Part shown: positions 1 through 64,000 of the stretch, piece after piece
Layout: every line of letters begins with the position of its first letter
How positions within the stretch are numbered: position 1 is the stretch's first letter
Origin: Leptonemataceae bacterium
GTDB taxonomy: Bacteria > Spirochaetota > Leptospiria > Leptospirales > Leptonemataceae
Length of the DNA stretch: 64,000 bases
Reading direction: 5' to 3'
NCBI GenBank assembly: GCA_965227295.1
Contig: OZ245742.1
Span: 1,664,001 to 1,728,000 of the forward strand
Translations under genes and position numbers: made by a program
Notes under the pieces: generated by a model
Seen by the model: only the letters and a program-made list of their open reading frames with translations
The model's database searches: none
Told to the model about the DNA's origin: nothing

Positions 1-2
1 CC

Positions 3-440
3 ATGGTATCCTATCGTTTCGCTTTCGGCCTGTTCGTTTCCGCCCTGCTCGCGCTCAGCCTCCACTGTGGCGGTCCGTCCGGTGGTGACGAGGCCGGCGC
101 TACCGGTGAGGTCAGTCTGACCATCACGAACGGCGACGAGACGACGGAGCTGAATGCGGGCATCGCTTCCGGGGCCACTGTTCTGGAACTCGTGCAAAAG
201 CTCACAGCTGCGAACGAACTCAGCGCCGAGATCGAAGGCGAGGGAGGGGAGGCCTTTCTGAAGAGCCTGAACGGCGCGGTCGCCGAGGGCGAGGGCCGCA
301 ACTGGCTGTACGCCGTAAACGGCAAGCTGGCCCCCGTGGGCATCGGCAATCAGAGCCTCAGCCCGGGGGACGAAGTGGCCTTTTGCTACCTCAAATGGGA
401 CGATCGGGCGGAATGCGGCGTTCCCGGCGAAGACCATTGA
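3..440 (+). CDS. DUF4430 (transcobalamin C-terminal-like) lipoprotein, candidate cobalamin-binding protein
   Basis: Signal peptide with lipobox-like LSLHC; C-terminal WLYAVNGKLAPVGIGNQSLSPGDEV matches the DUF4430 W-x-Y-x-VNG...L-x-x-GD pattern. Confidence 0.75.
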   Translation: MVSYRFAFGLFVSALLALSLHCGGPSGGDEAGATGEVSLTITNGDETTELNAGIASGATVLELVQKLTAANELSAEIEGEGGEAFLKSLNGAVAEGEGRNWLYAVNGKLAPVGIGNQSLSPGDEVAFCYLKWDDRAECGVPGEDH

Positions 441-452
441 GGCACGTTAGCC

Positions 453-1106
453 GTGAAAGTACTTGACGTGAGCCGTTTCGGCCGGAGGCTATCCTCCGCT
501 ATGCAGAAATTCGTCCGCCCCGCACTCATTGTCTCAGCTTTGATCGGCCTCGCCGCCGTCAGCCGACTGATTCCCCACCCCCCGAACTTCACGGCGACCG
601 CCGCCGTGGCCCTGTTCGCGGGCTATTATTTCTACAATACACGCGCTTTTGCGTGGTTGGTGCCCATGCTGGCCATGCTCGTGAGCAACGTCATCATCGG
701 CGGCTACGATTTCTGGCAGATGCTCCTGGTGAACATCGCCATGATTCTCCCGGTCTTTGCCGGGCCGTTGCTGCGTCGGGACATTCGCGTCGAGAATCCG
801 GTACTGCGTTCGTTGCTTTCCGGCCTGCGCGTGGCAGCCTTCTCCGTGGCCGGTTCGGTGGTATTTTTTGCCCTCTCGAATCTCGCCGTCTGGGGCTTCA
901 GCGGCATGTATGAGCACAGCCTCTCCGGGCTGGCGTTCTGCTATCTGGTAGCACTGCCGTTCCTGGAAAACGACGGCAGCATGCGCTTCGCCCTCGGCAC
1001 ACTCACCGGCGATCTCTTCTACAACGGAGTCATCTTCGGCGTGTATGCGCTCGCGACCGCGCGGTCGTTTATCTTTGCCACAGAGGCACCGAGAGCACAG
1101 AGTTAA
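453..1106 (+). CDS. DUF6580 family membrane protein, putative ECF-type (cobalamin) S component; alternative ATG at 501
   Basis: R-LIPHPPNFTATAAVALFAG motif, about 6 TM helices, C-terminal C-Y-x-x-ALPF...TL-x-GDL-x-Y; directly downstream of the DUF4430 gene. Confidence 0.75.
   Translation: MKVLDVSRFGRRLSSAMQKFVRPALIVSALIGLAAVSRLIPHPPNFTATAAVALFAGYYFYNTRAFAWLVPMLAMLVSNVIIGGYDFWQMLLVNIAMILPVFAGPLLRRDIRVENPVLRSLLSGLRVAAFSVAGSVVFFALSNLAVWGFSGMYEHSLSGLAFCYLVALPFLENDGSMRFALGTLTGDLFYNGVIFGVYALATARSFIFATEAPRAQS
1078..1102 (+). repeat. Half copy of REP-like repeat (CCACAGAGGCACCGAGAGCACAGAG) overlapping the end of the DUF6580 gene
   Basis: Three tandem (A/C)C(A/C)GAG units resembling the arms at 2666 and 43483; no partner arm found. 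Confidence 0.4.
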
Positions 1107-1152
1107 GAGGGAAAGTATCGTTCGTTTTGCCGACGACGGTCGTCGGCGCAAG

Positions 1153-1182
1153 ACCGCGGGTGAGCAATCTCCGCGGTTTTTT
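1153..1182 (+). terminator. Rho-independent terminator
   Basis: ACCGCGG...CCGCGGT stem followed by a T run, between convergent genes; a second perfect palindrome lies at 1129-1147. Confidence 0.7.
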
Positions 1183-1220
1183 GGTGGGTCTTACGATGAT
1201 CGGACGGCTCTTCTCTGACT

Positions 1221-2645
1221 TCAGTTCTTAGAAACCGTGCGGCGCCCGTAGTAATAGTAGAGCAAGCCGGAACACGTGAGCCCGATTCCCGCCAATGACG
1301 ACAGCGGCGCGCTGATGAACGTCACCACCATGAACCATACCTGGATCAGCAGCACCAGGGGCAGCGTAACGTAAAACAAAGGTACCTTAAAGGGGCGTTC
1401 CAGGTCCGGCAACTTGCGGCGCAGCACCCACACCGCGGCGAACGTGGAAACGTTAAAGATCGCCGAGGTAAAGCTAAAGAAATCGATGACGGTTGCGTAG
1501 GCGTTGCCGGCGAACGAGGACGCGATCAAGAGGACGCTGGCCCAGGCGGCCTGGATGTAGAGGGCGTTGTCCGGGGTGTGATGCTTCGGATGCGTCTTCG
1601 CCAGGGGCGCGAAGAACAGGCCGTCCCGGGCCATGGCGTACCAGGTGCGGGCCTTGACCATGATCTGGGTGTTCACGTTACCGAACGTGGAGAGCATGAC
1701 CGCCCCGGCAAGGACCGCGCCGCCGATGATGCCCGCGGCGTTTTCCATGGCCACGGCGGCTATATCGCGGCGGGCGACGATCATCTCCGCCGGAGACAGC
1801 GCATACAAATACGCTAAGTTTACGGCGACATAAATTAGCATGACGCCGCCGATTCCCAGGAAGAGCGATAGCGGTAGATTGCGGCGGGGATTGCGGACCT
1901 CTTCGGCGACGTAGGTGGCCCCCTCCCAGCCGCTGTAGGCGAAGAAGCCGTAGCGCAGGGCGTGGCCGACGGCGAACATGGAACCCCAGCCCCACTCGTT
2001 CGGCCAGAAGTTTGCGGTAACGTGCGCGGTGTCGCCCGGTCCTGTAAAACAAAACGATACCAGCACGAGCAGCGCGACGACCTTCAGCGCGCTGAAGATA
2101 TTCTGCAACACGCCGGACAAGAAGACGCCGAACGTATTTGCGATGGTCAGCACCCAGATGATGGCGAGGGCGATGGCGGAGATGGTCCAGCGATGGAAGG
2201 GTTCGCCGTGGACCTTCTCGAACAGGAAACCGCCGTACTCCGCAAACACGATGGCCACGGCGACGATGGACGCCGTCTCCGATACGAAGAACATGGCCCA
2301 GCCGCGGAGAAACGTCCACACCTCCGGATATGCGGCGCGCAGATACTCGTAGGGCCCGCCGGACTTCGGCATCATTGCCACGAGTTCGGCGTAACACAAC
2401 GCGCCGAGCATGGTCGCCACTCCGCCGATGAACCAGGCGAGAAAGAACAATCCCACGGAGGCCTGGCCCGGCGGGATCTCCGCGAGGCTGTAGGACCGCG
2501 AGACCTCAAGGCCGGCCACAGCCATCATCATTAAACCCGGCGTACGAAAGATACCCGAGCCGATGATGCGACCGATGACGATGGAAAGCGCCTCGGTAAG
2601 TCCGAGGGCCTGGTCAAGCTGCGTGTTGGAGTCAGTTGTTTGCAA
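1221..2645 (-). CDS. APC superfamily amino acid permease (SteT/LAT-like)
   Basis: IIGSGIF, ELxAMMPKSGGPYxYL and FAYSGWE motifs; about 12 TM helices. Confidence 0.92.
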   Translation of the reverse strand: MQTTDSNTQLDQALGLTEALSIVIGRIIGSGIFRTPGLMMMAVAGLEVSRSYSLAEIPPGQASVGLFFLAWFIGGVATMLGALCYAELVAMMPKSGGPYEYLRAAYPEVWTFLRGWAMFFVSETASIVAVAIVFAEYGGFLFEKVHGEPFHRWTISAIALAIIWVLTIANTFGVFLSGVLQNIFSALKVVALLVLVSFCFTGPGDTAHVTANFWPNEWGWGSMFAVGHALRYGFFAYSGWEGATYVAEEVRNPRRNLPLSLFLGIGGVMLIYVAVNLAYLYALSPAEMIVARRDIAAVAMENAAGIIGGAVLAGAVMLSTFGNVNTQIMVKARTWYAMARDGLFFAPLAKTHPKHHTPDNALYIQAAWASVLLIASSFAGNAYATVIDFFSFTSAIFNVSTFAAVWVLRRKLPDLERPFKVPLFYVTLPLVLLIQVWFMVVTFISAPLSSLAGIGLTCSGLLYYYYGRRTVSKN

Positions 2646-2665
2646 GGTGTCTCTGATTTGATATT

Positions 2666-2833
2666 AACTCCGAGGACCGAGGTTCCGAGGATATCGGGAA
2701 GGGCGATCTGTCCGGTAACCGTCAGACAACGGAAACGGCTGGATAAGAAGATCTGAAGCAATTAGTTCGTAAGCCAGAGCTCATCCAAAGCAGATCTTCC
2801 CTGACTTCCCTCGACACCTCGGTCCTCGGAGTT
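2666..2833. repeat. REP/MITE-like intergenic element with perfect 18-bp terminal inverted repeats
   Basis: AACTCCGAGGACCGAGGT (2666-2683) is the exact reverse complement of ACCTCGGTCCTCGGAGTT (2816-2833), with imperfect inward extension. Confidence 0.8.
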
Positions 2834-2841
2834 TACACTCT

Positions 2842-3816
2842 TCAATAGATAGCCGTCAGCCACTCCGCGTATTGATCGTCGTCGCCGAGAACGGTGGCCA
2901 TGTACTTATCCCGCAGGCGTTGCGTGATTGCGCCGATTTCGCCCGTGCCGACAATGCGCCGATCGATTTCGCTGACCCAGGCGACCTGGGCACCGGTGCC
3001 GCAGAAGAAGACCTCGTCGGCGATGTAGAGCTCGGCCCGGGCCACGTCGCGTTCGACGACCTCGTAGCCCATGTCCTTTGCAATCGTGATGATGGAACGC
3101 CGGGTGATGCCTTCGAGTACCGATGATGCCAGGTGCGGAGTTACCAACACGCCGTCGCGAACCAAAAAGATGTTCTCGGCACTGCCCTCGCTCACGAAGC
3201 CGCGCATGTCCAGGAAGATGGCCTCGTCGAAACCGTTCTGCACCGCTTCGGACTTCGCCAGGGCCGAGTTGATGTACCCGCCGGAGGCCTTGGAACGCGT
3301 GGGGATGATGTTTTCGTCGATGCGGCGCCAGGAAGAGACGGCCACCCGCATGCCCCGGGACGTGTCGAGGTAATCGTTCAGGGGAATGGTATACATCGAA
3401 AACGCGTCGCTTACGTCGTGCAGGCGCGGCGAAAGCTGAAGCGCGGACTTGTAGATGAACGGACGATAGTAGACGTTCTTGCGATACTCGTTGCGTTTCG
3501 CCAGTTCGACGGCGACGGCGGCGATTTCGTCGGCGCCGAGCGGCGGTTGCATTTGCATGATGCGCGCGCTTTTTGTGAGCCGGCGGGTATGGTCGTTCAA
3601 CCGGAAGAGATAGAGATTCTGCCGCCGCTCGTTGTAGTAACCGCGGATGCCGCCGAAGACCATGGTGCCGTACTGGAGGGCGTGGGTGGCCACGTTCACG
3701 CCGCACTCGCGGAGTTTTTTGTATTCACCTTCGTGATAGGCGATGCTTTCTAAGTCGAGGCCCATATTTTGATGCGGGTCCGGGCTGTCGCGCTTGATGT
3801 CGTTCATATGCGTCAT
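2842..3816 (-). CDS. ilvE: Branched-chain amino acid aminotransferase (fold type IV PLP enzyme); start may be slightly downstream
   Basis: HALQYG, KASGGYINS, EGSAENIF, LEGITR and ADEVFFCGT motifs. Confidence 0.93.
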   Translation of the reverse strand: MTHMNDIKRDSPDPHQNMGLDLESIAYHEGEYKKLRECGVNVATHALQYGTMVFGGIRGYYNERRQNLYLFRLNDHTRRLTKSARIMQMQPPLGADEIAAVAVELAKRNEYRKNVYYRPFIYKSALQLSPRLHDVSDAFSMYTIPLNDYLDTSRGMRVAVSSWRRIDENIIPTRSKASGGYINSALAKSEAVQNGFDEAIFLDMRGFVSEGSAENIFLVRDGVLVTPHLASSVLEGITRRSIITIAKDMGYEVVERDVARAELYIADEVFFCGTGAQVAWVSEIDRRIVGTGEIGAITQRLRDKYMATVLGDDDQYAEWLTAIY

Positions 3817-3927
3817 ATGCGCCGGGAGCGAAACTGAGCCTCCCGTGGTCTTTTTTTGTCAATGAAAGTGCGATGAGGTCGGCTCAAAAACAGTTGAATC
3901 ACCGGGAAAACCTCCCTTCCTGTCCAC

Positions 3928-6594
3928 ATGCAACAGAGCGCCTCGCATCCTCGTTCCGTCGTCCGTCTGTCGGAGTATCGTCCGCCGGATTGGTGGTCCA
4001 CCCACATCGATCTCGTCTTTGAACTCGATCCGGAACGTACGGTGGTAACGGCGCGTACGAAGTTCGAACGTAACACGGCCGCACCCGCGGACGCCCCGCT
4101 CGTTCTCAACGGCGAGCACATCCTGGAACTCCGCTCCGTAAAGATCGACGGAACGGAACTGGACGCGGCGGAAGCGGAGTACGTACGGAGCGATACTCAC
4201 CTGACGATACCCCGGCCTCCGGCCGATCGTTTCGAACTGGAGGTGGTCAACGTCATCGCCCCGGCGCAGAACACGGCCCTGGAAGGCCTGTACATGTCAT
4301 CCGGTATGTACTGCACCCAATGCGAGGCCGAGGGGTTCCGGCGCATCACTTACAGTCAGGATCGTCCGGACGTGATGTCGCTGTACACGACGACGATCAT
4401 CGCCGATACCGCCGGGTTTCCGGTGCTCCTGTCCAACGGCAATCCGGTGGATCGGGAAGAACTAACTACAGGCGATCGTAGGTTAACACGCGTTACCTGG
4501 GAAGATCCGTTTCCGAAGCCGTCGTACCTGTTTGCCCTGGTTGCCGGGGACCTGGGCGTGGTCCGAGATACCTTCACGACGATGTCCGGACGCGACGTCG
4601 CGTGTGAGGTGTACGTGGATCGTGGGAACGAAAGCCGCGCCGAGTTTGCCGTGCAGGCTTTGAAGGATGCCATGGCCTGGGATGAGCGGCGCTTCGGTCG
4701 CGAGTACGATCTGGACATCTACATGATCGTGGCCGTGGACGACTTCAACATGGGCGCCATGGAAAACAAGGGCCTGAACATCTTCAACAGCAAGCTCGTT
4801 CTCGCGGATCCGCGCACGGCCACCGACGAGAGCTTCGAGTTTATTCAGGGCGTCGTGGGTCACGAGTACTTCCATAACTGGACGGGCAACCGGGTCACCT
4901 GCCGGGATTGGTTCCAGCTTACGCTCAAAGAAGGCCTCACCGTTTACCGGGATCAACTGTTTACGGCGGACATGACTCACCCGGCAATTAAACGCATTAA
5001 GGACGTGGAGCATCTGCGGGCCTTTCAGTTTCCGGAGGACGCGGGACCCATGTCGCATCCGATCCAGCCGAAGCACTACATTGAAATCAATAACTTTTAT
5101 ACGATGACGGTTTATGAAAAAGGTGCCGAGGTGATCCGGATGATGGCGACGATCGCCGGTGAAGACGGCTTTCGTCGCGCCATGGACGTCTACTTCCAGC
5201 GCAACGACGGCCGGGCGGTGACGACCGAGGAATTCGTCGCCGCCATTGAGGCGGGTTCCGGGACGGACCTGAAACAGTTTCGCCGCTGGTACGACCAGAG
5301 CGGGACGCCCCGCCTGCGGGTCGCGGAACGCTACGACGCCGCCGCAAAACGCTACGAACTTACACTCACGCAGAGCAACCCTGACTACACACCGCCGTCA
5401 GAGGAGGGCCCTCCGGAGCCGCCGCCTTTGCTCATTCCGGTGAAGGTCGGCCTGCTGCATGGTCACAGCGGAGCGGAACTGCTGTCGACACGGACGCTGC
5501 TCTTAAGTGAATCCGAGCAGACATTTGTGTTTGAGAATATCGACGCCGAGCCCGTGCTTTCGATCCTCCGGGATTTTTCGGCGCCCGTGAAACTGGAGTA
5601 TCCCCGGGATCCGAAGCGCCTCGCGTTCCTGCTCGCCCACGATACCGACCTCTTTCAGCGCTGCGAAGCCGGCCGGGAACTCATGCGCCTCACGATCGAA
5701 GAGGTGCTCGCGGATATTCAAGCCGGCCGATCGCCGCAGCCGACCTCCGTCGACGCCCTGCATCAGGCCTTTGCGGAACTGCTGAAGCCCGGCAGCGATC
5801 TGGACCCGGCCTACCTGGCGCTCGCGATCAGTTTGCCGCCGGAAAGCACTTTTACGAACGAACAAAATCGCGCGGACTTTGCCGGTACGCACGAGGCGCG
5901 GAGTTTCGTGGCCCGGGAACTGAGCACCCGGAATCGGGATCGCCTGTTGGAACTTTATGAAACGCTGCGCCAATCTACGGCGTCGGAGAACCCGGACCGT
6001 CGCCGGGCCGTCGGCGAGCGCAAGTTGAAGAACCGCGTATTGTCGTACCTCATGAAGTTAGACGAACCGGAGCTGGATGCGCTCTGTCTGGCGCAGCAAA
6101 AGAACGCCGCGAACATGACCGATGAAACCGGAGCAATGTATCTTCTGGCAGATAGCGAGTCTTCGCTACGTAAAGAAAGTCTGCGTCTTTTTTATGAGCG
6201 CTGGCATCACGATGCCCTGGTCATCGATCACTGGTTTAGCGCGCAGGCCCTCTCTTCACGTGCGGATACGCTGACACAGGTGCAGGCATTACGTAGTGAC
6301 CCCGTGTTTCAATTGCGTAACCCGAACAAGGTGCGTGCATTGCTCGGTGCCTTCAGTCGCAATGCATTGCGTTTTCACGAAGAAAAAAGTTATGCTTTTC
6401 TCGCGGATTGTATCGTCGAACTGGATGCAATCAATCCGGGCATTGCCGCGCGGCTGGCCCGGGCGTGGGCGGACATCGGCCGACTGCCGGAAAACCTCGC
6501 GGAAGCGGCGCGCGGTGAGATGCGGCGCATCCGTTCCAGGGAACATCTCTCTAATGATGTCTATGAGGTCATTGATCGTTCGCTGAATTTCTAA
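3928..6594 (+). CDS. pepN: Aminopeptidase N (M1 family)
   Basis: TQCEAEGFRRIT, GAMEN, HEYFHNWTGNRVTCRDWFQLTLKEG and C-terminal NPNKVRAL. Confidence 0.97.
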   Translation: MQQSASHPRSVVRLSEYRPPDWWSTHIDLVFELDPERTVVTARTKFERNTAAPADAPLVLNGEHILELRSVKIDGTELDAAEAEYVRSDTHLTIPRPPADRFELEVVNVIAPAQNTALEGLYMSSGMYCTQCEAEGFRRITYSQDRPDVMSLYTTTIIADTAGFPVLLSNGNPVDREELTTGDRRLTRVTWEDPFPKPSYLFALVAGDLGVVRDTFTTMSGRDVACEVYVDRGNESRAEFAVQALKDAMAWDERRFGREYDLDIYMIVAVDDFNMGAMENKGLNIFNSKLVLADPRTATDESFEFIQGVVGHEYFHNWTGNRVTCRDWFQLTLKEGLTVYRDQLFTADMTHPAIKRIKDVEHLRAFQFPEDAGPMSHPIQPKHYIEINNFYTMTVYEKGAEVIRMMATIAGEDGFRRAMDVYFQRNDGRAVTTEEFVAAIEAGSGTDLKQFRRWYDQSGTPRLRVAERYDAAAKRYELTLTQSNPDYTPPSEEGPPEPPPLLIPVKVGLLHGHSGAELLSTRTLLLSESEQTFVFENIDAEPVLSILRDFSAPVKLEYPRDPKRLAFLLAHDTDLFQRCEAGRELMRLTIEEVLADIQAGRSPQPTSVDALHQAFAELLKPGSDLDPAYLALAISLPPESTFTNEQNRADFAGTHEARSFVARELSTRNRDRLLELYETLRQSTASENPDRRRAVGERKLKNRVLSYLMKLDEPELDALCLAQQKNAANMTDETGAMYLLADSESSLRKESLRLFYERWHHDALVIDHWFSAQALSSRADTLTQVQALRSDPVFQLRNPNKVRALLGAFSRNALRFHEEKSYAFLADCIVELDAINPGIAARLARAWADIGRLPENLAEAARGEMRRIRSREHLSNDVYEVIDRSLNF

Positions 6595-6808
6595 GAGCGT
6601 TGCATAGGATTCTTTAACATGTTATCCGGCGTTCTTGTAAACGTTCGCTAATATCGTTAGTCGGAATCAACTGCATATGTAAACATATTAAGCATGTAAC
6701 AGGCGACGTTAGTGGCCGGTCATTTGGTAAATATATTAAATTTAATTCTTTATTACCCTGAGAAAATAATAAATGACATGAAGTCGTCGTGCTTGCACTT
6801 TGTTCGCT

Positions 6809-7009
6809 ATGGCGAAGAAGAAAGTGGCCCGGCGCGGGCAGCCTCCATTGTATCCCGAAGATCCGTTGCGTTCGACGAACGTGAACCTCCCCAGTTCATT
6901 CTATCGTCGCATCGATCGTCTTGTAAAAAAAGGCGTGTTTAAGAAGCCATCCCAGGCGATCCGCAACGCCATCGATGCCGGCCTTCGCGAGTTCGAAGGC
7001 CGCAACTAA
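6809..7009 (+). CDS. Ribbon-helix-helix (CopG/Arc/MetJ) DNA-binding protein
   Basis: TNVNLPSSFYRRIDRLVKKGVFKKPSQAIRNAI: beta strand, helix, G-x-F turn, S-x-A-I-R helix. Confidence 0.75.
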   Translation: MAKKKVARRGQPPLYPEDPLRSTNVNLPSSFYRRIDRLVKKGVFKKPSQAIRNAIDAGLREFEGRN

Positions 7010-7177
7010 TAACGAGCAAATCGGGCCGTCCCACGGCTCCGGCTCTCATACGCCCTTCTCTCAGCTTACCCAATTAACAATTTTACGTACGCATCCTCTT
7101 CGCTGTTCAGTCTTGCGTACTCAATTTTGATGAAGCCAAAGCAGCGGCTCGTATTTCTACGGGGTTAGGGATCGCCG

Positions 7178-9226
7178 TTAGATATTTAGAACGAGGATGG
7201 TCATGTCGTCGTGGCGGGGTTGTTCGGAACGAAAGTCCTGCTCGCTTTGAATCAGTCGCGCTACTGCTTCTCGCGGTCCGTCGGCCGTCCGCGCGATTTC
7301 CAGGATTCTCTTGTGTCCGAAGAACTCACCGGTCTGGTTTGTGCTCTCCGTAAGGCCGTCGGAGAAAAGATAGAGCGTGCTCCGGGCCTTGAGTTCCCGG
7401 CTGCGGTTCTCAATGCCTGGGTCCGCCATTAATCCCAGGATCGGCCCCGTGCGTTCCAGCCACACGTGGTCGGCCGTTGCATCGGCGGGGCCGGAGAGCA
7501 GGAGTTGCTCCGGATGTCCGGCCGCGGCGTAGACGAGGCGTCGTCGTTCCAGGTCCAGGTCGACGATAAAACACGGCAGAAAGGCCTTTAATTCGAGGAA
7601 ATCCCGGCGAATGCGGCTGTTCAGTTCTCGTAAGGCGTCCGCGGGTTGTTCGCATCGCAGCTTAACTTCTTCGTATCCAGACTTAAGAGCCATGGTGTAC
7701 AACGAGGCCTGCACGCCGTGTCCCACCGCATCGGCCAGCATGAGCCGGAGGACTCCGGGTCGAATCTCGGCGAGATCGATGAAGTCTCCGCCCACCTGAT
7801 CCAGGGGCAGGTACTCGAAGTGATACTCGATGCCGCGTGTCGGTGCGAACTCCGCGTCGTGCCGCGGCAGGATGCCCTGCTGGATGGTGCGGGCGACTGC
7901 CAGGTCTTTGTTGATCTGCGCCAGGGCGGCGCTGAGTTCCCGGGTACGTTCGCGAATCTTTTGTTCAATGGATCGATTCGTTCGTTCCAGTTCGGCGGCA
8001 TAGCGTCTTAGATTGCGTTGGGCCGCGAAGAATCGACGCACCAGGAGTACGGAGATGGCGCCGATGAGCGCGAGCAGGCCGAAGCGAAATACGAAGATGT
8101 TGCTCTGTCGCAGACCGGACGCTTCGAGGATATCGTTGCCGGCCGCAAGAATCATGAGCACGATGCCGATGAGTAAGATGCGTCCTTCGATAACGGCATG
8201 CTCATCGTCGGAAGCATTGCGCCGGAAAGCGCGGCGCGCGGCAGCGACGACGATCAGCATGGAATGTGCGAGCATGTGTACATACAGGAATGGATACCAG
8301 GCGATGGGAACGACGCCGGTAAAGAGGACGGCGGCGGTAACTGCCTGGATGATCCAGGACCAATGAAACAATCGGCGCACGATGCGATCATCGAAAAACA
8401 GAAACTCGCCGAAGAGTGCCATCGCCACCGGAATCAGAAACGGCGCATTCAACTGTGCTGTTACCATGTGCACGTCCGAAAGCGGGGCGGTGATCCAGGC
8501 CACATCGGCGAAGATCAGGGCGTGCATCATTGTAATCGCGTTGAGCAAACTGAACGAGAGCAACAATCCCGTGAGGCGCGTAAAGATCGCGACAACCAGG
8601 GAACCCAGGGCGAGCAGAAAAAACAGAAACGCCAGGAGGATGTGGTCCAGGTCCCGGCCCAGGTAGTGCAGGATCATCGCATCCCGCGGTCCCACCATCG
8701 GCACCTGGCGCAAGCCCAGGAAATGAGGATGGCCCCCGTACATGCGCAGCTCGATTAGATGTTGTCCATCTTCGGTTAAGGCGGGGAGTTCGACGATGGG
8801 AATGACACGAACCTTGCGAATGTCCGGGGACTCGGCGTGCAGAGTCGCATAGGTATGCGCGCGGCGTCCGTTGACGAAGACTTCGAGTAAGTCATAAGCG
8901 TCATCGATCAGAAGTGTTTGTCGTCTGTCGTTTGCCGGGACTTGCGTGCGCATCCAGAAGAAATTCGCGGGCTGATCGCCCCGGACCTCGTGCACATCGC
9001 TGCGGAACGCGTAGGGTTGCCAGGTGCGTTCTGGTTGGCGCTGTATCTGTCCGTCCGCGGAGATCGGCATGTCGCCCTCGGACCATTCCCAGTTACGGAG
9101 CTGGCTGGTGTCACCCGCCGGAATCACGCACGCCGTGTGCAAAAAACAAAGGCACAGCATGGCGAGCCAGGTGCATCGTCGCCGGAAAGACATACTGAAA
9201 GTTGCGTCGCCCATCGTCTTCGTCAA
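7178..9226 (-). CDS. Membrane sensor PP2C/SpoIIE phosphatase (extracellular beta domain, ~7 TM, coiled coil, SpoIIE); start may be 9214 or 9193
   Basis: VGGDF, ADAVGHG, AAAGHP, FSDGLTE and HDDMT motifs; 7TM-DISM-like architecture. Confidence 0.88.
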   Translation of the reverse strand: MTKTMGDATFSMSFRRRCTWLAMLCLCFLHTACVIPAGDTSQLRNWEWSEGDMPISADGQIQRQPERTWQPYAFRSDVHEVRGDQPANFFWMRTQVPANDRRQTLLIDDAYDLLEVFVNGRRAHTYATLHAESPDIRKVRVIPIVELPALTEDGQHLIELRMYGGHPHFLGLRQVPMVGPRDAMILHYLGRDLDHILLAFLFFLLALGSLVVAIFTRLTGLLLSFSLLNAITMMHALIFADVAWITAPLSDVHMVTAQLNAPFLIPVAMALFGEFLFFDDRIVRRLFHWSWIIQAVTAAVLFTGVVPIAWYPFLYVHMLAHSMLIVVAAARRAFRRNASDDEHAVIEGRILLIGIVLMILAAGNDILEASGLRQSNIFVFRFGLLALIGAISVLLVRRFFAAQRNLRRYAAELERTNRSIEQKIRERTRELSAALAQINKDLAVARTIQQGILPRHDAEFAPTRGIEYHFEYLPLDQVGGDFIDLAEIRPGVLRLMLADAVGHGVQASLYTMALKSGYEEVKLRCEQPADALRELNSRIRRDFLELKAFLPCFIVDLDLERRRLVYAAAGHPEQLLLSGPADATADHVWLERTGPILGLMADPGIENRSRELKARSTLYLFSDGLTESTNQTGEFFGHKRILEIARTADGPREAVARLIQSEQDFRSEQPRHDDMTILVLNI

Positions 9227-9374
9227 TCAGGTACGCATGCCATTGAAGAGTCTTTCGTTTTTCCGCGCGTGCTCATTCACAATGCTTCGAAACAACGTAA
9301 TTTTTTGCGGAGCGTTTCGCGTGGCGCCGATTCGCTGTTTACCATGTGTCATGGTGCGGGCTATCGCTTTTGCC

Positions 9375-11150
9375 ATGGATCGATCTCCCGTCTCTGCAAG
9401 CATTTTTCGCGCGGCGCCGTTGGTCTTCGTCGCCGTCGCCGCCGGCGTACTGCTCTGGCTCCAGGCCGGCGATAGTGTTACGGCGCAGTCTCGAAACGAT
9501 AACGCAAACGAAGCGAGCACGGAGCCGGCTGCCGGGCCGTTGGAGATTACCGATGCGAAGATCTCTTCGTTGGGAGAAACCGCGGCCGTTCTTTCGATCA
9601 AAGCGAACGGGGCCGCGCCGACGTACGCGCAAGAAGGGGAACCGGAGAATCCCGGCGGCGAATCCGAAAGTGCGCTGGAAGCTTCTTTAGAAAAAGAACT
9701 GATCGTGCTCGTCGACGGTAAGCCTGCCGAAATAGTAACCGACAGCGTGAACGCCGGGCCGGGCGGTTCCATCGTGCTGGACGTGAAGTTCCCGTTAACG
9801 GCGAATCGAGGGGATGAGGCCTCTACCGTGCAATTGCAGCATCGCGAACGCAGCAGTGCCGGCTTTCCGTTCAGCGTGCCGCCGCCGTCGCGCGCCCTGG
9901 GCGGTCCCGGCGAACAGCCGCTGATCCTTGCCGTGCAGCCCGCGGGCGGCGTCATCGGCGACACGATCACCCTCATTGTGCGGAACGCCGGGGCGAACCT
10001 CGACGACGTGCGCGTGCGTATTGATAGTCTGCGTGCCGACGCGCGGGACGCGCACGATTTCAAGTTGATTACGTTCGTGGAACCGTTTTATCTGTCGGCC
10101 GGATTGAACCAGGCCGGCGACCAGGAGTTGCGATTTACAATTCCACCGGGCGACGATCTTACGAACGGCGCGTTGCTATCGAATCGCGTGAGTTTGCAGA
10201 TGAATCGCGAGGGCCGCAAGTCTAATCGCATGCCGCTGGCCGTGGCGCAGAACGACTGGCGCCTCAAGGCCGTGGGCGTCAGCATCGTGATCATGGTTGT
10301 GATGCTGTTGATGATTTCGTTGTCGGTGCCGAATCTGAAGTACCTCCAGACGCTCATCGTGGACGGTTCGACGAAGACCTACTCGCTCTCCCGCTGCCAG
10401 GCCCTGGTCTGGACGATCATTTTGGGCGGTTCGTATATTTATCTGTCCATCGGCACCGGCCTCATCCTCGGCAACGGCATTATCCCGGAGTTCAACACGT
10501 CATTGTTGGTATTGATGGGCATCAGCTACGGCGGGCTCATCGGATCGCGCGGCGTGAGCGCTAAGTTTCCGAAAAAAGAAGCTAACAATAAGGCGGTGTC
10601 CTTTTCGAATCTCTACAGCGAGGGCGGCAAGATTTCTCTGCCCCGCCTGCAACTCGTGGTGTTTACGGTCATCGCCGTCGTAGTGTATCTGTACATTCTT
10701 TCGACGGCGGATATTATTCGTACCGGCCTGCCCGACGTGCCGGCCACGTTGCTCGGTTTGCTGGGCATTTCCCAGGGCGGTTACCTGGGGGACAAGGTCA
10801 TCGGCGACAGGCTCTCGGTGAATCACCTGTATCCGACGGCGGTGCCGCTAAATCGCGCCGGACAGAAGTTAACCCTGGTCGGCGGCGGTTTCTCCCGGGA
10901 TACGAAGATCCTTTTCGAGGTCGAGGACGGCGAAACGGACGGCGCTTCCACGGAACCCCGGGCGGCGGAGTTCCTGAATCCGAGCTCGGTGGCCGTGGAA
11001 CTGCCGGCCTTTGCGAGCGCCGGGCCGAAGACGATCGTGGTAATCCCGCCGTCGGGGCCGAGTGTTACGTTAAGGGGATTGTTGGAAGTGCGCGGCGCGG
11101 CGAACGCGGACGCGGCTCCATCGGAACCACAGGCTCCGGCCTCCGGTTAG
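9375..11150 (+). CDS. Membrane protein with IPT/TIG-like Ig domains and a duplicated SLxRxQ...T membrane module
   Basis: Signal-like N-terminus from ATG 9375; P-x-I-x-x-V-x-P-x-x-G-x-x-GD-x-IT IPT pattern; repeats YSLSRCQALVWT / ISLPRLQLVVFT and IPEFNTSLLVLMGISYGG / LPDVPATLLGLLGISQGG. Confidence 0.75.
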   Translation: MDRSPVSASIFRAAPLVFVAVAAGVLLWLQAGDSVTAQSRNDNANEASTEPAAGPLEITDAKISSLGETAAVLSIKANGAAPTYAQEGEPENPGGESESALEASLEKELIVLVDGKPAEIVTDSVNAGPGGSIVLDVKFPLTANRGDEASTVQLQHRERSSAGFPFSVPPPSRALGGPGEQPLILAVQPAGGVIGDTITLIVRNAGANLDDVRVRIDSLRADARDAHDFKLITFVEPFYLSAGLNQAGDQELRFTIPPGDDLTNGALLSNRVSLQMNREGRKSNRMPLAVAQNDWRLKAVGVSIVIMVVMLLMISLSVPNLKYLQTLIVDGSTKTYSLSRCQALVWTIILGGSYIYLSIGTGLILGNGIIPEFNTSLLVLMGISYGGLIGSRGVSAKFPKKEANNKAVSFSNLYSEGGKISLPRLQLVVFTVIAVVVYLYILSTADIIRTGLPDVPATLLGLLGISQGGYLGDKVIGDRLSVNHLYPTAVPLNRAGQKLTLVGGGFSRDTKILFEVEDGETDGASTEPRAAEFLNPSSVAVELPAFASAGPKTIVVIPPSGPSVTLRGLLEVRGAANADAAPSEPQAPASG

Positions 11151-11216
11151 TATTCTTTTGTAAGTATTTAGTAGTTTGTATCTATTGACGGCGTCGATTT
11201 TTTCGTCCCATGCGGC

Positions 11217-12746
11217 ATGCGTAGTTTTCTTCGGCGTACTGCCGTACTCGTTGCTCTTCTCTGCCTTGTTCAATGCCAGGCGCTCGCTTCATGTTTGGGG
11301 ACGTTCTTTCAGGGCGTGGCCACCTGCACGGCCTGGGGGCGGCCGGAGTGCAATCGTTGCATTCCGGATATGGAACAGGCGTTTGATGATCTGAGCGGCT
11401 TCGGCGATCATATGGGTTTTCGGAGTACCGGGGCCTTGACAGATGACACGACCCTGGCCAAGAATCTACACTTCCAGGGAGTGCAACGGATCGCGTTGCC
11501 GGGTTCGGTACACCTTGTCATTTCAAGCGACCCGGAACCTTTCGGAAGACTGTCCTTTGCTGCATTGAATTCACGAAGTGGCGATGGGTATCGCTTTCGC
11601 AGCAATCGTTTATCTTCTGAAGGTCCTGATTGGGAAAATAGCCCGCCGCCCAATGATCGCGTGATTGCAAGCTTTGCCACCGAGAACACCGGTCACCCGG
11701 GCGGGATGCAAAGTGTCGGAAACCATCTCTTTGTAGGAGAAGACCGGCCGTCCAGCGGTGGGCCAAAGCTCAGGGTGTATCGCCTGGAAAACATTCAGCC
11801 CCAGGTGCAGCCGGTATTGACCAGGGTATCGAGCACGGAGTTGAGTATGGCGAAGACAAGTTTTGCGGGCGCCACTCGATTAACCGACGGTCGTTACCTG
11901 ATTATGGCGGGACGCTCGGACGAAACGAACATCAATGACCTCCGACTGTTGTTTTTTCTTTCACAAGGCGTGAATGATGTGCGGCCCGACGAAAGTTCGG
12001 CCTTTCTCTGGCGCGCACAACCGCAGCATGGGGATAACACGGTTCCGTTGGAAGTTCCGCAAGGCGAGCCTTTTCTGAAAGTTCAGTATTCGAACATGGA
12101 TCTCGTGTCAGATTGCGCCGGCCGGCAGTTCTTGTTGGGAATGGGGGAACGCAAGACTGGCCGGCATAGATTGCATCTCTTTCGCGTGGAGGATACCGTC
12201 TCCGAGAGCATCGATGACGTGAAGATCACGTTCATAAAGGAAAAGCGGATGTTCTGCCACACCGAACAAAAGTTCGGCTGCCGTTTCTCCGCCGCGGCCG
12301 GCAGCTATGTCGATCCCGACGGCAAACTGTTGATCTATGCATCCGAGGATTTCGAAGACGGCCCCGGCAGGTCGGTGCGCATGAAGGAGTTTCGCACAAA
12401 GTTCCCGGTGAAAGCCGGCTGCACTGAGGAGAACGGCTGGATCGCGTACTTCAAAGAAGAGAACTTCGAAGGTGCGCAGATGATCGTCGATCTACAGGAC
12501 GGAACCGCGCGCAATTACGCGGACCTCGATGAGGCTTACAAGTTTGATAATCGCACGTCGTCGATCGCGCACTGTATGCCGCCGGCTTTTTCCGTAGAGC
12601 ACTTTGACGGAAAGAGTTTCGAAAACAAGCTGTTTCAGGTCAACGGGACGGGGAGCCTGGAGCTGATGCCCCAACTCGGGGAGCATCATGATCGAATTAC
12701 TTCTTTGCGGGCCTTAAAGGTCGTTTTCGTCGGCCCCGATGGCTGA
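11217..12746 (+). CDS. Secreted protein or lipoprotein with C-terminal beta/gamma-crystallin-like domain
   Basis: Signal peptide with Cys; C-terminal Greek-key motifs YFKEENFEG...FDNRTSSI and HFDGKSFEN...HDRITSLR. Confidence 0.7.
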   Translation: MRSFLRRTAVLVALLCLVQCQALASCLGTFFQGVATCTAWGRPECNRCIPDMEQAFDDLSGFGDHMGFRSTGALTDDTTLAKNLHFQGVQRIALPGSVHLVISSDPEPFGRLSFAALNSRSGDGYRFRSNRLSSEGPDWENSPPPNDRVIASFATENTGHPGGMQSVGNHLFVGEDRPSSGGPKLRVYRLENIQPQVQPVLTRVSSTELSMAKTSFAGATRLTDGRYLIMAGRSDETNINDLRLLFFLSQGVNDVRPDESSAFLWRAQPQHGDNTVPLEVPQGEPFLKVQYSNMDLVSDCAGRQFLLGMGERKTGRHRLHLFRVEDTVSESIDDVKITFIKEKRMFCHTEQKFGCRFSAAAGSYVDPDGKLLIYASEDFEDGPGRSVRMKEFRTKFPVKAGCTEENGWIAYFKEENFEGAQMIVDLQDGTARNYADLDEAYKFDNRTSSIAHCMPPAFSVEHFDGKSFENKLFQVNGTGSLELMPQLGEHHDRITSLRALKVVFVGPDG

Positions 12747-12800
12747 ACCCTGCCGACCGCCGCGTTGCACGGCAGCCAGCAAGGCTTATTTGAGTGATTG

Positions 12801-13205
12801 TTAATACGTAACAACGCGCGGCAGTTTCTTCGCGGAAGCGATCCAGCCGGCGACGCGTTTTGCCCCGGGCATCTGGCGCACGAGTTTCTTTTTCGCGTTC
12901 GTCTTTTCCAGGGCCTCGTAGAGGTTGTCCGCCTTCCGCTGGGCCAGTTCCGGAACGGTGTCCACACCCGCTTCTTCCAGGAGGTCGGCGTACTCTTCGC
13001 CGATGCCGCTGACGCGGAAAAGATCCACATGGTTCACCCATTCGAGGATGAGCTTCGGGCTGATGCCGGATTCTTTTGCAATGTCCTTGCGGCCTTGCGG
13101 GGTCGAGCCCTTCTGCAAGAGTGCGCCGGTGGTCTTGACGCCGATTTTCGCGAGTTTGCCCGCGTAGGTTTTACCGATACCTTCTACTTTTTCGAGATTC
13201 GCCAT
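12801..13205 (-). CDS. DUF4332 domain protein (helix-hairpin-helix type)
   Basis: VEGIG, WVNHVDLFRVSGIGEEYADLLEEAGVDTVPELAQR. Confidence 0.9.
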   Translation of the reverse strand: MANLEKVEGIGKTYAGKLAKIGVKTTGALLQKGSTPQGRKDIAKESGISPKLILEWVNHVDLFRVSGIGEEYADLLEEAGVDTVPELAQRKADNLYEALEKTNAKKKLVRQMPGAKRVAGWIASAKKLPRVVTY

Positions 13206-13250
13206 CTTGTTAACCTGCTTTCTCCTTAACTTTAGATCGTTGACGGTTTT

Positions 13251-13847
13251 CTATTTCAGGAAGCTGCCGAGGAGCTTGCCGCCGATGTTCACCAGGTCGT
13301 CGGTCATGTCTCCGTCGTCGTCCATGTCGAGGAGTTTGCCCAGCACGCCGACGGCGTCCGGTTCCTGCTCTTCGACTTTTTGTTTTTCCTGGCCCAGCAG
13401 TTGCGCGAGACCGGCCGCATCGAGGCTCTCTTCGCGTTTGACCTTGCCCACCGCGCCGAGTACCACCGGCGCGAGCATGGTGAGCACCTGGGAGACCTGT
13501 CCCGAGTCCAGGCCGCTCACCTTGCTGAGACCGGATTCCACGACGTTCTTTTGCCCGCCGAGAACGTGCTTCAGAATGGCCGCGCCGTCACTCGTGTTGC
13601 CGCCCTGGCCGAGGAAGCCGGCGACATCTTCCAGCACGGAGCCGTCGTGATCTTTCTCAAGAGCGCCGGCGAGGGCGCTGGCGCCGCCTTTGTCCTGAGC
13701 ATTCTTCGCGAGGGCCTGAATCAATAACGGCAGCGCACCGGAGATGGCTGCCTGGGTCTTGGTTTGATCGAGGCCGAGCTGATCGCCGAGCGCCGATACC
13801 GCGTTCTGGCCGAGCTGACCTGCCAGAAGATCGATAACACTATTCAC
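13251..13847 (-). CDS. DUF937 domain protein
   Basis: GTG start after AGGAG; ALEKDHDGSVL, GAAILKHVLG and C-terminal LDMDDDGDMTDD. Confidence 0.88.
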   Translation of the reverse strand: MNSVIDLLAGQLGQNAVSALGDQLGLDQTKTQAAISGALPLLIQALAKNAQDKGGASALAGALEKDHDGSVLEDVAGFLGQGGNTSDGAAILKHVLGGQKNVVESGLSKVSGLDSGQVSQVLTMLAPVVLGAVGKVKREESLDAAGLAQLLGQEKQKVEEQEPDAVGVLGKLLDMDDDGDMTDDLVNIGGKLLGSFLK

Positions 13848-14095
13848 AATATTTCTCCTCCGTTCGCAGGCATTCGGAGTTTGCAGAACCTCAAACATCA
13901 AGATTTTTTTCATAATTTGCGGTTTGCGCGTGCGAAAAATGCCCTGGAAACCCTTGCTAATGGTTTTCTAACAGAAAACACGTGGACAAAGATGAGAACA
14001 TGAATGAACTTTATAAATCAACGCGCGATTCGCGATGCAAATGACATGCGGATAGGAACGAATCTCTGAACGGACGAACGGAAAACGAGACGCGT

Positions 14096-16174
14096 GTGCA
14101 CGCTGCGCGTCTGGCGGCACTCGTGGAGAATCTCAACGACGGCGTCCTGGTAGAGAGCGATGATCGTCGCATTCTGCTCGTAAATGAGAGATTCCTGGAG
14201 CTCTTCGGAATATCCACTCCGCCGGAGCATCTCATCGGCGCGGATTGTACGCGCAGTGCCGAAGAAAACAAACATCACTTCGCCGATCCCCAGGGTTTTG
14301 TCGAACGTATCAACGAAATCCTCGCCGCGCGGGAAGTCGTGCGTAACGAAGAGCTTGCGTTGACGGATGATCGCTACTATCAGCGCGACTACATCCCCAC
14401 GTATCTCGACGGCACGTATCGCGGCCACATGTGGGTGTACCGCGACGTAACGGATCATCGTCGGCGCGAATTGGAGATGCACGAGCAGTTTGTACGATTG
14501 CAACTCGTGCGCAACCTGGCAACGCACATCGGCGCGGGGACAAGCCTGTACGAAATCATTGAGACCGCGGTTCAGGAAATCGCGCACTACTTCCCGAACT
14601 ATCGCGTCTGCTACGGCACCATCGACGAAGCCGGGATGTTGCGCATCATCTACGCCGTGCAGCCGGAGGAGATGCCGGACTTCACCGGCCTCAGCTCGGA
14701 TTTGAGTCGGGCCCCGGATTACCTGTCGATGTTGCGGAAGGGAGACGTCGTTTCCGTGGCGGACGCCGCGCGGGATCCGCTGGTTCAAGCATTCGCGGAG
14801 CCCTTCAGCCCGGGGGCCGTGGGCGCGACCCTGGATGTTCCCGTCCGTCATCCGGAGGATCTCGCGGGCATTCTCTGTTTGGACGCGCATCATCCGCACG
14901 AATGGACGTCGCACGAGGAACTGACGCTGCGGGAGATCAGCCGCTTCCTGAGCCTGGCGTTGCGCGACAGTTACATCCACGACGAATTGCAGCGGGCGCG
15001 CGTGCGTGCGGACGATGCCAGTCGAGCGAAGAGCGAGTTCCTGGCGAACATGAGTCACGAGATTCGCACGCCGCTCAACGCCCTGTTGGGCATGTCCGAG
15101 GCGCTGAGCGAAACCGAACTCAAGCCGGAACAAAGCGAGTACCTCGAAGTCAGCCGCCGCGCCGGCGAGGCGTTGCTTACGCTCATCAATGACATCCTGG
15201 ATTTTTCGAAGATCGAAGCCGGTCACCTGGAACTGGACGCCGCTCCGTTTCGAGTGGACGACGCCGTGCGTTCGACCCTGGCGATGTTTCAGCCGCGCGC
15301 CCGGGGCAAGGACCTTGAACTCCTCTACGAACGCGGTTCCGGTGTGCCGGCCCTGGTTTCCGGCGACGTGTTGCGTCTGCGGCAGATCCTGATCAACCTG
15401 ATCGGCAACGCGGTGAAGTTTACAGAAGTCGGTCACGTCCGCACGTCGGTGGCATTGCTCGCCGGGGCCGCGGAGAGCGGTGATGAACTGGTGCTGGAGT
15501 TTACTATAGAAGACACCGGCCCCGGTATTCCACCGGAGCAGCGCGCGGCTATCTTTGAAGCCTTTCGTCAGGCCGATGCGTCCATCACCCGGCGTCACGG
15601 CGGCTCCGGCCTCGGCCTCGCCATCTCACGACGACTGGCCGCGCTCATGGGCGGCACGCTCTATCTCGACGAGAGCCGTTCCGCCGAACAAAGCGGTTCC
15701 GTCTTTCGTTTCACCGCGCGCTTCGCCCCCGTCACGATGGATGTCGAAGTGCCGCGGCAGGTCGTCGTGCGCGAGGACGTTACCGCGCAGCCCCGGCGCA
15801 TCCTGGTGGCCGAGGACAACGCGGACAACCGGCGTTTGTTGGAAGTCTTCTTGCGTGAAACCCCGCACTCCGTTACGTACGTGGAAAACGGTCGCGAGGC
15901 GGTAGAGGAGGCGCAGGCCTGCGAATTCGATTTAGTGCTGATGGACATTGAGATGCCGGAGATGGACGGGCTCACCGCCGTGCGGGCAATCCGCCGCCGC
16001 GAAGCGGAGACGTCTCAGTCTTCCGTGCGCATCCTGGCCCTGTCCGCCCACGCCTTCAAAGAAGACGTCGATCGATGTTTGCAGGCCGGTTGTGACGATT
16101 ATCTGGCGAAGCCCGTCCGCAAACAGAAGCTGCTGGAAACCATTGCGAAGTATTGCGGCGCGCGATCTGACTGA
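14096..16174 (+). CDS. Hybrid sensor histidine kinase (PAS-GAF-HisKA-HATPase-REC)
   Basis: [37 protein letters not shown]; receiver [14 protein letters not shown] and KP. Confidence 0.95.
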
Positions 16175-16198
16175 TATGCGGTTCGGGGAGCACGATCG

Positions 16199-17671
16199 TC
16201 AGCGTTCCTGAATTTCGCGGAACTCCGCTTCGAACGTTCCCGCCGTCATCTTAAACGCGTCTTCCGTGGTAAGATTAAAGAACTCCAGCGCCGCCGGGGC
16301 GATGCTGAAGAAACTCAGGCGCCCGTCGAGATAACCGGCCATGGCGTTGGCAAGATATACGATCATCACCAGGTCGCGGTGTTCGTCCGGGCTGCGCAGG
16401 GGGCTGTGATGATGTTCAATGGGATGGCGGAGGATCTCCGGAAACTTCCACTTATGCGCAAGTAGCGCTCCGATGAGGGCGTGGCCGGCGCCGCAGGCCA
16501 GTTCTTCGAGACGAATGCGACCGCGCAGATCGCGGTCCTTCGAAAGATGGTCCAGATCCTCGCGTAACTCCATGGCCGAAAGCAGGACCACCTTGCCGAT
16601 GTCGTGGAGCAGTCCGGCGACGTAGGCGTAGTCGGCGAGTTTCGCGCGTTCACTCTTGCGGGCCAGGGCTCGCGAGAAGTAGCCCACGCGAATCGGATGT
16701 TGTGTGAGCTCGTCGCTGTCACCGTAGCGATTCAGAAGAATTTCAAAGCTGCCGATTTGCAGCAGAAACTGGGAGACATGCTTGAGCCCGACGACCTTCA
16801 CGGCCTCCCCGAGGTCCACGATGCGTCCGCCGGCGAAACCGCCGCTGTTCGCCAGACGAATCATTTGTCCGGCCATGGCCTGGTCCTGGGAAATTTCCCC
16901 GGCGATTTGTTTGATGCTGGAGTCCGGCGACTCGCAGAGCTCACGGATCTTCACGAGGTGATCCGGCAGGGTGGGAAGGTTCGTGACCTCGGCGATGATA
17001 CCCTGTTCAATCTCTTTGAGTTTTTCCTGAGGCGGGAGCTTCAGCGGCACCTCGAACGTAAACTCGGTGCGTTTTTCATCGTGGTCGTACCATAATAGAT
17101 GGCGAGAGATGCCGGCACTACGCATGGACAGGAGCGCGAGAATCAAACCGTAGCCGCGCCCGGTATCCGTGGCGAGCTGTTGTTCGCCGAGTCCCTCGAT
17201 GTTCTTGTGTTTCGCACCGAGAGCGATGCGTTCGTCGATGCGGGCCCGGTCTTCCTCGGAGAGAGCGCCGCGGTTCGCGATGGAAATCGTGAGGGCGTCG
17301 CCGCCCTGCTCGGCGCGCACAACGATGGGCGCCGGGCCCTTCTGCGGCAGTTCCCGCCGCATGCGCTTCTGTTCTTTGGGATTTCCGCGTAGACCGCGAA
17401 GGTTTTGTGCCGTCGCGGGATCCAGTCTGGCGCGTCCCGACTTCTGGAGATACGCGCCGACGAAAACGGCGTTCTCCGCGTTCTGCAGCAACTCTTTCAA
17501 TACAAAGAGCACGGCGTTTTCAATGTGATTCTGTCCCGTGTTCGCCAGGACACTGCCGACGAGCCCGCCCACCACGTGTTCTTCGGGACAGCCCAGGGAG
17601 TACATCGGAACCTCGATCTTGCGCCCGGCAGCGAGGTCTTCCACCAGTCGAATGTAATCGCGCAGTTCCAT
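16199..17671 (-). CDS. HDOD domain protein with N-terminal GHKL/HATPase-like domain
   Basis: ELLQNAENA and GRGYGL in the N-terminal half; LPTLP, IRLANS, AGLLHDIGK and W-x-FP...I-x-x-HH of HDOD. Confidence 0.88.
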   Translation of the reverse strand: MELRDYIRLVEDLAAGRKIEVPMYSLGCPEEHVVGGLVGSVLANTGQNHIENAVLFVLKELLQNAENAVFVGAYLQKSGRARLDPATAQNLRGLRGNPKEQKRMRRELPQKGPAPIVVRAEQGGDALTISIANRGALSEEDRARIDERIALGAKHKNIEGLGEQQLATDTGRGYGLILALLSMRSAGISRHLLWYDHDEKRTEFTFEVPLKLPPQEKLKEIEQGIIAEVTNLPTLPDHLVKIRELCESPDSSIKQIAGEISQDQAMAGQMIRLANSGGFAGGRIVDLGEAVKVVGLKHVSQFLLQIGSFEILLNRYGDSDELTQHPIRVGYFSRALARKSERAKLADYAYVAGLLHDIGKVVLLSAMELREDLDHLSKDRDLRGRIRLEELACGAGHALIGALLAHKWKFPEILRHPIEHHHSPLRSPDEHRDLVMIVYLANAMAGYLDGRLSFFSIAPAALEFFNLTTEDAFKMTAGTFEAEFREIQER

Positions 17672-17806
17672 AGCCGAGAACGCCGGAAGTCGGCGGTCTT
17701 TTATTATCGGCGCCGCACGGTACCGGGATTACGTCACGCTCGCGTGCGCATTTTCTCGATTGTCACATTCTATTTATGAAAATCGCTTGAAGCACCTTGT
17801 ATAATA

Positions 17807-19348
17807 GTGCATACTCCGCCCTTTATGTCCGGCCCGCCGGACTTCCGCCGCGGCGAAATTCGTACTCCCATGCAGTTCCTGATCCCCGTTACTTCGGACG
17901 CCCGGCGTCGGCGGTCGCTTTTCCTGCGACGCTTTGTTGCCGATTTCTTCTCCGCCTATCTGCCCCAGGTGCGCTTCGCCCTGCTGGTCGGGGTGGTGCT
18001 GTACGGGGCCTTTCTGCCGCTCGACTACTTCTGGCATCCGCTGAACTTCGACGACCTTGCCCTGAACCGCGGGCTCATTGTCGGGCTTGCCCTGCTGGCA
18101 TATGCCTTTACGTACACGCGGCTCTTCCGTCGTAGCTTTCGCACCACGCTGTTTCTGCTGCACATCGCCGTGGGCCTCGGCACGTTGCATCTTACGGTCC
18201 TCGAACCCCTCTACTATACTTCCATCTATTGCGTGATCATCTTCTTCGCTCTGGTGACGCGGGCCCAGTTTGCATTCGCCGTTACCGCGAACATGGCGCT
18301 CGTGGGCATGTTCTTTTCTTATAACTTCTTCTGGAACGACACACCACCGGCCTTTGCCACGCTGTTGTTCGAAACGCTGTTGATGGCGGCCGCCACCGTG
18401 GTCTCGACTCTCGCGGCATACTTAAAAGAAACCTCGGACCTGCGCCAGTACGTGCAGAAGCGCCGGCTGCGTCGCACCGGTCGTAAGTTGAACGAGGCGC
18501 GACAGACCGTTTCGGAGCACATGCGCGTCCTGGAAAAGCGCAACCAGCAACTGGAAGACGATCTCCTGCTCGCACGTAAGACGCAAGAGGCCTTCGTGCC
18601 CCGCACCGTGTTTTCCGCGCCGGGCTACGAGTGCTACGCGCGCTACGCCCCGGTGGATCAGGTAGGCGGCGACTACTTCGACTTCTTCGATCTCGGTGAG
18701 CGCGGCATCGGCATATTCATCGGCGACGTTTCCGGTCACGGCGTGCCCGCGGCCCTGATCACGGCCATGCTTAAAATGACGTGTTCGCTGCACGTCAGCA
18801 GCGCCGAAAGCCCCGGCGACTTTCTGCGATTGCTGAACCGATCGCTCTACCGTAAAACCGGCGTGCACTTTCTCACGGCCTTCATGGCCTTCCTGGATCC
18901 CGCGGCCCGGCGCATGACCTTCAGCAACGCCGGCCACTGCTGCCCGTTGCTGTATCGCGCGGAGAGCGGGGAGATCGAGGACCTGGACTCCTACGGCCTG
19001 ATCATGGGCCTGTTGCCCTTCGACGAGTACGAAGACGCCGTTGTCGATCTACACGACGGGGATCGCCTCTTGTTTTACACGGACGGTGTTACCGAAACCC
19101 GCAATCCCCGCGGGCAGATGTACGGCCCGGGGCGTCTGCGCAAGTTCCTCTCCGCGAATCATCGCCGCGCCTCCCGGGACTTTGTCGAGTCGCTCATGCA
19201 AAACGTGGAAACCCATCGCGGCGGCCTCGACATTGAAGACGACCTGGCCATGATCTGCATCGACGTAGTGCCGGTTCCCACCGAGGCCGGTGAAAAAGAG
19301 GATGCTTCCGCCAGCGTCGGCGCCGGTCCCCGCATTGACTTCGGTTAG
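17807..19348 (+). CDS. Membrane-bound PP2C/SpoIIE (RsbU-like) phosphatase
   Basis: About 6 TM, coiled coil, VGGDYFD, GDVSGHG, NAGH, YTDGVTE, EDDL. Confidence 0.92.
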   Translation: MHTPPFMSGPPDFRRGEIRTPMQFLIPVTSDARRRRSLFLRRFVADFFSAYLPQVRFALLVGVVLYGAFLPLDYFWHPLNFDDLALNRGLIVGLALLAYAFTYTRLFRRSFRTTLFLLHIAVGLGTLHLTVLEPLYYTSIYCVIIFFALVTRAQFAFAVTANMALVGMFFSYNFFWNDTPPAFATLLFETLLMAAATVVSTLAAYLKETSDLRQYVQKRRLRRTGRKLNEARQTVSEHMRVLEKRNQQLEDDLLLARKTQEAFVPRTVFSAPGYECYARYAPVDQVGGDYFDFFDLGERGIGIFIGDVSGHGVPAALITAMLKMTCSLHVSSAESPGDFLRLLNRSLYRKTGVHFLTAFMAFLDPAARRMTFSNAGHCCPLLYRAESGEIEDLDSYGLIMGLLPFDEYEDAVVDLHDGDRLLFYTDGVTETRNPRGQMYGPGRLRKFLSANHRRASRDFVESLMQNVETHRGGLDIEDDLAMICIDVVPVPTEAGEKEDASASVGAGPRIDFG

Positions 19349-19442
19349 AGATTGTAGACGCTCCCTGGAGTGCGGCTCAATATTTTACTTTTCGGTTAAC
19401 TGTTTTGCTTGCGGGTTTCGACGCGTGAGTATGATTCGGTTC

Positions 19443-19832
19443 ATGCCGAAAAAGAAAACTGCGTCCCGCAAAAAAACTGCGGCGTCCGCGGAGATTGCAC
19501 GCGAAGAGCGGGTCTTTCTCAGAATCGTGGCGAAGCTCTGCGGCGAAGACCGCAAGATCAGCGCCGGCAAGATGATGACCAGCGACGGCGCGCGTTACGG
19601 TACGAAGTTCTTTGCGTTTTTCTGGCGCAAGGGCGGCGGCAATTCGGCGGTCTTTCGCCTGGGACGGGAGTTCGATCCGGCGACGATCGGCGTGAAAGAT
19701 TTCAAGTACCTCAATCCGTTCAAGAACAAACCGCCCATGAAAGATTGGTTCGTCGTTGGCCCGGCCGAGCATAAAAAGTGGGAGCGCCTGGCCCGGATCG
19801 CCCTTCGGACGATGAAGGCCGGGCAGAAGTAA
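19443..19832 (+). CDS. Hypothetical basic protein, TfoX/MmcQ-like fold possible
   Basis: GKMM...KFFAFF and NPFKNKPPMKDW...W-x-x-LA pattern; codirectional with ald. Confidence 0.6.
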   Translation: MPKKKTASRKKTAASAEIAREERVFLRIVAKLCGEDRKISAGKMMTSDGARYGTKFFAFFWRKGGGNSAVFRLGREFDPATIGVKDFKYLNPFKNKPPMKDWFVVGPAEHKKWERLARIALRTMKAGQK

Positions 19833-19880
19833 GCGCAAAAATTCTTTTGCCCTTTGTTCCGGGGCGAGTACTCTGGTCCG

Positions 19881-20993
19881 GTGTCCGTCGGAGTTCCCCG
19901 GGAAATCAAGAACAACGAGTTCCGCGTGGGACTCACGCCGCCGGGCGTCCAGGAACTCTGCCGAAGGGGCATTCCGGTGCGAGTGCAGGCCGGGGCCGGC
20001 GAGGGCAGCGCTTACAGAGATCGTGAGTACGAGGCGGCCGGTGCCAGGATTGTCGCCGACGCGCAGGACCTCTACGCCGACAGCAAGCTCATCGTTAAGG
20101 TGAAAGAACCCTTAGAGTCTGAATACGCGCTCATCGGTTCACAGCACACCGTCTTTACGTTCTTTCATTTTTCTTCGAGCGAAACTTTAACTCGCGCAAT
20201 GTTAAGCAGCGGGGCCACTTGCATCGCCTACGAAACCGTGGAGCGTGACGACGGCTCACTTCCGTTGCTCGTGCCCATGTCCGAGATCGCCGGACGCATG
20301 GCCGTGCATGCCGGCGCGCATTATCTCGAAAAACCCCGCGGGGGCCCGGGCATTCTGCCCGGGGGCGTTCCCGGCGTGGCCCCGGCGAAGACGTTGATCA
20401 TCGGCGGCGGCGTGGTGGGGACCCAGGCCGCGAAGGTCGCCGCGGGTCTCGGCATGCACGTCAGTGTGCTGGACGTGGACCTGGATCGATTGCGTTATCT
20501 GGCCGACATCCTGCCGCCGAACGTGAGCGTACTCATCTCGAACGATCATAACATTCGCAGCCTCGTCCGCGATCATCATTTAATCATCGGCGCGGTGTTG
20601 ATTCACGGCGCCCGGGCCCCGCACCTGATCCATCGTGAAATGCTCGGTACGATGATGCCCGGCACGGTCATTGTCGATGTGGACGTGGACCAGGGCGGTT
20701 GCGTGGAAACGTCCCGGCCGACAAACCATGAGGATCCGGCCTTCGTGATCGACGGCGTGCTGCACTACTGCGTGGCTAACATGCCGGGAGCGGTGCCGCG
20801 GACCTCGACGGAGGCGCTGGTGAACGCGACCCTGCCGTACGTCTTGAATCTCGCGGAGCGCGGCTGGCAGGAATCGTGCCGCGGGGACGCGAGTCTGCGG
20901 CGGGGCGTAAACATCATTCAGGGTGAAGTTACCTGCGGGCCGGTGGCGGATACGTTCGGACTCGCTTATCGCGACATCGAGGACATGCTGTGA
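19881..20993 (+). CDS. ald: Alanine dehydrogenase
   Basis: VGVPREIKNNEFRVGLTP, KVKEP, PMSEIAG, IIGGGVVG, DQGGC, HYCVANMPGAVPRTST. Confidence 0.96.
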   Translation: MSVGVPREIKNNEFRVGLTPPGVQELCRRGIPVRVQAGAGEGSAYRDREYEAAGARIVADAQDLYADSKLIVKVKEPLESEYALIGSQHTVFTFFHFSSSETLTRAMLSSGATCIAYETVERDDGSLPLLVPMSEIAGRMAVHAGAHYLEKPRGGPGILPGGVPGVAPAKTLIIGGGVVGTQAAKVAAGLGMHVSVLDVDLDRLRYLADILPPNVSVLISNDHNIRSLVRDHHLIIGAVLIHGARAPHLIHREMLGTMMPGTVIVDVDVDQGGCVETSRPTNHEDPAFVIDGVLHYCVANMPGAVPRTSTEALVNATLPYVLNLAERGWQESCRGDASLRRGVNIIQGEVTCGPVADTFGLAYRDIEDML

Positions 20994-21613
20994 AGATCGT
21001 CTGTATCTCGGATACGCACAATCAACACGATCGCCTTACGGTGCCCGACGGCGACGTTCTGATTCACGCCGGCGACTTCAGCATGGTCGGTGAACGCGAC
21101 GATCTTCTGGAATTCAACCGCTGGTTGGGCACGCTGCCGCACAAACACAAGGTCATCGTGGCGGGGAACCACGACTTCATCCTCGAGCGCCAGTGGGACG
21201 CTTACAAACTATTTACGAACGCAACTTATTTGCAAGATACCGGCACGGAAGTCGACGGCGTGCGTTTCTGGGGCTCGCCCATCACGCCGTACCCGCACAC
21301 CGGCTGGGCCTTCACGCGCAAGCCCGGCGATGAAATCCGTCCGCACTGGAACCGGATTCCCGAGGAAACCGACGTGTTGATCACCCATGGTCCCCCGTTT
21401 AAGGTTCTGGATTACTGCGTCCGCGACGTGCACGCCGGCTGTCGTTTGCTGCGCACGACGGTGATGCAACGCGTGCGGCCGAAGTTTCACGTGTTCGGTC
21501 ACATTCACGAGGGTTACGGCAAAGTAGAATTCGGCGGCGTGACCTACGTGAACGCGTGTTCGTTGGATGTGCGTTATCAGGTCGCGAACGATGCGATTGT
21601 GGTGGAGATTTAG
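20990..21613 (+). CDS. Calcineurin-like metallophosphoesterase (MPPED/239FB-like)
   Basis: ISDTH, HAGDF, AGNHD, THGPP, FGHIHE; start overlaps the ald stop. Confidence 0.92.
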   Translation: MKIVCISDTHNQHDRLTVPDGDVLIHAGDFSMVGERDDLLEFNRWLGTLPHKHKVIVAGNHDFILERQWDAYKLFTNATYLQDTGTEVDGVRFWGSPITPYPHTGWAFTRKPGDEIRPHWNRIPEETDVLITHGPPFKVLDYCVRDVHAGCRLLRTTVMQRVRPKFHVFGHIHEGYGKVEFGGVTYVNACSLDVRYQVANDAIVVEI

Positions 21614-21671
21614 GGGTGGCCAGCATCAATTTTTAATTGCCTGTTGTGCGGTCCTCATTCGGAATCGGAGG

Positions 21672-22991
21672 ATGTCCTCGATCTGGAAGACTCTCAGGCA
21701 TCCGATTACGTGGCAGTGGATGACGGGTGGTCTGTCATTCTTCTTTGCATATATAATCCTTGTGTTGATGAACCCCGAAGTGCTTTCGGGTCTTGCTGCT
21801 CATGGTGCACTGCTGTATTGCTTGTTTATGTTTGTTCTTATTCCCGGTGTGAACTTCTTCTATATAACCGGACGCTGGACGATGGAGCGCTGGCGTCGAG
21901 TCGGGTACTACGTTGTAATCCTGCCGAGCGCGATCTTTCTTAGCTACTGTGCAGTAAATACCAGCGGATATGCATTCGTGGCGATAAGCATCTTATATGG
22001 ATCGCAGATGGTTGCAATGGGATTTTTGCTGCGGCACCAATACTATACTGTTGCTGTGGTGTTCCTTGTGTGCGCGACAGCATTCATTTTTTTGGGATTC
22101 GCTGCTCGGAGCATCGAACCAACACTATTCATGTGCGTTCTCTCTCTGATCGTGGTACAGATTACTTTCGCAATCGCTGAGACTTCAAATATTGTCCGGC
22201 GACAACGCTCAAGTATTCAGAGTATGCTTGCAGCAATACGAAAAGATCGCCGTAATGTAGCGGCGGAAAGGCAAAAATCGGACAAGTTATTGCTGAACAT
22301 TCTTCCTGAAAAGGTGGCCGCGGAATTGAAGGAGACCGGCCGTAGCCAGCCCGAGTATTTCGAATGTGCCTCCGTCCTTTTCACAGACTTTAAGGGATTT
22401 ACGGCAATCGCAGAGGTCATGAGCCCAGGCGAACTGGTCTCTGAGCTAGATTACTGTTTCTCTTTTTTCGATTCAGTTACTGAGCGCTATCGATTGGAGA
22501 AGCTTAAGACTATCGGTGATAGCTACATGGCGGCTGGTGGGTTGCCGATCAGAAACTTAACACATGCTGCCGATTGCGTGCTGGCGGCACTGGAAGTCCA
22601 ACGATTTATGATGCAAATTCAAAACATCAAAAAGGAGGCCGGTCTACCATATTGGGAGCTTCGCCTTGGAATTCACTCCGGCCCGGTGGTGGCCGGCGTG
22701 ATTGGCGAAAAGAAATTCGCATACGATGTATGGGGTGATACTGTGAATATGGCTTCTCGCTGTGAATCATCTGGTGAACCCGGAAAAATTAATATTTCTG
22801 AGAGCACTTATAATCTCGTAAGTGAGTATTTTCAGTGCGAAAATCGCGGTAAGGTGTCGGCAAAGAACAAGGGCGAGGTCTCTATGTATTTTGTTACCGG
22901 GCTACACGCTGAATACTCCGTCGATGAAGATGGGGTTACGCCAAATGATCGATTTCATGAATGCTATGCTTCCCTCGCGAGAAAACCTTGA
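21672..22991 (+). CDS. Membrane-bound class III adenylate cyclase
   Basis: About 6 TM; LLNILP, LFTDFKGFT, EKLKTIGDSYM, AYDVWGDTVNMASR. Confidence 0.93.
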   Translation: MSSIWKTLRHPITWQWMTGGLSFFFAYIILVLMNPEVLSGLAAHGALLYCLFMFVLIPGVNFFYITGRWTMERWRRVGYYVVILPSAIFLSYCAVNTSGYAFVAISILYGSQMVAMGFLLRHQYYTVAVVFLVCATAFIFLGFAARSIEPTLFMCVLSLIVVQITFAIAETSNIVRRQRSSIQSMLAAIRKDRRNVAAERQKSDKLLLNILPEKVAAELKETGRSQPEYFECASVLFTDFKGFTAIAEVMSPGELVSELDYCFSFFDSVTERYRLEKLKTIGDSYMAAGGLPIRNLTHAADCVLAALEVQRFMMQIQNIKKEAGLPYWELRLGIHSGPVVAGVIGEKKFAYDVWGDTVNMASRCESSGEPGKINISESTYNLVSEYFQCENRGKVSAKNKGEVSMYFVTGLHAEYSVDEDGVTPNDRFHECYASLARKP

Positions 22992-23158
22992 GAACGAAGA
23001 ATGGTGGGTCGGAACCGGGCACGAGGGCCGGCTTCCCAGGGGCCCTCGTCGTTGCGGGCCTCCGCTGCGTTCCAGACTCGCGATTCTCGGATCCTATCAC
23101 TAGAAGAATCGTGTAAAAACCACTGGCCGTCTCTCTTGGAACGTGTCACCCTTTCCCC

Positions 23159-23584
23159 ATGCACCATTCCTCCTTCCCCGCGCTTACCCATCTGGCCATG
23201 CACGTCCAGGACATCGAAGCGTGCATCGACTTCTACGCGCGCTACTGCAACATGAGTATCGTTCACGACCGACGGAGCGATGAAAAAGGCCAGCGTATCG
23301 TCTGGCTTTCGGAACCGGGGCGGGAAAAAGAAATGATCTTCGTCATCATGAACGGCGGACACCTCACCGAGCAGCCGACGAACAACTATGCGCACATCGG
23401 TTTCGCCCTGGAGAGCCGGGAGGCCGTGGATCGCGTTGCCGAACTGGCCCGCGCGGACGGCCGCCTGACCTGGCCGGCCGTGGATGAACCGTATCCGGTC
23501 GGCTATTACTGCGGCGTTACCGATCCCAACGGAACCGTGGTGGAATTTAGCTACGGCCAGCCCCTGGGACCGGGCGCGGAATAA
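23159..23584 (+). CDS. VOC/glyoxalase family protein
   Basis: LTHLAMHV...FY, HIGFA, DPNGTVVEFSYGQ. Confidence 0.9.
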   Translation: MHHSSFPALTHLAMHVQDIEACIDFYARYCNMSIVHDRRSDEKGQRIVWLSEPGREKEMIFVIMNGGHLTEQPTNNYAHIGFALESREAVDRVAELARADGRLTWPAVDEPYPVGYYCGVTDPNGTVVEFSYGQPLGPGAE

Positions 23585-23893
23585 GCACCGATCAGGATGC
23601 TGCTAACATTATCCTGACGAAACTTAGGCGCCGGCCGCGGCGAAATCGCTGATTCTGCGGCCGGCGGTCGTGTTTTCCCGGTTACCGCCGGGTCCGCAAT
23701 TTTTCCGCGCGGTCGCGGCCCTGTGCTTAAAATATAGTTTCCGGAATAGCCACATGTCATTACGGTGACTCCTATGGGCTACGAGTTTCGCCCTCGGGTT
23801 ACCGCCGCTTGCGAGGACCCGACCGGTGTGTCCGCATCTTCTCGTTCCGAAGACTCTCAATCTTCATCCGCCTCTATCGAATCATCCGAAAAC

Positions 23894-25351
23894 ATGAAAC
23901 CGCGCGAGGAGTGCGGCGTCTACGGTATCTTCGGTTGTTCGTCTGCGGCGAACTTTACCTATCTCGGCCTCTATTCATTGCAGCATCGCGGTCAGGAATC
24001 CGCGGGAATCGTCGCCACGAACGGCGAACGTCTTTACCGTTACGCCGGCATGGGGCAGGTCTCCCAGGTCTTTAACAAAGAAAAGTTAAAGGAACTCGTG
24101 GGCCACGCCGCCATCGGGCACAACCGCTACTCCACCACCGGCGCCTCGTTCCTGCGCAACGCTCAGCCCATTCGAGTGGAGTCGAATCTCGGCAGCTTTT
24201 CTCTGGCGCACAACGGCAACCTGGTCAACTCCTGGACGCTGCGGCGGGAACTGGAAAGCAGCGGCTCCATCTTTCAAACGACCATCGACTCCGAGGTCAT
24301 CGTGCATCTCATGTCCCGCAGCGGCAAAGAGCACGATTTTCTCGAAGCGCTCTGTTCCGCGTTGCGCCAGGTTCAGGGCGCTTACAGTTTGCTCGTTCTT
24401 ACGAAGGATGCCCTCTATGCCGTGCGAGATCCCAACGGCTTTCGCCCGCTGGTCCTGGGCAGACGCGAAGACGGTTCGTACGTCGTCGCCTCCGAAACCT
24501 GCGCCTTCGACATTACCGAAGCCGAGTACATTCGCGACGTGAAGCCCGGTGAACTCGTGCGCATCGACAGTCGCGGCGTGCATTCGTACTTTCCGTTTCC
24601 GCCGGCGAAAGAAGCGCTTTGTATTTTCGAAAACATTTATTTCTCCCGGCCGGACTCGGTAATCTTCGGTCGTTCGGTGTTTGAAGTCCGCAAGAACCTC
24701 GGTCGGTACCTTGCGAAGGAATGCCCGGTCGAAGCCGACGTGGTCGTGCCCGTGCCCGACTCTTCCACCGTCGCGGCCCTGGGCTACTCCGAGGAAAGCG
24801 GCATCCCGTACACCATGGGTCTCATTCGTTCCCACTACATCGGGCGGACGTTCATTGAACCCGAGCAGAAGATTCGCGACTTCGGCGCCAAGCTGAAGTA
24901 CAACGTCATCGCTTCGGCGGTGAAGGGGAAACGAGTCGTGCTGGTGGATGATTCCATCATGCGCGGCACGACTTCGCGCAAGCTGATCAAAATGTTCCGC
25001 AAGGCCGGCGCGAAAGAGATCCACATGCGCATCAGCGCGCCGCCGACCATGTTCCCGTGCTACTACGGCATCGACATTCCCACGCGCCAGGAACTCATCG
25101 CGGCGACGCACTCCGTGGACGAGATCATCAAGTACCTCAAGGTCGACTCCCTGGGCTACATGTCCCTGGAAGCCACCGAGGCGGCCATGAACGAGGCGTT
25201 GCAGACGGCGCCGGAGCACAACGGCAACGGTCGGAAGCGGGGCTGGTGCATGGCGTGTTTTTCGGGCAAGTATCCGCTGAACCTGCACGAGGACGTCGAC
25301 GGAAATCAGAAGGACCTGTTTCCCGAGTACCTGGTCGAAGAGATCGGCTGA
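23894..25351 (+). CDS. purF: Amidophosphoribosyltransferase; start could be further upstream
   Basis: EECGVYG, LQHRGQESAG, HNRYST, HNGNL, VLVDDSIMRGTT, CYYGID, CMACFSG. Confidence 0.97.
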   Translation: MKPREECGVYGIFGCSSAANFTYLGLYSLQHRGQESAGIVATNGERLYRYAGMGQVSQVFNKEKLKELVGHAAIGHNRYSTTGASFLRNAQPIRVESNLGSFSLAHNGNLVNSWTLRRELESSGSIFQTTIDSEVIVHLMSRSGKEHDFLEALCSALRQVQGAYSLLVLTKDALYAVRDPNGFRPLVLGRREDGSYVVASETCAFDITEAEYIRDVKPGELVRIDSRGVHSYFPFPPAKEALCIFENIYFSRPDSVIFGRSVFEVRKNLGRYLAKECPVEADVVVPVPDSSTVAALGYSEESGIPYTMGLIRSHYIGRTFIEPEQKIRDFGAKLKYNVIASAVKGKRVVLVDDSIMRGTTSRKLIKMFRKAGAKEIHMRISAPPTMFPCYYGIDIPTRQELIAATHSVDEIIKYLKVDSLGYMSLEATEAAMNEALQTAPEHNGNGRKRGWCMACFSGKYPLNLHEDVDGNQKDLFPEYLVEEIG

Positions 25352-25382
25352 TCTTCCGGCCTCCAGTCAACGAAAGTGTACC

Positions 25383-27263
25383 TTACCAATCGCGTGCGCC
25401 GTCGCTGTGCACGCTGTATGCCGGCCACACCGCGTCCCGGCGGTCCTCTCGCCGGAGCCACAGCCCCGCCGCCTCCGGTTTCAGGGCGATGATCTTATAG
25501 TCCTGTCCGTTACTCTTATACGCGTACTGCTGTTCGCAGGCAGTGCTGTCCCGCGGATCCCGGGGCAGAGCAGCGATGAATTCCGGCGCGAGCCCGGGGA
25601 TCCAGTCCTCCCGGGACGGGCCGGCACAGTTCCGGCGCGCGAACCAGGCCCCGTCCGTTTGCGGATACGCGCCGTGCCTGCGACGAAAGGTTTCCAGGGC
25701 GGCGGCCAGGGCTTCGAGATCCTTAAGGCGTTGCCGGTCCCGCCGGGCGTAGGGATCGGCGGCGAACGCGGCCTCGCGAAAGAAACGATCGCCGCCGGTT
25801 TCCAGGAAGAATCCCAGGGGAGTGTTTAACATTCGCACATCTTCAGTTAGTGTGATGCTGTCGCGTAGCGCCGTGGTCACGCCGGAGTAGTACAACAGGT
25901 TCGCGGCCTGCGGCTGCGCCAGGTACGTCTCCACATCGACGATTTCACAGCTGCGGGTGCGGAGCATGAGGCAGACCAGGCGGGTATCGAAATCGCTGAC
26001 GATACGCGGCCGCGGCGCCTCGGGCAATCGCACGGACGGTTCTTCCAGGAAACGCATCGTTGCGATCACTGATCGTTCCGGCGGTGTTCGGCGGACGTCG
26101 TCAACGAGATGGGCGATGGCAGTCAGCAGCAACACGGTCGTGAGCACGAGTTGCTGCCCGCGGTTTACGGAACGTAAAATCAACGCGAGACCCAGCACCA
26201 ACCAGGGAAGCAAACCCGCGAAGAAGACGTCCCGCGGATAGAGCAAGAGGACGCTCGCGACGTGAACGAGGGGAATGAGCAGCGGCACGGTTCCGCGGAA
26301 TGTGGGTCGCAGTCCGCCCGTGGTGAGACGTACGAGGAGCGTGATGCAACCGGCGAGGGTCAGGAGGACGGCGGCCGTCGCCGGCAGGGTCTTTTGCCAT
26401 TTTAAAAAGTCGCGCGCCTCGTTGAAAAAGGCCGGCACGTTTCCGAGGACGTGCTGCATCACCAGCGCCGGGCGTTCGCGTAGCGCGGCGACCGGTGAGA
26501 CCAGGGGTTCGCCGAAGTGTTCGCGGACGTAGGGTTCGTACTCCCCGGGCGGGCCGGGGCGATTCTGCCGTTCGTGTTCGGCAATCCAGAGATGCTGGGA
26601 AAACGCGACGCGGCTTCGCGCCTGGTAGGCCGGGCCGGCATAGTACACGGCTCCGGCGATGACCGCCGCCAGCACGGCTGTGACGATGAGGTGCGTGCGA
26701 TCCTGGCGCGCGGCGCGCAGGCTTTCTACGATGAGGTACATGCCGTAGAGGACCAGCGGCAGCAAGAGATCCAGGCGCAGGAAGATGGCGGCGAGCAGGA
26801 GAACGAAGACAGTGTAACGTACGGCCGATCGTTCGCTATGGCCGTACGCCAGGATCATGGCGTAGGCGAGGAACTGCGGAATGTAGTGTGACTCGCGGGA
26901 ATAGAATAGAAGGAACGGCACAACGAAGGCGCTGACGGCGAAGGCGATGGGAGCGGAGGCGTAACGGCGTGCGAGGACATACGCCGCAACCGTGGCGAGG
27001 CCGGTCCAGAAGAAGGCCTGGAAATAAAAGGCATCCACCGTCGATGTCGCCCACCCGTCCAGAAGGGCAAGGGATGCAGTGTAGAGCGGGTAATGGGCCA
27101 GATCGGCTTCGCCGTGGCGCGCGAGGAAGGCGTAGGCGATGTAGTCGGATGCGGGGTACTGCCAGTGGCGCAGCGCTCCGGCGAACTGCGCGCCGAAGGC
27201 TCCGACGAGAGTCAGCAAAAACCAGAAGCGTTCGGAACTTCGAGGGAGACTGCCGGCGTTCAA
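25383..27263 (-). CDS. Multi-TM (GT-C/ArnT-like) membrane protein fused to a C-terminal GspG/pilin-like domain
   Basis: About 11 TM with N-terminal D-x-x-x-Y and YP-L-Y; C-terminus RDRQRLKDL...ALETFRRRHGAYP...LPRDP...YAYKSNGQDYKI. Confidence 0.6.
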   Translation of the reverse strand: MNAGSLPRSSERFWFLLTLVGAFGAQFAGALRHWQYPASDYIAYAFLARHGEADLAHYPLYTASLALLDGWATSTVDAFYFQAFFWTGLATVAAYVLARRYASAPIAFAVSAFVVPFLLFYSRESHYIPQFLAYAMILAYGHSERSAVRYTVFVLLLAAIFLRLDLLLPLVLYGMYLIVESLRAARQDRTHLIVTAVLAAVIAGAVYYAGPAYQARSRVAFSQHLWIAEHERQNRPGPPGEYEPYVREHFGEPLVSPVAALRERPALVMQHVLGNVPAFFNEARDFLKWQKTLPATAAVLLTLAGCITLLVRLTTGGLRPTFRGTVPLLIPLVHVASVLLLYPRDVFFAGLLPWLVLGLALILRSVNRGQQLVLTTVLLLTAIAHLVDDVRRTPPERSVIATMRFLEEPSVRLPEAPRPRIVSDFDTRLVCLMLRTRSCEIVDVETYLAQPQAANLLYYSGVTTALRDSITLTEDVRMLNTPLGFFLETGGDRFFREAAFAADPYARRDRQRLKDLEALAAALETFRRRHGAYPQTDGAWFARRNCAGPSREDWIPGLAPEFIAALPRDPRDSTACEQQYAYKSNGQDYKIIALKPEAAGLWLRREDRRDAVWPAYSVHSDGARDW

Positions 27264-27835
27264 GCGTACTCGTGGTGAAGCTGTGGATAGAAGCGGAACA
27301 TGTACTCGCGGTAGTCGTCGTAGGCGTCGATGACCGCGTCCACCGAGGACATGAGCTTTAACATGCCGCGCATGAAGGCGTGGGCGTCCAGGTCAATGCG
27401 CGGTAGATCGAAGCGGTGGAGATCTTCGTCGAGGTCGAAGCGCCGTGTGGCACGCACCGAGGCATCGGCCAGACGGCGGCGAAAGATGCCGTGCATGGCC
27501 CGCTGAAAGACACGGCGAGAGGCCGTGCGAAACTCCGGCGGGTTGGTGTGCATGGGATGGACTTCGCGGAGGAACCTCGCCGCGTGTTGCAGAAAGAACT
27601 CGACGTCGTGCTCCAGGCGTTCCTGCTCTTCCAGGGAGTACGTGTTTAAGTAGAAATACAAGAGCGTAATGCGCGCCGCCCGGACTTCGCCGACCCGGCC
27701 GCTGGCCTCGCGATAGAACTCCGAATCCAGTCCGGTTTCGATGAAGACCGTCCAGCCTTCCATGCTGGCCTGTACGATTTCCTGAATTTGTTCGTTGCTG
27801 CTTGTGCCTGAGTCCGGCTCTGTTTGCGTCTCCAT
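27260..27835 (-). CDS. Hypothetical protein
   Basis: ATG 27835, host-like codon usage, 4-bp overlap with the downstream gene. Confidence 0.7.
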   Translation of the reverse strand: METQTEPDSGTSSNEQIQEIVQASMEGWTVFIETGLDSEFYREASGRVGEVRAARITLLYFYLNTYSLEEQERLEHDVEFFLQHAARFLREVHPMHTNPPEFRTASRRVFQRAMHGIFRRRLADASVRATRRFDLDEDLHRFDLPRIDLDAHAFMRGMLKLMSSVDAVIDAYDDYREYMFRFYPQLHHEYA

Positions 27836-28019
27836 GAGTCTCTCGCCCCCGAGACCCCGAAGCATAGCGCATATGACGATGGGTTGCAACCAGGAAATCG
27901 GCGCGAAAGCGAATTCTTGAATCTTTTTTATAAGTCTTTCACGGTCCTGGAATATTTGCAAGGCGAGCGTCACTATCTCGTGCGCCGTGACAATGCGGTG
28001 CACATGTAACGAAAGCGGA

Positions 28020-28790
28020 CTACTTGCGCGCAATGATCGATGTAAAGCCGTGAGTGGTTTGATCGTGTGCGACGGTGAAGCCCGCCCGCGTGAGTTCTTC
28101 GAGTACGAAGCTTCGCCCCAGGCGCAGCTTGCGGTAACAGTTCTTCTTGAGTTGCCAGGATTGATCCTCGCTCTCCCGTACGTAGATGAGGTCGTGGACG
28201 CGCACGTGTTCCGTTTCGTACTCAAGGAAGCAGGTGAAGACCCGGAGCGCATCGCTCTGTACGGGAAGGAAGCGATCCAGGCCGGTGAGTTCTCCGCTGA
28301 GATCGCGGAAGCCGAGGACCAGTCGGCCGCCGGGGGCAAGTCCGGCATGGGCGTTCGTGAACAACTGCCGCACGTCGGCGAAGCTCTGGAGATGGGTGAG
28401 TGTGTCCCCCATGCATACGACCAGTTCCGCCGTCTGGTCGTGCAGGTGTGCGGGGAAGTTTCGCAGGTCGTCTTCGATGGTGCGGATGCGGGACGGTTCC
28501 ACCGCTTCTGCCGCGGCGTTCTGCCGGAGTTCGGCGAGCAGGTGGGTGCTCAGGTCCAGGGCGAGGACCTGGTAATCGTCCCGGGCCAGGGGAATGGCCT
28601 GAAAACCGGAACCGGCGCCGAGGTCCACGGCCAGTGCGCCGGGCGACGGGGCGGGTACGAGTCCGTGCTCGTGAAAGAATGCTTCGTTCTCGGCGAGTTT
28701 TTTCGCGAGCCCGCCGTAGAGCCAGGTATAATGTTCGGCGAGCAGAGTTTCGTAGTGATGTTTGACCGCGTCCGTTCCTGTCTCCTGCAT
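28020..28790 (-). CDS. Class I SAM-dependent methyltransferase
   Basis: AVDLGAGSG, LALD, VCMGDTLTHL, LAPGG. Confidence 0.9.
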   Translation of the reverse strand: MQETGTDAVKHHYETLLAEHYTWLYGGLAKKLAENEAFFHEHGLVPAPSPGALAVDLGAGSGFQAIPLARDDYQVLALDLSTHLLAELRQNAAAEAVEPSRIRTIEDDLRNFPAHLHDQTAELVVCMGDTLTHLQSFADVRQLFTNAHAGLAPGGRLVLGFRDLSGELTGLDRFLPVQSDALRVFTCFLEYETEHVRVHDLIYVRESEDQSWQLKKNCYRKLRLGRSFVLEELTRAGFTVAHDQTTHGFTSIIARK

Positions 28791-28898
28791 GGAGTACGCT
28801 CTGGCCGGCGGCCGTTCGGGCGGCAAGCTGTACTTCGGAGCACTGCGTTCCGGCGGTTCCCGCGCCGATAATAAACCACAGCGCTGCCTTACGATCCC

Positions 28899-29822
28899 AT
28901 GACCGAAGTCGACATTCAAAACATGGTCAAGGTCCCCGTCGCCGTGGCGGAGGACCTCGTGAAGATCATCCGCCTGCTGGCCATGACCGGCAAGAAGGTC
29001 TTCCTGAACCACCTCTACGAGCCGTTGGACTTCGGGAACTGGAAGCGCCGGGCGAGCAACGAAACGCCGCGTAAGCTCATGGAGCGCATGGACCGCGCGC
29101 TCGAGGATGCCTCGGCGGTGCACACCATCGGTCCCCTGGGGAAACGCCTCATCTCCTCCGCCATGAACGAGTCCCTCTCCGCCCTGGGCGACTCGTGCAT
29201 CTTCTTTTTAGAAAAGATGCAACAGCACAGTAAGATCTCCGGCTCCCGGGAGGCCGTGGAGTTCGTGCGCCTGGTCCACGATCCGTTGATGGACTTTCAC
29301 GCCATGCACCGGGAGCGCAGCGAGAAGATCTTCGAAGAAGGTCTGCGCGACATTTCCGTGGACGATCTCAAAGAGGCCTTCCAGCCCGTGGACCTGGACC
29401 GCTATCGTATGAAGGTGGAGCTCCAGCGCGAGGCCCTGAATCTGATTCAGAAGATTACGGTGGCCAATCGCAACGACGACGTGGCTCGCTGTCGCAAACT
29501 CATCGCCGCGTATTTGATTAAGTACGGCGATACCGAGAACAACAACCGCGACCAGGTGGAAAAGATCATCCACGCCTTTCAGCAACGCGACGCCTCGTTT
29601 CGTTCGTCGCTGGAAGATCACATTGCCACGCAGTTATTCTACGACATTCAGAAGAGCATCTCCCAGGGCGACCTGAAACGTACGATCATGGGAATTCGCA
29701 AGTATGCGCACATTTTCGAGGGCAATCCGGACATCCGCTACTACACGGACATCGACGCCCTGGAACAGAAGTTGTACAAAATCATTACTGCTAAGGATTT
29801 GTGGAAGGAACTTAAGAAGTGA
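28899..29822 (+). CDS. Hypothetical helical protein
   Basis: 307-aa ORF with strongly host-like codon usage; no motif recognised. Confidence 0.8.
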   Translation: MTEVDIQNMVKVPVAVAEDLVKIIRLLAMTGKKVFLNHLYEPLDFGNWKRRASNETPRKLMERMDRALEDASAVHTIGPLGKRLISSAMNESLSALGDSCIFFLEKMQQHSKISGSREAVEFVRLVHDPLMDFHAMHRERSEKIFEEGLRDISVDDLKEAFQPVDLDRYRMKVELQREALNLIQKITVANRNDDVARCRKLIAAYLIKYGDTENNNRDQVEKIIHAFQQRDASFRSSLEDHIATQLFYDIQKSISQGDLKRTIMGIRKYAHIFEGNPDIRYYTDIDALEQKLYKIITAKDLWKELKK

Positions 29823-29846
29823 TGTTCACTCGGGGCGTGTGCGAAC

Positions 29847-30587
29847 TCACTGCTCCGCGAACTTTTTTTCGAGTAAGGCCATGAGGGCGGCGGCCTGTTC
29901 GGGCGTGAGTTCTTCTTCGGCCGGGCCCAGGTGTGAATCCTTGAGATGCGAGTGCTGGTGTTCGGCCATACCGGGGGCCGCCGCTTCCATTTCCTCGGGA
30001 TAGACGACGATCGTTTTGCCGTCGCGGGTGAACGTGGTGTAGTCCTCTTTGTGGAGCTCGTGGTACTCGTTGCCGGGGACCTGGTAGTCCACCTCGCCCT
30101 CGCAGTGGCAGGTGCCGTGGATGCTGCGGCCCTGGGGATCCTTAAAGTCAAACGTGTAAAACTTAGTGCCCCGAACCCCGGCAATGGTCGTGGGCGTGTG
30201 CAGGTTGAAGGTGTGATTGCGTTGCATTTTATTTACACGGAGCCAGAGGTTGCCCTCTTTCAGGCGCAGCACCTTCTTTTCGCCGCGAATGCTCGCCACG
30301 TGAAACACGGCGTTCTTCTGAAGTTCCAGGTCCACGTCGCCGCCCATCATCTTCGCCAGCATGAGGCCGTCCGCGCCGGTCTTTACGATGTCGCCTTCCA
30401 GCAGGGGCATATCCTTTTTCAAGGCCAGGCTTTCCTCGCCGCGTTCGACCGTGACTGAGCCCTGGCTGCGGAGGACGATGCCGTCGACTTCGCTGTCCTG
30501 GGTGGAGCCGCCGCAGGCCGGAAGCAGGGCGGTGCAAAAGGTTACGAAAAACGTTACGCGGAAGAAGACGTTCAGGTTTGACTGCAT
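29847..30587 (-). CDS. FecR domain lipoprotein
   Basis: Lipobox LPAC; L-x-EGD-x-VKTG and TPTTIAGVRGTKF. Confidence 0.85.
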   Translation of the reverse strand: MQSNLNVFFRVTFFVTFCTALLPACGGSTQDSEVDGIVLRSQGSVTVERGEESLALKKDMPLLEGDIVKTGADGLMLAKMMGGDVDLELQKNAVFHVASIRGEKKVLRLKEGNLWLRVNKMQRNHTFNLHTPTTIAGVRGTKFYTFDFKDPQGRSIHGTCHCEGEVDYQVPGNEYHELHKEDYTTFTRDGKTIVVYPEEMEAAAPGMAEHQHSHLKDSHLGPAEEELTPEQAAALMALLEKKFAEQ

Positions 30588-30716
30588 GACTGTAGTGTGC
30601 GGGCGGCGCGGCGGATGGCAAGCAGAATCCGCGGCCCCGTGATTTTCGCGGCGAAGATCTGCCGCGAGCGTAAAAATTCCCTTTCCATTTTTGCCGGGCT
30701 TCGGGAAACTACGGCC

Positions 30717-31058
30717 ATGTCCGATTTCCAGATCGCCAAAAAAGAGCAGGGCGGCATTGTGTTGCTGCAAATCGCGGGGAAGCTCGACGCGAAGTCCGCG
30801 CCGGCGTTGAGCGCCGAGTTGAAGAGCCTCATCGGCACGGGGAAAAATAAGATCGTTTGCGACATGAGCAAGGTCGCCTACATCGCCTCGGCGGGGGTGG
30901 GCACCCTGAAGGCGGCGTTGGTGGATGCGAAGAAAGCCGGCGGCGACGTGCGCCTGGCATCGCTCCAGAAAGAAGTCAAAGACGTCTTCGATGTGCTGGG
31001 CTTCACCGCGTTGTTTACGATCGGATCGGACGTGGCTTCCGCGGCGAAGGGGCTCTGA
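30717..31058 (+). CDS. STAS anti-sigma factor antagonist (RsbV/SpoIIAA-like)
   Basis: GKLDAKSAP; D-x-SKVAYIASAG with the phosphoacceptor Ser. Confidence 0.92.
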   Translation: MSDFQIAKKEQGGIVLLQIAGKLDAKSAPALSAELKSLIGTGKNKIVCDMSKVAYIASAGVGTLKAALVDAKKAGGDVRLASLQKEVKDVFDVLGFTALFTIGSDVASAAKGL

Positions 31059-31073
31059 AGCGCAGGCGCCGAT

Positions 31074-31490
31074 TTGAAGAAGTCCCTCGTCATCCGCAAC
31101 GACTTCGACGAGCTGGCGCGCGTTCGTGACGAACTCAAGGCCTTCCTCGGCGACTCCTTCGATCGCCTGGATACGAACCGCATCGTCCTTTCCGTGGACG
31201 AGGCTCTCGCGAACATCGTCGAGCACGCCTACGACGACGATCCCGCCGGCAGCATCGATCTATCCATGGAGCGCGTCGGCGATGAGCGGGTCGTCTTCAT
31301 ACTGGAAGACCGCGGCCCGCTCTTCGATCCGACGCAATTGCCCGCGCCGAACTTAGAAGAGCGCAGCCACGACACCGGCGAAGGCGGCCTGGGGGTGTTC
31401 CTCTATATGACGCTCATGGACGAGGCCCGGCACGAAGAGCGCGAGGGCGGCGGCAACCGGCTCATTCTGACGAAGGCGCTCTCTGATTAG
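31074..31490 (+). CDS. Anti-sigma factor Ser/Thr kinase (RsbW-like)
   Basis: EALANIVEHAY, EDRGPLFDP, GGLGVFL, GNRL. Confidence 0.92.
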   Translation: MKKSLVIRNDFDELARVRDELKAFLGDSFDRLDTNRIVLSVDEALANIVEHAYDDDPAGSIDLSMERVGDERVVFILEDRGPLFDPTQLPAPNLEERSHDTGEGGLGVFLYMTLMDEARHEEREGGGNRLILTKALSD

Positions 31491-31523
31491 CTTTTTCTTG
31501 CAAGATGTTAGCGCGGTAATCTT

Positions 31524-34142
31524 ATGAACGCTCCGAATTTTTTGAAAAACCTCCGTCTGGGTCTGGCGGGCAAGCTCGCTTTGTTTACGGGCATTATGCT
31601 CTTTGCGCTCACCTCCGTGATCCTGGCCATCGTTTTCAAACAACAGAGCACGGCGCTCTCGGAATCCGCTGAACGTGAGGTCAAGCGCTTTCTTTCGCCG
31701 GTGGAGACGCTCACGCTGGAGATCGATCAGACCGTGGAGAACCTGATCCGCCTGGAAGAACTGCGCATTCGCATCGACCGGCACGAGCGGCGGAATCGCG
31801 GACAGCAAACGACGTACTACAATCGCTTCTTCGATGAAGATCACATTAAGTTAGCGGAGAAGGAATTTCGCGAGCGCATTCGTCCTTCGCAGCGCAGTGA
31901 GTCCCTCGACGAAAAACGTTTTGAGTATCTGCAACGCCGGGCCCGCTGGTTCGCGTACAATCCGGCGCGCACGCCTGCCTACGCAAAGAACCGGCGAAGC
32001 TTCGAACAGGACCTGCGGCGTTACTTTGATTACGAGAATCGCGTGGAACTGGCGCTCACGGGCGTGGACCTGGAGAAGTTCCGCGCGCAATCGGTGGACG
32101 TCTTTCGCTGGCCGCGTTTCGATACGGCGTTCCGGCTGACCGTAAAAGAGCGTTCCCGAAGTGAACTGAACCAACTGGAATGGGGCGAAACGGGCGAGTT
32201 GCGTCTGGCCATGGATGATCTGCACACGCCGTATAAAGCGAAGAAGCCCCGGGTGGACTCGCGGTACCGTACGTTTTCGACGGATATGAGCGGTTATTTT
32301 TTGATTTCGCGTACTCTTTTTCGGAATCCCGACATCGCCCGCCGCGCGGCCCTGGTCAAGAACGCGCTGGATGACGGTTCCTGGCGGCGGTACGCCGTCC
32401 GGGAGCGGCCGATCCTCGCACGCCTGGCCGAGATCGGCGCCGCGCTGGCGGAGCGTCGGGAAGAACTGAGCGCGGAGGACCCGCCGGTGCCGCCCCTGCG
32501 CGATGAAGGCATGCGGGATCTGTACGAAGAGTACGCGGAGGTCCTCGAAGAACGCGGGGCCCTGGTGGACGATCTGCGCATGGATCTGTTTCGGAAGACC
32601 CGGCCGGCCTACGCTTCGAAGCTGGAAGAGCTGAACGATCTGCGCACGCAATTGAAAGCCACGAATCGCCGGGAAGACCCGGACGCTTACGAACAACTGG
32701 CCACACGCATCGGTGAGGTAAAACAGGAAATCGAAGAACGCTTTGAAAGCGATCAGGAACTTTCCGAGGTCGAACGCATTGCCGACGCCTTTGAACATCT
32801 GCGGGACGCCGCTCTGTATAACTTCGCGTTGCTGGAGTACCGCCCGGACCAGGACTCGTATGATCAGTACGTGAAGTTCGAGAACGAACGCCGAACCGCT
32901 AACTATCGCTGGGCGAATCTTAGAGAATGGGCGCTGCGTCCGGTGTCGGAAACGCGCATCAACCAGCGCCGGGTGGGTTGGGCCATGCTCACCCGCACGC
33001 GCACCGAAACGGAAGAAGAGATGGTCCGCCTGGACACGACGCCCATTGCCGTCGTTACGAACGAACTGCTGTACGGAAACACGGCGGCCTTTACGCGCAT
33101 CTTAGTGGATCAGAGCGACGTGCTGCAACGCATCCGGGAAGAGCGCGGGCGTTTTCTGGACGTGGCGTTGTCCATCGGTCTGCGCATTTTGCTCGCGGCG
33201 ATCATGTTGTCCGTGCTGCTCACCGGCACGATCAAACGCATCATTGCCGGTGCCGATCGCGTGGGGCAGGGTGATCTGAACGTGCGCTTCGAGTACAGCG
33301 GGCGCGACGAGATCGGCAACCTGACGGATTCGTTGAACACGATGGTGCGCGGTCTGAAAGAACGGGAAGAACTACGCGGCGAACTCCAGGCCGCCGAGGA
33401 AATTCAGAAGCGTCTCATTCCCGAGGGCCCGCCGGCTAACTTTACGGATCGTTTGAGCTTCGGCATGTTTTACAAGGCCATGAACGGCGTGGGCGGCGAT
33501 TATTTTGATTTTATCGACGCCGGCCGGAATCGCTTTGTTTTTTGCATTGCCGACGTTTCGAATCACGGCGTCGGGCCGGCCATCGTTATGACGCTCATGC
33601 GTTCGCAACTGCACGCCGTCGTGCGGCGCGGCGAACTGGATCCGGTGAAGATGATCCTGGATTTGAACGAACGCCAGTACGCCGACACGCCGGAGAACAT
33701 TTTTATTACAATGTTTCTGGGTGTCTACGATGCGGGTACCGGTTTGATTCGCTACGTCTCCGCCGGGCATAACCTGGCGTACATCTTTCGTTTTCGCGAG
33801 GAATCCCTGGAGACCGTGCCCGGCGGCGGTATGCCGGTGGGCGCCGTGCCGAACGACATGTTCGGCGGGATTGTTAAGGTTCAGGAAGTTACGCTTAAGA
33901 CCGGAGACTTATTTTTTCAGTTTACCGACGGCGTCAACGAGGCCATGGACGCGAACGATCGCCAGTTCGAGAACGAACGCCTGGAGAAGATTCTGTCGAC
34001 GCTCGGTAAAAAGAAGCCGCAGTTGATTGTTACGACGATTGCGCAGGCCGTGGAACGTTTCAGCGGGAAGCGGATTTTCTGCGACGGGCCGTCCGAGTTG
34101 AATGATGATATTGCCATGATTGCGTTTCGGCGGAAGGGTTAG
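31524..34142 (+). CDS. Membrane sensor with large periplasmic domain, HAMP and SpoIIE phosphatase (RsbU-like)
   Basis: Two TM; HAMP (GDLNVR...RDEIGNL...LNTM); VGGDYFD, ADVSNHG, SAGHN, FTDGVNE, NDDI. Confidence 0.92.
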   Translation: MNAPNFLKNLRLGLAGKLALFTGIMLFALTSVILAIVFKQQSTALSESAEREVKRFLSPVETLTLEIDQTVENLIRLEELRIRIDRHERRNRGQQTTYYNRFFDEDHIKLAEKEFRERIRPSQRSESLDEKRFEYLQRRARWFAYNPARTPAYAKNRRSFEQDLRRYFDYENRVELALTGVDLEKFRAQSVDVFRWPRFDTAFRLTVKERSRSELNQLEWGETGELRLAMDDLHTPYKAKKPRVDSRYRTFSTDMSGYFLISRTLFRNPDIARRAALVKNALDDGSWRRYAVRERPILARLAEIGAALAERREELSAEDPPVPPLRDEGMRDLYEEYAEVLEERGALVDDLRMDLFRKTRPAYASKLEELNDLRTQLKATNRREDPDAYEQLATRIGEVKQEIEERFESDQELSEVERIADAFEHLRDAALYNFALLEYRPDQDSYDQYVKFENERRTANYRWANLREWALRPVSETRINQRRVGWAMLTRTRTETEEEMVRLDTTPIAVVTNELLYGNTAAFTRILVDQSDVLQRIREERGRFLDVALSIGLRILLAAIMLSVLLTGTIKRIIAGADRVGQGDLNVRFEYSGRDEIGNLTDSLNTMVRGLKEREELRGELQAAEEIQKRLIPEGPPANFTDRLSFGMFYKAMNGVGGDYFDFIDAGRNRFVFCIADVSNHGVGPAIVMTLMRSQLHAVVRRGELDPVKMILDLNERQYADTPENIFITMFLGVYDAGTGLIRYVSAGHNLAYIFRFREESLETVPGGGMPVGAVPNDMFGGIVKVQEVTLKTGDLFFQFTDGVNEAMDANDRQFENERLEKILSTLGKKKPQLIVTTIAQAVERFSGKRIFCDGPSELNDDIAMIAFRRKG

Positions 34143-34175
34143 GTTTGAGTTTCTCGATATCCATAGTAGGGTTAC

Positions 34176-34544
34176 CTATCCTGTTGGTTCTTCTTTTCGT
34201 GTCTGACTCTGCTGCCGCCGGTTTGTTGCCGTGGATTCTCCCAGTCTCGCCTGCGACTTCGCTTGCAATTCCTCGGGCACTTCCATGCGCAACGCCTCTA
34301 AAATCGCCTTCGCAAGAATTCGGCTCTGCTTCACCACGCCATCCAGTCGATTCTGAAACCCGCCCTGTCCGTAGTCCTGCGCATAGCGCAGGATTCGACC
34401 GACATCTTCCGTTGTCAGTTCCACATGGGAATCCTGAATACGCTTCTGAAGTTTGCGGAGCAAAGATTGCCAGCCGCCGCTCCCCTGCACAGGAAGGAGC
34501 AGGCGATCACGCTGGGCATCTGTAAGTGGAATCAGAATTTTCAT
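34176..34544 (-). CDS. Small hypothetical protein with two GG(W/F)Q repeats
   Basis: GSGGWQSLLRKL and GQGGFQNRL; 16 bp downstream of the nuclease-like gene. Confidence 0.7.
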   Translation of the reverse strand: MKILIPLTDAQRDRLLLPVQGSGGWQSLLRKLQKRIQDSHVELTTEDVGRILRYAQDYGQGGFQNRLDGVVKQSRILAKAILEALRMEVPEELQAKSQARLGESTATNRRQQSQTRKEEPTG

Positions 34545-34560
34545 TGTAAAACGCGCAGTC

Positions 34561-35745
34561 TCACACTACGGCCCCAACCTTCGGCACCGTAGCCGGTAAC
34601 ATCGTCTTCTCCATCAGCAATTTCATGCACGTCTCGGTGTCCTCGGTTTCCAGCTCCGAAGATATTCCTATCCGCCAGCCACATTGATCCCGGTTTCCGT
34701 CCTGGCTCACAACCTTGCGGCACAGCGGACAATACTCACGTTTAGCACGTGCCAGAAGTTCAATCATCCTTTGCGGATTCTCAATTTCCGTGCGTGGTGC
34801 AATGGCGATCTCGTTCACTCCGAGAATTTCGTGAGTGTTCGGATTTAGATCGATGGAAAGAATCCCCAGCTCGTTGTCGGAAGCGAGCTTCACGAAGTTA
34901 TTGTAACGATCCGGATCGTAAAAGTTCTGCGTATCAAAAAGCGGGATGACGATGTAAGTATAGTTTGCAAACTCTTTATAGTTCACGGCCTGACTGATCG
35001 CGTCGGAGATATATTCGATGCTGTTCGTCGGCTTGAGTTCGAAGTTGTAGAGGAGAACTTCATCGCCCGCATAGCTGGCATTAATCTTCAGGCCCTCGTA
35101 ATCGACGTTCTGGTATTTTCCGAGCTCTCGGTCCTCTTGCGCGTGGTACAGGAAGTTCAGTTTGAGCGCGCGTTTGATTTCATTCAATGTATGCTGGCCG
35201 AGTTCTTGTTCCGTCTTGCGAGAATCCGCGGCCTGGAAATAGTATTTTTCGATGCCGACTGTAAAGTGGAGGCTGCGTGTGCTGAACTTAAAGCGATGAT
35301 TGTTGATAGTGCGCCCCGAAAATGCATTCTTCGCCTGTGAGAAGGAATAGCTCCCGGCGTATTCCTTTAAGTACGTGTGCAGGTTGGGCAACTCATCTTC
35401 CAGAACCTTGAGGAAGGATCCCGAGGTTGCCTTGCTCGCGTGATATTTCTCGGCAAGTTCATCGCCGACTTCCGCCGGCAGATCTACTGACGCGAGTTCG
35501 ATTGGACCGAACGGTCCCTTGGTGCGTTTCCAGGAAAAGCCGAGGTCACCCTGATATTCAACGAAGATATCACGGAATTCCTCCCAGGCAATCTCATCAA
35601 TCCGGCGGCCGGTCAAATGATTCAGGGCCTGCTTGTCTTCAAAAAGGAGTTCGAATTCGCTTTTTGCGATCTTGAAGTCGGATCCACGTGTGTCGAGTTT
35701 TACAAGGGCGGCTGCCAGGCGTTCGATTCTCTTAACTGTGTTCAT
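34561..35745 (-). CDS. Putative PD-(D/E)XK nuclease with C-terminal Cys4 motif
   Basis: GGAG RBS; TEQEL...NVD...FELK...AISQAVNYKEFANYTYIV; C-terminal CPLC...C...C. Confidence 0.7.
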   Translation of the reverse strand: MNTVKRIERLAAALVKLDTRGSDFKIAKSEFELLFEDKQALNHLTGRRIDEIAWEEFRDIFVEYQGDLGFSWKRTKGPFGPIELASVDLPAEVGDELAEKYHASKATSGSFLKVLEDELPNLHTYLKEYAGSYSFSQAKNAFSGRTINNHRFKFSTRSLHFTVGIEKYYFQAADSRKTEQELGQHTLNEIKRALKLNFLYHAQEDRELGKYQNVDYEGLKINASYAGDEVLLYNFELKPTNSIEYISDAISQAVNYKEFANYTYIVIPLFDTQNFYDPDRYNNFVKLASDNELGILSIDLNPNTHEILGVNEIAIAPRTEIENPQRMIELLARAKREYCPLCRKVVSQDGNRDQCGWRIGISSELETEDTETCMKLLMEKTMLPATVPKVGAVV

Positions 35746-35851
35746 CTGCTCTCCAAAGAGCGACCAAAAAGAATCTAGTCATCTGAACCTTGCAAGGAAA
35801 AATCACAAATATACATGGATCGGAAGCTAATACCGGCTCCATTATGAGTAA

Positions 35852-36082
35852 TCACCCCGTACTGACCTCAGATTTCGCCCGCACTGGGACAGTAAACCGA
35901 TCGATATCCTCCACCGTGATCGACGTCGGGTTGCCCGCGGCGGGACCGATATTTCGATGCAGGGCCTGCTGTATCGATACGGGCACTCGCTCCGCGTTCG
36001 TCGATACGATGCGGATTCCCGGATGCAATTTCTGCCCGGAGCAAGATGGAAGTACGATTGCGACCAGAAGGACGACACGCAA
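35852..36082 (-). CDS. Possible small lipoprotein or gene remnant
   Basis: TTG start, hydrophobic stretch and lipobox-like LPSC; short, no recognised domain. Confidence 0.3.
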   Translation of the reverse strand: MRVVLLVAIVLPSCSGQKLHPGIRIVSTNAERVPVSIQQALHRNIGPAAGNPTSITVEDIDRFTVPVRAKSEVSTG

Positions 36083-36261
36083 ACCGGCAGGCGGCGCATC
36101 ATGCTCATCCCATCATTCATCCACCTGACGCACCTACGCATCCCCCACCTTCTCGCGCGTCGCCATCTCACATCTCACCGAACTTCAGGTTCTGCAACTC
36201 TGCGAGCGATCCGTCGCGTTGAATCATTTCGTCCAAACGAACGCGCCTTTTCTGATGATGC

Positions 36262-37257
36262 TTACGGCACGCGAATCCCACAGCGTTCCAGGCGCAGGGC
36301 CGACGGATTGCTGAGGAAATACCAGAAGTCCGGCTTCGCCTGCGGGTCTTCCGGCGGCGTAAGCGCGGCGTATGTGTAGAGATACTGTAGGCGGATCGCG
36401 GAACGTTTCACCGGGCCGAAGCTGCGAGAATCGAGGGAATCGTCGCGGTTGTCGCCCAGAACGTAGTATTCGTCCGCGCCGAGTTGACCATTCTGTATGT
36501 AAAGGCTGATGCGCAACCTTTGCTCACGTATCGCGTAGGTGTGACCGGCAATGGTTTCGTATACCGTCATTCCTACGCAGTCCACTTCTTCGCGTGTACA
36601 CAACTCCGGCCCGGCGGCCTGCGGTGTTTGCGGAATCATTTCGCCGTTGAGATAGATCCGATTCACCGAGAGTTCGATGCCTTCGAAGGACAGCGTCTCT
36701 TCGCGGAGTTCTACGTGATCCCCCGGTACTCCGATGATACGTTTTACGTGGGAACGCCCGGTCTCCATGTCCTCGATCGTTACGATGTCGCCGCGACGTA
36801 AGTCTCCGGCGACCTGGAAGTACGCGAAATCACCTTCCTGCAACCCGGGCGTCATGGAATTCGAGACGATAACCTTGCCGTCCGCGAAGCGTGTGACGAC
36901 GTGGCTGGTGCCGATGGATGCCGCCGCGTACAGGCATAACGAAACCGGCACGAACCACCACGCCGCCGGCCGACGAAAGAGAACGTGCTCCGACGGGCTA
37001 TGCTTCGCGGCCGTGTGCAAGGTGTCGATAAGCACGACGAAGTAGACCAGGATCTGCACCGCGACAAATAAGAGGAGGACCGTCAGCGCTGCGAAGGCGC
37101 CGATGCTATGAAACGTAAGAGTGTGCGCGAGAATCATCAATAGCGGCAACAATAGAAAGACGGCCAGGACCAGCACGAAGCGCCGCGGTGATTGGAGATA
37201 GTAGTATCCGTAGGGTGGTAAGATGAGATTCAGCAATACGGCGATGACTGTGCGCAT
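36262..37257 (-). CDS. lepB: Signal peptidase I with extra N-terminal TM segments
   Basis: SNSMTPGL-x-x-GD, VKRIIGVPGD, VLGDNRDDSLDSR. Confidence 0.9.
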   Translation of the reverse strand: MRTVIAVLLNLILPPYGYYYLQSPRRFVLVLAVFLLLPLLMILAHTLTFHSIGAFAALTVLLLFVAVQILVYFVVLIDTLHTAAKHSPSEHVLFRRPAAWWFVPVSLCLYAAASIGTSHVVTRFADGKVIVSNSMTPGLQEGDFAYFQVAGDLRRGDIVTIEDMETGRSHVKRIIGVPGDHVELREETLSFEGIELSVNRIYLNGEMIPQTPQAAGPELCTREEVDCVGMTVYETIAGHTYAIREQRLRISLYIQNGQLGADEYYVLGDNRDDSLDSRSFGPVKRSAIRLQYLYTYAALTPPEDPQAKPDFWYFLSNPSALRLERCGIRVP

Positions 37258-37522
37258 GCGATGACTCGCCGGCAGGATCGGCGTTGTGTCAAGCAGTACC
37301 GAACGTCGGCGGCATTCTACCGGGTTCCGTCCATTTCCGGCCCGGCGCCATCCCGGAACTCCAGGCGCTCCATGGAGAAGCCGAACGATCTGCCCGCTTC
37401 TTGAACCGCGGCGAATCCCGCCGGGTTGGTGGTGCCCATGAGAAAATACGACATAGTCCGTTCCGAAGCGATATCACGGCGAAAGATCGTTGCCGACAAC
37501 ACTGTTTTCCGGCCATCTTATC

Positions 37523-37556
37523 TTGACATCCAAAACATGTATATAAAATATGTGTT
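37523..37556 (+). promoter_or_regulatory. Sigma70-like promoter overlapped by an NsrR-type operator
   Basis: TTGACA at 37523-37528; TAAAAT at 37544-37549 (15-bp spacer, short); AACATGTAT-ATAAA-ATATGTGTT at 37534-37556 resembles the NsrR consensus AAGATGYAT-N5-ATRCATCTT. Confidence 0.7.
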
Positions 37557-37561
37557 ACAGC

Positions 37562-38014
37562 ATGCAGCTCACCGCGTTCACCGATTATTCCCTGCGCATC
37601 CTCATGTACGTCGCCGCAAACGAGGGCCGGCTCTCCACCATCGACGGCATTTCGGAGGCCTACGGAATCTCGCGGAATCATGTCATGAAAGCCGTTCACA
37701 GCCTGGGCGAACACGGCTATCTGCAAACCATCCGTGGCAAAGGCGGCGGCATTCTGCTCGGCCGGCCCGCGGCCCGAATCAATCTCGGGGACGTCGTGCG
37801 TATCACCGAAAGCAATCTGGCCGTCGTGCCGTGTTTTGCGGACGAAGCAGAGGGCTGCGCCATTGAAAGACACTGCGTGCTGAGTTCCGTGCTGCACCAG
37901 GCCCTGGGCGCGTTTCTGTCCGTCCTCGATCAATACAGTCTGGCCGATCTCATGCGGCCCGCGCGACGATTGCGTGCGGACCTGGGGATTCCCGCACCCG
38001 GAGTACAAACATGA
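37562..38014 (+). CDS. nsrR: Rrf2 family Fe-S regulator, NsrR-like
   Basis: MQLTAFTDYSLRILMY, ISRNHVMK, TIRGKGGGI; three Cys in CFADEAEGCAIERHC. Confidence 0.85.
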   Translation: MQLTAFTDYSLRILMYVAANEGRLSTIDGISEAYGISRNHVMKAVHSLGEHGYLQTIRGKGGGILLGRPAARINLGDVVRITESNLAVVPCFADEAEGCAIERHCVLSSVLHQALGAFLSVLDQYSLADLMRPARRLRADLGIPAPGVQT

Positions 38015-39138
38015 ACACAACGTATATTAGCCATACCGGCTTTCATCTGGAAAGCATCACCCGGACCGAAAGCGATGCCATCATCACCTCGGACGAAAGC
38101 CGGAGGATTCTTTCCTGGAACGCGGGGGCGGTCAATCTCTTCGGCTACTCGGCCTCCGAGGCGATCGGCCGGCCCATCGATATGCTCATGCCGGAGCGCT
38201 ATCGTGATCGGCACAACGACGGCATGTTGCGATTGTCGGGCGGCGGTGCGCCGCGTGTCCTTGGTCGGGCCCTGGACGTCGAGGCCGTGCGCAAGAACGG
38301 TGAGGAGTTTCCCATCGAACTGACGCTGGGCATGAGCCGTCGCGACGGCCGCGCGGCGTTCAGCGCCATCATCCGCGACGTCAGCGAACGCAAGGCGGCC
38401 GAGCGTTTGTTGATCGAGCAGAAACGCATCATCGAAGCAGAACGGCAAAAATCGGAAGAGCTGCTGCGTAACATTCTGCCCGCTTCGATTGTTGCCGAAC
38501 TGAAAGAGCGCGGCAATGTCGCGCCGCGCTTGCATCCGGCGGCCACCGTCCTGTTTACGGACATCCACGCGTTCACCCGCATCGCGGAACGCAGTACCCC
38601 GGAGAATCTGGTAAGTGCGTTGCATCGTATGTTTACGAACTTTGATGAAATCGTACACCGACGCGGCCTGGAGAAAATTAAGACGATCGGCGACGCCTAT
38701 ATGTGCGCCGGCGGCATCGGCGAATCCGGTGATGCGGATGATCATCATACAGTACGCATGGTGTTGGCCGCGGTGGAGATGCAACGTTTCATGCGTCGTT
38801 GTATGCCGGAGTGGTCCATTCGCGTCGGCGTGCATGTGGGCCCCGTGATTGCCGGTGTCGTCGGTCGCTGGAAGTATGCGTACGACGTCTGGGGCGATAC
38901 GGTCAACATCGCTGCGCGCATGGAGCAGCACGGCATCCCCGGGCAGATCAACGTGAGTGCGGATGTCTTCGCGCGTATTGGTCATCTGTTTACGTTTCAG
39001 TCTCGGGGCGCGGTGAGCGTGTATAACAAAGACGACATGATGATGTATCTGCTGACGGGGTTACGGCCGGAGTTTCGCAGCGGCGAGAATTCCTGGCGAC
39101 CCAATGCGCGGTTTCGGAAAGTGCTGCGCAACGAATGA
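38011..39138 (+). CDS. Soluble PAS (FixL-like) class III adenylate cyclase
   Basis: PAS LFGYSASEAIG...LMPERYRDRH...RKNGEEFPIEL; cyclase LFTDI, EKIKTIGDAYM, AYDVWGDTVNIAAR; ATGA overlap with nsrR. Confidence 0.92.
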   Translation: MNTTYISHTGFHLESITRTESDAIITSDESRRILSWNAGAVNLFGYSASEAIGRPIDMLMPERYRDRHNDGMLRLSGGGAPRVLGRALDVEAVRKNGEEFPIELTLGMSRRDGRAAFSAIIRDVSERKAAERLLIEQKRIIEAERQKSEELLRNILPASIVAELKERGNVAPRLHPAATVLFTDIHAFTRIAERSTPENLVSALHRMFTNFDEIVHRRGLEKIKTIGDAYMCAGGIGESGDADDHHTVRMVLAAVEMQRFMRRCMPEWSIRVGVHVGPVIAGVVGRWKYAYDVWGDTVNIAARMEQHGIPGQINVSADVFARIGHLFTFQSRGAVSVYNKDDMMMYLLTGLRPEFRSGENSWRPNARFRKVLRNE

Positions 39139-39184
39139 CGCAATTTCCCCTTGCAAGATCATACGCCGTCATTATGTTTCACGT

Positions 39185-40675
39185 ATGCCCGCACATCCAT
39201 CTCATGAACACGATCCCGAAGGTCGGCGGTTACCGTTTAAGATCGACTCGGCCACCAACGGCGAGTACGAGCCGCGTCCGCTAACATCGTTTGAACGCAA
39301 TGTCCGCCGCGCTGCGCACGAGCGTGTGGATGTCGCCGCGAAGTACGTCGGCCTCGATCGTCGCAGTTTCCTCAAAAGTTCCATGGGCGTGGCCGCGGTC
39401 CTGCTCACGATGAACCAGGCCTGCCGGGACTCGGGCCGGGACGGCGGCGGATTCGACGTGTCGGGGGATGCGGAGCACGATCCGGACGCTGCCGGCGCGA
39501 CGCTCGGTAAACGCGACGATGAATTTATTTTTGATATTCAGACTCACTGCGTTGATCCTTCCGGCGATTGGGCGCAGGGCCCCGACGGCAAGCGCTGGCA
39601 GCGGAATCTTACGCAGGTGTTCGGCCAGGCGTCAAAGTGCGGCGACGGTTCGTTCGAATGTTACAGCGCGCGACAGTTGATCAAAGACGTCTTTCTGGAC
39701 AGCGATACCGACGCCGCGGTGGTTTCGGCTCTCTGGGGGGCACGCGGCAGCAATCCGACGCCCACGGAGTACGCCGCCGAAGCCCGGGCCGTCGTCGAGG
39801 AAATGGGCGGCCGGGGCCGGGCCATGATCCACGGGGGCGTACTGCCGAACGAGAAAGGCGCGCTTGACTTTATGTCAACACAGGTTAAGGAGTTCGCCGT
39901 AGACGCGTGGAAGTTGTATCCGCAGTGGGGACCGGAGGGCGTGGGCTTCTTTATGGACGATGAACGCTACGGGCTGCCGTTCCTGGAGCGCGCCCGGGAC
40001 CTGGACGTGCGCACCGTGTGCATTCATAAAGGGGTGCCTTTGCCGGGCCTGGAATATCGTTACAGCGATCCGTCGGACATGGGCCCCGTCGCCGTAAAGT
40101 ACGATGATCTTACATTTGTAATTTACCACTCCGGCTTCGAGTCGGGTGTCAGCGAGGGACCGTACAATCCGCAGAAGCCGCAGGGCGTGGACCGGCTCAT
40201 CAAGAGTTTTCAGGGCGCCGGTCTGGAACGCAACAAGGGAAATCTCTACGCGGAGCTGGGGAGCGTCTGGCGCTATTTCATGACGAAGCCCGATCAGGCG
40301 GCGCATCTACTCGGTAAACTCTTTAAGTACATGGGCGAAGATCGTATCTGCTGGGGTACGGACTCTCTCTGGTACGGCTCGCCCCAGGATCAAATTCAGG
40401 CCTTTCGCACGTTTCAGATATCCCCGGCGTTGCGCAAGCAGTTCGGCTATCCGGAGATTACCCCGGAAATGCGCGCGAAGGTTTTCGGGCTCAATGCCGC
40501 TAAGATCTACGGAGTGAATGTTAGCGATGTGCGCCGGCTGAGCACGACGGACTTTCCGGGCAAACTCAAGGCGGCGTACCGGGACGAGGCGAATCCGAGT
40601 TTTGCCACACACGGCCCGCAGACGCGGCGCGAGTTTCTACAGCTATGGCGCGATCGCGGCGGACGACCGGGTTGA
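39185..40675 (+). CDS. Amidohydrolase family protein
   Basis: FIFDIQTH, WKLYP, CIHKG, YHSG, YAELG, WGTDS, GLNAA. Confidence 0.88.
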   Translation: MPAHPSHEHDPEGRRLPFKIDSATNGEYEPRPLTSFERNVRRAAHERVDVAAKYVGLDRRSFLKSSMGVAAVLLTMNQACRDSGRDGGGFDVSGDAEHDPDAAGATLGKRDDEFIFDIQTHCVDPSGDWAQGPDGKRWQRNLTQVFGQASKCGDGSFECYSARQLIKDVFLDSDTDAAVVSALWGARGSNPTPTEYAAEARAVVEEMGGRGRAMIHGGVLPNEKGALDFMSTQVKEFAVDAWKLYPQWGPEGVGFFMDDERYGLPFLERARDLDVRTVCIHKGVPLPGLEYRYSDPSDMGPVAVKYDDLTFVIYHSGFESGVSEGPYNPQKPQGVDRLIKSFQGAGLERNKGNLYAELGSVWRYFMTKPDQAAHLLGKLFKYMGEDRICWGTDSLWYGSPQDQIQAFRTFQISPALRKQFGYPEITPEMRAKVFGLNAAKIYGVNVSDVRRLSTTDFPGKLKAAYRDEANPSFATHGPQTRREFLQLWRDRGGRPG

Positions 40676-40780
40676 TCAGGTAGCGCGAAACGCCGCGTCC
40701 AGGCGGTCGATGTACTCCGCGCTGAGTTCTAAGAACCGCGACGCGCCGCGCGCCGATGAAGGCGCGAACATGGAGTCGTG

Positions 40781-41125
40781 CTATTCCGGCTTCAGGTTGG
40801 ATCGCACCAGTCCCAGGCCCTGCCAGAAGTCCGGTGGATACTCCAGTTCCGACGGCGCGCGCGACCAGCCGCCCGTGAGGTTCAGCTCGTAGCCGTCGCC
40901 GAGTCGCCGGTATTCGACGTTCTTGAGATGGAGCTGGTCCCAACCGCCGAGGTGTTTGAGGTCGTCGAGGTCTTCCGGATACTGCCCGTAACGAACCTTG
41001 TGCAGTTCGATCAGAGCTATGGACGTCTTAATGTGTTGATCCCCGAAAGTTTGATTTGCGAACTCTTCCAGTGCGCAACTTCCGAGCAAGGCCGGCAATA
41101 GAATGATTGCGAGTTTTCGTTTCAT
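40781..41125 (-). CDS. Small lipoprotein with GspG-like helix
   Basis: Lipobox LGSC; IELHKVRYGQYPEDLDDL. Confidence 0.7.
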   Translation of the reverse strand: MKRKLAIILLPALLGSCALEEFANQTFGDQHIKTSIALIELHKVRYGQYPEDLDDLKHLGGWDQLHLKNVEYRRLGDGYELNLTGGWSRAPSELEYPPDFWQGLGLVRSNLKPE

Positions 41126-41130
41126 ACCAT

Positions 41131-41811
41131 CTACTCCACACTTTCCCGTTCCCATTCCAGATGCGCGCGATGCCTGCTGAAGAACCCCGTCTCTTCTTTA
41201 TACATGCCGTACTTCGCCCACAGATCGTCCGTAAAGTACACCGGGGTTAAATTAATGAGCGTCGCCGCCTGCGCCGCCGAAACATCCTCGCGCAGTGCAA
41301 ACAAATGGTTCCACGAGATCACCTCGAATGCGAACGGCCCCCGCAGCTCCGCGCCGTCTTTCGCGCGAACCTCGATCTTTTTATGTTTTACGCCGAACGC
41401 CGACGGATCGTAGTTCTCCGCGGTTTCGTAGTGCAGGCCGATAATCCTGCCGCGCGGGTCGATCGTCAACACGACCACTTCGATGTCTTTCGGACCGAAC
41501 ATCGTTTGCTGCAACCCCAGGCCGCCGGTGTAGATGTTGCGACTGAGAAACGGCGAGCAGCCCGAGGTATCGTTCCGTTCGAACGGCCACACGAAATGAT
41601 AGGCGATGTGCAGGTTGCCGTCCGAATCCCGGCTCATGCGATACAGCAGCGCCTCGGGATCGCCGTAGTCGGAGCCGCCGATGAGTTGCGGCGCGTGTTG
41701 CGCTGCGAGTTCGTCGTCACGCAACGCTTCGAACTCGGGCACATCGATGCGTGGAGCACTGCCCGCACTGGCGCAGGACGGCAATTGCGGGACGATCATC
41801 CCGATCAGCAT
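41131..41811 (-). CDS. Hypothetical lipoprotein
   Basis: Lipobox-like LPSC, host-like codon usage; start uncertain. Confidence 0.7.
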   Translation of the reverse strand: MLIGMIVPQLPSCASAGSAPRIDVPEFEALRDDELAAQHAPQLIGGSDYGDPEALLYRMSRDSDGNLHIAYHFVWPFERNDTSGCSPFLSRNIYTGGLGLQQTMFGPKDIEVVVLTIDPRGRIIGLHYETAENYDPSAFGVKHKKIEVRAKDGAELRGPFAFEVISWNHLFALREDVSAAQAATLINLTPVYFTDDLWAKYGMYKEETGFFSRHRAHLEWERESVE

Positions 41812-41866
41812 ACAAAAAAAGCAAATCGACTTGACCCGTACGCAAAGCAGGCGGCAGACATTCTTC

Positions 41867-43474
41867 ATGGCCGGTAAATCATCGCAGTCGAAAAAATCCG
41901 CAACCGAAAAAGAGCGCGCGGCGTTTGTGAAAAAAATCAGCGCGGGTTACGACTTCGGCGACGCGCCGGCGATGACCCTCGGCGCGGGCACCCTGGCGGG
42001 CGAAGTTACGGCCGACGCCCTCGTAAACATTCCGCTGGGCACGCTGAACCGCCACGGCCTCATTGCCGGCGCGACGGGCACCGGAAAAACGAAGACACTG
42101 CAAATCATCGCGGAACTGCTTTCGCAGAACGGCGTGCCGTCGTTGGTCATGGACATCAAAGGAGATTTGAGCGGTCTCGCGCAACCCGGCGAAGAAAAAG
42201 ATTTCATCACCGAACGTCATGCGAAGCTCGGCTTCGCGTACGAGGCCCGCCCGTCGCCGGTGGAATTGCTCAGCCTCTCCGGCGAAAGGGGCGCGCGTCT
42301 GCGGGCCACGGTCTCGGAGTTCGGTCCCGTGTTGCTATCGAAAATCCTGGACCTCAACGATACCCAGGCCGGCATCCTGGCCGTGGTCTTCGAATACTGC
42401 GACGACAATAAGTTGCTTTTGCTGGATCTTAAGGATCTCAAAAAAGCCCTGGCCTACGTTCAGGAGGGCCACGAGGACGTCGTCGAGGAGTACGGCAAAA
42501 TCTCGAAGGCGTCCACGGGCACCATTCTGCGTAAGATCGTGGCGCTGGAGCAACAGGACGCGGAAATGTTTTTCGGCGAACGTTCCTTCGACGTGGAAGA
42601 TCTTACGCGCGTCGACGAGAACGGACGCGGCATCGTTTCGATTCTACGGCTCAGCGACCTTCAAGATAGGCCGGCGTTGTTCAGCACGTTTATGTTGCAG
42701 CTCTTGGCTGAAGTTTACGAGAAGTTTCCGGAAGAGGGCGACCTGGATCGTCCCAAACTGTGCATCTTCATCGACGAGGCGCATCTGGTTTTCAAGAACG
42801 CGTCGAAGACGTTGCTCGGTCAGATCGAAACCATCGTGAAGCTCATTCGTTCGAAGGGCGTCGGTGTGTTTTTCGTAACGCAGAACCCCACGGACGTGCC
42901 CGCGGAGGTGCTGTCTCAGCTCGGCCTGAAAGTGCAGCACGCACTGCGCGCATTCACGGCCAGAGATCGCAAGGCCATCAAACAGGCGGCCGAGAACTTT
43001 CCGTTGAGCGATTTCTACGATGCGGCGGAGCTGCTCACGAGCATGGGCATCGGTGAGGCCATGGTCACGGGCCTGGATCGCAAGGGGCGGCCGACGCCGC
43101 TGGTGCATACGATGCTCCGCGCCCCGGCGTCGCGCATGGACGTACTTTCGAAGAAGGAACTCGACGAACTTGTAAAATCCTCGAAGCTCGCGGAGAAGTA
43201 CGCCGAGAAGATCGACCGCGAAAGCGCCTACGAAATTCTTTCGGAGCGCATTCAGAAACTCGAAGAGGCCGGCGAAAAAGCGGCGAAGTCTAAGTCAGCC
43301 TCAAGTAAATCTAAGGGCCGCGGCAAACAAGAACAGTCAACAATCGCGGCGATCGCCGGCAGTCCCCTGGCGAAACAGATCGGCCGCACGGTGGCGCGGG
43401 AGATGACCCGCGGTCTGTTGGGCGTGCTGGGCATCAAAAGCGGCCGTCGCCGCAAAAGTTCGTCCTGGTTTTGA
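41867..43474 (+). CDS. DUF853 / HerA-like ATPase (YjgR family)
   Basis: NRHGLIAGATGTGKT, DIKGDLSG, FIDEAHL, LIRSKGVG, TQNP, QHALRAFT. Confidence 0.93.
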   Translation: MAGKSSQSKKSATEKERAAFVKKISAGYDFGDAPAMTLGAGTLAGEVTADALVNIPLGTLNRHGLIAGATGTGKTKTLQIIAELLSQNGVPSLVMDIKGDLSGLAQPGEEKDFITERHAKLGFAYEARPSPVELLSLSGERGARLRATVSEFGPVLLSKILDLNDTQAGILAVVFEYCDDNKLLLLDLKDLKKALAYVQEGHEDVVEEYGKISKASTGTILRKIVALEQQDAEMFFGERSFDVEDLTRVDENGRGIVSILRLSDLQDRPALFSTFMLQLLAEVYEKFPEEGDLDRPKLCIFIDEAHLVFKNASKTLLGQIETIVKLIRSKGVGVFFVTQNPTDVPAEVLSQLGLKVQHALRAFTARDRKAIKQAAENFPLSDFYDAAELLTSMGIGEAMVTGLDRKGRPTPLVHTMLRAPASRMDVLSKKELDELVKSSKLAEKYAEKIDRESAYEILSERIQKLEEAGEKAAKSKSASSKSKGRGKQEQSTIAAIAGSPLAKQIGRTVAREMTRGLLGVLGIKSGRRRKSSSWF

Positions 43475-43482
43475 GAAGTATC

Positions 43483-43598
43483 AACCACCGAGGCGCCGAG
43501 GACACCGAGGTGAAGAATGTGAGGGTTCTCGGCGGGCGAGGACTTGCAAGCAATGGACGTATTTTGATTCCCTCGGCGACCTCGGAGCCTCGGTGGTT
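43483..43598. repeat. REP-like inverted repeat element with CCGAGG triplet arms
   Basis: AACCACCGAGGCGCCGAGGACACCGAGG (43483-43510) pairs with CCTCGGCGACCTCGGAGCCTCGGTGGTT (43571-43598); lies between convergent genes. Confidence 0.8.
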
Positions 43599-43628
43599 AA
43601 AACCCGGATTTTCAGGACGGCCCGATCG

Positions 43629-45845
43629 TTAGAACCGCACCACCGATTCCACCAGGTCGATCGAGCCCACGGCTTCGTCCTCCTGGATCTCGCCGCGCTG
43701 GCGCAGGATCTGGTGCACGTAGAAGTTCAGCGCCGGTGTGGAGCGGATGATCTGGGAAATGTCCTCTTTATCGAAGACGAGCAGGCTGCCGCCGTCCTTC
43801 GATTGAACCGTCGCATTGCGCACGCGATCCGCGAGGCTGCCGTACTCGCCGAACATATCCCCCGGACCGATGGACGCGAGCTCGGCGCCCTCACGCAGAA
43901 TGGCAAACGATCCGTTTAAGATGATGTAGAACTCGCGGCCGAGAGTGCCCTGTTCAATGACGGTCTCACCGGCGGCGACTTCCATGCGTCGACCCTGGGC
44001 GGCCAGGCGAGAGTTCACGACGTCGCCCAGTTCGTTGAAAGGATGATGCGGTTCCAGCTCGTGACGGTTTTGCCACATCGTCTTCAGTTCTTCGGCGCGG
44101 TTTTCGTTTTTCAAAAACGAGATGAACAGATCCTCGCTGATCTCACACAGGATCACGGGGATGCGCGCGACGATACTGGCGTTGCGGCGTTCGACATCGT
44201 TGACCACCGCCATGTCGCCGACGACCTCGCCGGCTTCTTTCACGCCCACCACGTGCATTTCCTCGCCGTCGTGATGCACCACGCTGACGTTACCCGAAAT
44301 GATGAAGTAGATGGTGCCGTTGCGCAGTTCGCCCTGCTTCATGATCACGTCGCCGGCGTTGTACTTCACGAGGCGCAGGTTGCCGAGCAACGCGGTCTCC
44401 CATTCCTCGCTGATGTCCGGGTAGTGACGCAACAACGTCTGCATGGTACGAATGACGTAGGCCGACTCCCGCGCTTCCTGTAAGATGAAACGTTTGCCAT
44501 GGGAAGCGAGCGTAAACGTCGTGTTGAATTCTTTCGGCAGCTGTTCCAGGTGTAGAAAGATGACCCGGTCCGAACGCGATTCCAGGGAATCGCGCGGGTC
44601 GCCGTGCAGGATGCCCATGCCGCCGTCCGCGAAGAAGAGATCGTGGCGGTCGCGGTAGAGCTTCTGAAGATACTCGTACTTATCGCGCGAGACGGTTCCG
44701 TCCTCGACCATCTTTTTGATATCCGGCAGGGCCTTGTTGTCGCCGACGAACACAATGCGATGGCGCTCGCCCTCGTACTCCATCTCGAAGGACGCGCCGA
44801 TGGTGGGAATGCTGTGCACGGTGTAGTGCGGCGTAATGGTCATGCCGTAGAAGTCGTTGGGCTGGTACGGCTCCAGTTCGACGAAGTCGAAGTACGAAAG
44901 GAATTCGTTTTGGTCGTGGCCGGTCATCAGCGCGAGTTTCTTACACGCCATCCAGAAGACCTCTCGCGTGGCCAGGAACTTCACCCGGTTATGAAACATG
45001 ACCAGCGGGAAGATGTTGCAGTGGTCGTCGTGAATGTGCGTGAGGAAGATCGATTTGATCTGCTCGCGGGAAACGCCGCGGGCGTTGAGGGCGTACTCTA
45101 AGTACGGCATGCAATCGATGAGCATGTACTCGGAGTTGTAGTTCAACAGCAGGCCGGAGCAGGGATTCGACGCGGCGAAACCCGAGGCGCCGCCCAGAAC
45201 GTCGATAGAAAACTTCGCCGGGAGCTGAGGTACGAAGTCCGGCCGCAGATCGTACGGCGGGACCTGTTCCACGTCGCTTTTCGGGTCGAGGTCCACGTCG
45301 ATGAGAGTGCCTTCGATTTCGTAAACATTGCGCTCGCGATGACGCAGCACGAAGTGTTCGGTTTGCAGCTCGCCGTTTTCGAAGGCGTGAAAGTTCACGA
45401 AGCCCTCGACGGGTATTTCGTGCCCCGCGGAATCCTTTACGGACAACGCCCGGGATTCGCGAAAGAGATTGCGAAAGTGCGGATTCGGGCCGAGCCCGGG
45501 TTTCTGTAACGCGGCGTACTCTTCCTGAGTCGGCCCGAGCAGCGACAGGCGGAGTAATTCGCGATTGTTGCGCACGGCCTTTGCTTCGCCGAGGATACTC
45601 AGCTTGCGTCCCTTGAAGAAGTGACCCTGGACGAACAGGAAGTAGTAAAACGGAAACTCCGTCGCATTTTGCAGGACGCCGCGGTGATGGATCGTATCCG
45701 GCAGGACGATGTAGTCCGGGAACGGGATGTCGCGGACGATGAGGTGTTTGATTACCTCCGGCGGACAGCCGAAAAGTACCGAGTACTCGTTCGTTTGAAA
45801 GACTTTGACGCCGGGGATTATGTCCAGAACGCGGTGCGAACTCAT
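43629..45845 (-). CDS. Metallo-beta-lactamase-fold hydrolase with two C-terminal cNMP-binding domains (putative cNMP phosphodiesterase)
   Basis: THIHDDH, HSIPT, LH motifs; cNMP domains GEVVGDMA...RRNASI and GDMFGEYG...RNATV. Confidence 0.85.
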   Translation of the reverse strand: MSSHRVLDIIPGVKVFQTNEYSVLFGCPPEVIKHLIVRDIPFPDYIVLPDTIHHRGVLQNATEFPFYYFLFVQGHFFKGRKLSILGEAKAVRNNRELLRLSLLGPTQEEYAALQKPGLGPNPHFRNLFRESRALSVKDSAGHEIPVEGFVNFHAFENGELQTEHFVLRHRERNVYEIEGTLIDVDLDPKSDVEQVPPYDLRPDFVPQLPAKFSIDVLGGASGFAASNPCSGLLLNYNSEYMLIDCMPYLEYALNARGVSREQIKSIFLTHIHDDHCNIFPLVMFHNRVKFLATREVFWMACKKLALMTGHDQNEFLSYFDFVELEPYQPNDFYGMTITPHYTVHSIPTIGASFEMEYEGERHRIVFVGDNKALPDIKKMVEDGTVSRDKYEYLQKLYRDRHDLFFADGGMGILHGDPRDSLESRSDRVIFLHLEQLPKEFNTTFTLASHGKRFILQEARESAYVIRTMQTLLRHYPDISEEWETALLGNLRLVKYNAGDVIMKQGELRNGTIYFIISGNVSVVHHDGEEMHVVGVKEAGEVVGDMAVVNDVERRNASIVARIPVILCEISEDLFISFLKNENRAEELKTMWQNRHELEPHHPFNELGDVVNSRLAAQGRRMEVAAGETVIEQGTLGREFYIILNGSFAILREGAELASIGPGDMFGEYGSLADRVRNATVQSKDGGSLLVFDKEDISQIIRSTPALNFYVHQILRQRGEIQEDEAVGSIDLVESVVRF

Positions 45846-46042
45846 TTTACAATCAGACCTTTCGCATCGAAGCGAGTCAATGAAAACCCCCGAAAACACG
45901 GGTGATCGGGACCCTTTATCTAACGAACATTTAACTGAAAACTCGCGCCCCTCTAACCTCCCCCGGTTGACTTTTGTTTGCAAAATGCCGTAGTAAGAAC
46001 ACGGAGTGACCGGCGCGCCGGAGTGCGGCCCGGCAGAGTATC

Positions 46043-47674
46043 ATGAAAAAACTAATCGTATCGATTCTTGTCGTTTGTTTCTCGTTTGTGGGAGGAGCGC
46101 GATGCACCGGTGGTGGCGGCGACGACGGCGCCTTTCTGTTGCTGGCGTTGCTCGCTCTGGGCCTCGGTGGGCCGGACGTTAGTCCTGAAACCGCGGGCGA
46201 AGATGTCGGCGCCGAACCGGCGACGGAAACCGTCGAAGCAACCCCCACGGAAGAGCTGGAAGCGGACCCGGCTCCGGTCTTCACAGCGGAAAACGCCGAG
46301 GCCCTGGACGAGGAAGAAGCCGCGGGTTCCGGCGAATCGCCCTCCGGTAGCGAGACATCCGGCGAAAGCAGCGGCGCGGATACAGCCGGCGGTTCTGACG
46401 ATAGCGGAAACAGCAGCGGCTCCTCCGAGCCGGAAGAAGTGGTCATCGCCACCGGCGAAGAAACCGGCGCCGATACTACGGCGTCTCCGCCGGCATCCGC
46501 CGGGAACACCGGCAACGGTTCTTCGTCCGCGAACAATGGAAACAATGCGAACGACAACGGCACGTCCGAAAGCGCGGGCAGCGATACCGGCGAAGACGTC
46601 GACGTTACGTTCGAAGACGTCGGCATCGGTGTGGACCCGGATGCCGGGACGGACGCCGCGGGCGCGTCCGGCAGTTGCGGCGCGCGCAGTCTGAGTCTCG
46701 ATCCCACCGGCGGTAAGTGGTACACATCCGAAGCTAAGAACAAGGGCCAGGCCAAGAAAGGTACCGGTGTCTACACGTTCTGGCAGAATCAAAAATTGAC
46801 GCTGCGTATTCGCAACAACTGCGACGCCGGTTGGTACCAACTGCGCGTAAAAGCGAGCAACATCAACGGACCGCTGCCGGACTTCTACGACGCGTTCAAC
46901 ATCACCGTGCAGAACGAGGTCACCGGTCGTCAACTCGGCGGCCTGTTCATCAAGGCCGACGACAAAGCCGCGCATCAGGGATTGCTGTGGGTTTATCTCG
47001 GCGCCGGGGATACGAGTCTGGATCTGATCTGGACCAACGACGCCTACGAGAAAGGCGAGTACGACGCGAACCTGCACATTGAAGCGGTGGCGCTTTCGAG
47101 CCAGGCGAAGCAGCGGTATCGCAAGAGCGTGAATCGTAACGCGCTGAACTACTGCGAGGTCGGCGGGCGTTTCTTCTACGATACCCAGGCGCGCACGGCG
47201 CGCACGTACTGGAAAGATCAAAAGATCGCTTACTGCTTCTACGATCTGGAGCCGGGCCTCTACGAAGTGGAAGTCCGCGCGCGGAACTACGGCCAGCTCG
47301 GCCTGCCCTCGGGTTATGATTCATTCCGCGTGGACATCGCGGCGGACGGGGTCTCCGCTACGGCCGTGATTCCGGCGGACGATCGGAACTTCCGCACGGG
47401 CTCGGCGGTCCTGGACATTCGCGGCGGTGACGCTACCGTGGTTCTGAACTGGCGCAACGATCGTTACAAAAATGGAGTCTTCGACGCGAACATCGAATAC
47501 AAGGACATCTTCCTGAAGCGTGTCGGCGATTCGCAGCGCACGGGCCTCGCGGCATACATCAGTGAGGCCGGCCGGGGCGGCGGAGCGGTGATCCTGATCG
47601 CTGTTCTCGTTGCCATTCTGGGCCTGGGCGGTATCTATGCTTACCGTCGCAGCCGGGAGAGTACCGTCGCGTAA
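46043..47674 (+). CDS. Surface protein: signal/lipobox, acidic G/S/E/T linker, two tandem CBM-like beta-sandwich repeats, C-terminal membrane anchor
   Basis: Repeats WTNDAYEKGEYDANLHI and WRNDRYKNGVFDANIEY; C-terminus GGG-hydrophobic-RRSR. Confidence 0.75.
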   Translation: MKKLIVSILVVCFSFVGGARCTGGGGDDGAFLLLALLALGLGGPDVSPETAGEDVGAEPATETVEATPTEELEADPAPVFTAENAEALDEEEAAGSGESPSGSETSGESSGADTAGGSDDSGNSSGSSEPEEVVIATGEETGADTTASPPASAGNTGNGSSSANNGNNANDNGTSESAGSDTGEDVDVTFEDVGIGVDPDAGTDAAGASGSCGARSLSLDPTGGKWYTSEAKNKGQAKKGTGVYTFWQNQKLTLRIRNNCDAGWYQLRVKASNINGPLPDFYDAFNITVQNEVTGRQLGGLFIKADDKAAHQGLLWVYLGAGDTSLDLIWTNDAYEKGEYDANLHIEAVALSSQAKQRYRKSVNRNALNYCEVGGRFFYDTQARTARTYWKDQKIAYCFYDLEPGLYEVEVRARNYGQLGLPSGYDSFRVDIAADGVSATAVIPADDRNFRTGSAVLDIRGGDATVVLNWRNDRYKNGVFDANIEYKDIFLKRVGDSQRTGLAAYISEAGRGGGAVILIAVLVAILGLGGIYAYRRSRESTVA

Positions 47675-47716
47675 AACGCGCGGGCGGCGCCGGGCAATTA
47701 CGGCGCCGCCGTTCTC

Positions 47717-49102
47717 ATGGAAATTGTCGTTAAGCTGATTGTCTCGCTGGGAGTAGTCGCGATCTTCTTCGCGTTCTACTTCCGGCATTTTGTTTTTCGG
47801 CGATCCGTCGTCCTCCAGAGCCGCGGTTTATTCTACGGCATCCTCAGCGCCGCCGCGGCCCTGGCCCTGCAACTCTACGTCCTGCCGATCCTGCTGCCGG
47901 ACAATCGTCCGAAGTTCAGCCGCGCGCTCATCGATGCGGCGTTCATCGAGGAGGCCGTGCGCCTCTGTTTCTTAATGTACTATCTGCGCTTCGTCGCGTT
48001 TACGGGCGGCGGCAAGAACAGCAGCAATCAGTCGACGTTCACCGTGGTCGAGGGTGTCTTCGACGGCATTCTTCTGGGCCTGGGTTTTGCCCTCGTCGAA
48101 AATCTACATTACGGTTTGAGTTATCCGGGCTACGTGATTCTGTTGCGTTCGCTGACCTCGGCGCCGTTGCACGCGTTCATGGGCGGCATCATGGCCTTTT
48201 TTTTATCGTACGGTCTCTTGCGCGATACGTCGCACCGGAGCGGACGTCCGTCGCTGCGTTCGATGTATCTCTACGCCGCGGCCTTCGGCCTGCCGTTTAC
48301 GCTGCACGCCGCCTACGACCTGGGCTTCGTGCTGGGATCGTTCGCGTACGCCGTGCCCCTGGTGCTGATCGCTTCGTTCTTGATTACGGAGTACTGCATG
48401 CAGCGGGCGCGGCTCTACTTCGGTCGCAACGTGTTGGGCATGATCGGCATCGACGTCGACGATCTCGAAGTGTATCTCTATCAGCTCGAGTACGAGAAGT
48501 GGTTGGGAGACAGACAGGACGAGGATCGGCCGGAGCCGGAACTCTTTCATCGCCGTCGCCCGGGCGAAGTCTTCAAAGAAGCCGCGGGGGGCGTCGGCCT
48601 GGTCGTACTTGCGCTGGCGGCGGCGGTGTACTATCTGCTCGATCCCGGTGCCGCGGTGTTTCGGAGCCTGCCGTCCGCGGAGATTCGCATCTCTCTGTTG
48701 ATGGTCTATCCCGCCCTGACCGGATCCATGTTGATCTTTACGGACGTCGTGAACATGCTCTACCTGCGGGATCGACTGCTCAGCGTGCCGATGCCGATTC
48801 AGGTCCTGGTGGAACGCGACGGTGCGGCTTACTCCACGGTGGCCCTGGACGTTCTTCCGGCCGGCGTGTTCATCAGCGACGCCGAGCGCCTGGAACAGGA
48901 CGAGGAGGTGCGCTTAACATTCGAGACGGGCAGATTAACGAGCGGCCCGTACACGGCGCGACTGCGTTGGGCGAATCGCCTGAATCCGACGCTGCCGTTC
49001 GGGCATTTGCTAAGATTTGAGCATCGCAACTTAAGTTTTTTCTGGTTCCGCCTGCGCTACAAGTGGATGAAGCTGCACGGTAAATCGAAGGTGTTCGGCT
49101 AG
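47717..49102 (+). CDS. PrsW family intramembrane protease with C-terminal PilZ-like domain
   Basis: IEEAVR, GLGFALVENL, PLHA, LHAAYD; C-terminus ALDVLPAGVFI...LRWAN...LRF. Confidence 0.82.
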   Translation: MEIVVKLIVSLGVVAIFFAFYFRHFVFRRSVVLQSRGLFYGILSAAAALALQLYVLPILLPDNRPKFSRALIDAAFIEEAVRLCFLMYYLRFVAFTGGGKNSSNQSTFTVVEGVFDGILLGLGFALVENLHYGLSYPGYVILLRSLTSAPLHAFMGGIMAFFLSYGLLRDTSHRSGRPSLRSMYLYAAAFGLPFTLHAAYDLGFVLGSFAYAVPLVLIASFLITEYCMQRARLYFGRNVLGMIGIDVDDLEVYLYQLEYEKWLGDRQDEDRPEPELFHRRRPGEVFKEAAGGVGLVVLALAAAVYYLLDPGAAVFRSLPSAEIRISLLMVYPALTGSMLIFTDVVNMLYLRDRLLSVPMPIQVLVERDGAAYSTVALDVLPAGVFISDAERLEQDEEVRLTFETGRLTSGPYTARLRWANRLNPTLPFGHLLRFEHRNLSFFWFRLRYKWMKLHGKSKVFG

Positions 49103-49169
49103 CTGTTTCTTCGCGCCAGGGATTGGAGCGATGGCCAGGAAAATCATATCGGCGTTTCCCTCCGCTTCG

Positions 49170-50699
49170 CTAACGCGAAGAGGGCAAGCCCGTCACATCG
49201 TCCAGAGTCGCCCCGGCGAACCTCGCATCTTCCACATCCGCGCCCGCAAAACGCGCGCCGCTCAAGTCCGCCCCGCGAAAATCCGTCTCGCGTAGAATCG
49301 CGTCGCTAAAGTCTGCAAAGCGAAAGTTAGCCTCACGCGCGTCGGCCGAGCTGAGGTCGGCGTTCCGGAAGATCGTGCGGCGAAAGTCGGCCCGCCGCAG
49401 GTCCGCCCCGCGTAGATTCGCGTCCTCGAAATAACCGTAGATGAAGCGATCCGGCGCGGTCATGAATCGTAGAATGTCCTCACGCTCCGCCAGGTCCGGG
49501 TGCTCGGTAACGAAGGCCGGGGCGATGGAACGACCGGCCTGGCGCAGTTCGGAATCGTAGCGCAAGAGCCAGGGAGCCGCGCAGGCGGGCTCCGGCAGAA
49601 ACGGCTGCACTGCGCCGTCCGCTCCGAAGAATTGAAACTCGAGGGTATCGTCGAGCCAGTTTGTAAGATGAGCGAGGTTGCGAGAACGATCCGGCAGTTC
49701 GTCCGATACGCGCGCCCCGCGCAGATCGGCGGAGCCGAGATTCGCGCCGCGGAAGTTCGCAAGCAGCAGTCGCGCGTTTCGCAGATCGGCGGACAGCAGA
49801 ACGGCCCCGTAGAAAGATGCGCGATACAGGTCGGCGCCGCCCAGCTTCGCGTGCACCAGGTTCGCCCGGCGTAGATCGCTACAGCGCAGTACGGCCTCGT
49901 TCAGATTCGCGCGGCGCATGTCCGCGCGGGGCATGTAGAAACCGACAATCTCTCGCTCCTGGAGTTCGGCCTGCTGCAAATAGATCGTGCGCGCGAGCGG
50001 CGGAGATTCGCCGTTGAGGGCGCGGACTAATGTCCAGGAAAAAATAGTTAGTGCGAAGATTGCAAGAATCCGGTACGGAATGCCGGCATAGTACCGCGCT
50101 GTACCGCGGTTGCGGCGAATCAGCAAGAAGAGATTTACGCAAATACCGAAACAGGTGCCCATCAGCACAATGCCGGCCCGGGGATGGGGCAGGGCCTTCA
50201 CGGAAAACGCCAGCAGGGTCAGCGGCAGGACCCAGTAAAAGAGGATCTGTCCCAGGACCTCCGCCGCCCGGCTGCGCATCGTAAAAAAGTGCGACACGCT
50301 TTCGTTGCTGACTTCCAAACGCAGGCGATACCAACGTTCTAAGTACAGCTGTAAGTACGCATTGTACAACATTAAGGCGGAGGGCGCGAACATCAAGAAC
50401 AGGCCGTACTCCACTTGCACGCCGGTGAACGGCACGGCCACCCGGGCCTCGCTGTTCAGGAGCTCGACGTCGGACTTGCCCAGCGTGAGCAAACAGAACA
50501 CGCAGGCCCCCAACATGCCGAAGACCAGGCCGCGAATGGTTGCCGCCGCGGTTTCGTATTGTTTGTGGAGGTCGTCGGGTTCCAGGCCCAGGCTGTGATA
50601 GTACGGATACCACCAGGAGCGCGGAGGGCGATCCCGGTCGGCCAGGCGATAGAGAAGCGCCCAGGCGCAGGTACTCAGCCGGCCGGCGGTTCGGGCCAT
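49170..50699 (-). CDS. Pentapeptide repeat membrane protein; start uncertain
   Basis: About 5 TM followed by two blocks of A(D/N)LxxA(D/N)L repeats; overlaps the chaperone gene end by 25 bp. Confidence 0.85.
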   Translation of the reverse strand: MARTAGRLSTCAWALLYRLADRDRPPRSWWYPYYHSLGLEPDDLHKQYETAAATIRGLVFGMLGACVFCLLTLGKSDVELLNSEARVAVPFTGVQVEYGLFLMFAPSALMLYNAYLQLYLERWYRLRLEVSNESVSHFFTMRSRAAEVLGQILFYWVLPLTLLAFSVKALPHPRAGIVLMGTCFGICVNLFLLIRRNRGTARYYAGIPYRILAIFALTIFSWTLVRALNGESPPLARTIYLQQAELQEREIVGFYMPRADMRRANLNEAVLRCSDLRRANLVHAKLGGADLYRASFYGAVLLSADLRNARLLLANFRGANLGSADLRGARVSDELPDRSRNLAHLTNWLDDTLEFQFFGADGAVQPFLPEPACAAPWLLRYDSELRQAGRSIAPAFVTEHPDLAEREDILRFMTAPDRFIYGYFEDANLRGADLRRADFRRTIFRNADLSSADAREANFRFADFSDAILRETDFRGADLSGARFAGADVEDARFAGATLDDVTGLPSSR

Positions 50700-51169
50700 T
50701 CGATCCCGTCCGGATCGCTGAACTTTTTCGGCAGCTCACGCAGGTTTTTGCGATAGCGTCGCCACTGTTCGCGTTCGGCGTCCGTGATGGGATAGTCCGG
50801 AATCATGTACTTATCGCTCGCCGTGAGCAGTTCGTTCCGGCGTGCGCGGACTTCGTTCCAGCGCTTTTTTTCCAGGCGTTGCGCCCGGGCGTCCTCATCG
50901 CCGGAGAGCTCACCGTCGACGTAGGCGATCTCGCGGATCTGGAAGTCTTCGGCGCGAAGCTCGTCGTACTTCCGTTGCAGTTCCGCCCTGAGCTCAATGA
51001 CCGTGTGCGGGGCCGCGGGAATTTTCGGCATGCCCACGTGATCTTTCGGGAGATCGTCGCGCCAGGCGAAGAAGTCTTCGATGCGCTCGAAGCCCCGGGC
51101 GAAGGACTCGCATTCGACAGGATCGGCCACGACGGTCAGCAGGTGTTTGTTTTGGATGGCGGCGTACAT
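50675..51169 (-). CDS. Phage tail fibre assembly chaperone-like protein
   Basis: WNEVRARRNELLTASD...PDYP...WRRYRKNLRELP...IEWPEPP. Confidence 0.88.
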   Translation of the reverse strand: MYAAIQNKHLLTVVADPVECESFARGFERIEDFFAWRDDLPKDHVGMPKIPAAPHTVIELRAELQRKYDELRAEDFQIREIAYVDGELSGDEDARAQRLEKKRWNEVRARRNELLTASDKYMIPDYPITDAEREQWRRYRKNLRELPKKFSDPDGIEWPEPPAG

Positions 51170-51190
51170 GTAATTTTGCTCCGTTAGAAG

Positions 51191-54100
51191 TTAGTCGATT
51201 TTTTCCAGGGTGAAGGAGTTGTGGTGTTCGCTGTAGTGCATATTCATAGTGCCGTTGTTGGCCCCGTGCAGGACGTCGCCTTCCTTCAAGAAAAGGGTCA
51301 GGTCGGTGTTGCTTTCGATCAAATAGGTGCCACTGTGCCCGTACGAATACTTAAAGACCAACCCGTTCAGATGCCAGCCGATGGAAGCGTAGTTGTTGGC
51401 GATGTAGTTCGTCTTCAGGCGGTACGTGCCGGACTCTTTGATGTACCAGGCGCCGTGCTGGTTGCTGTAGACGACGTTTTTCGTGCCATAGGGCACCGGC
51501 ATTGCCACCGAGTTCTGGAGGGAGCCGCGTACTCGCTCGCAACGAAAACGATCGCCGGTGCCGTTGCCGTAGCTGGTGCTCTTCGATACCTGGCTCCACA
51601 CGGACGGCGACTTACGACGCCCCCGCGCAACCAGATCGCGGAGTTCGCGCGTTGTGTAGTTTTTCGCGTCGTAGACGATGAGATCGTCGTTCGTAATCCC
51701 GTCGCCGCCGCCCACCAGATCGGCGAGCGTGGCCGACTCGTGACGTGCGTAGTGATTCGCGCGGTGCACGGGTGTCACCACTTCGATCGCGCCGGCGTAA
51801 TGATAAAAGCCGCTCGTGATATCGCTGACCACTTCAATCCTGTGATCACCGAGGGGGAGGCCGAGAATCGAAATGGAACTCGCGTAGTCGCCGTCGCGAC
51901 CGGGTGTAAAGACGCCCGTCGACGGATTGATGGAACCGCTGGTCGTGGATGTAACGTAACCGAGTAGATTGGAACTACCGTCGATGTAGATCGTAAAGCC
52001 GGCCGTGTCGCTGATGTCGCGAAAGCGCAGCACGGCGCCGGTGCCGTAAAAACGCAGGCCGTAGCGGATGTTCTTCGTGACGTTACCACCCTGTACGATC
52101 AGGCCGCCGATGTCCTGCGGCTGCGGGGCCTCCACGTAGTTCCAACGGATGTCGGTGGCGGAATCCTCATCGTAGTAAAAATCTCGCGTGCCATGCGAGC
52201 GCCGGGTGCCGATGGGCTGAACGTTCACGGAGGGTTCCGTTTGTTGCACGACGTCCGCGAGCCGCGAGTATTCACCGAGAACGAGAAAGTTCTCCGGCAG
52301 TTCCGCGCGCCGGGGCTGAAAGATTTCGAAGTATTCGAACACCTGCGAGGTGTGATCCCGGGAGATCTGCACGCCGTCGAGGGTGATGATGGTCTCCGGA
52401 TTATTCTCGGCATCGGGCACGCGGAACCATTCGACGGTGTGCGTTCCGAGCGGCAATCCCGAGCAGAGATCATACGAGGTGTGCCGGTTGCGCGAGTGGC
52501 GTGTATACTTCTGAATGTCCTCGCGCACGCCGACCCGTAGTCCCGTACCAAAGAAAGTTAAGCGAAAGAATCCGTTGCTGTTATAGGTGCGCACGGCCGG
52601 CGTATCGTAGTAGTCGGTTTCAACGGTCTGACCGGTCAGCGACGTACAGCCGTCGTCCATCACGAAGGCGCGGTTGCTGTTCGAGCGAATCGTATCGAAG
52701 CCGCCGAAGACCGTGGCCGTGGCGTTTTTGTCGCCGTTGCCGAACTCAAAGGCATGCAGTCTCTCGGAACGCTCCTCGCGGGAATAGTCCGGTGCCTGGT
52801 CATCAATGACCGGGCGGGACTGGCCCTGATCGCGTTCGTCTTTTATGCTGCGTGCTTCGAAAGGTACGAACTGTTTGCTCGCGGAGTCGAAGACGAGCAC
52901 GCTGCCGGCGACATTGTAGCTGCTGAGCGGGCTGCGATAGTAAGACGGTACGAACGCGAAGGTATCGCTGTTGAAATTGAGGAAGGCGATGTTTTGACTG
53001 CCCCAGGACTTGATGCGCTGCATGGGAGCGAAGCGGGTTCCGTCCCAGCGCAGAATGTGGGACTCCGTGCTATGGGTGCTGCCGTTGTAGAACTGTCCGA
53101 CAGACACAAAGGTCTCGTCGCCGACATGTACGTGACGGATGTGACTGATGGCCGGCAGTTCGATTTCGTGTAGATACTCGAACTGCGTTCCGTTCCACTC
53201 GTAAACCTGGCTGGATGTATTGTAATTGCCGCCGTCGTAGTAGCTGCCGTAGATCAGGAAGTGCCGCGCCGAAGGACCGGACCCCACGCTTACGAAGTCG
53301 AGGTCGTGCGTCCCGGTGGTGGAGATGGACTGGAACGGTGACGATGTATCGAACTGAGTGCCGTTCCATTTATAGATGCGGGAACTAATATTGTGCGAAC
53401 TTCCGTTGTAGTTCTCCGAGAATGCGAGGTAGTGTTCGCCGTCGATCGTAAAGAACCTGGCGGAGTGGGCGTAATTGGTGCCGATGGACTGGAACGGCGT
53501 GGTGAAGTCGAACTGGGTGCCGTTCCATTTGAATATCTCGCAGTTGGTGTTGTAGGTGTAGACCGCGAGCAGGTAATGATCGCTGCCGATGGCAAAGTAC
53601 AGCCATTCAAGCAGGGCGTTTTTGACCAGGCTCTGGGTCTGTACAAACTGGCTGCCGTCCCATTTATGGACGGTGGATGTCAGGGATTGGCCGCCCGAGC
53701 TATTGTGGTTGACTGCCGCGAGGTAACTCTCGCCGTCGATCTCGAATGACTCCAGGCATGTGGCACCGGTCGTATCGATGTCCTGCACATGTTCCAGGTC
53801 GCCTCCGTTCCAGCGGAAGATTCGTGAATCCACGGCGTAGTTCCCGTTATAGTACTGCGGCACGGCCAGGAACATTTCCGAACCGATCTGAAACGGTTCG
53901 GAACGATACTGTCCCGCTCCCACAAACTCCGCCATCTCTCCGAGCGCCGAGGCCCGGGGCGGTACCCAGTTCACCGCGCAGCTAACCGTGGCGTTGCCGG
54001 CCAGGTCCCGGGACGTCGGATGCGCGAACCAGCTTACCCGCCCGCCGTAGAGCGGTCGGCGATGATTGAAGCTCGCGTTCGCAAAGGTGCCGTCAGCAGC

Positions 54101-56983
54101 ATCTAAGACCTTGTATACGCGCTGTTGCGAAGACGAGTACACCACCTCGTTCGCGACCAGGTCCGTACGGCTCGTAATGTCCGCCACCGTCCGGTCGATC
54201 GTATCCACCTGCGTCCAGACGACCTTGTCCGGGCTCAGCGCCTGGTGTTCATCCGCGAACAGGTTCTTTAAGTACTGCACGCGATAGACGCCGCCGTTGG
54301 TCGTGTTTAACACATGATCATGTACATTTAAGGCGGGGCTGAAAACCTGCGGTGCCGTGTGATCGGCGACGGCCAGAACAACGGGGACGTAGTTCTCCCA
54401 GGCATCGAGGCCCTCGTCGTAATAGCCAGGGCCGTCTTCGTCCAGGCCGTAGCCGTCACTCCAGGGATCGCAGAGATAGTCGTGGCTATCGGCAGCGACG
54501 TTCACTGCTTCGCCGTTGAACATTGCGGTTTGCGCGGGCAAATCGACCTTGTTTTCGTTGCCGGCGTCTTCGCGCGTGGCGATCATATCGAGACCGTAGG
54601 CGCTCCAGGCGTCGCCCAGCGTTATGCGTGCCGTGTGAATCGCCGGCGGGGCACCGGTGCGGAAGCCCTCTTTCGAAACGGAGATGGTATCCAGGTAACG
54701 ATTGTTCAGCGGCGTCGTTTCCATAATCGAAAACGCATCCACCGTGACCGGGCCGCCGCCGTCCAGTTCCACGGTCCAGCCGCCCTCGATGTTGCCGGGA
54801 TAGTGTAGAAAATCGAAGCCGTTGAAGTAGCCGCTGATTTCTACGTAGGCCCATTGACCGTACAACACGGGGCGAGTACCGTTAAGGTCATTGTACACTG
54901 TGACCGGCCCGTCCGAAACGATGCGCAGATCGTCCCGTCCCTCGATCTTATACACCATCCAGCCGTCGGGGCCGCGTTCGCCCATCGCTTCGACGATGTC
55001 GTCGAACAGAATGCGCCGGCGTCCCAGGAACATGCCCAGGGCCGGCGAAACCATGGGCTCGCGATTCTCAATTGTCGTAAAAAATAACTTACGGCCGAAC
55101 TCATCCGTGGTGCCGTGCTTCGCCGCGTCGTTGGTTGGATGCAGATACTCCGGCATCAGCCCGTAGTAACTTTGCGCGTTGCCGACGTTGGTGAGCATCG
55201 AACCGTCGCCGATAAACTTGCTTGCACGAACGTTACCGTCCACGTCCAGACGATGCAGCGAGGTCACCGCGTTCGGCCCCAGCGCCGTGTTGCCGTCGTT
55301 CGTAATGTTGCCGGTGACCGTGAGATTGCCGCCGGTGCTCGTATCGCCGCTGATGTCCGCCGTGCCGTCGACGGAAAGATTTTCCGCGACGTGCACGGCG
55401 TCGTCGATTTCCAATGCGCCGGAAGTGTGGAGCGATTCTAAGGTTCCATGAATCGTAACTTTGTCCTCGTCCTGGTCGCCCAGAAGGATGTCGCCGGGCT
55501 CGTGCTGGGTATCCCGCGCAATGACGTCGCCCTCGACGTAGAAGTCGCCTTTGATCGTAAGATTCTGATCCACCTGAACGTTCTGCTTAAACAACGCGTC
55601 CAGGTCGACGTTGAGACCCGCCTCGATGTTCAGCGTGCCGGTCATGGTATCGCCGAAGCGGTTGACCTTGTTTTCCACGAGGTTGTCCGACTTCGCAATG
55701 TCCACCAGGCTCGCGAACTGTACACGCGTGTCGGCGATCACGGACCAGGAATCCGAGAGAAGCTGTACAAATGCCAGGCGAGCGTATCTTACGATCTCAC
55801 TCCGCGGCGGTTGCGCCGTCGGCCCGCTGCCGTCGCAGGGCCATTCGATGCCGCGGTTGATCGTGCGCGCAGGAATCAACCAGTAGTCCCCGCTCTTGTA
55901 ATCACCGCCGCTCGCGAAGGTAATTTCAATGCCGCCTTCGAGTTCGAACCAACTATCGTCGTCGGGAATGGTGATCGTCCCGGTGCCGTCCACCTGGTCC
56001 CAGCGGCGAATCAGCGTCCGTCCGTCCGGAAACGAGGCAAGATCGTACGGTCCGGTGGCCGTGGCGGCGTCGATGGTGAGGGTGTCGCCCTCGGTACTCA
56101 GGATGCGTGCCAGGGTTCCGCTTTCGCCGCGTAACTCACGCCCCTCGTCAGTGAGTTCAATCCACTGCCCCGCGGCGAAAGAAGAGGCCGCATCCCGGGA
56201 CGAATCCAAAAACGTGAGCGTCGTACCCGAGGCGTCCGTCCACCCGGCGTTGACCGAGCCGTTTTCCCGGGACCACTTGAACGTTGCGCTGCCTGCCGCC
56301 CCGGCGTCGTGCACTTCCACGCGATAGAGGCGATTCTCCGGAATGGAATAGCCGCCGCGCAGTTGGGCCGCGCACGGATCCTGGCCCTGTTCCACCGTGT
56401 CGCCGGTGCGGGCGTTGAGCGTGGCCGAAGAACCGGCGATGAGATTGCTCCACTCCGTCGGCAGACTGTCTTCGGTAAGCGTTCCCGGAGCGTCGGCGAT
56501 CTTCAGTAACTTCACCTGGCCAAGAGTTTGCGAACGCCCGGCGGTGTCCGGGCCGCCCAGGGCCGGTTCGCGCAGCATGGAATCTTCGCGGTGACTGATC
56601 AAACGTTCACGGATTTGCAGATACACCAAATAGGCCGAGTCGTTGGCGGGATCGCTCGCATCGGGCAGAGAGTAGCCGGGCAATTGCGTCTGAGAACCGA
56701 TGGAACGATCGGCGTCGTTTTCGACGAGGATGCCGCCGGCATAGTAACGTCCTGCCGAAATCTCCAGATCGCTGCCGCCGCCGACGGCGCTGACCTGAAA
56801 GCCGCCGCCGGTAGCCGGCGCGCCCTCACCCGTGGAATCGTTCATGCGTTCACGGATTTCGCGTTGGATGATGTCGTGTTGTTCGTTCCAGTCGGCGTCC
56901 AGAATGGTGCGGCCCTGCTGCAGGCGGACGCCGGTATAACGTTTACTGGATTGATGGCTGTCGCGGGAAATGTCGCTCTTCAA
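51191..56983 (-). CDS. DUF6519 eCIS/phage-type tail fibre: beta-helix shaft, seven EAR/EPTP repeats, C1q-like C-terminus
   Basis: TTG start after GAGG gives MKSDISR...YTGVRLQQGRTILDADWNEQ; also REPALGGPDT, ENRLYRVEVH, FKWSRENGS and GDYWLIPART; LTIKGDFYVEG-type repeats; FIGDGSMLTNV. Confidence 0.85.
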   Translation of the reverse strand: MKSDISRDSHQSSKRYTGVRLQQGRTILDADWNEQHDIIQREIRERMNDSTGEGAPATGGGFQVSAVGGGSDLEISAGRYYAGGILVENDADRSIGSQTQLPGYSLPDASDPANDSAYLVYLQIRERLISHREDSMLREPALGGPDTAGRSQTLGQVKLLKIADAPGTLTEDSLPTEWSNLIAGSSATLNARTGDTVEQGQDPCAAQLRGGYSIPENRLYRVEVHDAGAAGSATFKWSRENGSVNAGWTDASGTTLTFLDSSRDAASSFAAGQWIELTDEGRELRGESGTLARILSTEGDTLTIDAATATGPYDLASFPDGRTLIRRWDQVDGTGTITIPDDDSWFELEGGIEITFASGGDYKSGDYWLIPARTINRGIEWPCDGSGPTAQPPRSEIVRYARLAFVQLLSDSWSVIADTRVQFASLVDIAKSDNLVENKVNRFGDTMTGTLNIEAGLNVDLDALFKQNVQVDQNLTIKGDFYVEGDVIARDTQHEPGDILLGDQDEDKVTIHGTLESLHTSGALEIDDAVHVAENLSVDGTADISGDTSTGGNLTVTGNITNDGNTALGPNAVTSLHRLDVDGNVRASKFIGDGSMLTNVGNAQSYYGLMPEYLHPTNDAAKHGTTDEFGRKLFFTTIENREPMVSPALGMFLGRRRILFDDIVEAMGERGPDGWMVYKIEGRDDLRIVSDGPVTVYNDLNGTRPVLYGQWAYVEISGYFNGFDFLHYPGNIEGGWTVELDGGGPVTVDAFSIMETTPLNNRYLDTISVSKEGFRTGAPPAIHTARITLGDAWSAYGLDMIATREDAGNENKVDLPAQTAMFNGEAVNVAADSHDYLCDPWSDGYGLDEDGPGYYDEGLDAWENYVPVVLAVADHTAPQVFSPALNVHDHVLNTTNGGVYRVQYLKNLFADEHQALSPDKVVWTQVDTIDRTVADITSRTDLVANEVVYSSSQQRVYKVLDAADGTFANASFNHRRPLYGGRVSWFAHPTSRDLAGNATVSCAVNWVPPRASALGEMAEFVGAGQYRSEPFQIGSEMFLAVPQYYNGNYAVDSRIFRWNGGDLEHVQDIDTTGATCLESFEIDGESYLAAVNHNSSGGQSLTSTVHKWDGSQFVQTQSLVKNALLEWLYFAIGSDHYLLAVYTYNTNCEIFKWNGTQFDFTTPFQSIGTNYAHSARFFTIDGEHYLAFSENYNGSSHNISSRIYKWNGTQFDTSSPFQSISTTGTHDLDFVSVGSGPSARHFLIYGSYYDGGNYNTSSQVYEWNGTQFEYLHEIELPAISHIRHVHVGDETFVSVGQFYNGSTHSTESHILRWDGTRFAPMQRIKSWGSQNIAFLNFNSDTFAFVPSYYRSPLSSYNVAGSVLVFDSASKQFVPFEARSIKDERDQGQSRPVIDDQAPDYSREERSERLHAFEFGNGDKNATATVFGGFDTIRSNSNRAFVMDDGCTSLTGQTVETDYYDTPAVRTYNSNGFFRLTFFGTGLRVGVREDIQKYTRHSRNRHTSYDLCSGLPLGTHTVEWFRVPDAENNPETIITLDGVQISRDHTSQVFEYFEIFQPRRAELPENFLVLGEYSRLADVVQQTEPSVNVQPIGTRRSHGTRDFYYDEDSATDIRWNYVEAPQPQDIGGLIVQGGNVTKNIRYGLRFYGTGAVLRFRDISDTAGFTIYIDGSSNLLGYVTSTTSGSINPSTGVFTPGRDGDYASSISILGLPLGDHRIEVVSDITSGFYHYAGAIEVVTPVHRANHYARHESATLADLVGGGDGITNDDLIVYDAKNYTTRELRDLVARGRRKSPSVWSQVSKSTSYGNGTGDRFRCERVRGSLQNSVAMPVPYGTKNVVYSNQHGAWYIKESGTYRLKTNYIANNYASIGWHLNGLVFKYSYGHSGTYLIESNTDLTLFLKEGDVLHGANNGTMNMHYSEHHNSFTLEKID

Positions 56984-57162
56984 AAGGGAACCTCGAGGCA
57001 GATGTGCTACCCGTCTGTAACCCGGGATCCCCTTCCGCTGCAATGCAAAGAGCGGCAAAGCTACTCAGCTTAGATAAAATTCAGGACATTCTTGCAAAAT
57101 ATGAAACGCCGGCCGCGCCGGTTTGTGCAACGTTAAACCGTTCGAGGAGGAACGTTGCGTGC

Positions 57163-60138
57163 TCACGGGATTTCCAGATCTTTGAGCTTATTGTAGAAGG
57201 TTGCACGCTTAATGCCCAGCAAACGCGCCGCCTTTTGTTTGTTCCCGTTGCTCGCGGAAAGGGCTTCTTCTATTATTAACTTCGAATAATCCCGCACCAG
57301 ATCATCGAAACTCTTCTGATGTATGGAGAGTTCCGGTGAAACTTCCGGCGCGCGAGAAACGCCTCCGAAGTTTGGCTGCTGCAACTGCCGCGGCAAATCC
57401 TCGACGCGCAGCGTCTCCGTGCCGGCGTGAATGAGCGCATGGATGATGGTGTTTTCCAGTTCACGAATGTTGCCGGGCCAGGTATACGAGCAGAGCGTAT
57501 CCAGCGCACGATGATCGATGCCGCTCACCGGCTCTCCCAGTTCTCCGGCGTACTTTTCAATAAAGTGATGCACCAGGGCCGGAATGTCTTCGGCCCGATC
57601 GCGCAAAGCGGGCACCTTGAGTTCCAGGACGGAGATGCGGTAATAAAGATCTTCCCGGAAGCGGCCCTGGCCTTGCTCTACGAAGAGGTCGCGATTCGTG
57701 GCGAACACGAAACGACAACGCGCCTCGATTACTTTATCACCGCCCAGGCGTTGGAAGCGACGTTCCTGCAGCAGGCGCAGGAGCTTCGGCTGAATTTCCA
57801 GGGGCATCTCGCCGATCTCGTCGAAGAACAACGTGCCGCCGGCAGCCTGTTCCACGCGCCCGGCGTGACTCTTTTTCGCGTCTGTAAAGGCGCCGCGTTC
57901 GTGGCCGAAGATTTCGGACTCCCACAAAGATGCCGGCACAGCCGCGCAGTTGATCGCCACAAAGGGGGCGTCGCTTTCCCCGGAGGCTCCGTGGAAGGTG
58001 CGAGCCACTAACTCTTTGCCGGTACCGGTTTGTCCGGAGATGAGCACCGGTTGCGAGCGTGTGCCGTAGCGCCGGGCGTCCTCGTAAATGCGCGCCATGG
58101 CCTCGCTGGCGTAGACGAGACTTTTGTTGTCGCCGACACTGCGGTGTTTGATCACCTCGCCCATGCCGCTTAAGTACTCCGAGAGTCGATGGATCTTCGC
58201 CTCGGCGCGTCCTTTGAGCCGGCGAATTTCTTCAAAGAGGACGGCGTTGCGAATGGCGAGGGCGAGGGAAAACCGAAAGCTTTCGAGCAGCATAATCTCA
58301 GACGTCTCGTAGAACAGGCCGCCCCGGCGCGGTCCCAGGACCAGGTACCCGAAGATCTCTTTGCGAAACGAAAGCGGGGCACAGAGCTGGAAGCCGTGCT
58401 CTTTTAACGCATCAATGACTCCGTAAATCGTTTCGATGGTACTCGCGTACTTCTCTTTCAACTCCGGGGCGTGATCAAAGGGCTGCCCCGAGTACGTTTC
58501 CAGGAGGATCACCGTATTGAGATACGGAAAGAGATCTTCCGGGGCTCGGAGGAAGCGCGCAACGAAGGCTTCGCCGCTGATGACTGCGCGCAGGCTGTCG
58601 GGGAAGTCGCCCGCGGAGTGCGCGCGATTTTCGCGATCGGCAATGATGATGAAGCCGCGCTCAAAATCCAGCAGCCGCCGCAACGTATCCAGGATGCGAT
58701 GCAGCAAAACATCGATGGCGCCGGCGTCGTTCGCGTCGCTGTTGTTCGTGTCGGTCGCTTCGTTGTCGCCGGCATCGAGGGCGAGCAGTTCGTCCTTGAT
58801 CGTTTCGGAGTTTCGCAGATGGTGAATCAGCTCCGCCTGATGCGCGTTGGCCAGGCGTTCCTGTTCCAGAGCCGCCTCCCGGGCGGCCAGGGTTTGTCGT
58901 CGCAATTCATTGTAACGATCGCCGACCGCGAGCGACAGGAAGATCGCCTCGGCCGCCGTGCCGGCCTGAAAGCCGTACTCCGTGATCGTCGTGCTCGGGA
59001 GCAGTCCCCATACTTTCAACGCGTACAACAGGCCGCCGAAGGACAGCGTATACCAGGCGAGCAGATAGAATCTTGCAAAGCGATGTCCGGCCCGCAGCGC
59101 GTACATTCCGGCGGCAATGATCAATACCACCGTACCCATGCCGAGCAGCACGGCGACGCGAATCAAGTAGAAGTAATCGATACCGGTGAAGGCCAGCGCC
59201 GCGGTCAGCAGGGCGGCCACCATGGCCGCGCGCACGAAGGCGTGCAGGCGCGGAGTGATTAACCGTAGATTCAGAAACGCCGTTGCGAACGCCAGCGAAA
59301 CGAAGATGGCCACCGAAAAGAAAAACGCCGTGGCCTCCCGGGCGATCCATAGCGACTCGAGTCCGAACCAGGCGAAAGCGAACTCACTCAACAGGCCGTT
59401 CAGTGAAAGTTGAAACAGTCCGTGCAACGTAACCAGGGTCGCCGCGTAGTACAGAAAACTCAAGTCACGCACCGAGACGAACAGGAAGATGTTGTAGATG
59501 AGTGTAACGGCAATGAGGCCGTAGTACAGACCGAGGCTGAAGCGCGTGTTCATGGTGTGCGCGTGGAAGTCCTCCGGTGAACGCAAGGCTAAAGGTACGT
59601 TGAGAGAATCTTTGCTGTGCACGCGCAGGTAGACGGTCCTGGTGGACCGGGGCGGAAACTCGATCGAAAACGCAAAGTTACGCTGCGCCGCGGCGTGGCG
59701 GCCGGCCATGCCGAAAAGGCGTCCCGCGCGTCCTGCGAGTTGCGGTTCGGCGTCGCGCGCGTCGAGAAGGAAGACGTGCACCGAGTCGAGCAGGGGATAA
59801 CCGATTTCCAGCAGGCGCCGGGCCGGGCGATCTCCGGGGTTGCGCACATCGAAACGCAACCACACGGCCTCGCGCACATAACCGAAGTTCGGCGTCGCCG
59901 CGGTGGTCGGACGAAACTCCGCCTGGCCGGCCAGAATCCCGGCGAGCACGGCCCTCACATGATCCGTTTCGGCGGCCGCGGGGCGTGCGGAGTCGGGTTC
60001 GATCCAGGAGGACGCGTGCAGACCGGGCGATCCACGCCCGGCCGTTGTCTCCAGCACGATGGAAGGCCCGGCGGAGTTCCGGCTGTCGCAGGCCGAAAAA
60101 GTCAGAAAGAGAAATACGAAGCAAATGCGGCGAGTCAT
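57163..60138 (-). CDS. Membrane-bound sigma54 enhancer-binding protein (7TM-DISM, GAF-like, AAA+, Fis HTH)
   Basis: NFGY...WLRF and GLYYG 7TM-DISM motifs; GQTGTGKE, GAFTDA, FDEIGEM, FREDLYYR, WPGNIRELEN, AARLLGI. Confidence 0.93.
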   Translation of the reverse strand: MTRRICFVFLFLTFSACDSRNSAGPSIVLETTAGRGSPGLHASSWIEPDSARPAAAETDHVRAVLAGILAGQAEFRPTTAATPNFGYVREAVWLRFDVRNPGDRPARRLLEIGYPLLDSVHVFLLDARDAEPQLAGRAGRLFGMAGRHAAAQRNFAFSIEFPPRSTRTVYLRVHSKDSLNVPLALRSPEDFHAHTMNTRFSLGLYYGLIAVTLIYNIFLFVSVRDLSFLYYAATLVTLHGLFQLSLNGLLSEFAFAWFGLESLWIAREATAFFFSVAIFVSLAFATAFLNLRLITPRLHAFVRAAMVAALLTAALAFTGIDYFYLIRVAVLLGMGTVVLIIAAGMYALRAGHRFARFYLLAWYTLSFGGLLYALKVWGLLPSTTITEYGFQAGTAAEAIFLSLAVGDRYNELRRQTLAAREAALEQERLANAHQAELIHHLRNSETIKDELLALDAGDNEATDTNNSDANDAGAIDVLLHRILDTLRRLLDFERGFIIIADRENRAHSAGDFPDSLRAVISGEAFVARFLRAPEDLFPYLNTVILLETYSGQPFDHAPELKEKYASTIETIYGVIDALKEHGFQLCAPLSFRKEIFGYLVLGPRRGGLFYETSEIMLLESFRFSLALAIRNAVLFEEIRRLKGRAEAKIHRLSEYLSGMGEVIKHRSVGDNKSLVYASEAMARIYEDARRYGTRSQPVLISGQTGTGKELVARTFHGASGESDAPFVAINCAAVPASLWESEIFGHERGAFTDAKKSHAGRVEQAAGGTLFFDEIGEMPLEIQPKLLRLLQERRFQRLGGDKVIEARCRFVFATNRDLFVEQGQGRFREDLYYRISVLELKVPALRDRAEDIPALVHHFIEKYAGELGEPVSGIDHRALDTLCSYTWPGNIRELENTIIHALIHAGTETLRVEDLPRQLQQPNFGGVSRAPEVSPELSIHQKSFDDLVRDYSKLIIEEALSASNGNKQKAARLLGIKRATFYNKLKDLEIP

Positions 60139-60180
60139 GAATCGGCGCCTCCTGGAATGGCGGGCACCGATGTTCGTGAA

Positions 60181-60271
60181 TTGTAGGAACTCTTACAAGT
60201 AAATTGTCTAAGATTCTGGATTTTCCAGAAAGTTGGAATCTAAAAAGCTGGAATTTCTAGAAATCTGGACA
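60181..60271. promoter_or_regulatory. Candidate upstream activator sequences: four tandem TCYAR-N4-YTGGA palindromes plus TTGTA-N8-TACAA
   Basis: Copies at 60207-60220, 60224-60237, 60239-60252 and 60256-60269; extra palindrome at 60181-60198. Confidence 0.65.
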
Positions 60272-60475
60272 GATTTCCAGGCGGGGCGACGCTCATTCTG
60301 GAAGGGATACCGGGAAAAGTCGAGGAAAACTCTCCACGATTCCACAAAAATGCGCCACATAACTGGATTATGTCACATTAGCTGCGCTACGGATAGGGCT
60401 TTCTTCAATAAAAGGACTCCATGCGTGTCTCTCCTCACGGGAAAAATCGCCGGGGCCAGTCGCCAGTCGCGCTCC

Positions 60476-60491
60476 TGGCACGGCGGTTGCA
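60476..60491 (+). promoter_or_regulatory. Sigma54 -24/-12 promoter of the lipase gene
   Basis: TGGCAC-GGCGG-TTGCA, exact consensus TGGCAC-N5-TTGCW. Confidence 0.9.
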
Positions 60492-60551
60492 GTAGCACAC
60501 CAGAACATCGCGGAGACAAACAGACCGCGGCAATGCATCAGGAGAATGAAC

Positions 60552-61484
60552 ATGCGAAACGTACTATCTCAAATCACCACGCTGGCCCTCGTCACAGGGC
60601 TTGCGCTGGCAACGACTCCGCTTTTCGCGGGCGGCGGCGGATCAAAGCCGCTCGACGGCAGCCATCCCATTGTGCTGTCCCACGGTCTCTTCGGCTGGGG
60701 CAACGATACCAGCGGTGCCATCAACATCGCCAACTACTGGGGCGGCATGGACGAGTATCTGCGTTCCCAGGGCGCGGCGGTCTACGTGCCGGCGAAATCC
60801 GCACTGGGCTCGAACGAGGTGCGCGCACAACAATTAAAAGACAAGCTCAATTACTGGATGGCCGCCAACGGTCATGGTAAGGTCCACATCATCGGTCACA
60901 GCCAGGGCGGCCTCGACAGTCGGTACATGACGGCAAACCTCGGTATGCGCAGCAAGGTCTCCACGCTCACGTCCCTCAACACGCCGCACCGCGGTTCACC
61001 CATCTCCGATCTCGTTTCGGGCACGCCGTCCTGGTTTCAGGGCGGACTCAGCGCCATCCTCGAAGTCCTGGCGACGCTCATCTACGGTGACGGCAATCAG
61101 AACGGCCTCGACGCCCTGGCGTCGCTCAGCATCGCGAACTCCAGCGCATTCAATCAATACACCCCGAACGCGTCCGGCGTGAAGTACTACAGCTACGGAT
61201 CGAAGATCACCATCCCCGACGCGATTCAACATCCGACCATGTTCCTGTTGCATCCGTTCTGCGGCGCGGGCGGCCTCTTCTACGGCCAGGGATTTTCCAA
61301 CGACGGACTCGTAAACCTCAGCTCCATGAAGTGGGGCACCTGGAAGGGCGGACCGAGCTACGGCATTCTCATCACCGGTATCGATCACCTGCAGGCGTCG
61401 AACACCTTCGGCCTCGGCGAACTGTGGTACGACGTGGAAGGTTACTTCCTCAAGATGGCGAAGAACGCGAAGGACAATCAGTAA
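60552..61484 (+). CDS. Secreted triacylglycerol lipase (alpha/beta hydrolase, family I-like)
   Basis: AGGAG RBS, signal peptide, PIVLSHGLFG, IGHSQGG, TPHRGS, NDGLV, DHL. Confidence 0.92.
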   Translation: MRNVLSQITTLALVTGLALATTPLFAGGGGSKPLDGSHPIVLSHGLFGWGNDTSGAINIANYWGGMDEYLRSQGAAVYVPAKSALGSNEVRAQQLKDKLNYWMAANGHGKVHIIGHSQGGLDSRYMTANLGMRSKVSTLTSLNTPHRGSPISDLVSGTPSWFQGGLSAILEVLATLIYGDGNQNGLDALASLSIANSSAFNQYTPNASGVKYYSYGSKITIPDAIQHPTMFLLHPFCGAGGLFYGQGFSNDGLVNLSSMKWGTWKGGPSYGILITGIDHLQASNTFGLGELWYDVEGYFLKMAKNAKDNQ

Positions 61485-61509
61485 TCTCGACGAACTCTCT
61501 GTGTTTTCG

Positions 61510-61542
61510 GCGGGCGGCTTCTCACGGGGCCGCCCGCTTTTT
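61510..61542 (+). terminator. Rho-independent terminator after the lipase gene
   Basis: GCGGGCGGC...GCCGCCCGC stem followed by TTTTT. Confidence 0.85.
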
Positions 61543-61578
61543 ACTTGTAGTCGTTTGCAGTGTGATGAGCCTTGCGCC

Positions 61579-63618
61579 ATGATCGATCGTCCTGCCGCGT
61601 CTCTCCACCGCGTCATCTTATACAAACATGGCATGGGTTACTTCGAACGCGAGGCCCGGGTTTCCGGCGACGCGATTGTTGAACTCGATTTCAAACAAAG
61701 TGAAATGAACGACGTGCTGAAGTCGCTCTCCGTCTACGATCTGGACGGCGGCTTGATCGCGAACGTCGCGTACGAAGGCGTGCGTCCCCTGTCCCGGGAG
61801 ATCGAAGACATCGGCATCGATCTTCCGGCGGCGGATGCGCTCACCGGTACCCTGGCGAACCTGCGCGGCGTGAGCGTGGCACTGAAGATCGGCAGCACGG
61901 AGGTTCGCGGCGACATCCTCGGCACCGAGACCATGCAACGGCACAACAAGGAGCGCGTGTGGAACGATAAACGCCTCAGCGTGCGTACCGCGGACGGAGC
62001 GATTCGCAGCTTCAGTCTGCTGGACATCGATGAGATCATACCTCTGGAAGAGCGCACGAACCGCGACCTCGCGCGCCTGCTGGACGTCCTCGTGTACTGG
62101 AAGAAGAAAGAAACGAAGCGCATTTCGATATTCGCGAAAGACAGCGCGTCCGGCGACGGCGGTGAGCGGCGGATCGTCGTCAGCTACGCCGTGGAGGCGC
62201 CGGTGTGGAAGACTTCGTATCGCATGCTGCTCCGCGAATCGCAGTCATTGATTCAGGGCTGGGCCCTCATCGACAACAATCACGACGAAGACTGGAGCGA
62301 CATTCGCTTATCGTTGGTCGCGGGCATGCCGGTTTCGTTTCGTCACGATCTCTACACTCCGCGCTACCGTCAGCGGCCGGAGATCCGCGTCGAAGAAGAA
62401 GCCGCCTACGGGGCGCCCGTCGTCGAGCGCGGCATGCCGGCGGCCGCGCCCGCGCGGGTGTTCGCGAAGACTCGCGGCGGCGCTGCGGAAGATCTTTCCA
62501 TGAACGAGATCGATGCTTTAATGAGTATTTCCGATGTCGCCGCCGATATGGGCGCCGCTCCTCATCTCGGCGAAGCCTTACAGCAGGTTGCGTCGATCAG
62601 CTCGCGGGAGACGGACTCCGGTAACTTTTACGTGTACGATGTTAACCTGCCCGTGTCCGTGGATCGAGGACAGTCGGCGTTGGTACCGATCCTGGCGGAA
62701 CGTTTCGAGGGCCGGCGCATCGCGCTCTACGATCAGCACATCCGTCCCGAGGGGCCCATGTCCGCGGTGCTCTTCGAGAATACAACGGGACTCACCCTCG
62801 AAGGCGGACCGGTGACGATCTTCGCCGAGGATAACGCCGAGTCCAGGGCGAGCGGTTACGTCGGCGAAGCCATGCTGAGTACATTAAAGGACGGCGAGCG
62901 GGCGTTTCTTCCGTACGCCGTGGAACCGGGCTGTCGCATCGAGATCGATCATCGGTCGCGGGAAGCCGGCGTCTTTCGCTGCGTTATCGTTCAGGGCAGC
63001 ATCACCCTGCATTACAAAGAAGTCGCGCGCACGATCTACAACATCGATAACAGCGCGAACAAACAGAACCTGGATCTGTATCTCGACCACGGCTTCCGCG
63101 AAGCCTGGGAACTCAGCGAGGGGCACATTGCACCGGAGGAACGCACGGCGTCCTCGTATCGCTTCCGCGTCGACGTACCCGCGGCGGGCGTGCATGTATT
63201 TGAAGTCGTCGAGGAAGGCCGTCACGCTCGCTACTATAAGGCCGGCGAACTGAGCGAATCGAGCGTATTGGAATATCACGCCGCCGGTTACTTCGACGAC
63301 GCCACCGCGCAGACGTTGCATGAGGCCCTGCAACTGGCGGTCCGAATCGCCCGGCTGAAAACGGACATCGAGGAACGGCGTTCGACGATCAAAGAGATCG
63401 AAACGAACCAGGGCCGGCTCCGGGAGAATCTCGGGAGTCTGGGCGAGCATGCCGAGGAACAGGAACTGCGTCGGCGCTACGTCGGTCGCCTGCGCGACGA
63501 TGAAGACAACCTCGAACGCCTGCGCGCGGAAATCGAAGATCTCTCCGGAAAGCTGCGCGAGATTCGCGAAGAACGCACGACTTTGTTGCAGAAGATCAGC
63601 CTTGATCGAAAACTGTAA
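61579..63618 (+). CDS. DUF4139-type protein with C-terminal coiled coil
   Basis: RVILYKHGMGYFER, MNDVLKSL, PVWKTSYR, QGWALIDN...EDW...LSLVAGMP, LEGGPVTI. Confidence 0.8.
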   Translation: MIDRPAASLHRVILYKHGMGYFEREARVSGDAIVELDFKQSEMNDVLKSLSVYDLDGGLIANVAYEGVRPLSREIEDIGIDLPAADALTGTLANLRGVSVALKIGSTEVRGDILGTETMQRHNKERVWNDKRLSVRTADGAIRSFSLLDIDEIIPLEERTNRDLARLLDVLVYWKKKETKRISIFAKDSASGDGGERRIVVSYAVEAPVWKTSYRMLLRESQSLIQGWALIDNNHDEDWSDIRLSLVAGMPVSFRHDLYTPRYRQRPEIRVEEEAAYGAPVVERGMPAAAPARVFAKTRGGAAEDLSMNEIDALMSISDVAADMGAAPHLGEALQQVASISSRETDSGNFYVYDVNLPVSVDRGQSALVPILAERFEGRRIALYDQHIRPEGPMSAVLFENTTGLTLEGGPVTIFAEDNAESRASGYVGEAMLSTLKDGERAFLPYAVEPGCRIEIDHRSREAGVFRCVIVQGSITLHYKEVARTIYNIDNSANKQNLDLYLDHGFREAWELSEGHIAPEERTASSYRFRVDVPAAGVHVFEVVEEGRHARYYKAGELSESSVLEYHAAGYFDDATAQTLHEALQLAVRIARLKTDIEERRSTIKEIETNQGRLRENLGSLGEHAEEQELRRRYVGRLRDDEDNLERLRAEIEDLSGKLREIREERTTLLQKISLDRKL

Positions 63619-63673
63619 TCTTTCGTTCTAGCAAATCGGTTGATCAAAACACCGCGCATGTTAAACTAATACG

Positions 63674-64000
63674 ATGCCCGCGCGCGTATTGATCTCCGAG
63701 TTTTTACAAAAGGAAATCCCGAAACTCATTCGGGCCGTGCGGCGTCACGGGCGCACCGTGGCGAACAATCCGGAGCGCCTGGAGCCGGGCGGCGACGCGT
63801 CCGTCGCGCGCATGAACGAGGCCGTGCACGACTTCCGCGTGAACGTCCGTCGCCTGCGCTGTGTTTTCAAAACAGTCACCCCGGTCTACGGAAACTTTTT
63901 CAGCGGTTACTTTCGCACGGCGTTGAAAAAAATCCAGGACGCCACCGGGGAACTGCGCGACGTCGAGGTCCTGGCCGATCATTTACAATCGAAGAGCATT
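63674..64000 (+). CDS. CHAD domain protein (polyphosphate-binding), truncated by the window end
   Basis: My translation, absent from the ORF track: MPARVLISEF...EAVHDFRVNVRRLR...LKKIQDATGELRDVEVL. Confidence 0.85.
   Translation, partial: MPARVLISEFLQKEIPKLIRAVRRHGRTVANNPERLEPGGDASVARMNEAVHDFRVNVRRLRCVFKTVTPVYGNFFSGYFRTALKKIQDATGELRDVEVLADHLQSKSI

Follow-up and report, generated by a model that had tools for sequence, protein, structure and literature searches.

In phages P2 and Mu and in R-type pyocins, the tail fiber gene follows the gene for a gpI-like baseplate protein and is itself followed by the gene for a small assembly chaperone. Among T6SS, orphan VgrG/PAAR/Hcp islands supply dispersed, exchangeable parts, with the docking part being conserved and the functional part variable. 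The fibers of eCIS were described by Nachmias et al. (Nat Commun 2026, PMC12923769), whose main text presents DUF6519 as eBAP5, a baseplate-anchor domain that is used with Tail_P2_I adaptors and has a shoulder-like fold, related to the shoulders of phage receptor-binding proteins (RBPs) and to the tCIS crown, with a small β-barrel/sandwich inserted. According to the same text, about 90% of eCIS fiber genes follow the baseplate/adaptor genes within the eCIS locus; eBAP5 is correlated with Actinobacteriota; and 658 DUF6519 genes are found in eCIS loci vs. 1114 in InterPro, the survey comprising the eCIS loci and five genes per side. None of the terms “orphan,” “distal,” “outside,” or “multiple fiber” is found in the text of this paper, the supplementary tables of which may list this genome or dispersed fiber genes. 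In the literature text, DUF6519 is named solely in that study (preprint and journal form); nothing was found on contractile injection systems in Leptospirales and nothing relevant by title on orphan eCIS tail fibers, and the sole match listed for contractile-injection tail fibers encoded elsewhere in the genome concerned tailocin sensitivity. Because DUF6519 has already been published as eBAP5, the identity of the fiber analyzed here is not new; new are the presence of seven dispersed fibers in one genome, the fiberless operon of one of its injection systems (eCIS3), a conserved orphan fiber–chaperone pair, and the chimeric build of the fiber.

The window, a 64-kb stretch (G000:C1:1664001-1728000) of a 5.94-Mb Leptospirales genome, contains a tight row of three minus-strand genes at positions 49170 to 56983, encoding the fiber, a chaperone, and a pentapeptide membrane protein (Table 1). 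The initial annotation, made from the sequence alone, had described these genes as tightly linked, of host-like composition, flanked by genes for a PrsW protease and a sigma54 activator, and devoid of sheath, tube, baseplate, and integrase genes in their surroundings, and each of these observations was borne out. The chaperone gene begins 21 bp after the fiber gene and is overlapped by the pentapeptide gene over 25 bp, the GC content of the locus is 0.58-0.60, compared with 0.598 genome-wide, and whole-genome family searches placed no match to Phage_sheath_1, Pvc16_N, Baseplate_J, Phage_T4_gp19, Tail_P2_I, or Phage_integrase in the window. Thus, the usual eCIS-locus context is missing, the nearest eCIS locus being ~125 kb away. 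The TTG start of the fiber gene is preceded by an RBS-like GAGG 7 nt on its 5′ side. As a side observation, the longest open reading frame at this gene extends to 57058.

Table 1. Features of the locus, with positions in the window, and eCIS loci, with positions in the genome
Feature	Position	Strand	Details and basis
PrsW protease gene	47717..49102	+	
Pentapeptide-repeat membrane protein, 509 aa	49170..50699	-	Pfam Pentapeptide
Tail-fiber assembly chaperone, 164 aa	50675..51169	-	Pfam Phage_tail_APC, PHROG
Tail-fiber gene	51191..56983	-	1930 aa + stop, TTG start at 56983; ORF + translation, Pfam DUF6519 + EPTP
TNF/C1q-like jelly-roll tip (predicted), last ~124 aa	51194..51565	-	VIA-align of AF2 model
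Phage-type fiber module, second half: β-sandwich domains, one CBM-like	51659..52843	-	499 representatives at E<=1e-3
EPTP-repeat propeller-like insertion, residues ~1044-1405	52844..53929	-	Pfam EPTP
Phage-type fiber module, first half, residues ~641-1043	53930..55138	-	phmmer
Shaft region common to paralogues	55139..55693	-	BLASTP
eBAP5/DUF6519 baseplate-anchor domain, ~430 aa, N-terminal	55694..56983	-	Pfam PF20129
Terminator-like hairpin between sigma54 activator and fiber genes	57105..57121	-	Consensus scan, pattern match only
7TMR-DISM/GAF/sigma54 activator gene	57163..60138	-	
eCIS1	~1574215-1592335		Closest to the window, ~125 kb
eCIS2	~2800360-2818434		
eCIS3	G000:C1:5706418-5726961		~4 Mb from the fiber

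The N-terminus of the fiber, assigned to DUF6519 in the initial annotation, indeed matches this family (PF20129) in two stretches within the first ~455 residues, with 161.6 bits (E 3.7e-47; cut-off 22.4), and gave 102.6 and 62.5 bits in the whole-genome profile search. It retains all invariant columns of the family, namely, 19/19 in a 34-row alignment of the first 240 aa and 28/28 in a 42-row alignment of 475 aa. With VIA-align, the AF2 model of the anchor (pLDDT 84.1, pTM 0.83) matched a coherent set of phage RBP shoulder domains, TssK, and a baseplate chain of the Anabaena CIS, but the Z scores are middling, including 8.2 for 4l92 (137 residues aligned), 7.0 for 9h5b, 6.1 for TssK (5y0e), and 5.5 for 7b5h_AA (168 residues aligned). 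Residues ~243-330 of the model match small β-barrels (Z 6-8). A predicted shoulder-like fold with a small β-barrel insert is what the main text of PMC12923769 describes for eBAP5 fibers, as are the tie of the family to a Tail_P2_I-type adaptor and a long modular C-terminus with lectin- or eukaryote-like binding domains.

Beyond the anchor, similarity to the six paralogues encoded in the same genome continues: BLASTP aligns residues 458-557 with five of them at 44-54% identity and residues 458-636 with the sixth at 31%. The subsequent phage-type module is split by an insertion matching EPTP repeats (PF03736; 101 bits, E 3.7e-29, cut-off 21) in three stretches, a putative propeller. Both halves of the module are hit by 38 of the 71 rows among the matches listed (phmmer vs. 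the representatives' hits), and in P0008 (t519/t519) and P0016 (t806/t806), the halves are contiguous, with nothing inserted between them (phmmer); EPTP was found in none of 44 homologues of this kind. The EPTP (epitempin) domain of LGI1, a β-propeller (PDB 5y2z/5y31), matches fiber residues 1047-1329 with an E value of 4.2e-6, and given that this similarity is weak (27.5 bits), no recent transfer between LGI1 and the fiber is implied. Unlike in LGI1, the EPTP domain in the window protein sits inside a phage-type fiber module.

The AF2 model of the C-terminal part, consisting of the second module half and the tip (pLDDT 76.5), includes a region, residues 217-365, that matches the folds of the CE2 N-terminal domain, CBM35, and CBM61 (Z 10-11). 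The tip (model residues 430-556) matches ~40 TNF, C1q, and BclA chains at Z scores of 13.8-10, among them TRAIL (13.8), C1QL1 (13.0), and BclA (11.3), and also the CBD of the short tail fiber of cyanophage A-1(L) (10.0), with the pLDDT in this block being mostly 64-89. Pfam C1q gave no match on the window fiber, and a phage database search with its last 556 aa returned none. For both models, Foldseek retrieved only multidomain matches with low TM scores, and VIA-align was more informative. As judged from sequence and modeled structure, the fiber is a chimera, in which an eBAP5 anchor is combined with a phage-type module interrupted by a putative EPTP propeller and with a TNF/C1q-like tip.

The second gene, described in the initial annotation as a phage-fiber chaperone, encodes a Phage_tail_APC protein (PF16778; 67.5 bits, E 9.3e-19, cut-off 26.6) with similarity to PHROG 4912, “tail fiber assembly” (E 7e-21), and is the only match to this family in the genome. 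In 14 phage records, four of which are annotated as tail assembly chaperone, the match comprises the C-terminal third to half of the protein (33-57% of the query). Full-length orthologues of the fiber, at 43-49% identity, are encoded in two sister species (two in G001 and one in G002), and each of the three is directly followed by a chaperone homologue; in a further genome (G008), a chaperone homologue precedes a DUF6519 gene. The pair is orphan in all three species, including that of the window, and its preservation at 43-49% (fiber) and 32-40% (chaperone) identity implies conservation through long divergence. As to synteny in relatives, a check proposed in the initial annotation, the fiber–chaperone pair is kept; neither the flanking genes nor the linkage to the pentapeptide gene is conserved. 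In the anchor phylogeny, the 27 anchors from Leptospirales all fall into a single clade (SH-aLRT 99), and the window fiber clusters with the other chaperone-linked fibers (support 100), each with a long open frame.

A genome-wide search for injection-system genes and DUF6519 paralogues, proposed in the initial annotation, uncovered three complete eCIS loci, each encoding a sheath, T4_gp19 tube, Pvc16_N, Baseplate_J, and Tail_P2_I, along with six further DUF6519 fibers. The seven fiber genes are dispersed, and none adjoins an eCIS locus. The paralogues share the anchor with the window fiber (41-47% identity), whereas their tips are of other kinds (Collar, C1q, FG-GAP). The eCIS3 cluster additionally encodes gp25, CIS_tube, eCIS_core, and an AAA ATPase, and no stops occur within its family matches. 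The operon ends with a gene for a 750-aa Tail_P2_I-type adaptor, followed by a terminator, and contains no fiber gene; 3′ of the adaptor gene there are only 236 bp with a hairpin and T8. An eCIS of G001 is syntenic with eCIS3 gene by gene, with 13 proteins at 42-87% identity and 4 more with weak or partial matches, and has three tandem DUF6519 fibers flanked by the adaptor gene and a TPR gene, at the exact site that is empty in the window genome. The same arrangement, with three DUF6519 fibers after the eCIS3-type adaptor, is found in G002.

The initial annotation had also stated that DUF6519 usually occurs beside eCIS baseplate genes, and the genomic neighborhoods in other lineages agree. We analyzed the best-scoring 77 DUF6519 loci from other genomes (65 outside Leptospirales), out of at least 556 relatives, so that orphan copies in other lineages may be missed. 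In 59 of the 65 loci outside Leptospirales, a homologue of the eCIS3 adaptor ends right before the DUF6519 gene; among the other six, two have eCIS3-type genes upstream, four are uninformative, and none is orphan. Open reading frames around the 77 loci had their best matches to eCIS3 proteins in 300 cases, compared with 29 for eCIS2 and 12 for eCIS1. Across 41 related genomes, Pvc16_N was found in seven and DUF6519 in five, all five of which have Pvc16_N, a co-occurrence that involves few related, nonindependent genomes with DUF6519 in three genera.

Taken together, these data make it likely that the window gene encodes an eBAP5-type eCIS fiber that, with its chaperone, is supplied in trans to a fiberless eCIS, and the comparison of gene neighborhoods points to eCIS3 as the most likely cognate machine. 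In agreement with this reading, the suggestion of the initial annotation that the module plugs into an eCIS encoded elsewhere gained support from the three eCIS loci, one of which has no fiber in cis. We infer that, as the particle is assembled in the cytoplasm, the N-terminal anchor would dock on the adaptor and baseplate of eCIS3, that the chaperone may aid trimerization of the TNF/C1q-like tip, and that the distal part, including the CBM-like sandwiches, the putative EPTP propeller, and the tip, could bind the target surface. A complex prediction for the eCIS3 adaptor (750 aa, 34 rows) and the first 240 aa of a single copy of the fiber (34 rows) scored 0.02, the mark being 0.32, a result that counts neither for nor against docking. 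Because the six dispersed paralogues share the anchor and differ in their tips, one chassis could carry several specificities. More tentatively, and with the odds somewhat against it, all seven dispersed fibers, with their common anchor and various tips and each locally regulated, might arm the eCIS3 chassis in trans.

A partner other than eCIS3 is conceivable because eCIS1 and eCIS2 have Tail_P2_I proteins of their own (258 and 291 aa); moreover, eCIS1 is the closest locus, and its two cis fibers have tips that resemble the Collar-type tips of three orphan paralogues (42-51% identity). We nevertheless consider assignment of the window fiber to eCIS1 or eCIS2 distinctly improbable: eCIS1 is already equipped with its two fibers in cis, the DUF6519 neighborhoods overwhelmingly feature the long eCIS3-type adaptor and eCIS3-like proteins, and the sister species house DUF6519 fibers in an eCIS3-type locus. 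It is also unlikely that the protein is a lone surface adhesin or lectin operating without a contractile machine, its anchor domain being re-used for another kind of attachment. The sequence of the fiber contains no signal peptide, transmembrane, or hydrophobic segment, its anchor keeps every family invariant, its chaperone is of the phage tail fiber type, and DUF6519 was confined to Pvc16_N-containing genomes among the 41 searched, which speaks against such a role despite the location among ordinary host genes, the dispersal of all seven paralogues, the adhesion-type domains (putative EPTP propeller, CBM-like sandwich, and TNF/C1q tip), and the remark in the main text of PMC12923769 that InterPro lists many more DUF6519 entries than were found in eCIS loci. 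Consequently, the stand-alone adhesin that the initial annotation had offered as an option is not favored.

We regard it as highly improbable that a prophage or eCIS was lost here and left the locus behind as a decaying, functionless remnant. The absence of structural genes in the 64 kb and the differing flanking synteny among species would fit such decay, but the 1930-aa frame is intact, the composition is host-like, the fiber–chaperone pair persists in three species, and the clean, fiberless eCIS3 operon argues for a need for fibers from elsewhere.

The locus resembles the P2, Mu, and R-type pyocin pairs in the fiber-then-chaperone order, the chaperone family, and the usual site of the DUF6519 family after a Tail_P2_I (gpI-like) gene, but differs from them in lying ~4 Mb from the gpJ/gpI-like genes and in a fiber that is several times longer and has another anchor domain. 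With the T6SS VgrG/PAAR/Hcp islands, it shares the dispersal of several copies outside the core cluster and, in each copy, a conserved docking part next to a variable functional part, an analogy that implies no homology; those islands provide spike/effector modules of a cell-anchored system, whereas the predicted products here are receptor-binding fibers of a released particle. If the seven-fiber scheme is true, it would, by analogy, be to eCIS what orphan VgrG/PAAR islands are to T6SS, the cell could retarget one injection machine or mix specificities on it, and locus-based catalogs would undercount eCIS fibers. Provided that supply in trans is possible, an eCIS that looks fiberless is not necessarily fiberless or intracellular, and the eCIS locus by itself does not reveal the target range. 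The combination of an anchor with variable tips might also offer a ready natural model for retargeting of eCIS particles.

Compared with the published eBAP5 fibers, as described in the main text of PMC12923769, the window fiber is far from any eCIS, is one of seven dispersed copies, and has a probable cognate operon that is fiberless, a clean case of fiber loss from an operon with the fiber genes lying elsewhere; it comes from a Leptospirales genome, whereas eBAP5 was linked to Actinobacteriota. Two building blocks are absent from that main text: the EPTP domain inside the fiber module (“EPTP” has 0 occurrences) and the separate Phage_tail_APC chaperone, the only chaperone mentioned there being the intramolecular S74.

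The hairpin between the activator and fiber genes belongs to 7 terminator-like sites observed in the region vs. 9.1 expected in the consensus scan. A sigma70 scan identified no promoter in the interval between the activator gene and the fiber start, and no sigma54 promoter was found upstream of the fiber gene, the consensus with up to two mismatches having 25 matches in the window vs. 24 expected. The upstream regions of the seven fiber genes and the eCIS3 operon share no motif, with the best 10-mer (one mismatch) present in three of the eight sequences, compared with two to four in shuffles, a point against the eCIS3 assignment.

The third gene of the row encodes a pentapeptide-repeat protein (PF00805; 122.6 bits, cut-off 20.2) with about four TM-like segments at residues 50-229, which scored below the cut-offs of all NCBIfam equivalogs (Qnr, MfpA, HetL, and PipB2). 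Its orthologues in the two sister species (52% identity; G001:C2:2260039-2261481 and on G002:C18) have no DUF6519 match nearby, and because they are located far from any DUF6519 gene, we regard the pentapeptide gene as a local neighbor rather than a conserved part of the module. The linkage to the fiber is thus specific to the window genome, on which ground we reject the protein as a component of the module, and the accessory or immunity role that the initial annotation had suggested for it is not supported. In the window genome, the pentapeptide gene is probably co-transcribed with the fiber and chaperone genes.

Three open reading frames (ORFs) in the same orientation occupy positions 49170-56983 of the minus strand, and the ORFs, the Pfam and PHROGs matches and whole-genome family searches agree with the initial annotation of this locus as a DUF6519 fibre, a chaperone and a pentapeptide gene without structural genes nearby. 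In its longest form, the fibre ORF extends to 57058, with the conserved N-terminus of the family starting at 56983. The assignment of this N-terminus to DUF6519 is borne out by a Pfam match of 161.6 bits, accompanied by an EPTP match of 101 bits; the second protein matches Phage_tail_APC (67.5 bits; Pfam) and tail fibre assembly in PHROGs, and the third contains pentapeptide repeats (Pfam). The locus is flanked by genes for a PrsW protease and a 7TMR-DISM/GAF/sigma54 activator, its GC content equals that of the remaining genome, and whole-genome family searches gave no match inside the window to sheath, tube, Pvc16_N, Baseplate_J, Tail_P2_I or tyrosine integrase.

Features of the three-gene locus (window coordinates), the fibre protein (P0001 numbering, which begins 25 residues before the TTG start) and the eCIS loci of the genome (contig coordinates)
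Feature	Position	Strand	Description
Fibre gene	51191-56983	-	1930 aa; TTG start with GAGG 7 nt upstream
Second gene (chaperone)	50675-51169	-	164 aa; 21 bp after fibre gene
Third gene (pentapeptide)	49170-50699	-	509 aa; 25-bp overlap with second gene
eBAP5 anchor	P0001 26-455		AF2 model and structural matches
Shaft	P0001 456-640		common to five of six paralogues
Phage-type module, two halves	P0001 641-1043 and 1406-~1800		499 representatives at E≤1e-3
EPTP repeats	P0001 1044-1405		Pfam EPTP, LGI1 EPTP domain
TNF/C1q-like jelly roll	P0001 1832-1955 (last ~124 aa)		structural matches
eCIS1	~1.574-1.592 Mb		after Tail_P2_I gene: two Collar-domain fibres, 500 and 460 aa
eCIS2	~2.800-2.818 Mb		after Tail_P2_I gene: 614-aa protein, no Pfam match
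eCIS3	5706418-5726961	-	after Tail_P2_I gene: TPR gene, 236 bp downstream

In the literature searched, the sole study found to mention DUF6519 is that of Nachmias et al. (Nat Commun 2026; PMC12923769), the main text of which names it eBAP5 and counts it among five N-terminal domains that anchor eCIS tail fibres to the baseplate, with 658 eBAP5 genes within eCIS loci. Thus, the identity of the protein as an eCIS-type fibre, and the fibre class itself, are already known. The survey covered eCIS loci and five genes on either side, placing fibres downstream of baseplate genes in ~90% of cases and proposing Tail_P2_I adaptors for eBAP3 and eBAP5 fibres; its main text does not mention an orphan position (PMC12923769).

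The window occupies positions 1664001-1728000 of the single 5.94-Mb contig of the genome under study (G000), which carries seven DUF6519 genes (1218-1988 aa) at 0.44, 0.62, 1.72 (that of the window), 2.62, 3.68, 5.47 and 5.80 Mb. The first ~450 residues are common to all seven proteins (41-47% identity), and five of the six paralogues also have part of the shaft (residues 458-557) at 44-54% identity, the sixth at only 31%; beyond these regions, the proteins diverge, and in the other six, DUF2341 and Laminin_G_3 precede a Collar, C1q or FG-GAP tip. The genes adjoining the six paralogues are unrelated (Usp, helicase, Uma2, GTPase). The genome also contains three eCIS loci, all of which encode a sheath, a T4_gp19 tube, Pvc16_N, Baseplate_J and Tail_P2_I; eCIS3 additionally encodes gp25, CIS_tube, eCIS_core and an AAA ATPase and ends with the gene for a 750-aa Tail_P2_I-type protein (the adaptor). 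No DUF6519 gene adjoins any of the three loci, and the spacer between the eCIS3 adaptor and TPR genes holds a GC-rich hairpin and, after it, a run of eight T, with no fibre remnant.

To define which eCIS accompanies the family, an alignment of the seven anchors was used to collect at least 556 relatives, one genome per species; the 77 best-scoring loci were retained together with up to 10 kb of flanking sequence, and their ORFs were searched with every protein of the three eCIS loci. Among the 65 of these best loci that lie outside Leptospirales, an adaptor homologue, usually aligned over near its full length, ends directly before the DUF6519 gene in 59, and non-adjacent eCIS3-type genes lie upstream in two; four had less than 5 kb of upstream sequence, and none lacked an eCIS gene within at least 5 kb upstream. 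The corresponding numbers for the 12 Leptospirales loci are zero with a directly preceding adaptor, two with non-adjacent eCIS3-type genes (both second genes of post-adaptor tandem arrays), four with less than 5 kb upstream and six without an eCIS gene within at least 5 kb upstream, one of which (on contig 10 of the related genome G008) has a Pvc16_N gene a few kilobases downstream. Within this sample of best-scoring loci, the orphan state is therefore peculiar to the Leptospirales clade. By ORF, the best hits fell to eCIS3 proteins in 300 cases, to eCIS2 in 29 and to eCIS1 in 12, which, together with the adaptor adjacency, ties the DUF6519 family specifically to the eCIS3-type adaptor.

Closely related genomes retain fibres at this position. 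In G001, of the same genus, an eCIS at C2:1331098-1355999 shows synteny with eCIS3; most of its proteins are 42-87% identical and four match weakly or in part, and three tandem DUF6519 genes (open frames of 2668, 1630 and 5457 aa) lie between the orthologues of the adaptor (65% identical) and the TPR protein. It is exactly this ~30-kb DUF6519 block that is missing from G000. The arrangement in the congeneric G002 is the same as in G001; G001 has ten DUF6519 genes in total and G002 seven, three of each in cis. DUF6519 was detected in 5 of the 41 related genomes (G000, G001, G002, G008 and G019), Pvc16_N in the same five plus G009 and G022, and neither in the order's second family (16 genomes); given that the genomes are few and related by kinship, this co-occurrence is only suggestive. 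A quick IQ-TREE search (LG+G4) of 91 anchors, from which L053, L090 and L099 were excluded because of their shortness, placed every one of the 27 Leptospirales rows in a single clade (SH-aLRT 99), which fits one putative acquisition followed by expansion in this lineage. This occurrence in Leptospirales is new, as is the lineage-specific multiplication of scattered orphan fibre genes in a genome whose cognate operon has no fibre.

The initial annotation had proposed a specificity module plugging into an eCIS encoded elsewhere. The adaptor adjacency and the fibreless operon support this proposal and name eCIS3 as the probable partner locus. Assignment of the fibre to eCIS1 or eCIS2, both of which also encode Tail_P2_I proteins, appears highly improbable, considering the preponderance of eCIS3 best hits across the 77 best-scoring loci. 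Neither the fibre nor the chaperone contains a signal peptide or hydrophobic segment, which fits cytoplasmic assembly into a particle and leaves the suggested stand-alone adhesin unsupported. Under the eCIS3 assignment, the chaperone would assist trimerisation of the tip, the anchor would dock on the eCIS3 adaptor during assembly, and the distal domains would bind a target glycan or protein, such that the same chassis could be armed by seven fibres with different tips. On the other side, Tail_P2_I proteins are not confined to eCIS3, and a comparison of the upstream regions of the seven fibre genes and the eCIS3 operon found no common motif.

The conserved unit is the fibre with its chaperone. 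The fibre of the window belongs to a fully supported subclade of five rows (four distinct sequences) with G001_1822k, G001_4984k and G002_1428k, full-length orthologues of 43-49% identity, each directly followed by a chaperone homologue (32-40%; the G001 chaperone frame is intact to its stop); in G008, a homologue (40%) lies just before a DUF6519 gene. The pair is kept in relatives; its flanks are not syntenic between species, and no eCIS gene lies near any of these pairs. The chaperone is the sole Phage_tail_APC match in G000. Proteins in 14 phage records match between a third and a half of it at the C-terminal end (33-57% of the query); the phages include cyanophages, vibriophages and one of Paracoccus, and in four records the matching protein is annotated as a tail assembly chaperone. 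A separate phage-type chaperone for such a fibre is new. The pentapeptide protein, with about four TM-like segments, has clear orthologues (52% identity) at 2.26 Mb of G001:C2 and on contig 18 of G002, distant from every DUF6519 match. It is thus a neighbour in G000 only, which leaves the suggested accessory or immunity role unsupported, and the 25-bp overlap suggests co-transcription there.

The anchor model (pLDDT 84.1), with a small barrel inserted at residues ~243-330, matches the receptor-binding protein of lactococcal phage 1358 (Z 8.2), a Haloferax virus tail fibre (7.0), Mtd (6.7), TssK (6.1) and chain 7b5h_AA of the Anabaena CIS baseplate (5.5). Values of Z 5.5-8.2 can arise from common arrangements, so the fold assignment is tentative, although the matches agree with the main-text description of eBAP5 (PMC12923769). 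Of the 44 scanned homologues of the phage-type module, a minority have hits in PHROG to families of tail fibre, virion structural or baseplate wedge proteins (at most 5/44 for any one family), eight match CE2_N and none has EPTP. Both module halves are matched in 38 of 71 rows among the matches listed. The two halves adjoin without a gap in P0008 and P0016, whereas the protein of the window has 360 extra residues at this point, which are matched by Pfam EPTP and by the EPTP domain of LGI1 (E 4.2e-6); the close relatives P0004, P0005, P0006 and P0009 align across this stretch. Judging from these alignments, the EPTP stretch is an insertion splitting the module, and a predicted EPTP propeller in this context is new. 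The C-terminal 556 aa were modelled as β-sandwich domains (pLDDT 76.5), one of them CBM-like (CE2 N-terminal, CBM35 and CBM61; Z 10-11), and the tip matches TRAIL (Z 13.8), C1QL1 (13.0), BclA (11.3) and a domain from the short tail fibre of a cyanophage (10.0).

Several further observations concern the DUF6519 loci. Both eCIS1 cis fibres (G000:C1:1589409-1592335) end in Collar tips of ~160 aa that are 42-51% identical to those of the orphan fibres at 438568, 2621380 and 5466722; thus, predicted receptor-binding tips are common to fibres with different anchors. Divergent from the paralogue at 438568 are minus-strand ORFs of 148, 188, 161, 155, 1071, 272 and 3002 aa (G000:C1:422976-438257; L018, L019), without sheath, tube or baseplate family matches in genome-wide searches. 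The last gene of the cis arrays encodes a giant DUF6519 protein, with frames of 5457 aa in G001 (C2:1301720-1318092; L028) and 5497 aa in G002 (C10 near 268832). Four tandem DUF6519 genes (1808-2102 aa; L033, L034, L041, L042) occupy G001:C2:1182699-1216000, ~115-165 kb from the eCIS locus and with no eCIS gene in the flanks, and therefore orphan fibres can also occur as arrays. DUF6519 is also present on archaeal contigs (L074, L083, L087, L089, L098 and L107; titled Methanothrix, Methanosarcinales, Nanoarchaeia and Nitrosopumilus), with the eCIS3-type adaptor and baseplate genes upstream in all except the short-flanked L089; in L107, the fibre gene is also followed by sheath, tube and ATPase homologues.

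Within the window, the only zero-mismatch sigma54 site, a perfect match to the consensus TGGCAC-N5-TTGCA at 60476-60491 (+), precedes by 55 nt the plus-strand ORF 60546-61484, which is divergent from the sigma54 activator gene (57163-60138); the activator therefore probably controls this divergent operon rather than the fibre gene. The GC content of the window dips to 0.533 at 22001-24000 and 0.516 at 34001-36000, against ~0.60 elsewhere.

What the first reader, a model, noticed from the sequence alone, without database searches (positions are those of the whole stretch)
52868..53942. Complete seven-repeat EAR/EPTP (LGI1/TSPEAR-like) propeller inside a bacterial tail fibre
Seen: seven consecutive ~45-57 aa repeats with consensus Q-x-I-x-T-x-G-x-x-x-x-x-x-F-x-I-x-G-x-x-(Y/F)-L...S-x-(I/V)-x-x-W-(N/D)-G-x-x-F, for example QDIDTTGATCLESFEIDGESYLAAVN...STVHKWDGSQF and FQSIGTNYAHSARFFTIDGEHYLAFSEN...SRIYKWNGTQF. 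Known: this is the pattern of the epitempin/EAR repeat of animal LGI1, TSPEAR and ADGRV1, where seven repeats form a ligand-binding beta-propeller. Inference: an injection-system fibre carries a module best known from eukaryotes as a receptor-binding domain, possibly for a eukaryotic or glycan target.
Basis: partly seen in the sequence, partly recalled or inferred. Interest (0 to 1): 0.85.

Follow-up and report, generated by a model that had tools for sequence, protein, structure and literature searches.

The report
EPTP propeller in a bacterial tail fibre
A giant bacterial tail-fibre protein really does carry a seven-bladed propeller of the type known from the human epilepsy protein LGI1, but this propeller type turns out to be common in bacteria, so it is one more interchangeable binding module rather than a borrowed animal part.

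Summary
Window 52868-53942 (minus strand) encodes seven 43-57 aa repeats. They match Pfam EPTP (PF03736, E 3.7e-29, 7 stretches) and fold with high confidence (pLDDT 91.9) into a seven-bladed propeller. Its best solved match, by sequence and by fold, is the LGI1 EPTP domain (Z 35, rmsd 2.0 A).

The host gene (51191-56983, 1930 aa) starts with DUF6519. A 2026 paper calls this domain eBAP5, a baseplate anchor of extracellular contractile injection system (eCIS) fibres. A tail-fibre assembly chaperone gene follows 21 nt downstream, and this pair recurs at 3 of 3 orthologous loci.

The gene is not in an eCIS operon. It is one of seven dispersed DUF6519 paralogues that share the anchor and neck but differ distally (tail-collar tips, C1q, an FG-GAP propeller, EPTP). 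The genome has three eCIS clusters. One has a long Tail_P2_I gene and no fibre gene of its own. In 3 of 4 relatives a DUF6519 gene directly follows that gene.

EPTP is not eukaryote-specific: 1081 cluster representatives match, mostly closer than LGI1, often with bacterial sorting signals. A eukaryotic or glycan target is untested. Verdict: new member of a known kind, moderate interest.

The parts
51191..56983 (-). Fibre gene, 1930 aa, including the stop codon at 51191-51193. The probable start is TTG at 56983, which is codon 26 of ORF 51191..57058.
   Evidence: ORF list and translation. The start was chosen because the paralogues and orthologues begin M-x-x-D-x-S-R at this point. The database holds an identical 1930-aa protein, P0003. 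No N-terminal hydrophobic signal-like stretch is seen by eye; no signal-peptide predictor was run.
55700..56983 (-). N-terminal DUF6519 domain (eBAP5 baseplate anchor), about 428 aa.
   Evidence: Pfam PF20129, E 3.7e-47, 161.6 bits against a cut-off of 22.4. It is 41-47% identical to the six paralogues over residues 1-428. Passages of PMC12923769 name DUF6519 as eBAP5.
55388..55687 (-). Conserved neck of about 100 aa, shared with all six paralogues.
   Evidence: BLASTP gives 31-54% identity to the paralogues over residues 433-532 of the 1930-aa protein. It is the best conserved region among the orthologues, at a mean of 66%. There is only a weak Bactofilin-like hit below the cut-off.
53945..55387 (-). 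Middle region of unassigned fold, about 480 aa.
   Evidence: No Pfam family over its cut-off. It is conserved in the orthologues at a mean of 55%. It lacks the DUF2341 and Laminin_G_3 block that the six paralogues carry in this position.
52862..53929 (-). Seven-bladed EPTP/EAR beta-propeller (ORF residues 1044-1399).
   Evidence: Pfam EPTP with 7 stretches. AlphaFold2 model with pLDDT 91.9 and pTM 0.90. LGI1 EPTP is the best solved match by Foldseek (E 1.8e-15, TM 0.81-0.82 on the EPTP-only chains) and by VIA-align (Z 35.1, rmsd 2.0 A over 305 residues).
53795..53923 (-). EPTP repeat 1 (43 aa)
53645..53794 (-). EPTP repeat 2 (50 aa)
53510..53644 (-). EPTP repeat 3 (45 aa)
53351..53509 (-). EPTP repeat 4 (53 aa)
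53180..53350 (-). EPTP repeat 5 (57 aa)
53030..53179 (-). EPTP repeat 6 (50 aa)
52874..53029 (-). EPTP repeat 7 (52 aa). It is the most degenerate repeat and ends VFDSASK instead of W-N-G.
51194..52861 (-). C-terminal 556 aa: predicted all-beta, fold unresolved. The last 160 aa or so form the distal tip.
   Evidence: The AlphaFold2 model has pLDDT 46.7 and is unusable. There is no Pfam family over its cut-off, no ESM Atlas hit and no phage tblastn match for the last 270 aa. The tip is the second most divergent part among the orthologues, at a mean of 40%.
50675..51169 (-). Tail-fibre assembly chaperone gene (164 aa), 21 nt downstream of the fibre stop codon.
   Evidence: Pfam Phage_tail_APC, E 9.3e-19. 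PHROG tail-fibre assembly families, best E 7e-21. It is the only copy in the genome. It lies directly downstream of the fibre at 3 of 3 orthologous loci. Homologues occur in 29 phage records.

Best explanation
The gene encodes a giant (1930 aa) tail fibre of the eBAP5/DUF6519 class used by extracellular contractile injection systems.

Shown here: the N-terminal 430 aa and a 100-aa neck are shared with six paralogues in the genome. The distal two-thirds are unique and hold a genuine seven-bladed EPTP/EAR propeller followed by about 550 aa of beta-rich sequence. A phage-type tail-fibre assembly chaperone gene follows, and the fibre-chaperone pair is conserved across orthologous loci.

Inferred mechanism: the protein has no evident signal peptide, so it is made in the cytoplasm. 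It trimerises, with the chaperone folding its C-terminal tip. It docks through the DUF6519 anchor on the baseplate of an eCIS encoded elsewhere. The best candidate is the cluster at about 5.71-5.73 Mb of the genome, which has a long Tail_P2_I protein and no fibre gene of its own. On the released particle the fibre presents the propeller and the tip as target-recognition surfaces. The propeller most likely binds a surface ligand through its loop-rich face, as propellers including LGI1 EPTP do (recalled, not tested here). The seven paralogues give the cell alternative specificities on one anchor.

The propeller came from a large bacterial pool of EPTP propellers, not recently from animals.
For: EPTP identity:
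- Pfam EPTP E 3.7e-29 with 7 stretches.
- phmmer against the PDB finds LGI1 alone below E 1e-6 (4 of 6 listed rows; the other 2 are at E about 0.9).
- A profile of five orthologues finds LGI1 only (4 of 4 rows, best E 1.1e-19).
- AlphaFold2 model: pLDDT 91.9.
- Foldseek: the top 7 rows are all LGI1 (E 1.8e-15 to 7.6e-14) and the next row is at 4.3e-8.
- VIA-align: LGI1 Z 35.1 at rmsd 2.0 A, against the next best Z 30.8 at rmsd 3.1 A.

Fibre identity:
- DUF6519 scores 161.6 bits, and passages of PMC12923769 define DUF6519 as eBAP5.
- The adjacent Phage_tail_APC chaperone is conserved at 3 of 3 orthologous loci.
- The C-terminal tail-collar tips of three paralogues are 42-51% identical to the tips of two short fibres inside eCIS cluster 1.

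Link to an eCIS:
- The genome has three clusters with Pvc16_N, sheath, Baseplate_J and Tail_P2_I. Cluster 3 also has CIS_tube, eCIS_core and an AAA ATPase, and a TPR gene rather than a fibre gene follows its Tail_P2_I.
- In 3 of 4 relatives examined, a DUF6519 gene directly follows the orthologue of that 750-aa Tail_P2_I protein.
- Among 41 related genomes, the long Tail_P2_I and DUF6519 occur in exactly the same 5, which belong to 3 genera.

Module swapping:
- The seven paralogues share residues 1-428 and about 100 aa of neck, then diverge.
- Their distal modules are tail-collar tips (3 intact, 1 split), C1q (1), a seven-repeat FG-GAP_2 propeller (1) and EPTP (1). EPTP is found in no other gene of the genome.

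Specificity signal: among five orthologues, the propeller (mean identity 37%) and the tip (40%) are the most divergent parts, against 52-66% elsewhere.

Bacterial pool and fibre use elsewhere:
- 1081 representatives match at E<=1e-3 and 202 at E<=1e-30. EPTP is confirmed in 32 of 32 short homologues.
- EPTP also occurs with Phage_tail_fib N-terminal (P0122) and with the Peptidase_S74 fibre chaperone (P0042).
Against: - The gene is not in an eCIS operon. It lies about 120 kb from the nearest cluster. The EPTP orthologues in two sister genomes are 0.47 to more than 1 Mb from any Pvc16_N hit. The paper reports that about 90% of fibre genes lie downstream of baseplate genes.
- The paralogue anchors are only 41-47% identical, so a shared docking site is assumed, not shown.
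- The propeller is internal: 556 aa follow it. The chaperone-served tip may therefore be the main receptor binder.
- The low conservation of the propeller could reflect relaxed constraint or blade-register misalignment rather than diversifying selection. Only five orthologues were compared, and no dN/dS analysis was done.
- No ligand, expression or particle data exist.
- Trimerisation was not modelled.
- Genomes of relatives are not independent: the 5-of-41 co-occurrence rests on 3 genera.
Confidence: 0.6

Rival explanations
1. The protein is an eCIS-type fibre, but the EPTP propeller is not the primary receptor binder. It is a lateral, secondary or purely structural module on the shaft. The chaperone-dependent C-terminal tip makes the decisive contact.
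For: - 556 aa follow the propeller.
- A dedicated tail-fibre assembly chaperone follows the gene at 4 of 4 loci, this one included. In phages such chaperones act on distal tips (recalled knowledge).
- The tip is almost as divergent as the propeller: mean identity 40% against 37%.
- In four paralogues the module at the C-terminal end is a recognised tip domain, tail-collar or C1q.
Against: - In the paralogue at 5.80 Mb the FG-GAP propeller is itself the C-terminal module, so a propeller can sit at the distal end in this family.
- The EPTP propeller is the most divergent region among the orthologues.
- EPTP recurs in other fibre scaffolds.
- The only characterised EPTP domain is a ligand binder: the PDB entries found are LGI1-ADAM22 complexes.
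Confidence: 0.3
2. The protein does not belong to an eCIS. It is the fibre of a phage, prophage or tailocin, or a free-standing giant adhesin that reuses a fibre-like N-terminus.
For: - No structural genes lie within the 64-kb window.
- All seven paralogues lie far from the three clusters.
- The paper itself notes that DUF6519 may mark fibres in phage or other systems.
- The chaperone's homologues are in phages, 29 records.
- PHROG phrog_877 weakly matches the N-terminus.
Against: - DUF6519 genes sit directly after the eCIS Tail_P2_I gene in 3 of 4 relatives.
- DUF6519 co-occurs exactly with the long Tail_P2_I protein in 5 of 41 genomes.
- Tip domains are shared with in-cluster eCIS fibres.
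- No signal peptide is evident, which argues against a Sec-exported adhesin.
- tblastn of the propeller and of the tip against 50,697 phage records finds nothing.
Confidence: 0.12
3. The repeats form an ordinary bacterial propeller (FG-GAP, YVTN/LVIVD, WD40-like) that only superficially resembles EPTP.
For: - All seven-bladed propellers superpose well: 788 of 48,161 chains reach Z>=8 and integrin alpha propellers reach Z 28-29.
- Identity to LGI1 is only 13-15%.
Against: - Pfam finds EPTP and no FG-GAP family at E<=1. The FG-GAP paralogue scores 1.2e-83 on FG-GAP_2.
- Sequence searches of the PDB find LGI1 only.
- LGI1 stands apart in Foldseek by seven orders of magnitude. In VIA-align it leads by more than 4 Z units and has the lowest rmsd.
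Confidence: 0.02

Closest known systems
EPTP/EAR domain of human LGI1 (PDB 5Y2Z, 5Y31, 8HPY; Pfam PF03736)
   Same: - Seven EPTP repeats forming a seven-bladed propeller.
- It is the only solved protein found by sequence (E 2.1e-8 with the single sequence, 1.1e-19 with the orthologue profile).
- It is the best fold match (Z 35.1, rmsd 2.0 A over 305 residues).
   Different: - Identity is only 13-15%.
- LGI1 is a Sec-secreted animal protein with an N-terminal LRR domain, and its EPTP domain is C-terminal. Here the propeller is internal to a 1930-aa fibre with a DUF6519 anchor.
- Conservation of LGI1's ADAM22-binding residues was not examined.
eBAP5 (DUF6519) tail fibres of extracellular contractile injection systems (PMC12923769, Nat Commun 2026; passages seen)
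   Same: - N-terminal DUF6519 anchor.
- Giant, modular distal part built from binding folds.
- The genome holds eCIS clusters with Tail_P2_I, the baseplate type the paper links to eBAP3 and eBAP5.
   Different: - The paper's main text lists macroglobulin, pectin-lyase, lectin and haemagglutinin modules for eBAP5. It never mentions EPTP: 0 occurrences. Its supplements could not be read.
- This gene is encoded far from any eCIS operon and has a separate Phage_tail_APC chaperone.
The six DUF6519 paralogues of the same genome, especially the one at 5,804,619-5,809,316 with a C-terminal FG-GAP_2 propeller
   Same: - They share the anchor (41-47% identity) and the neck.
- They are giant and dispersed.
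- One also uses a seven-repeat propeller as its distal module.
   Different: - All six have a DUF2341 plus Laminin_G_3 block that this protein lacks.
- None has EPTP.
- None has an adjacent Phage_tail_APC chaperone, which is single-copy in the genome.
Bacterial EPTP-domain secreted and surface proteins (for example S8 peptidases of Candidatus Sericytochromatia, and proteins sorted by T9SS, PEP-CTERM or dockerin)
   Same: - They have the same propeller family and are much closer than LGI1: 27-49% identity, with E down to 1e-120 and beyond.
   Different: - They carry signal peptides or sorting domains and enzyme or adhesin partners.
- Their repeats are far more regular. The fibre propellers sit on long branches in the domain tree.
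Other fibre-type proteins with EPTP (P0122: Phage_tail_fib N-terminal plus EPTP; P0042: EPTP plus Peptidase_S74)
   Same: - An EPTP propeller embedded in a protein with a recognised tail-fibre domain.
   Different: - Their anchors and chaperone systems differ, and they have no DUF6519.
- Their genomic context was not examined.

Membership tests
EPTP/EAR repeat family (Pfam PF03736) | Sequence match to the EPTP repeat model above the curated cut-off | tested here: met
   101 bits against a cut-off of 21, E 3.7e-29, 7 stretches. 120.2 bits for the domain alone.
EPTP/EAR repeat family (Pfam PF03736) | Seven repeats that close into a seven-bladed beta-propeller | tested here: met
   Seven repeats. 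The AlphaFold2 model has pLDDT 91.9 and pTM 0.90 and is all-beta. This is a prediction, not an experiment.
EPTP/EAR repeat family (Pfam PF03736) | The closest solved structure is an EPTP domain rather than another propeller class | tested here: met
   LGI1 fills the top 7 Foldseek rows and the top 2 VIA-align rows, at Z 35 and rmsd 2.0 A. It is the only significant PDB sequence hit.
EPTP/EAR repeat family (Pfam PF03736) | Ligand binding on the propeller face, as in LGI1-ADAM22 | not tested
   No interface residues were compared and no ligand is known.
eBAP5/DUF6519 eCIS tail fibres | N-terminal DUF6519 domain | tested here: met
   PF20129, 161.6 bits against a cut-off of 22.4.
eBAP5/DUF6519 eCIS tail fibres | An eCIS with a Tail_P2_I-type baseplate is present in the same genome | tested here: met
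   Three clusters with Pvc16_N, sheath, Baseplate_J and Tail_P2_I.
eBAP5/DUF6519 eCIS tail fibres | The gene lies downstream of the baseplate genes in the eCIS operon (about 90% of catalogued fibres, per a passage of PMC12923769) | tested here: not met
   There are no eCIS genes in the window, and the nearest cluster is about 120 kb away. The feature is met by DUF6519 paralogues in relatives G001, G002 and G019. It is typical rather than obligatory.
eBAP5/DUF6519 eCIS tail fibres | Physical attachment to the baseplate and presence on particles | not testable with these tools
   This needs particle purification or binding assays.
Phage-type tail fibre with a separate assembly chaperone | A tail-fibre assembly chaperone gene lies immediately downstream | tested here: met
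   Phage_tail_APC, E 9.3e-19, 21 nt downstream. PHROG tail-fibre assembly families. Conserved at 3 of 3 orthologous loci.
FG-GAP propellers (Pfam FG-GAP, FG-GAP_2) | Sequence match to FG-GAP repeat models | tested here: not met
   No FG-GAP family is listed at E<=1 for this protein. A paralogue hits FG-GAP_2 at 1.2e-83.

The most novel reading that the evidence does not exclude
This genus arms one contractile injection system in trans from a dispersed arsenal of giant fibres. There are seven here, all on one anchor. In this genome the system's in-operon fibre gene has been lost altogether. The EPTP fibre recognises a protein receptor through the propeller face in the way LGI1 holds ADAM22. The animal EPTP/EAR domain of LGI1, TSPEAR and ADGRV1 descends from this large, overlooked bacterial propeller family rather than the reverse.
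Probability: 0.12. Interest if true: 0.7.

Novelty: new member of a known kind. Interest (0 to 1): 0.4.

Why it matters
Fibres set the target range of contractile injection systems. The published catalogue of their binding domains does not mention EPTP in its main text.

This work shows three things:
- A true EPTP propeller sits in a DUF6519 fibre.
- The same propeller recurs in at least two other fibre scaffolds.
- It belongs to a bacterial family of more than a thousand sequence clusters.

Together these add a binding fold to that catalogue. They also correct the habit of reading EPTP as a eukaryote-like domain, as was done for a sponge symbiont MAG in PMC7848895.

The genomic picture is the more interesting part. 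Seven trans-encoded fibres share one anchor, and a matching eCIS has no fibre gene of its own. This gives a testable case of specificity set by genes scattered outside the operon.

For neurobiology, the bacterial family offers many divergent EPTP sequences for understanding the fold of LGI1.

Tried and rejected
- the finding's raw coordinates were out of frame (7 stops). I used in-frame coordinates from then on.
- Complex prediction of the long Tail_P2_I protein with the first 240 aa of the fibre: five requests did not complete because the machine was busy. The job was accepted. The answer was 'no answer' (score 0.02, mark 0.32). This says nothing either way about binding.
- AlphaFold2 of the C-terminal 560 aa with a 5-row alignment: pLDDT 46.7. 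This is too poor for a fold search, so none was run and the fold of that part stays open.
- ESM Atlas on residues 1400-1955: no usable hit.
- BLASTP for internal repeats between the middle and C-terminal regions: nothing below E 1.
- tblastn against 50,697 phage records: no match for the propeller or for the last 270 aa.
- Foldseek against BFVD viral models: only generic propellers (best E 2.0e-11, TM 0.51, rmsd 8.3 A).
- Sigma-54 promoter consensus (recalled motif) with up to 2 mismatches: 60 matches against 58.6 expected, and none in the 56984-57162 gap upstream of the fibre. Regulation by the adjacent sigma-54 activator is therefore unsupported. That neighbour and the pentapeptide gene are also not conserved at the orthologous loci.
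With the whole protein it returned 5 loci that match only the DUF6519 part, from Desulfobacteraceae, actinomycetes and Calidithermus.
- The look-up of sequencing runs: no RNA holder listed.
- The search of earlier findings: nothing.
- The second word-indexed search, with the domain alone, returned only 10 proteins, too few for a census.
- The phylum sample for EPTP scored only 17 first-look candidates per genome. The 2 of 401 is therefore a lower bound.
- Literature: searches for DUF6519, for EPTP + bacterial + beta-propeller and for EPTP + prokaryot found no paper on bacterial EPTP propellers. The one exception is a passing mention in PMC7848895.
Full report
**1. The observation**

The finding's coordinates lie on the minus strand inside one long ORF, 51191..57058. 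Cutting after the W-(N/D)-G-x-x-F motif gives seven consecutive repeats of 43, 50, 45, 53, 57, 50 and 52 aa.

The repeats are far beyond chance. Pfam's EPTP model (PF03736) scores 101 bits against a curated cut-off of 21, with E 3.7e-29 and 7 stretches. For the excised 381-aa domain it scores 120.2 bits.

The gene most likely starts at the TTG at 56983. All paralogues and orthologues begin M-x-x-D-x-S-R at that point. The database holds an identical protein of 1930 aa (P0003).

**2. What the repeats are**

Sequence evidence:
- phmmer of the domain against all PDB chains lists six sequences. Four are LGI1 (E 2.1e-8 to 2.5e-7) and two are noise at E about 0.9.
- A profile of five full-length orthologues finds LGI1 and nothing else (4 of 4 rows, best E 1.1e-19).

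Structure evidence:
- AlphaFold2 with a 32-row alignment gives a confident all-beta model (mean pLDDT 91.9, pTM 0.90).
- In Foldseek against the PDB the first seven rows are LGI1 (E 1.8e-15 to 7.6e-14; TM 0.81-0.82 on the EPTP-only chains). The next row is a lectin propeller at 4.3e-8.
- VIA-align, which does not depend on Foldseek, ranks LGI1 first (Z 35.1, rmsd 2.0 A over 305 residues). Next come the leptospiral Lp49 propeller (Z 30.8, rmsd 3.1 A) and integrin alpha FG-GAP propellers (Z 28-29, rmsd 3.4-3.7 A).

That test fails, so the domain is a true EPTP/EAR propeller.

**3. The protein and its immediate neighbours**

Domain order of the protein:
- Residues 1-428 of the 1930-aa protein are DUF6519 (PF20129, 161.6 bits against a cut-off of 22.4).
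- A neck of about 100 aa follows.
- Then come about 480 aa with no family assignment.
- Then the propeller.
- Then 556 aa that are predicted all-beta but could not be modelled (pLDDT 46.7).

A 2026 paper defines DUF6519 as eBAP5, one of five N-terminal baseplate-anchor domains of eCIS tail fibres. I saw passages of PMC12923769 only, through text search. Its supplements are closed.

Neighbouring genes:
- Twenty-one nucleotides downstream lies a 164-aa gene with a Phage_tail_APC domain (E 9.3e-19). It matches PHROG tail-fibre assembly families (best E 7e-21). It is the only such gene in the genome and has homologues in 29 phage records.
- The fibre-chaperone pair is conserved at all three orthologous loci examined in two sister genomes.
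- The next gene (pentapeptide repeats) and the upstream sigma-54 activator are not conserved neighbours.
- No sigma-54 promoter-like site lies upstream of the fibre gene.
- The rest of the 64-kb window is ordinary chromosome. It encodes signalling proteins, peptidases and transporters, and no tail or injection-system genes.

**4. The wider genome**

The window sits in a 5.94-Mb single-contig genome.

Paralogues:
- The genome encodes seven DUF6519 proteins of 1218-1975 aa, scattered around the chromosome.
- Against ours they share residues 1-428 (41-47% identity) and the neck, and nothing after it.
- All six others carry DUF2341 plus Laminin_G_3. Their distal modules are a phage tail-collar tip (three intact genes, and one gene split into 1218-aa and 449-aa ORFs), a C1q domain (one), and a seven-repeat FG-GAP_2 propeller (one).
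- EPTP occurs in our gene only.

eCIS clusters:
- The genome has three eCIS clusters, each with Pvc16_N, sheath, Baseplate_J and Tail_P2_I. None is within 75 kb of a DUF6519 gene. Ours is about 120 kb from cluster 1.
- Cluster 1 encodes two short fibres of its own. Their tail-collar tips are 42-51% identical to the tips of three giant paralogues, so tip modules are exchanged between in-cluster and dispersed fibres.
- Cluster 3 has sheath, CIS_tube, eCIS_core, AAA ATPase, Pvc16_N, Baseplate_J and an unusually long (750 aa) Tail_P2_I protein. A TPR gene, not a fibre gene, follows that protein.

Evidence from relatives:
- In relatives G001, G002 and G019, a DUF6519 gene starts 29-78 nt downstream of the orthologue of the long Tail_P2_I protein. 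In the fragmented G008 assembly it does not.
- Across 41 related genomes, DUF6519 and the long Tail_P2_I protein occur in exactly the same five (G000, G001, G002, G008, G019; three genera). Neither was found in the other 36. Relatives are not independent, so this is a pattern, not a statistic.
- The EPTP fibre itself is found only in the three genomes of the window's genus among those 41. In the two sister genomes it also lies far from any Pvc16_N hit.

**5. EPTP in bacteria**

A full HMMER scan of 1.84 billion cluster representatives with the domain gives 1081 matches at E<=1e-3, 616 at E<=1e-10 and 202 at E<=1e-30. By comparison, LGI1 would sit near the E<=1e-3 margin of that list.

Partner domains:
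- All 32 short homologues tested are Pfam EPTP (best E 1.7e-99). Some carry bacterial sorting signals or related domains: Por_Secre_tail in 3, and CHU_C, PEP-CTERM and Dockerin in 1 each.
- All 19 long proteins carry EPTP. Five of them have DUF6519, four are S8 peptidases named Candidatus Sericytochromatia, and others pair EPTP with cadherin, C1q/NHL, an FGE-sulfatase domain or LRR/beta-helix domains.
- Named sources also include Anaerolineae and Trebonia.
- One hit comes from a EukProt transcriptome (P0010).
- EPTP also occurs in other fibre-type proteins. P0122 has a Phage_tail_fib N-terminal domain and P0042 a C-terminal Peptidase_S74 chaperone. P0149 and P0150 end in C1q but begin with signal peptides.

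Distribution:
- Within the window's own phylum the domain is rare. It was found in 2 of 401 sampled genomes, the window's own included, with truncated candidate lists.

Domain tree:
- A FastTree of 65 full-length propeller domains used local support only. I dropped 7 near-duplicate cluster members and added 2 orthologue domains by alignment coordinates.
- It places ours with the fragment P0022 (support 100), and then with P0007, P0008 and P0115 (support 99).
- The P0107/P0018 pair lies nearby with weak support, and all of these sit on long branches.
- This fits one or two acquisitions by the fibre lineage, followed by fast divergence.

**6. How it most likely works**

Shown:
- A DUF6519 anchor and neck shared by seven paralogues.
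- A genuine EPTP propeller.
- A conserved downstream chaperone gene.
- eCIS clusters in the genome.
- The link between DUF6519 genes and the long Tail_P2_I cluster in relatives.

Inferred:
- The protein has no evident signal peptide (read by eye; no predictor was run). I infer that it is assembled in the cytoplasm as a trimer.
- Its tip is folded by the chaperone.
- It docks by its anchor on an eCIS baseplate, most plausibly that of cluster 3.
- It presents the propeller and the tip to the target surface. The seven paralogues would give alternative specificities.

Among five orthologues the propeller (mean pairwise identity 37%) and the tip (40%) are the most divergent parts, against 52-66% elsewhere. 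This is the pattern expected of specificity determinants. However, five sequences and possible blade-register misalignment make this evidence weak.

The only EPTP ligand known from solved structures is a protein, ADAM22 (entry titles). A protein receptor is therefore as good a guess as a glycan. Nothing here indicates a eukaryotic target.

Main rivals:
- The chaperone-served tip, not the internal propeller, is the primary binder (0.3).
- The protein serves a phage or tailocin, or acts alone (0.12).

**7. Comparison and novelty**

As a domain, it is a member of Pfam EPTP. As a protein, it fits the eBAP5 fibre class. It departs from that class in location (trans-encoded), in its separate phage-type chaperone and in its distal modules.

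The fibre catalogue's main text never mentions EPTP (0 occurrences), although its supplementary tables may. My literature searches found bacterial or archaeal EPTP mentioned only once, as a 'eukaryotic-like' domain in a sponge symbiont MAG (PMC7848895, passage seen). A review passage confirms that LGI1, GPR98 (ADGRV1) and TSPEAR are the known animal EPTP genes (PMC3691968).

I therefore file it as a new member of a known kind. The dispersed seven-fibre arsenal is a more interesting side result than the propeller itself.

**8. Limits**

- There are no expression data; no RNA run is listed.
- The middle and C-terminal regions have no usable model.
- Trimerisation and docking were not tested.
- The names Afp/PVC and Tfa, the role of such chaperones at fibre tips, and the idea that LGI1 binds ADAM22 on a propeller face are recalled knowledge, not results of calls.

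Noticed in passing
Own genome G000:C1, seven loci: 438472-443874(+), 619914-623651(-), 1715194-1721064(-), 2621383-2627325(-), 3679152-3684926(-), 5466653-5472685(+), 5804619-5809316(+): There are seven dispersed giant DUF6519 fibre paralogues. They share an anchor and neck but have different distal modules: tail-collar tips, C1q, an FG-GAP_2 propeller and EPTP. None is next to an eCIS cluster.
   Followed up: yes
L013:5744-7093(-) and L013:6912-10568(-) (G000:C1:618743-623567): The shortest paralogue (1218 aa) ends in a partial tail-collar hit. It overlaps a 449-aa ORF that is 44-45% identical to the C-terminal 420-450 aa of three other paralogues. It looks like one fibre gene split by a frameshift.
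   Followed up: partly
G000:C1:5706418-5726961 (L020, L037): This eCIS cluster has sheath, CIS_tube, eCIS_core, AAA ATPase, Pvc16_N, Baseplate_J and a 750-aa Tail_P2_I protein. A TPR gene follows instead of a fibre gene. In relatives G001, G002 and G019 a DUF6519 fibre gene follows directly.
   Followed up: yes
G001:C2:1182699-1210542 and 1316899-1331005; G002:C10:131572-155937 and 268832-282961: The sister genomes hold tandem arrays of three or four DUF6519 genes. These include open frames of 5457 and 5497 aa, and one array sits directly downstream of the eCIS.
   Followed up: partly
window 60476-60490 (+): An exact match to the sigma-54 promoter consensus TGGCAC-N5-TTGC lies 56 nt upstream of the alpha/beta-hydrolase gene 60546-61484. 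That gene is divergent from the 7TMR-DISM sigma-54 activator gene 57163-60138(-). The activator probably controls that gene, not the fibre.
   Followed up: partly
window 49170-50699 (-): A 509-aa pentapeptide-repeat protein gene overlaps the 3' end of the chaperone gene by 25 nt, so it is probably co-transcribed with the fibre. It is not present at the orthologous fibre loci.
   Followed up: partly
window 43629-45983 (-): A 784-aa protein has two cyclic-nucleotide-binding domains and a metallo-beta-lactamase fold. It also gives a weak, sub-threshold match to the anti-Pycsar nuclease Apyc1 (22.1 bits against a cut-off of 50). It lies next to a HerA-like ATPase gene at 41681-43474.
   Followed up: no
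L018:2410-3912(+) and L018:3954-5336(+) (G000:C1:1589409-1592335): eCIS cluster 1 carries two tandem short fibres (500 and 460 aa, 42% identical to each other) directly after Tail_P2_I. Their N-termini read R-Y-F-(N/D)-G-L...E-Q, and they have tail-collar tips shared with the giant paralogues.
   Followed up: partly
P0010 (EukProt transcriptome protein, 1340 aa): A protein from a eukaryotic transcriptome set has two full EPTP propellers that are much closer to the bacterial family (E 1.1e-57) than LGI1 is. It could be a protist gene or bacterial contamination.
   Followed up: no
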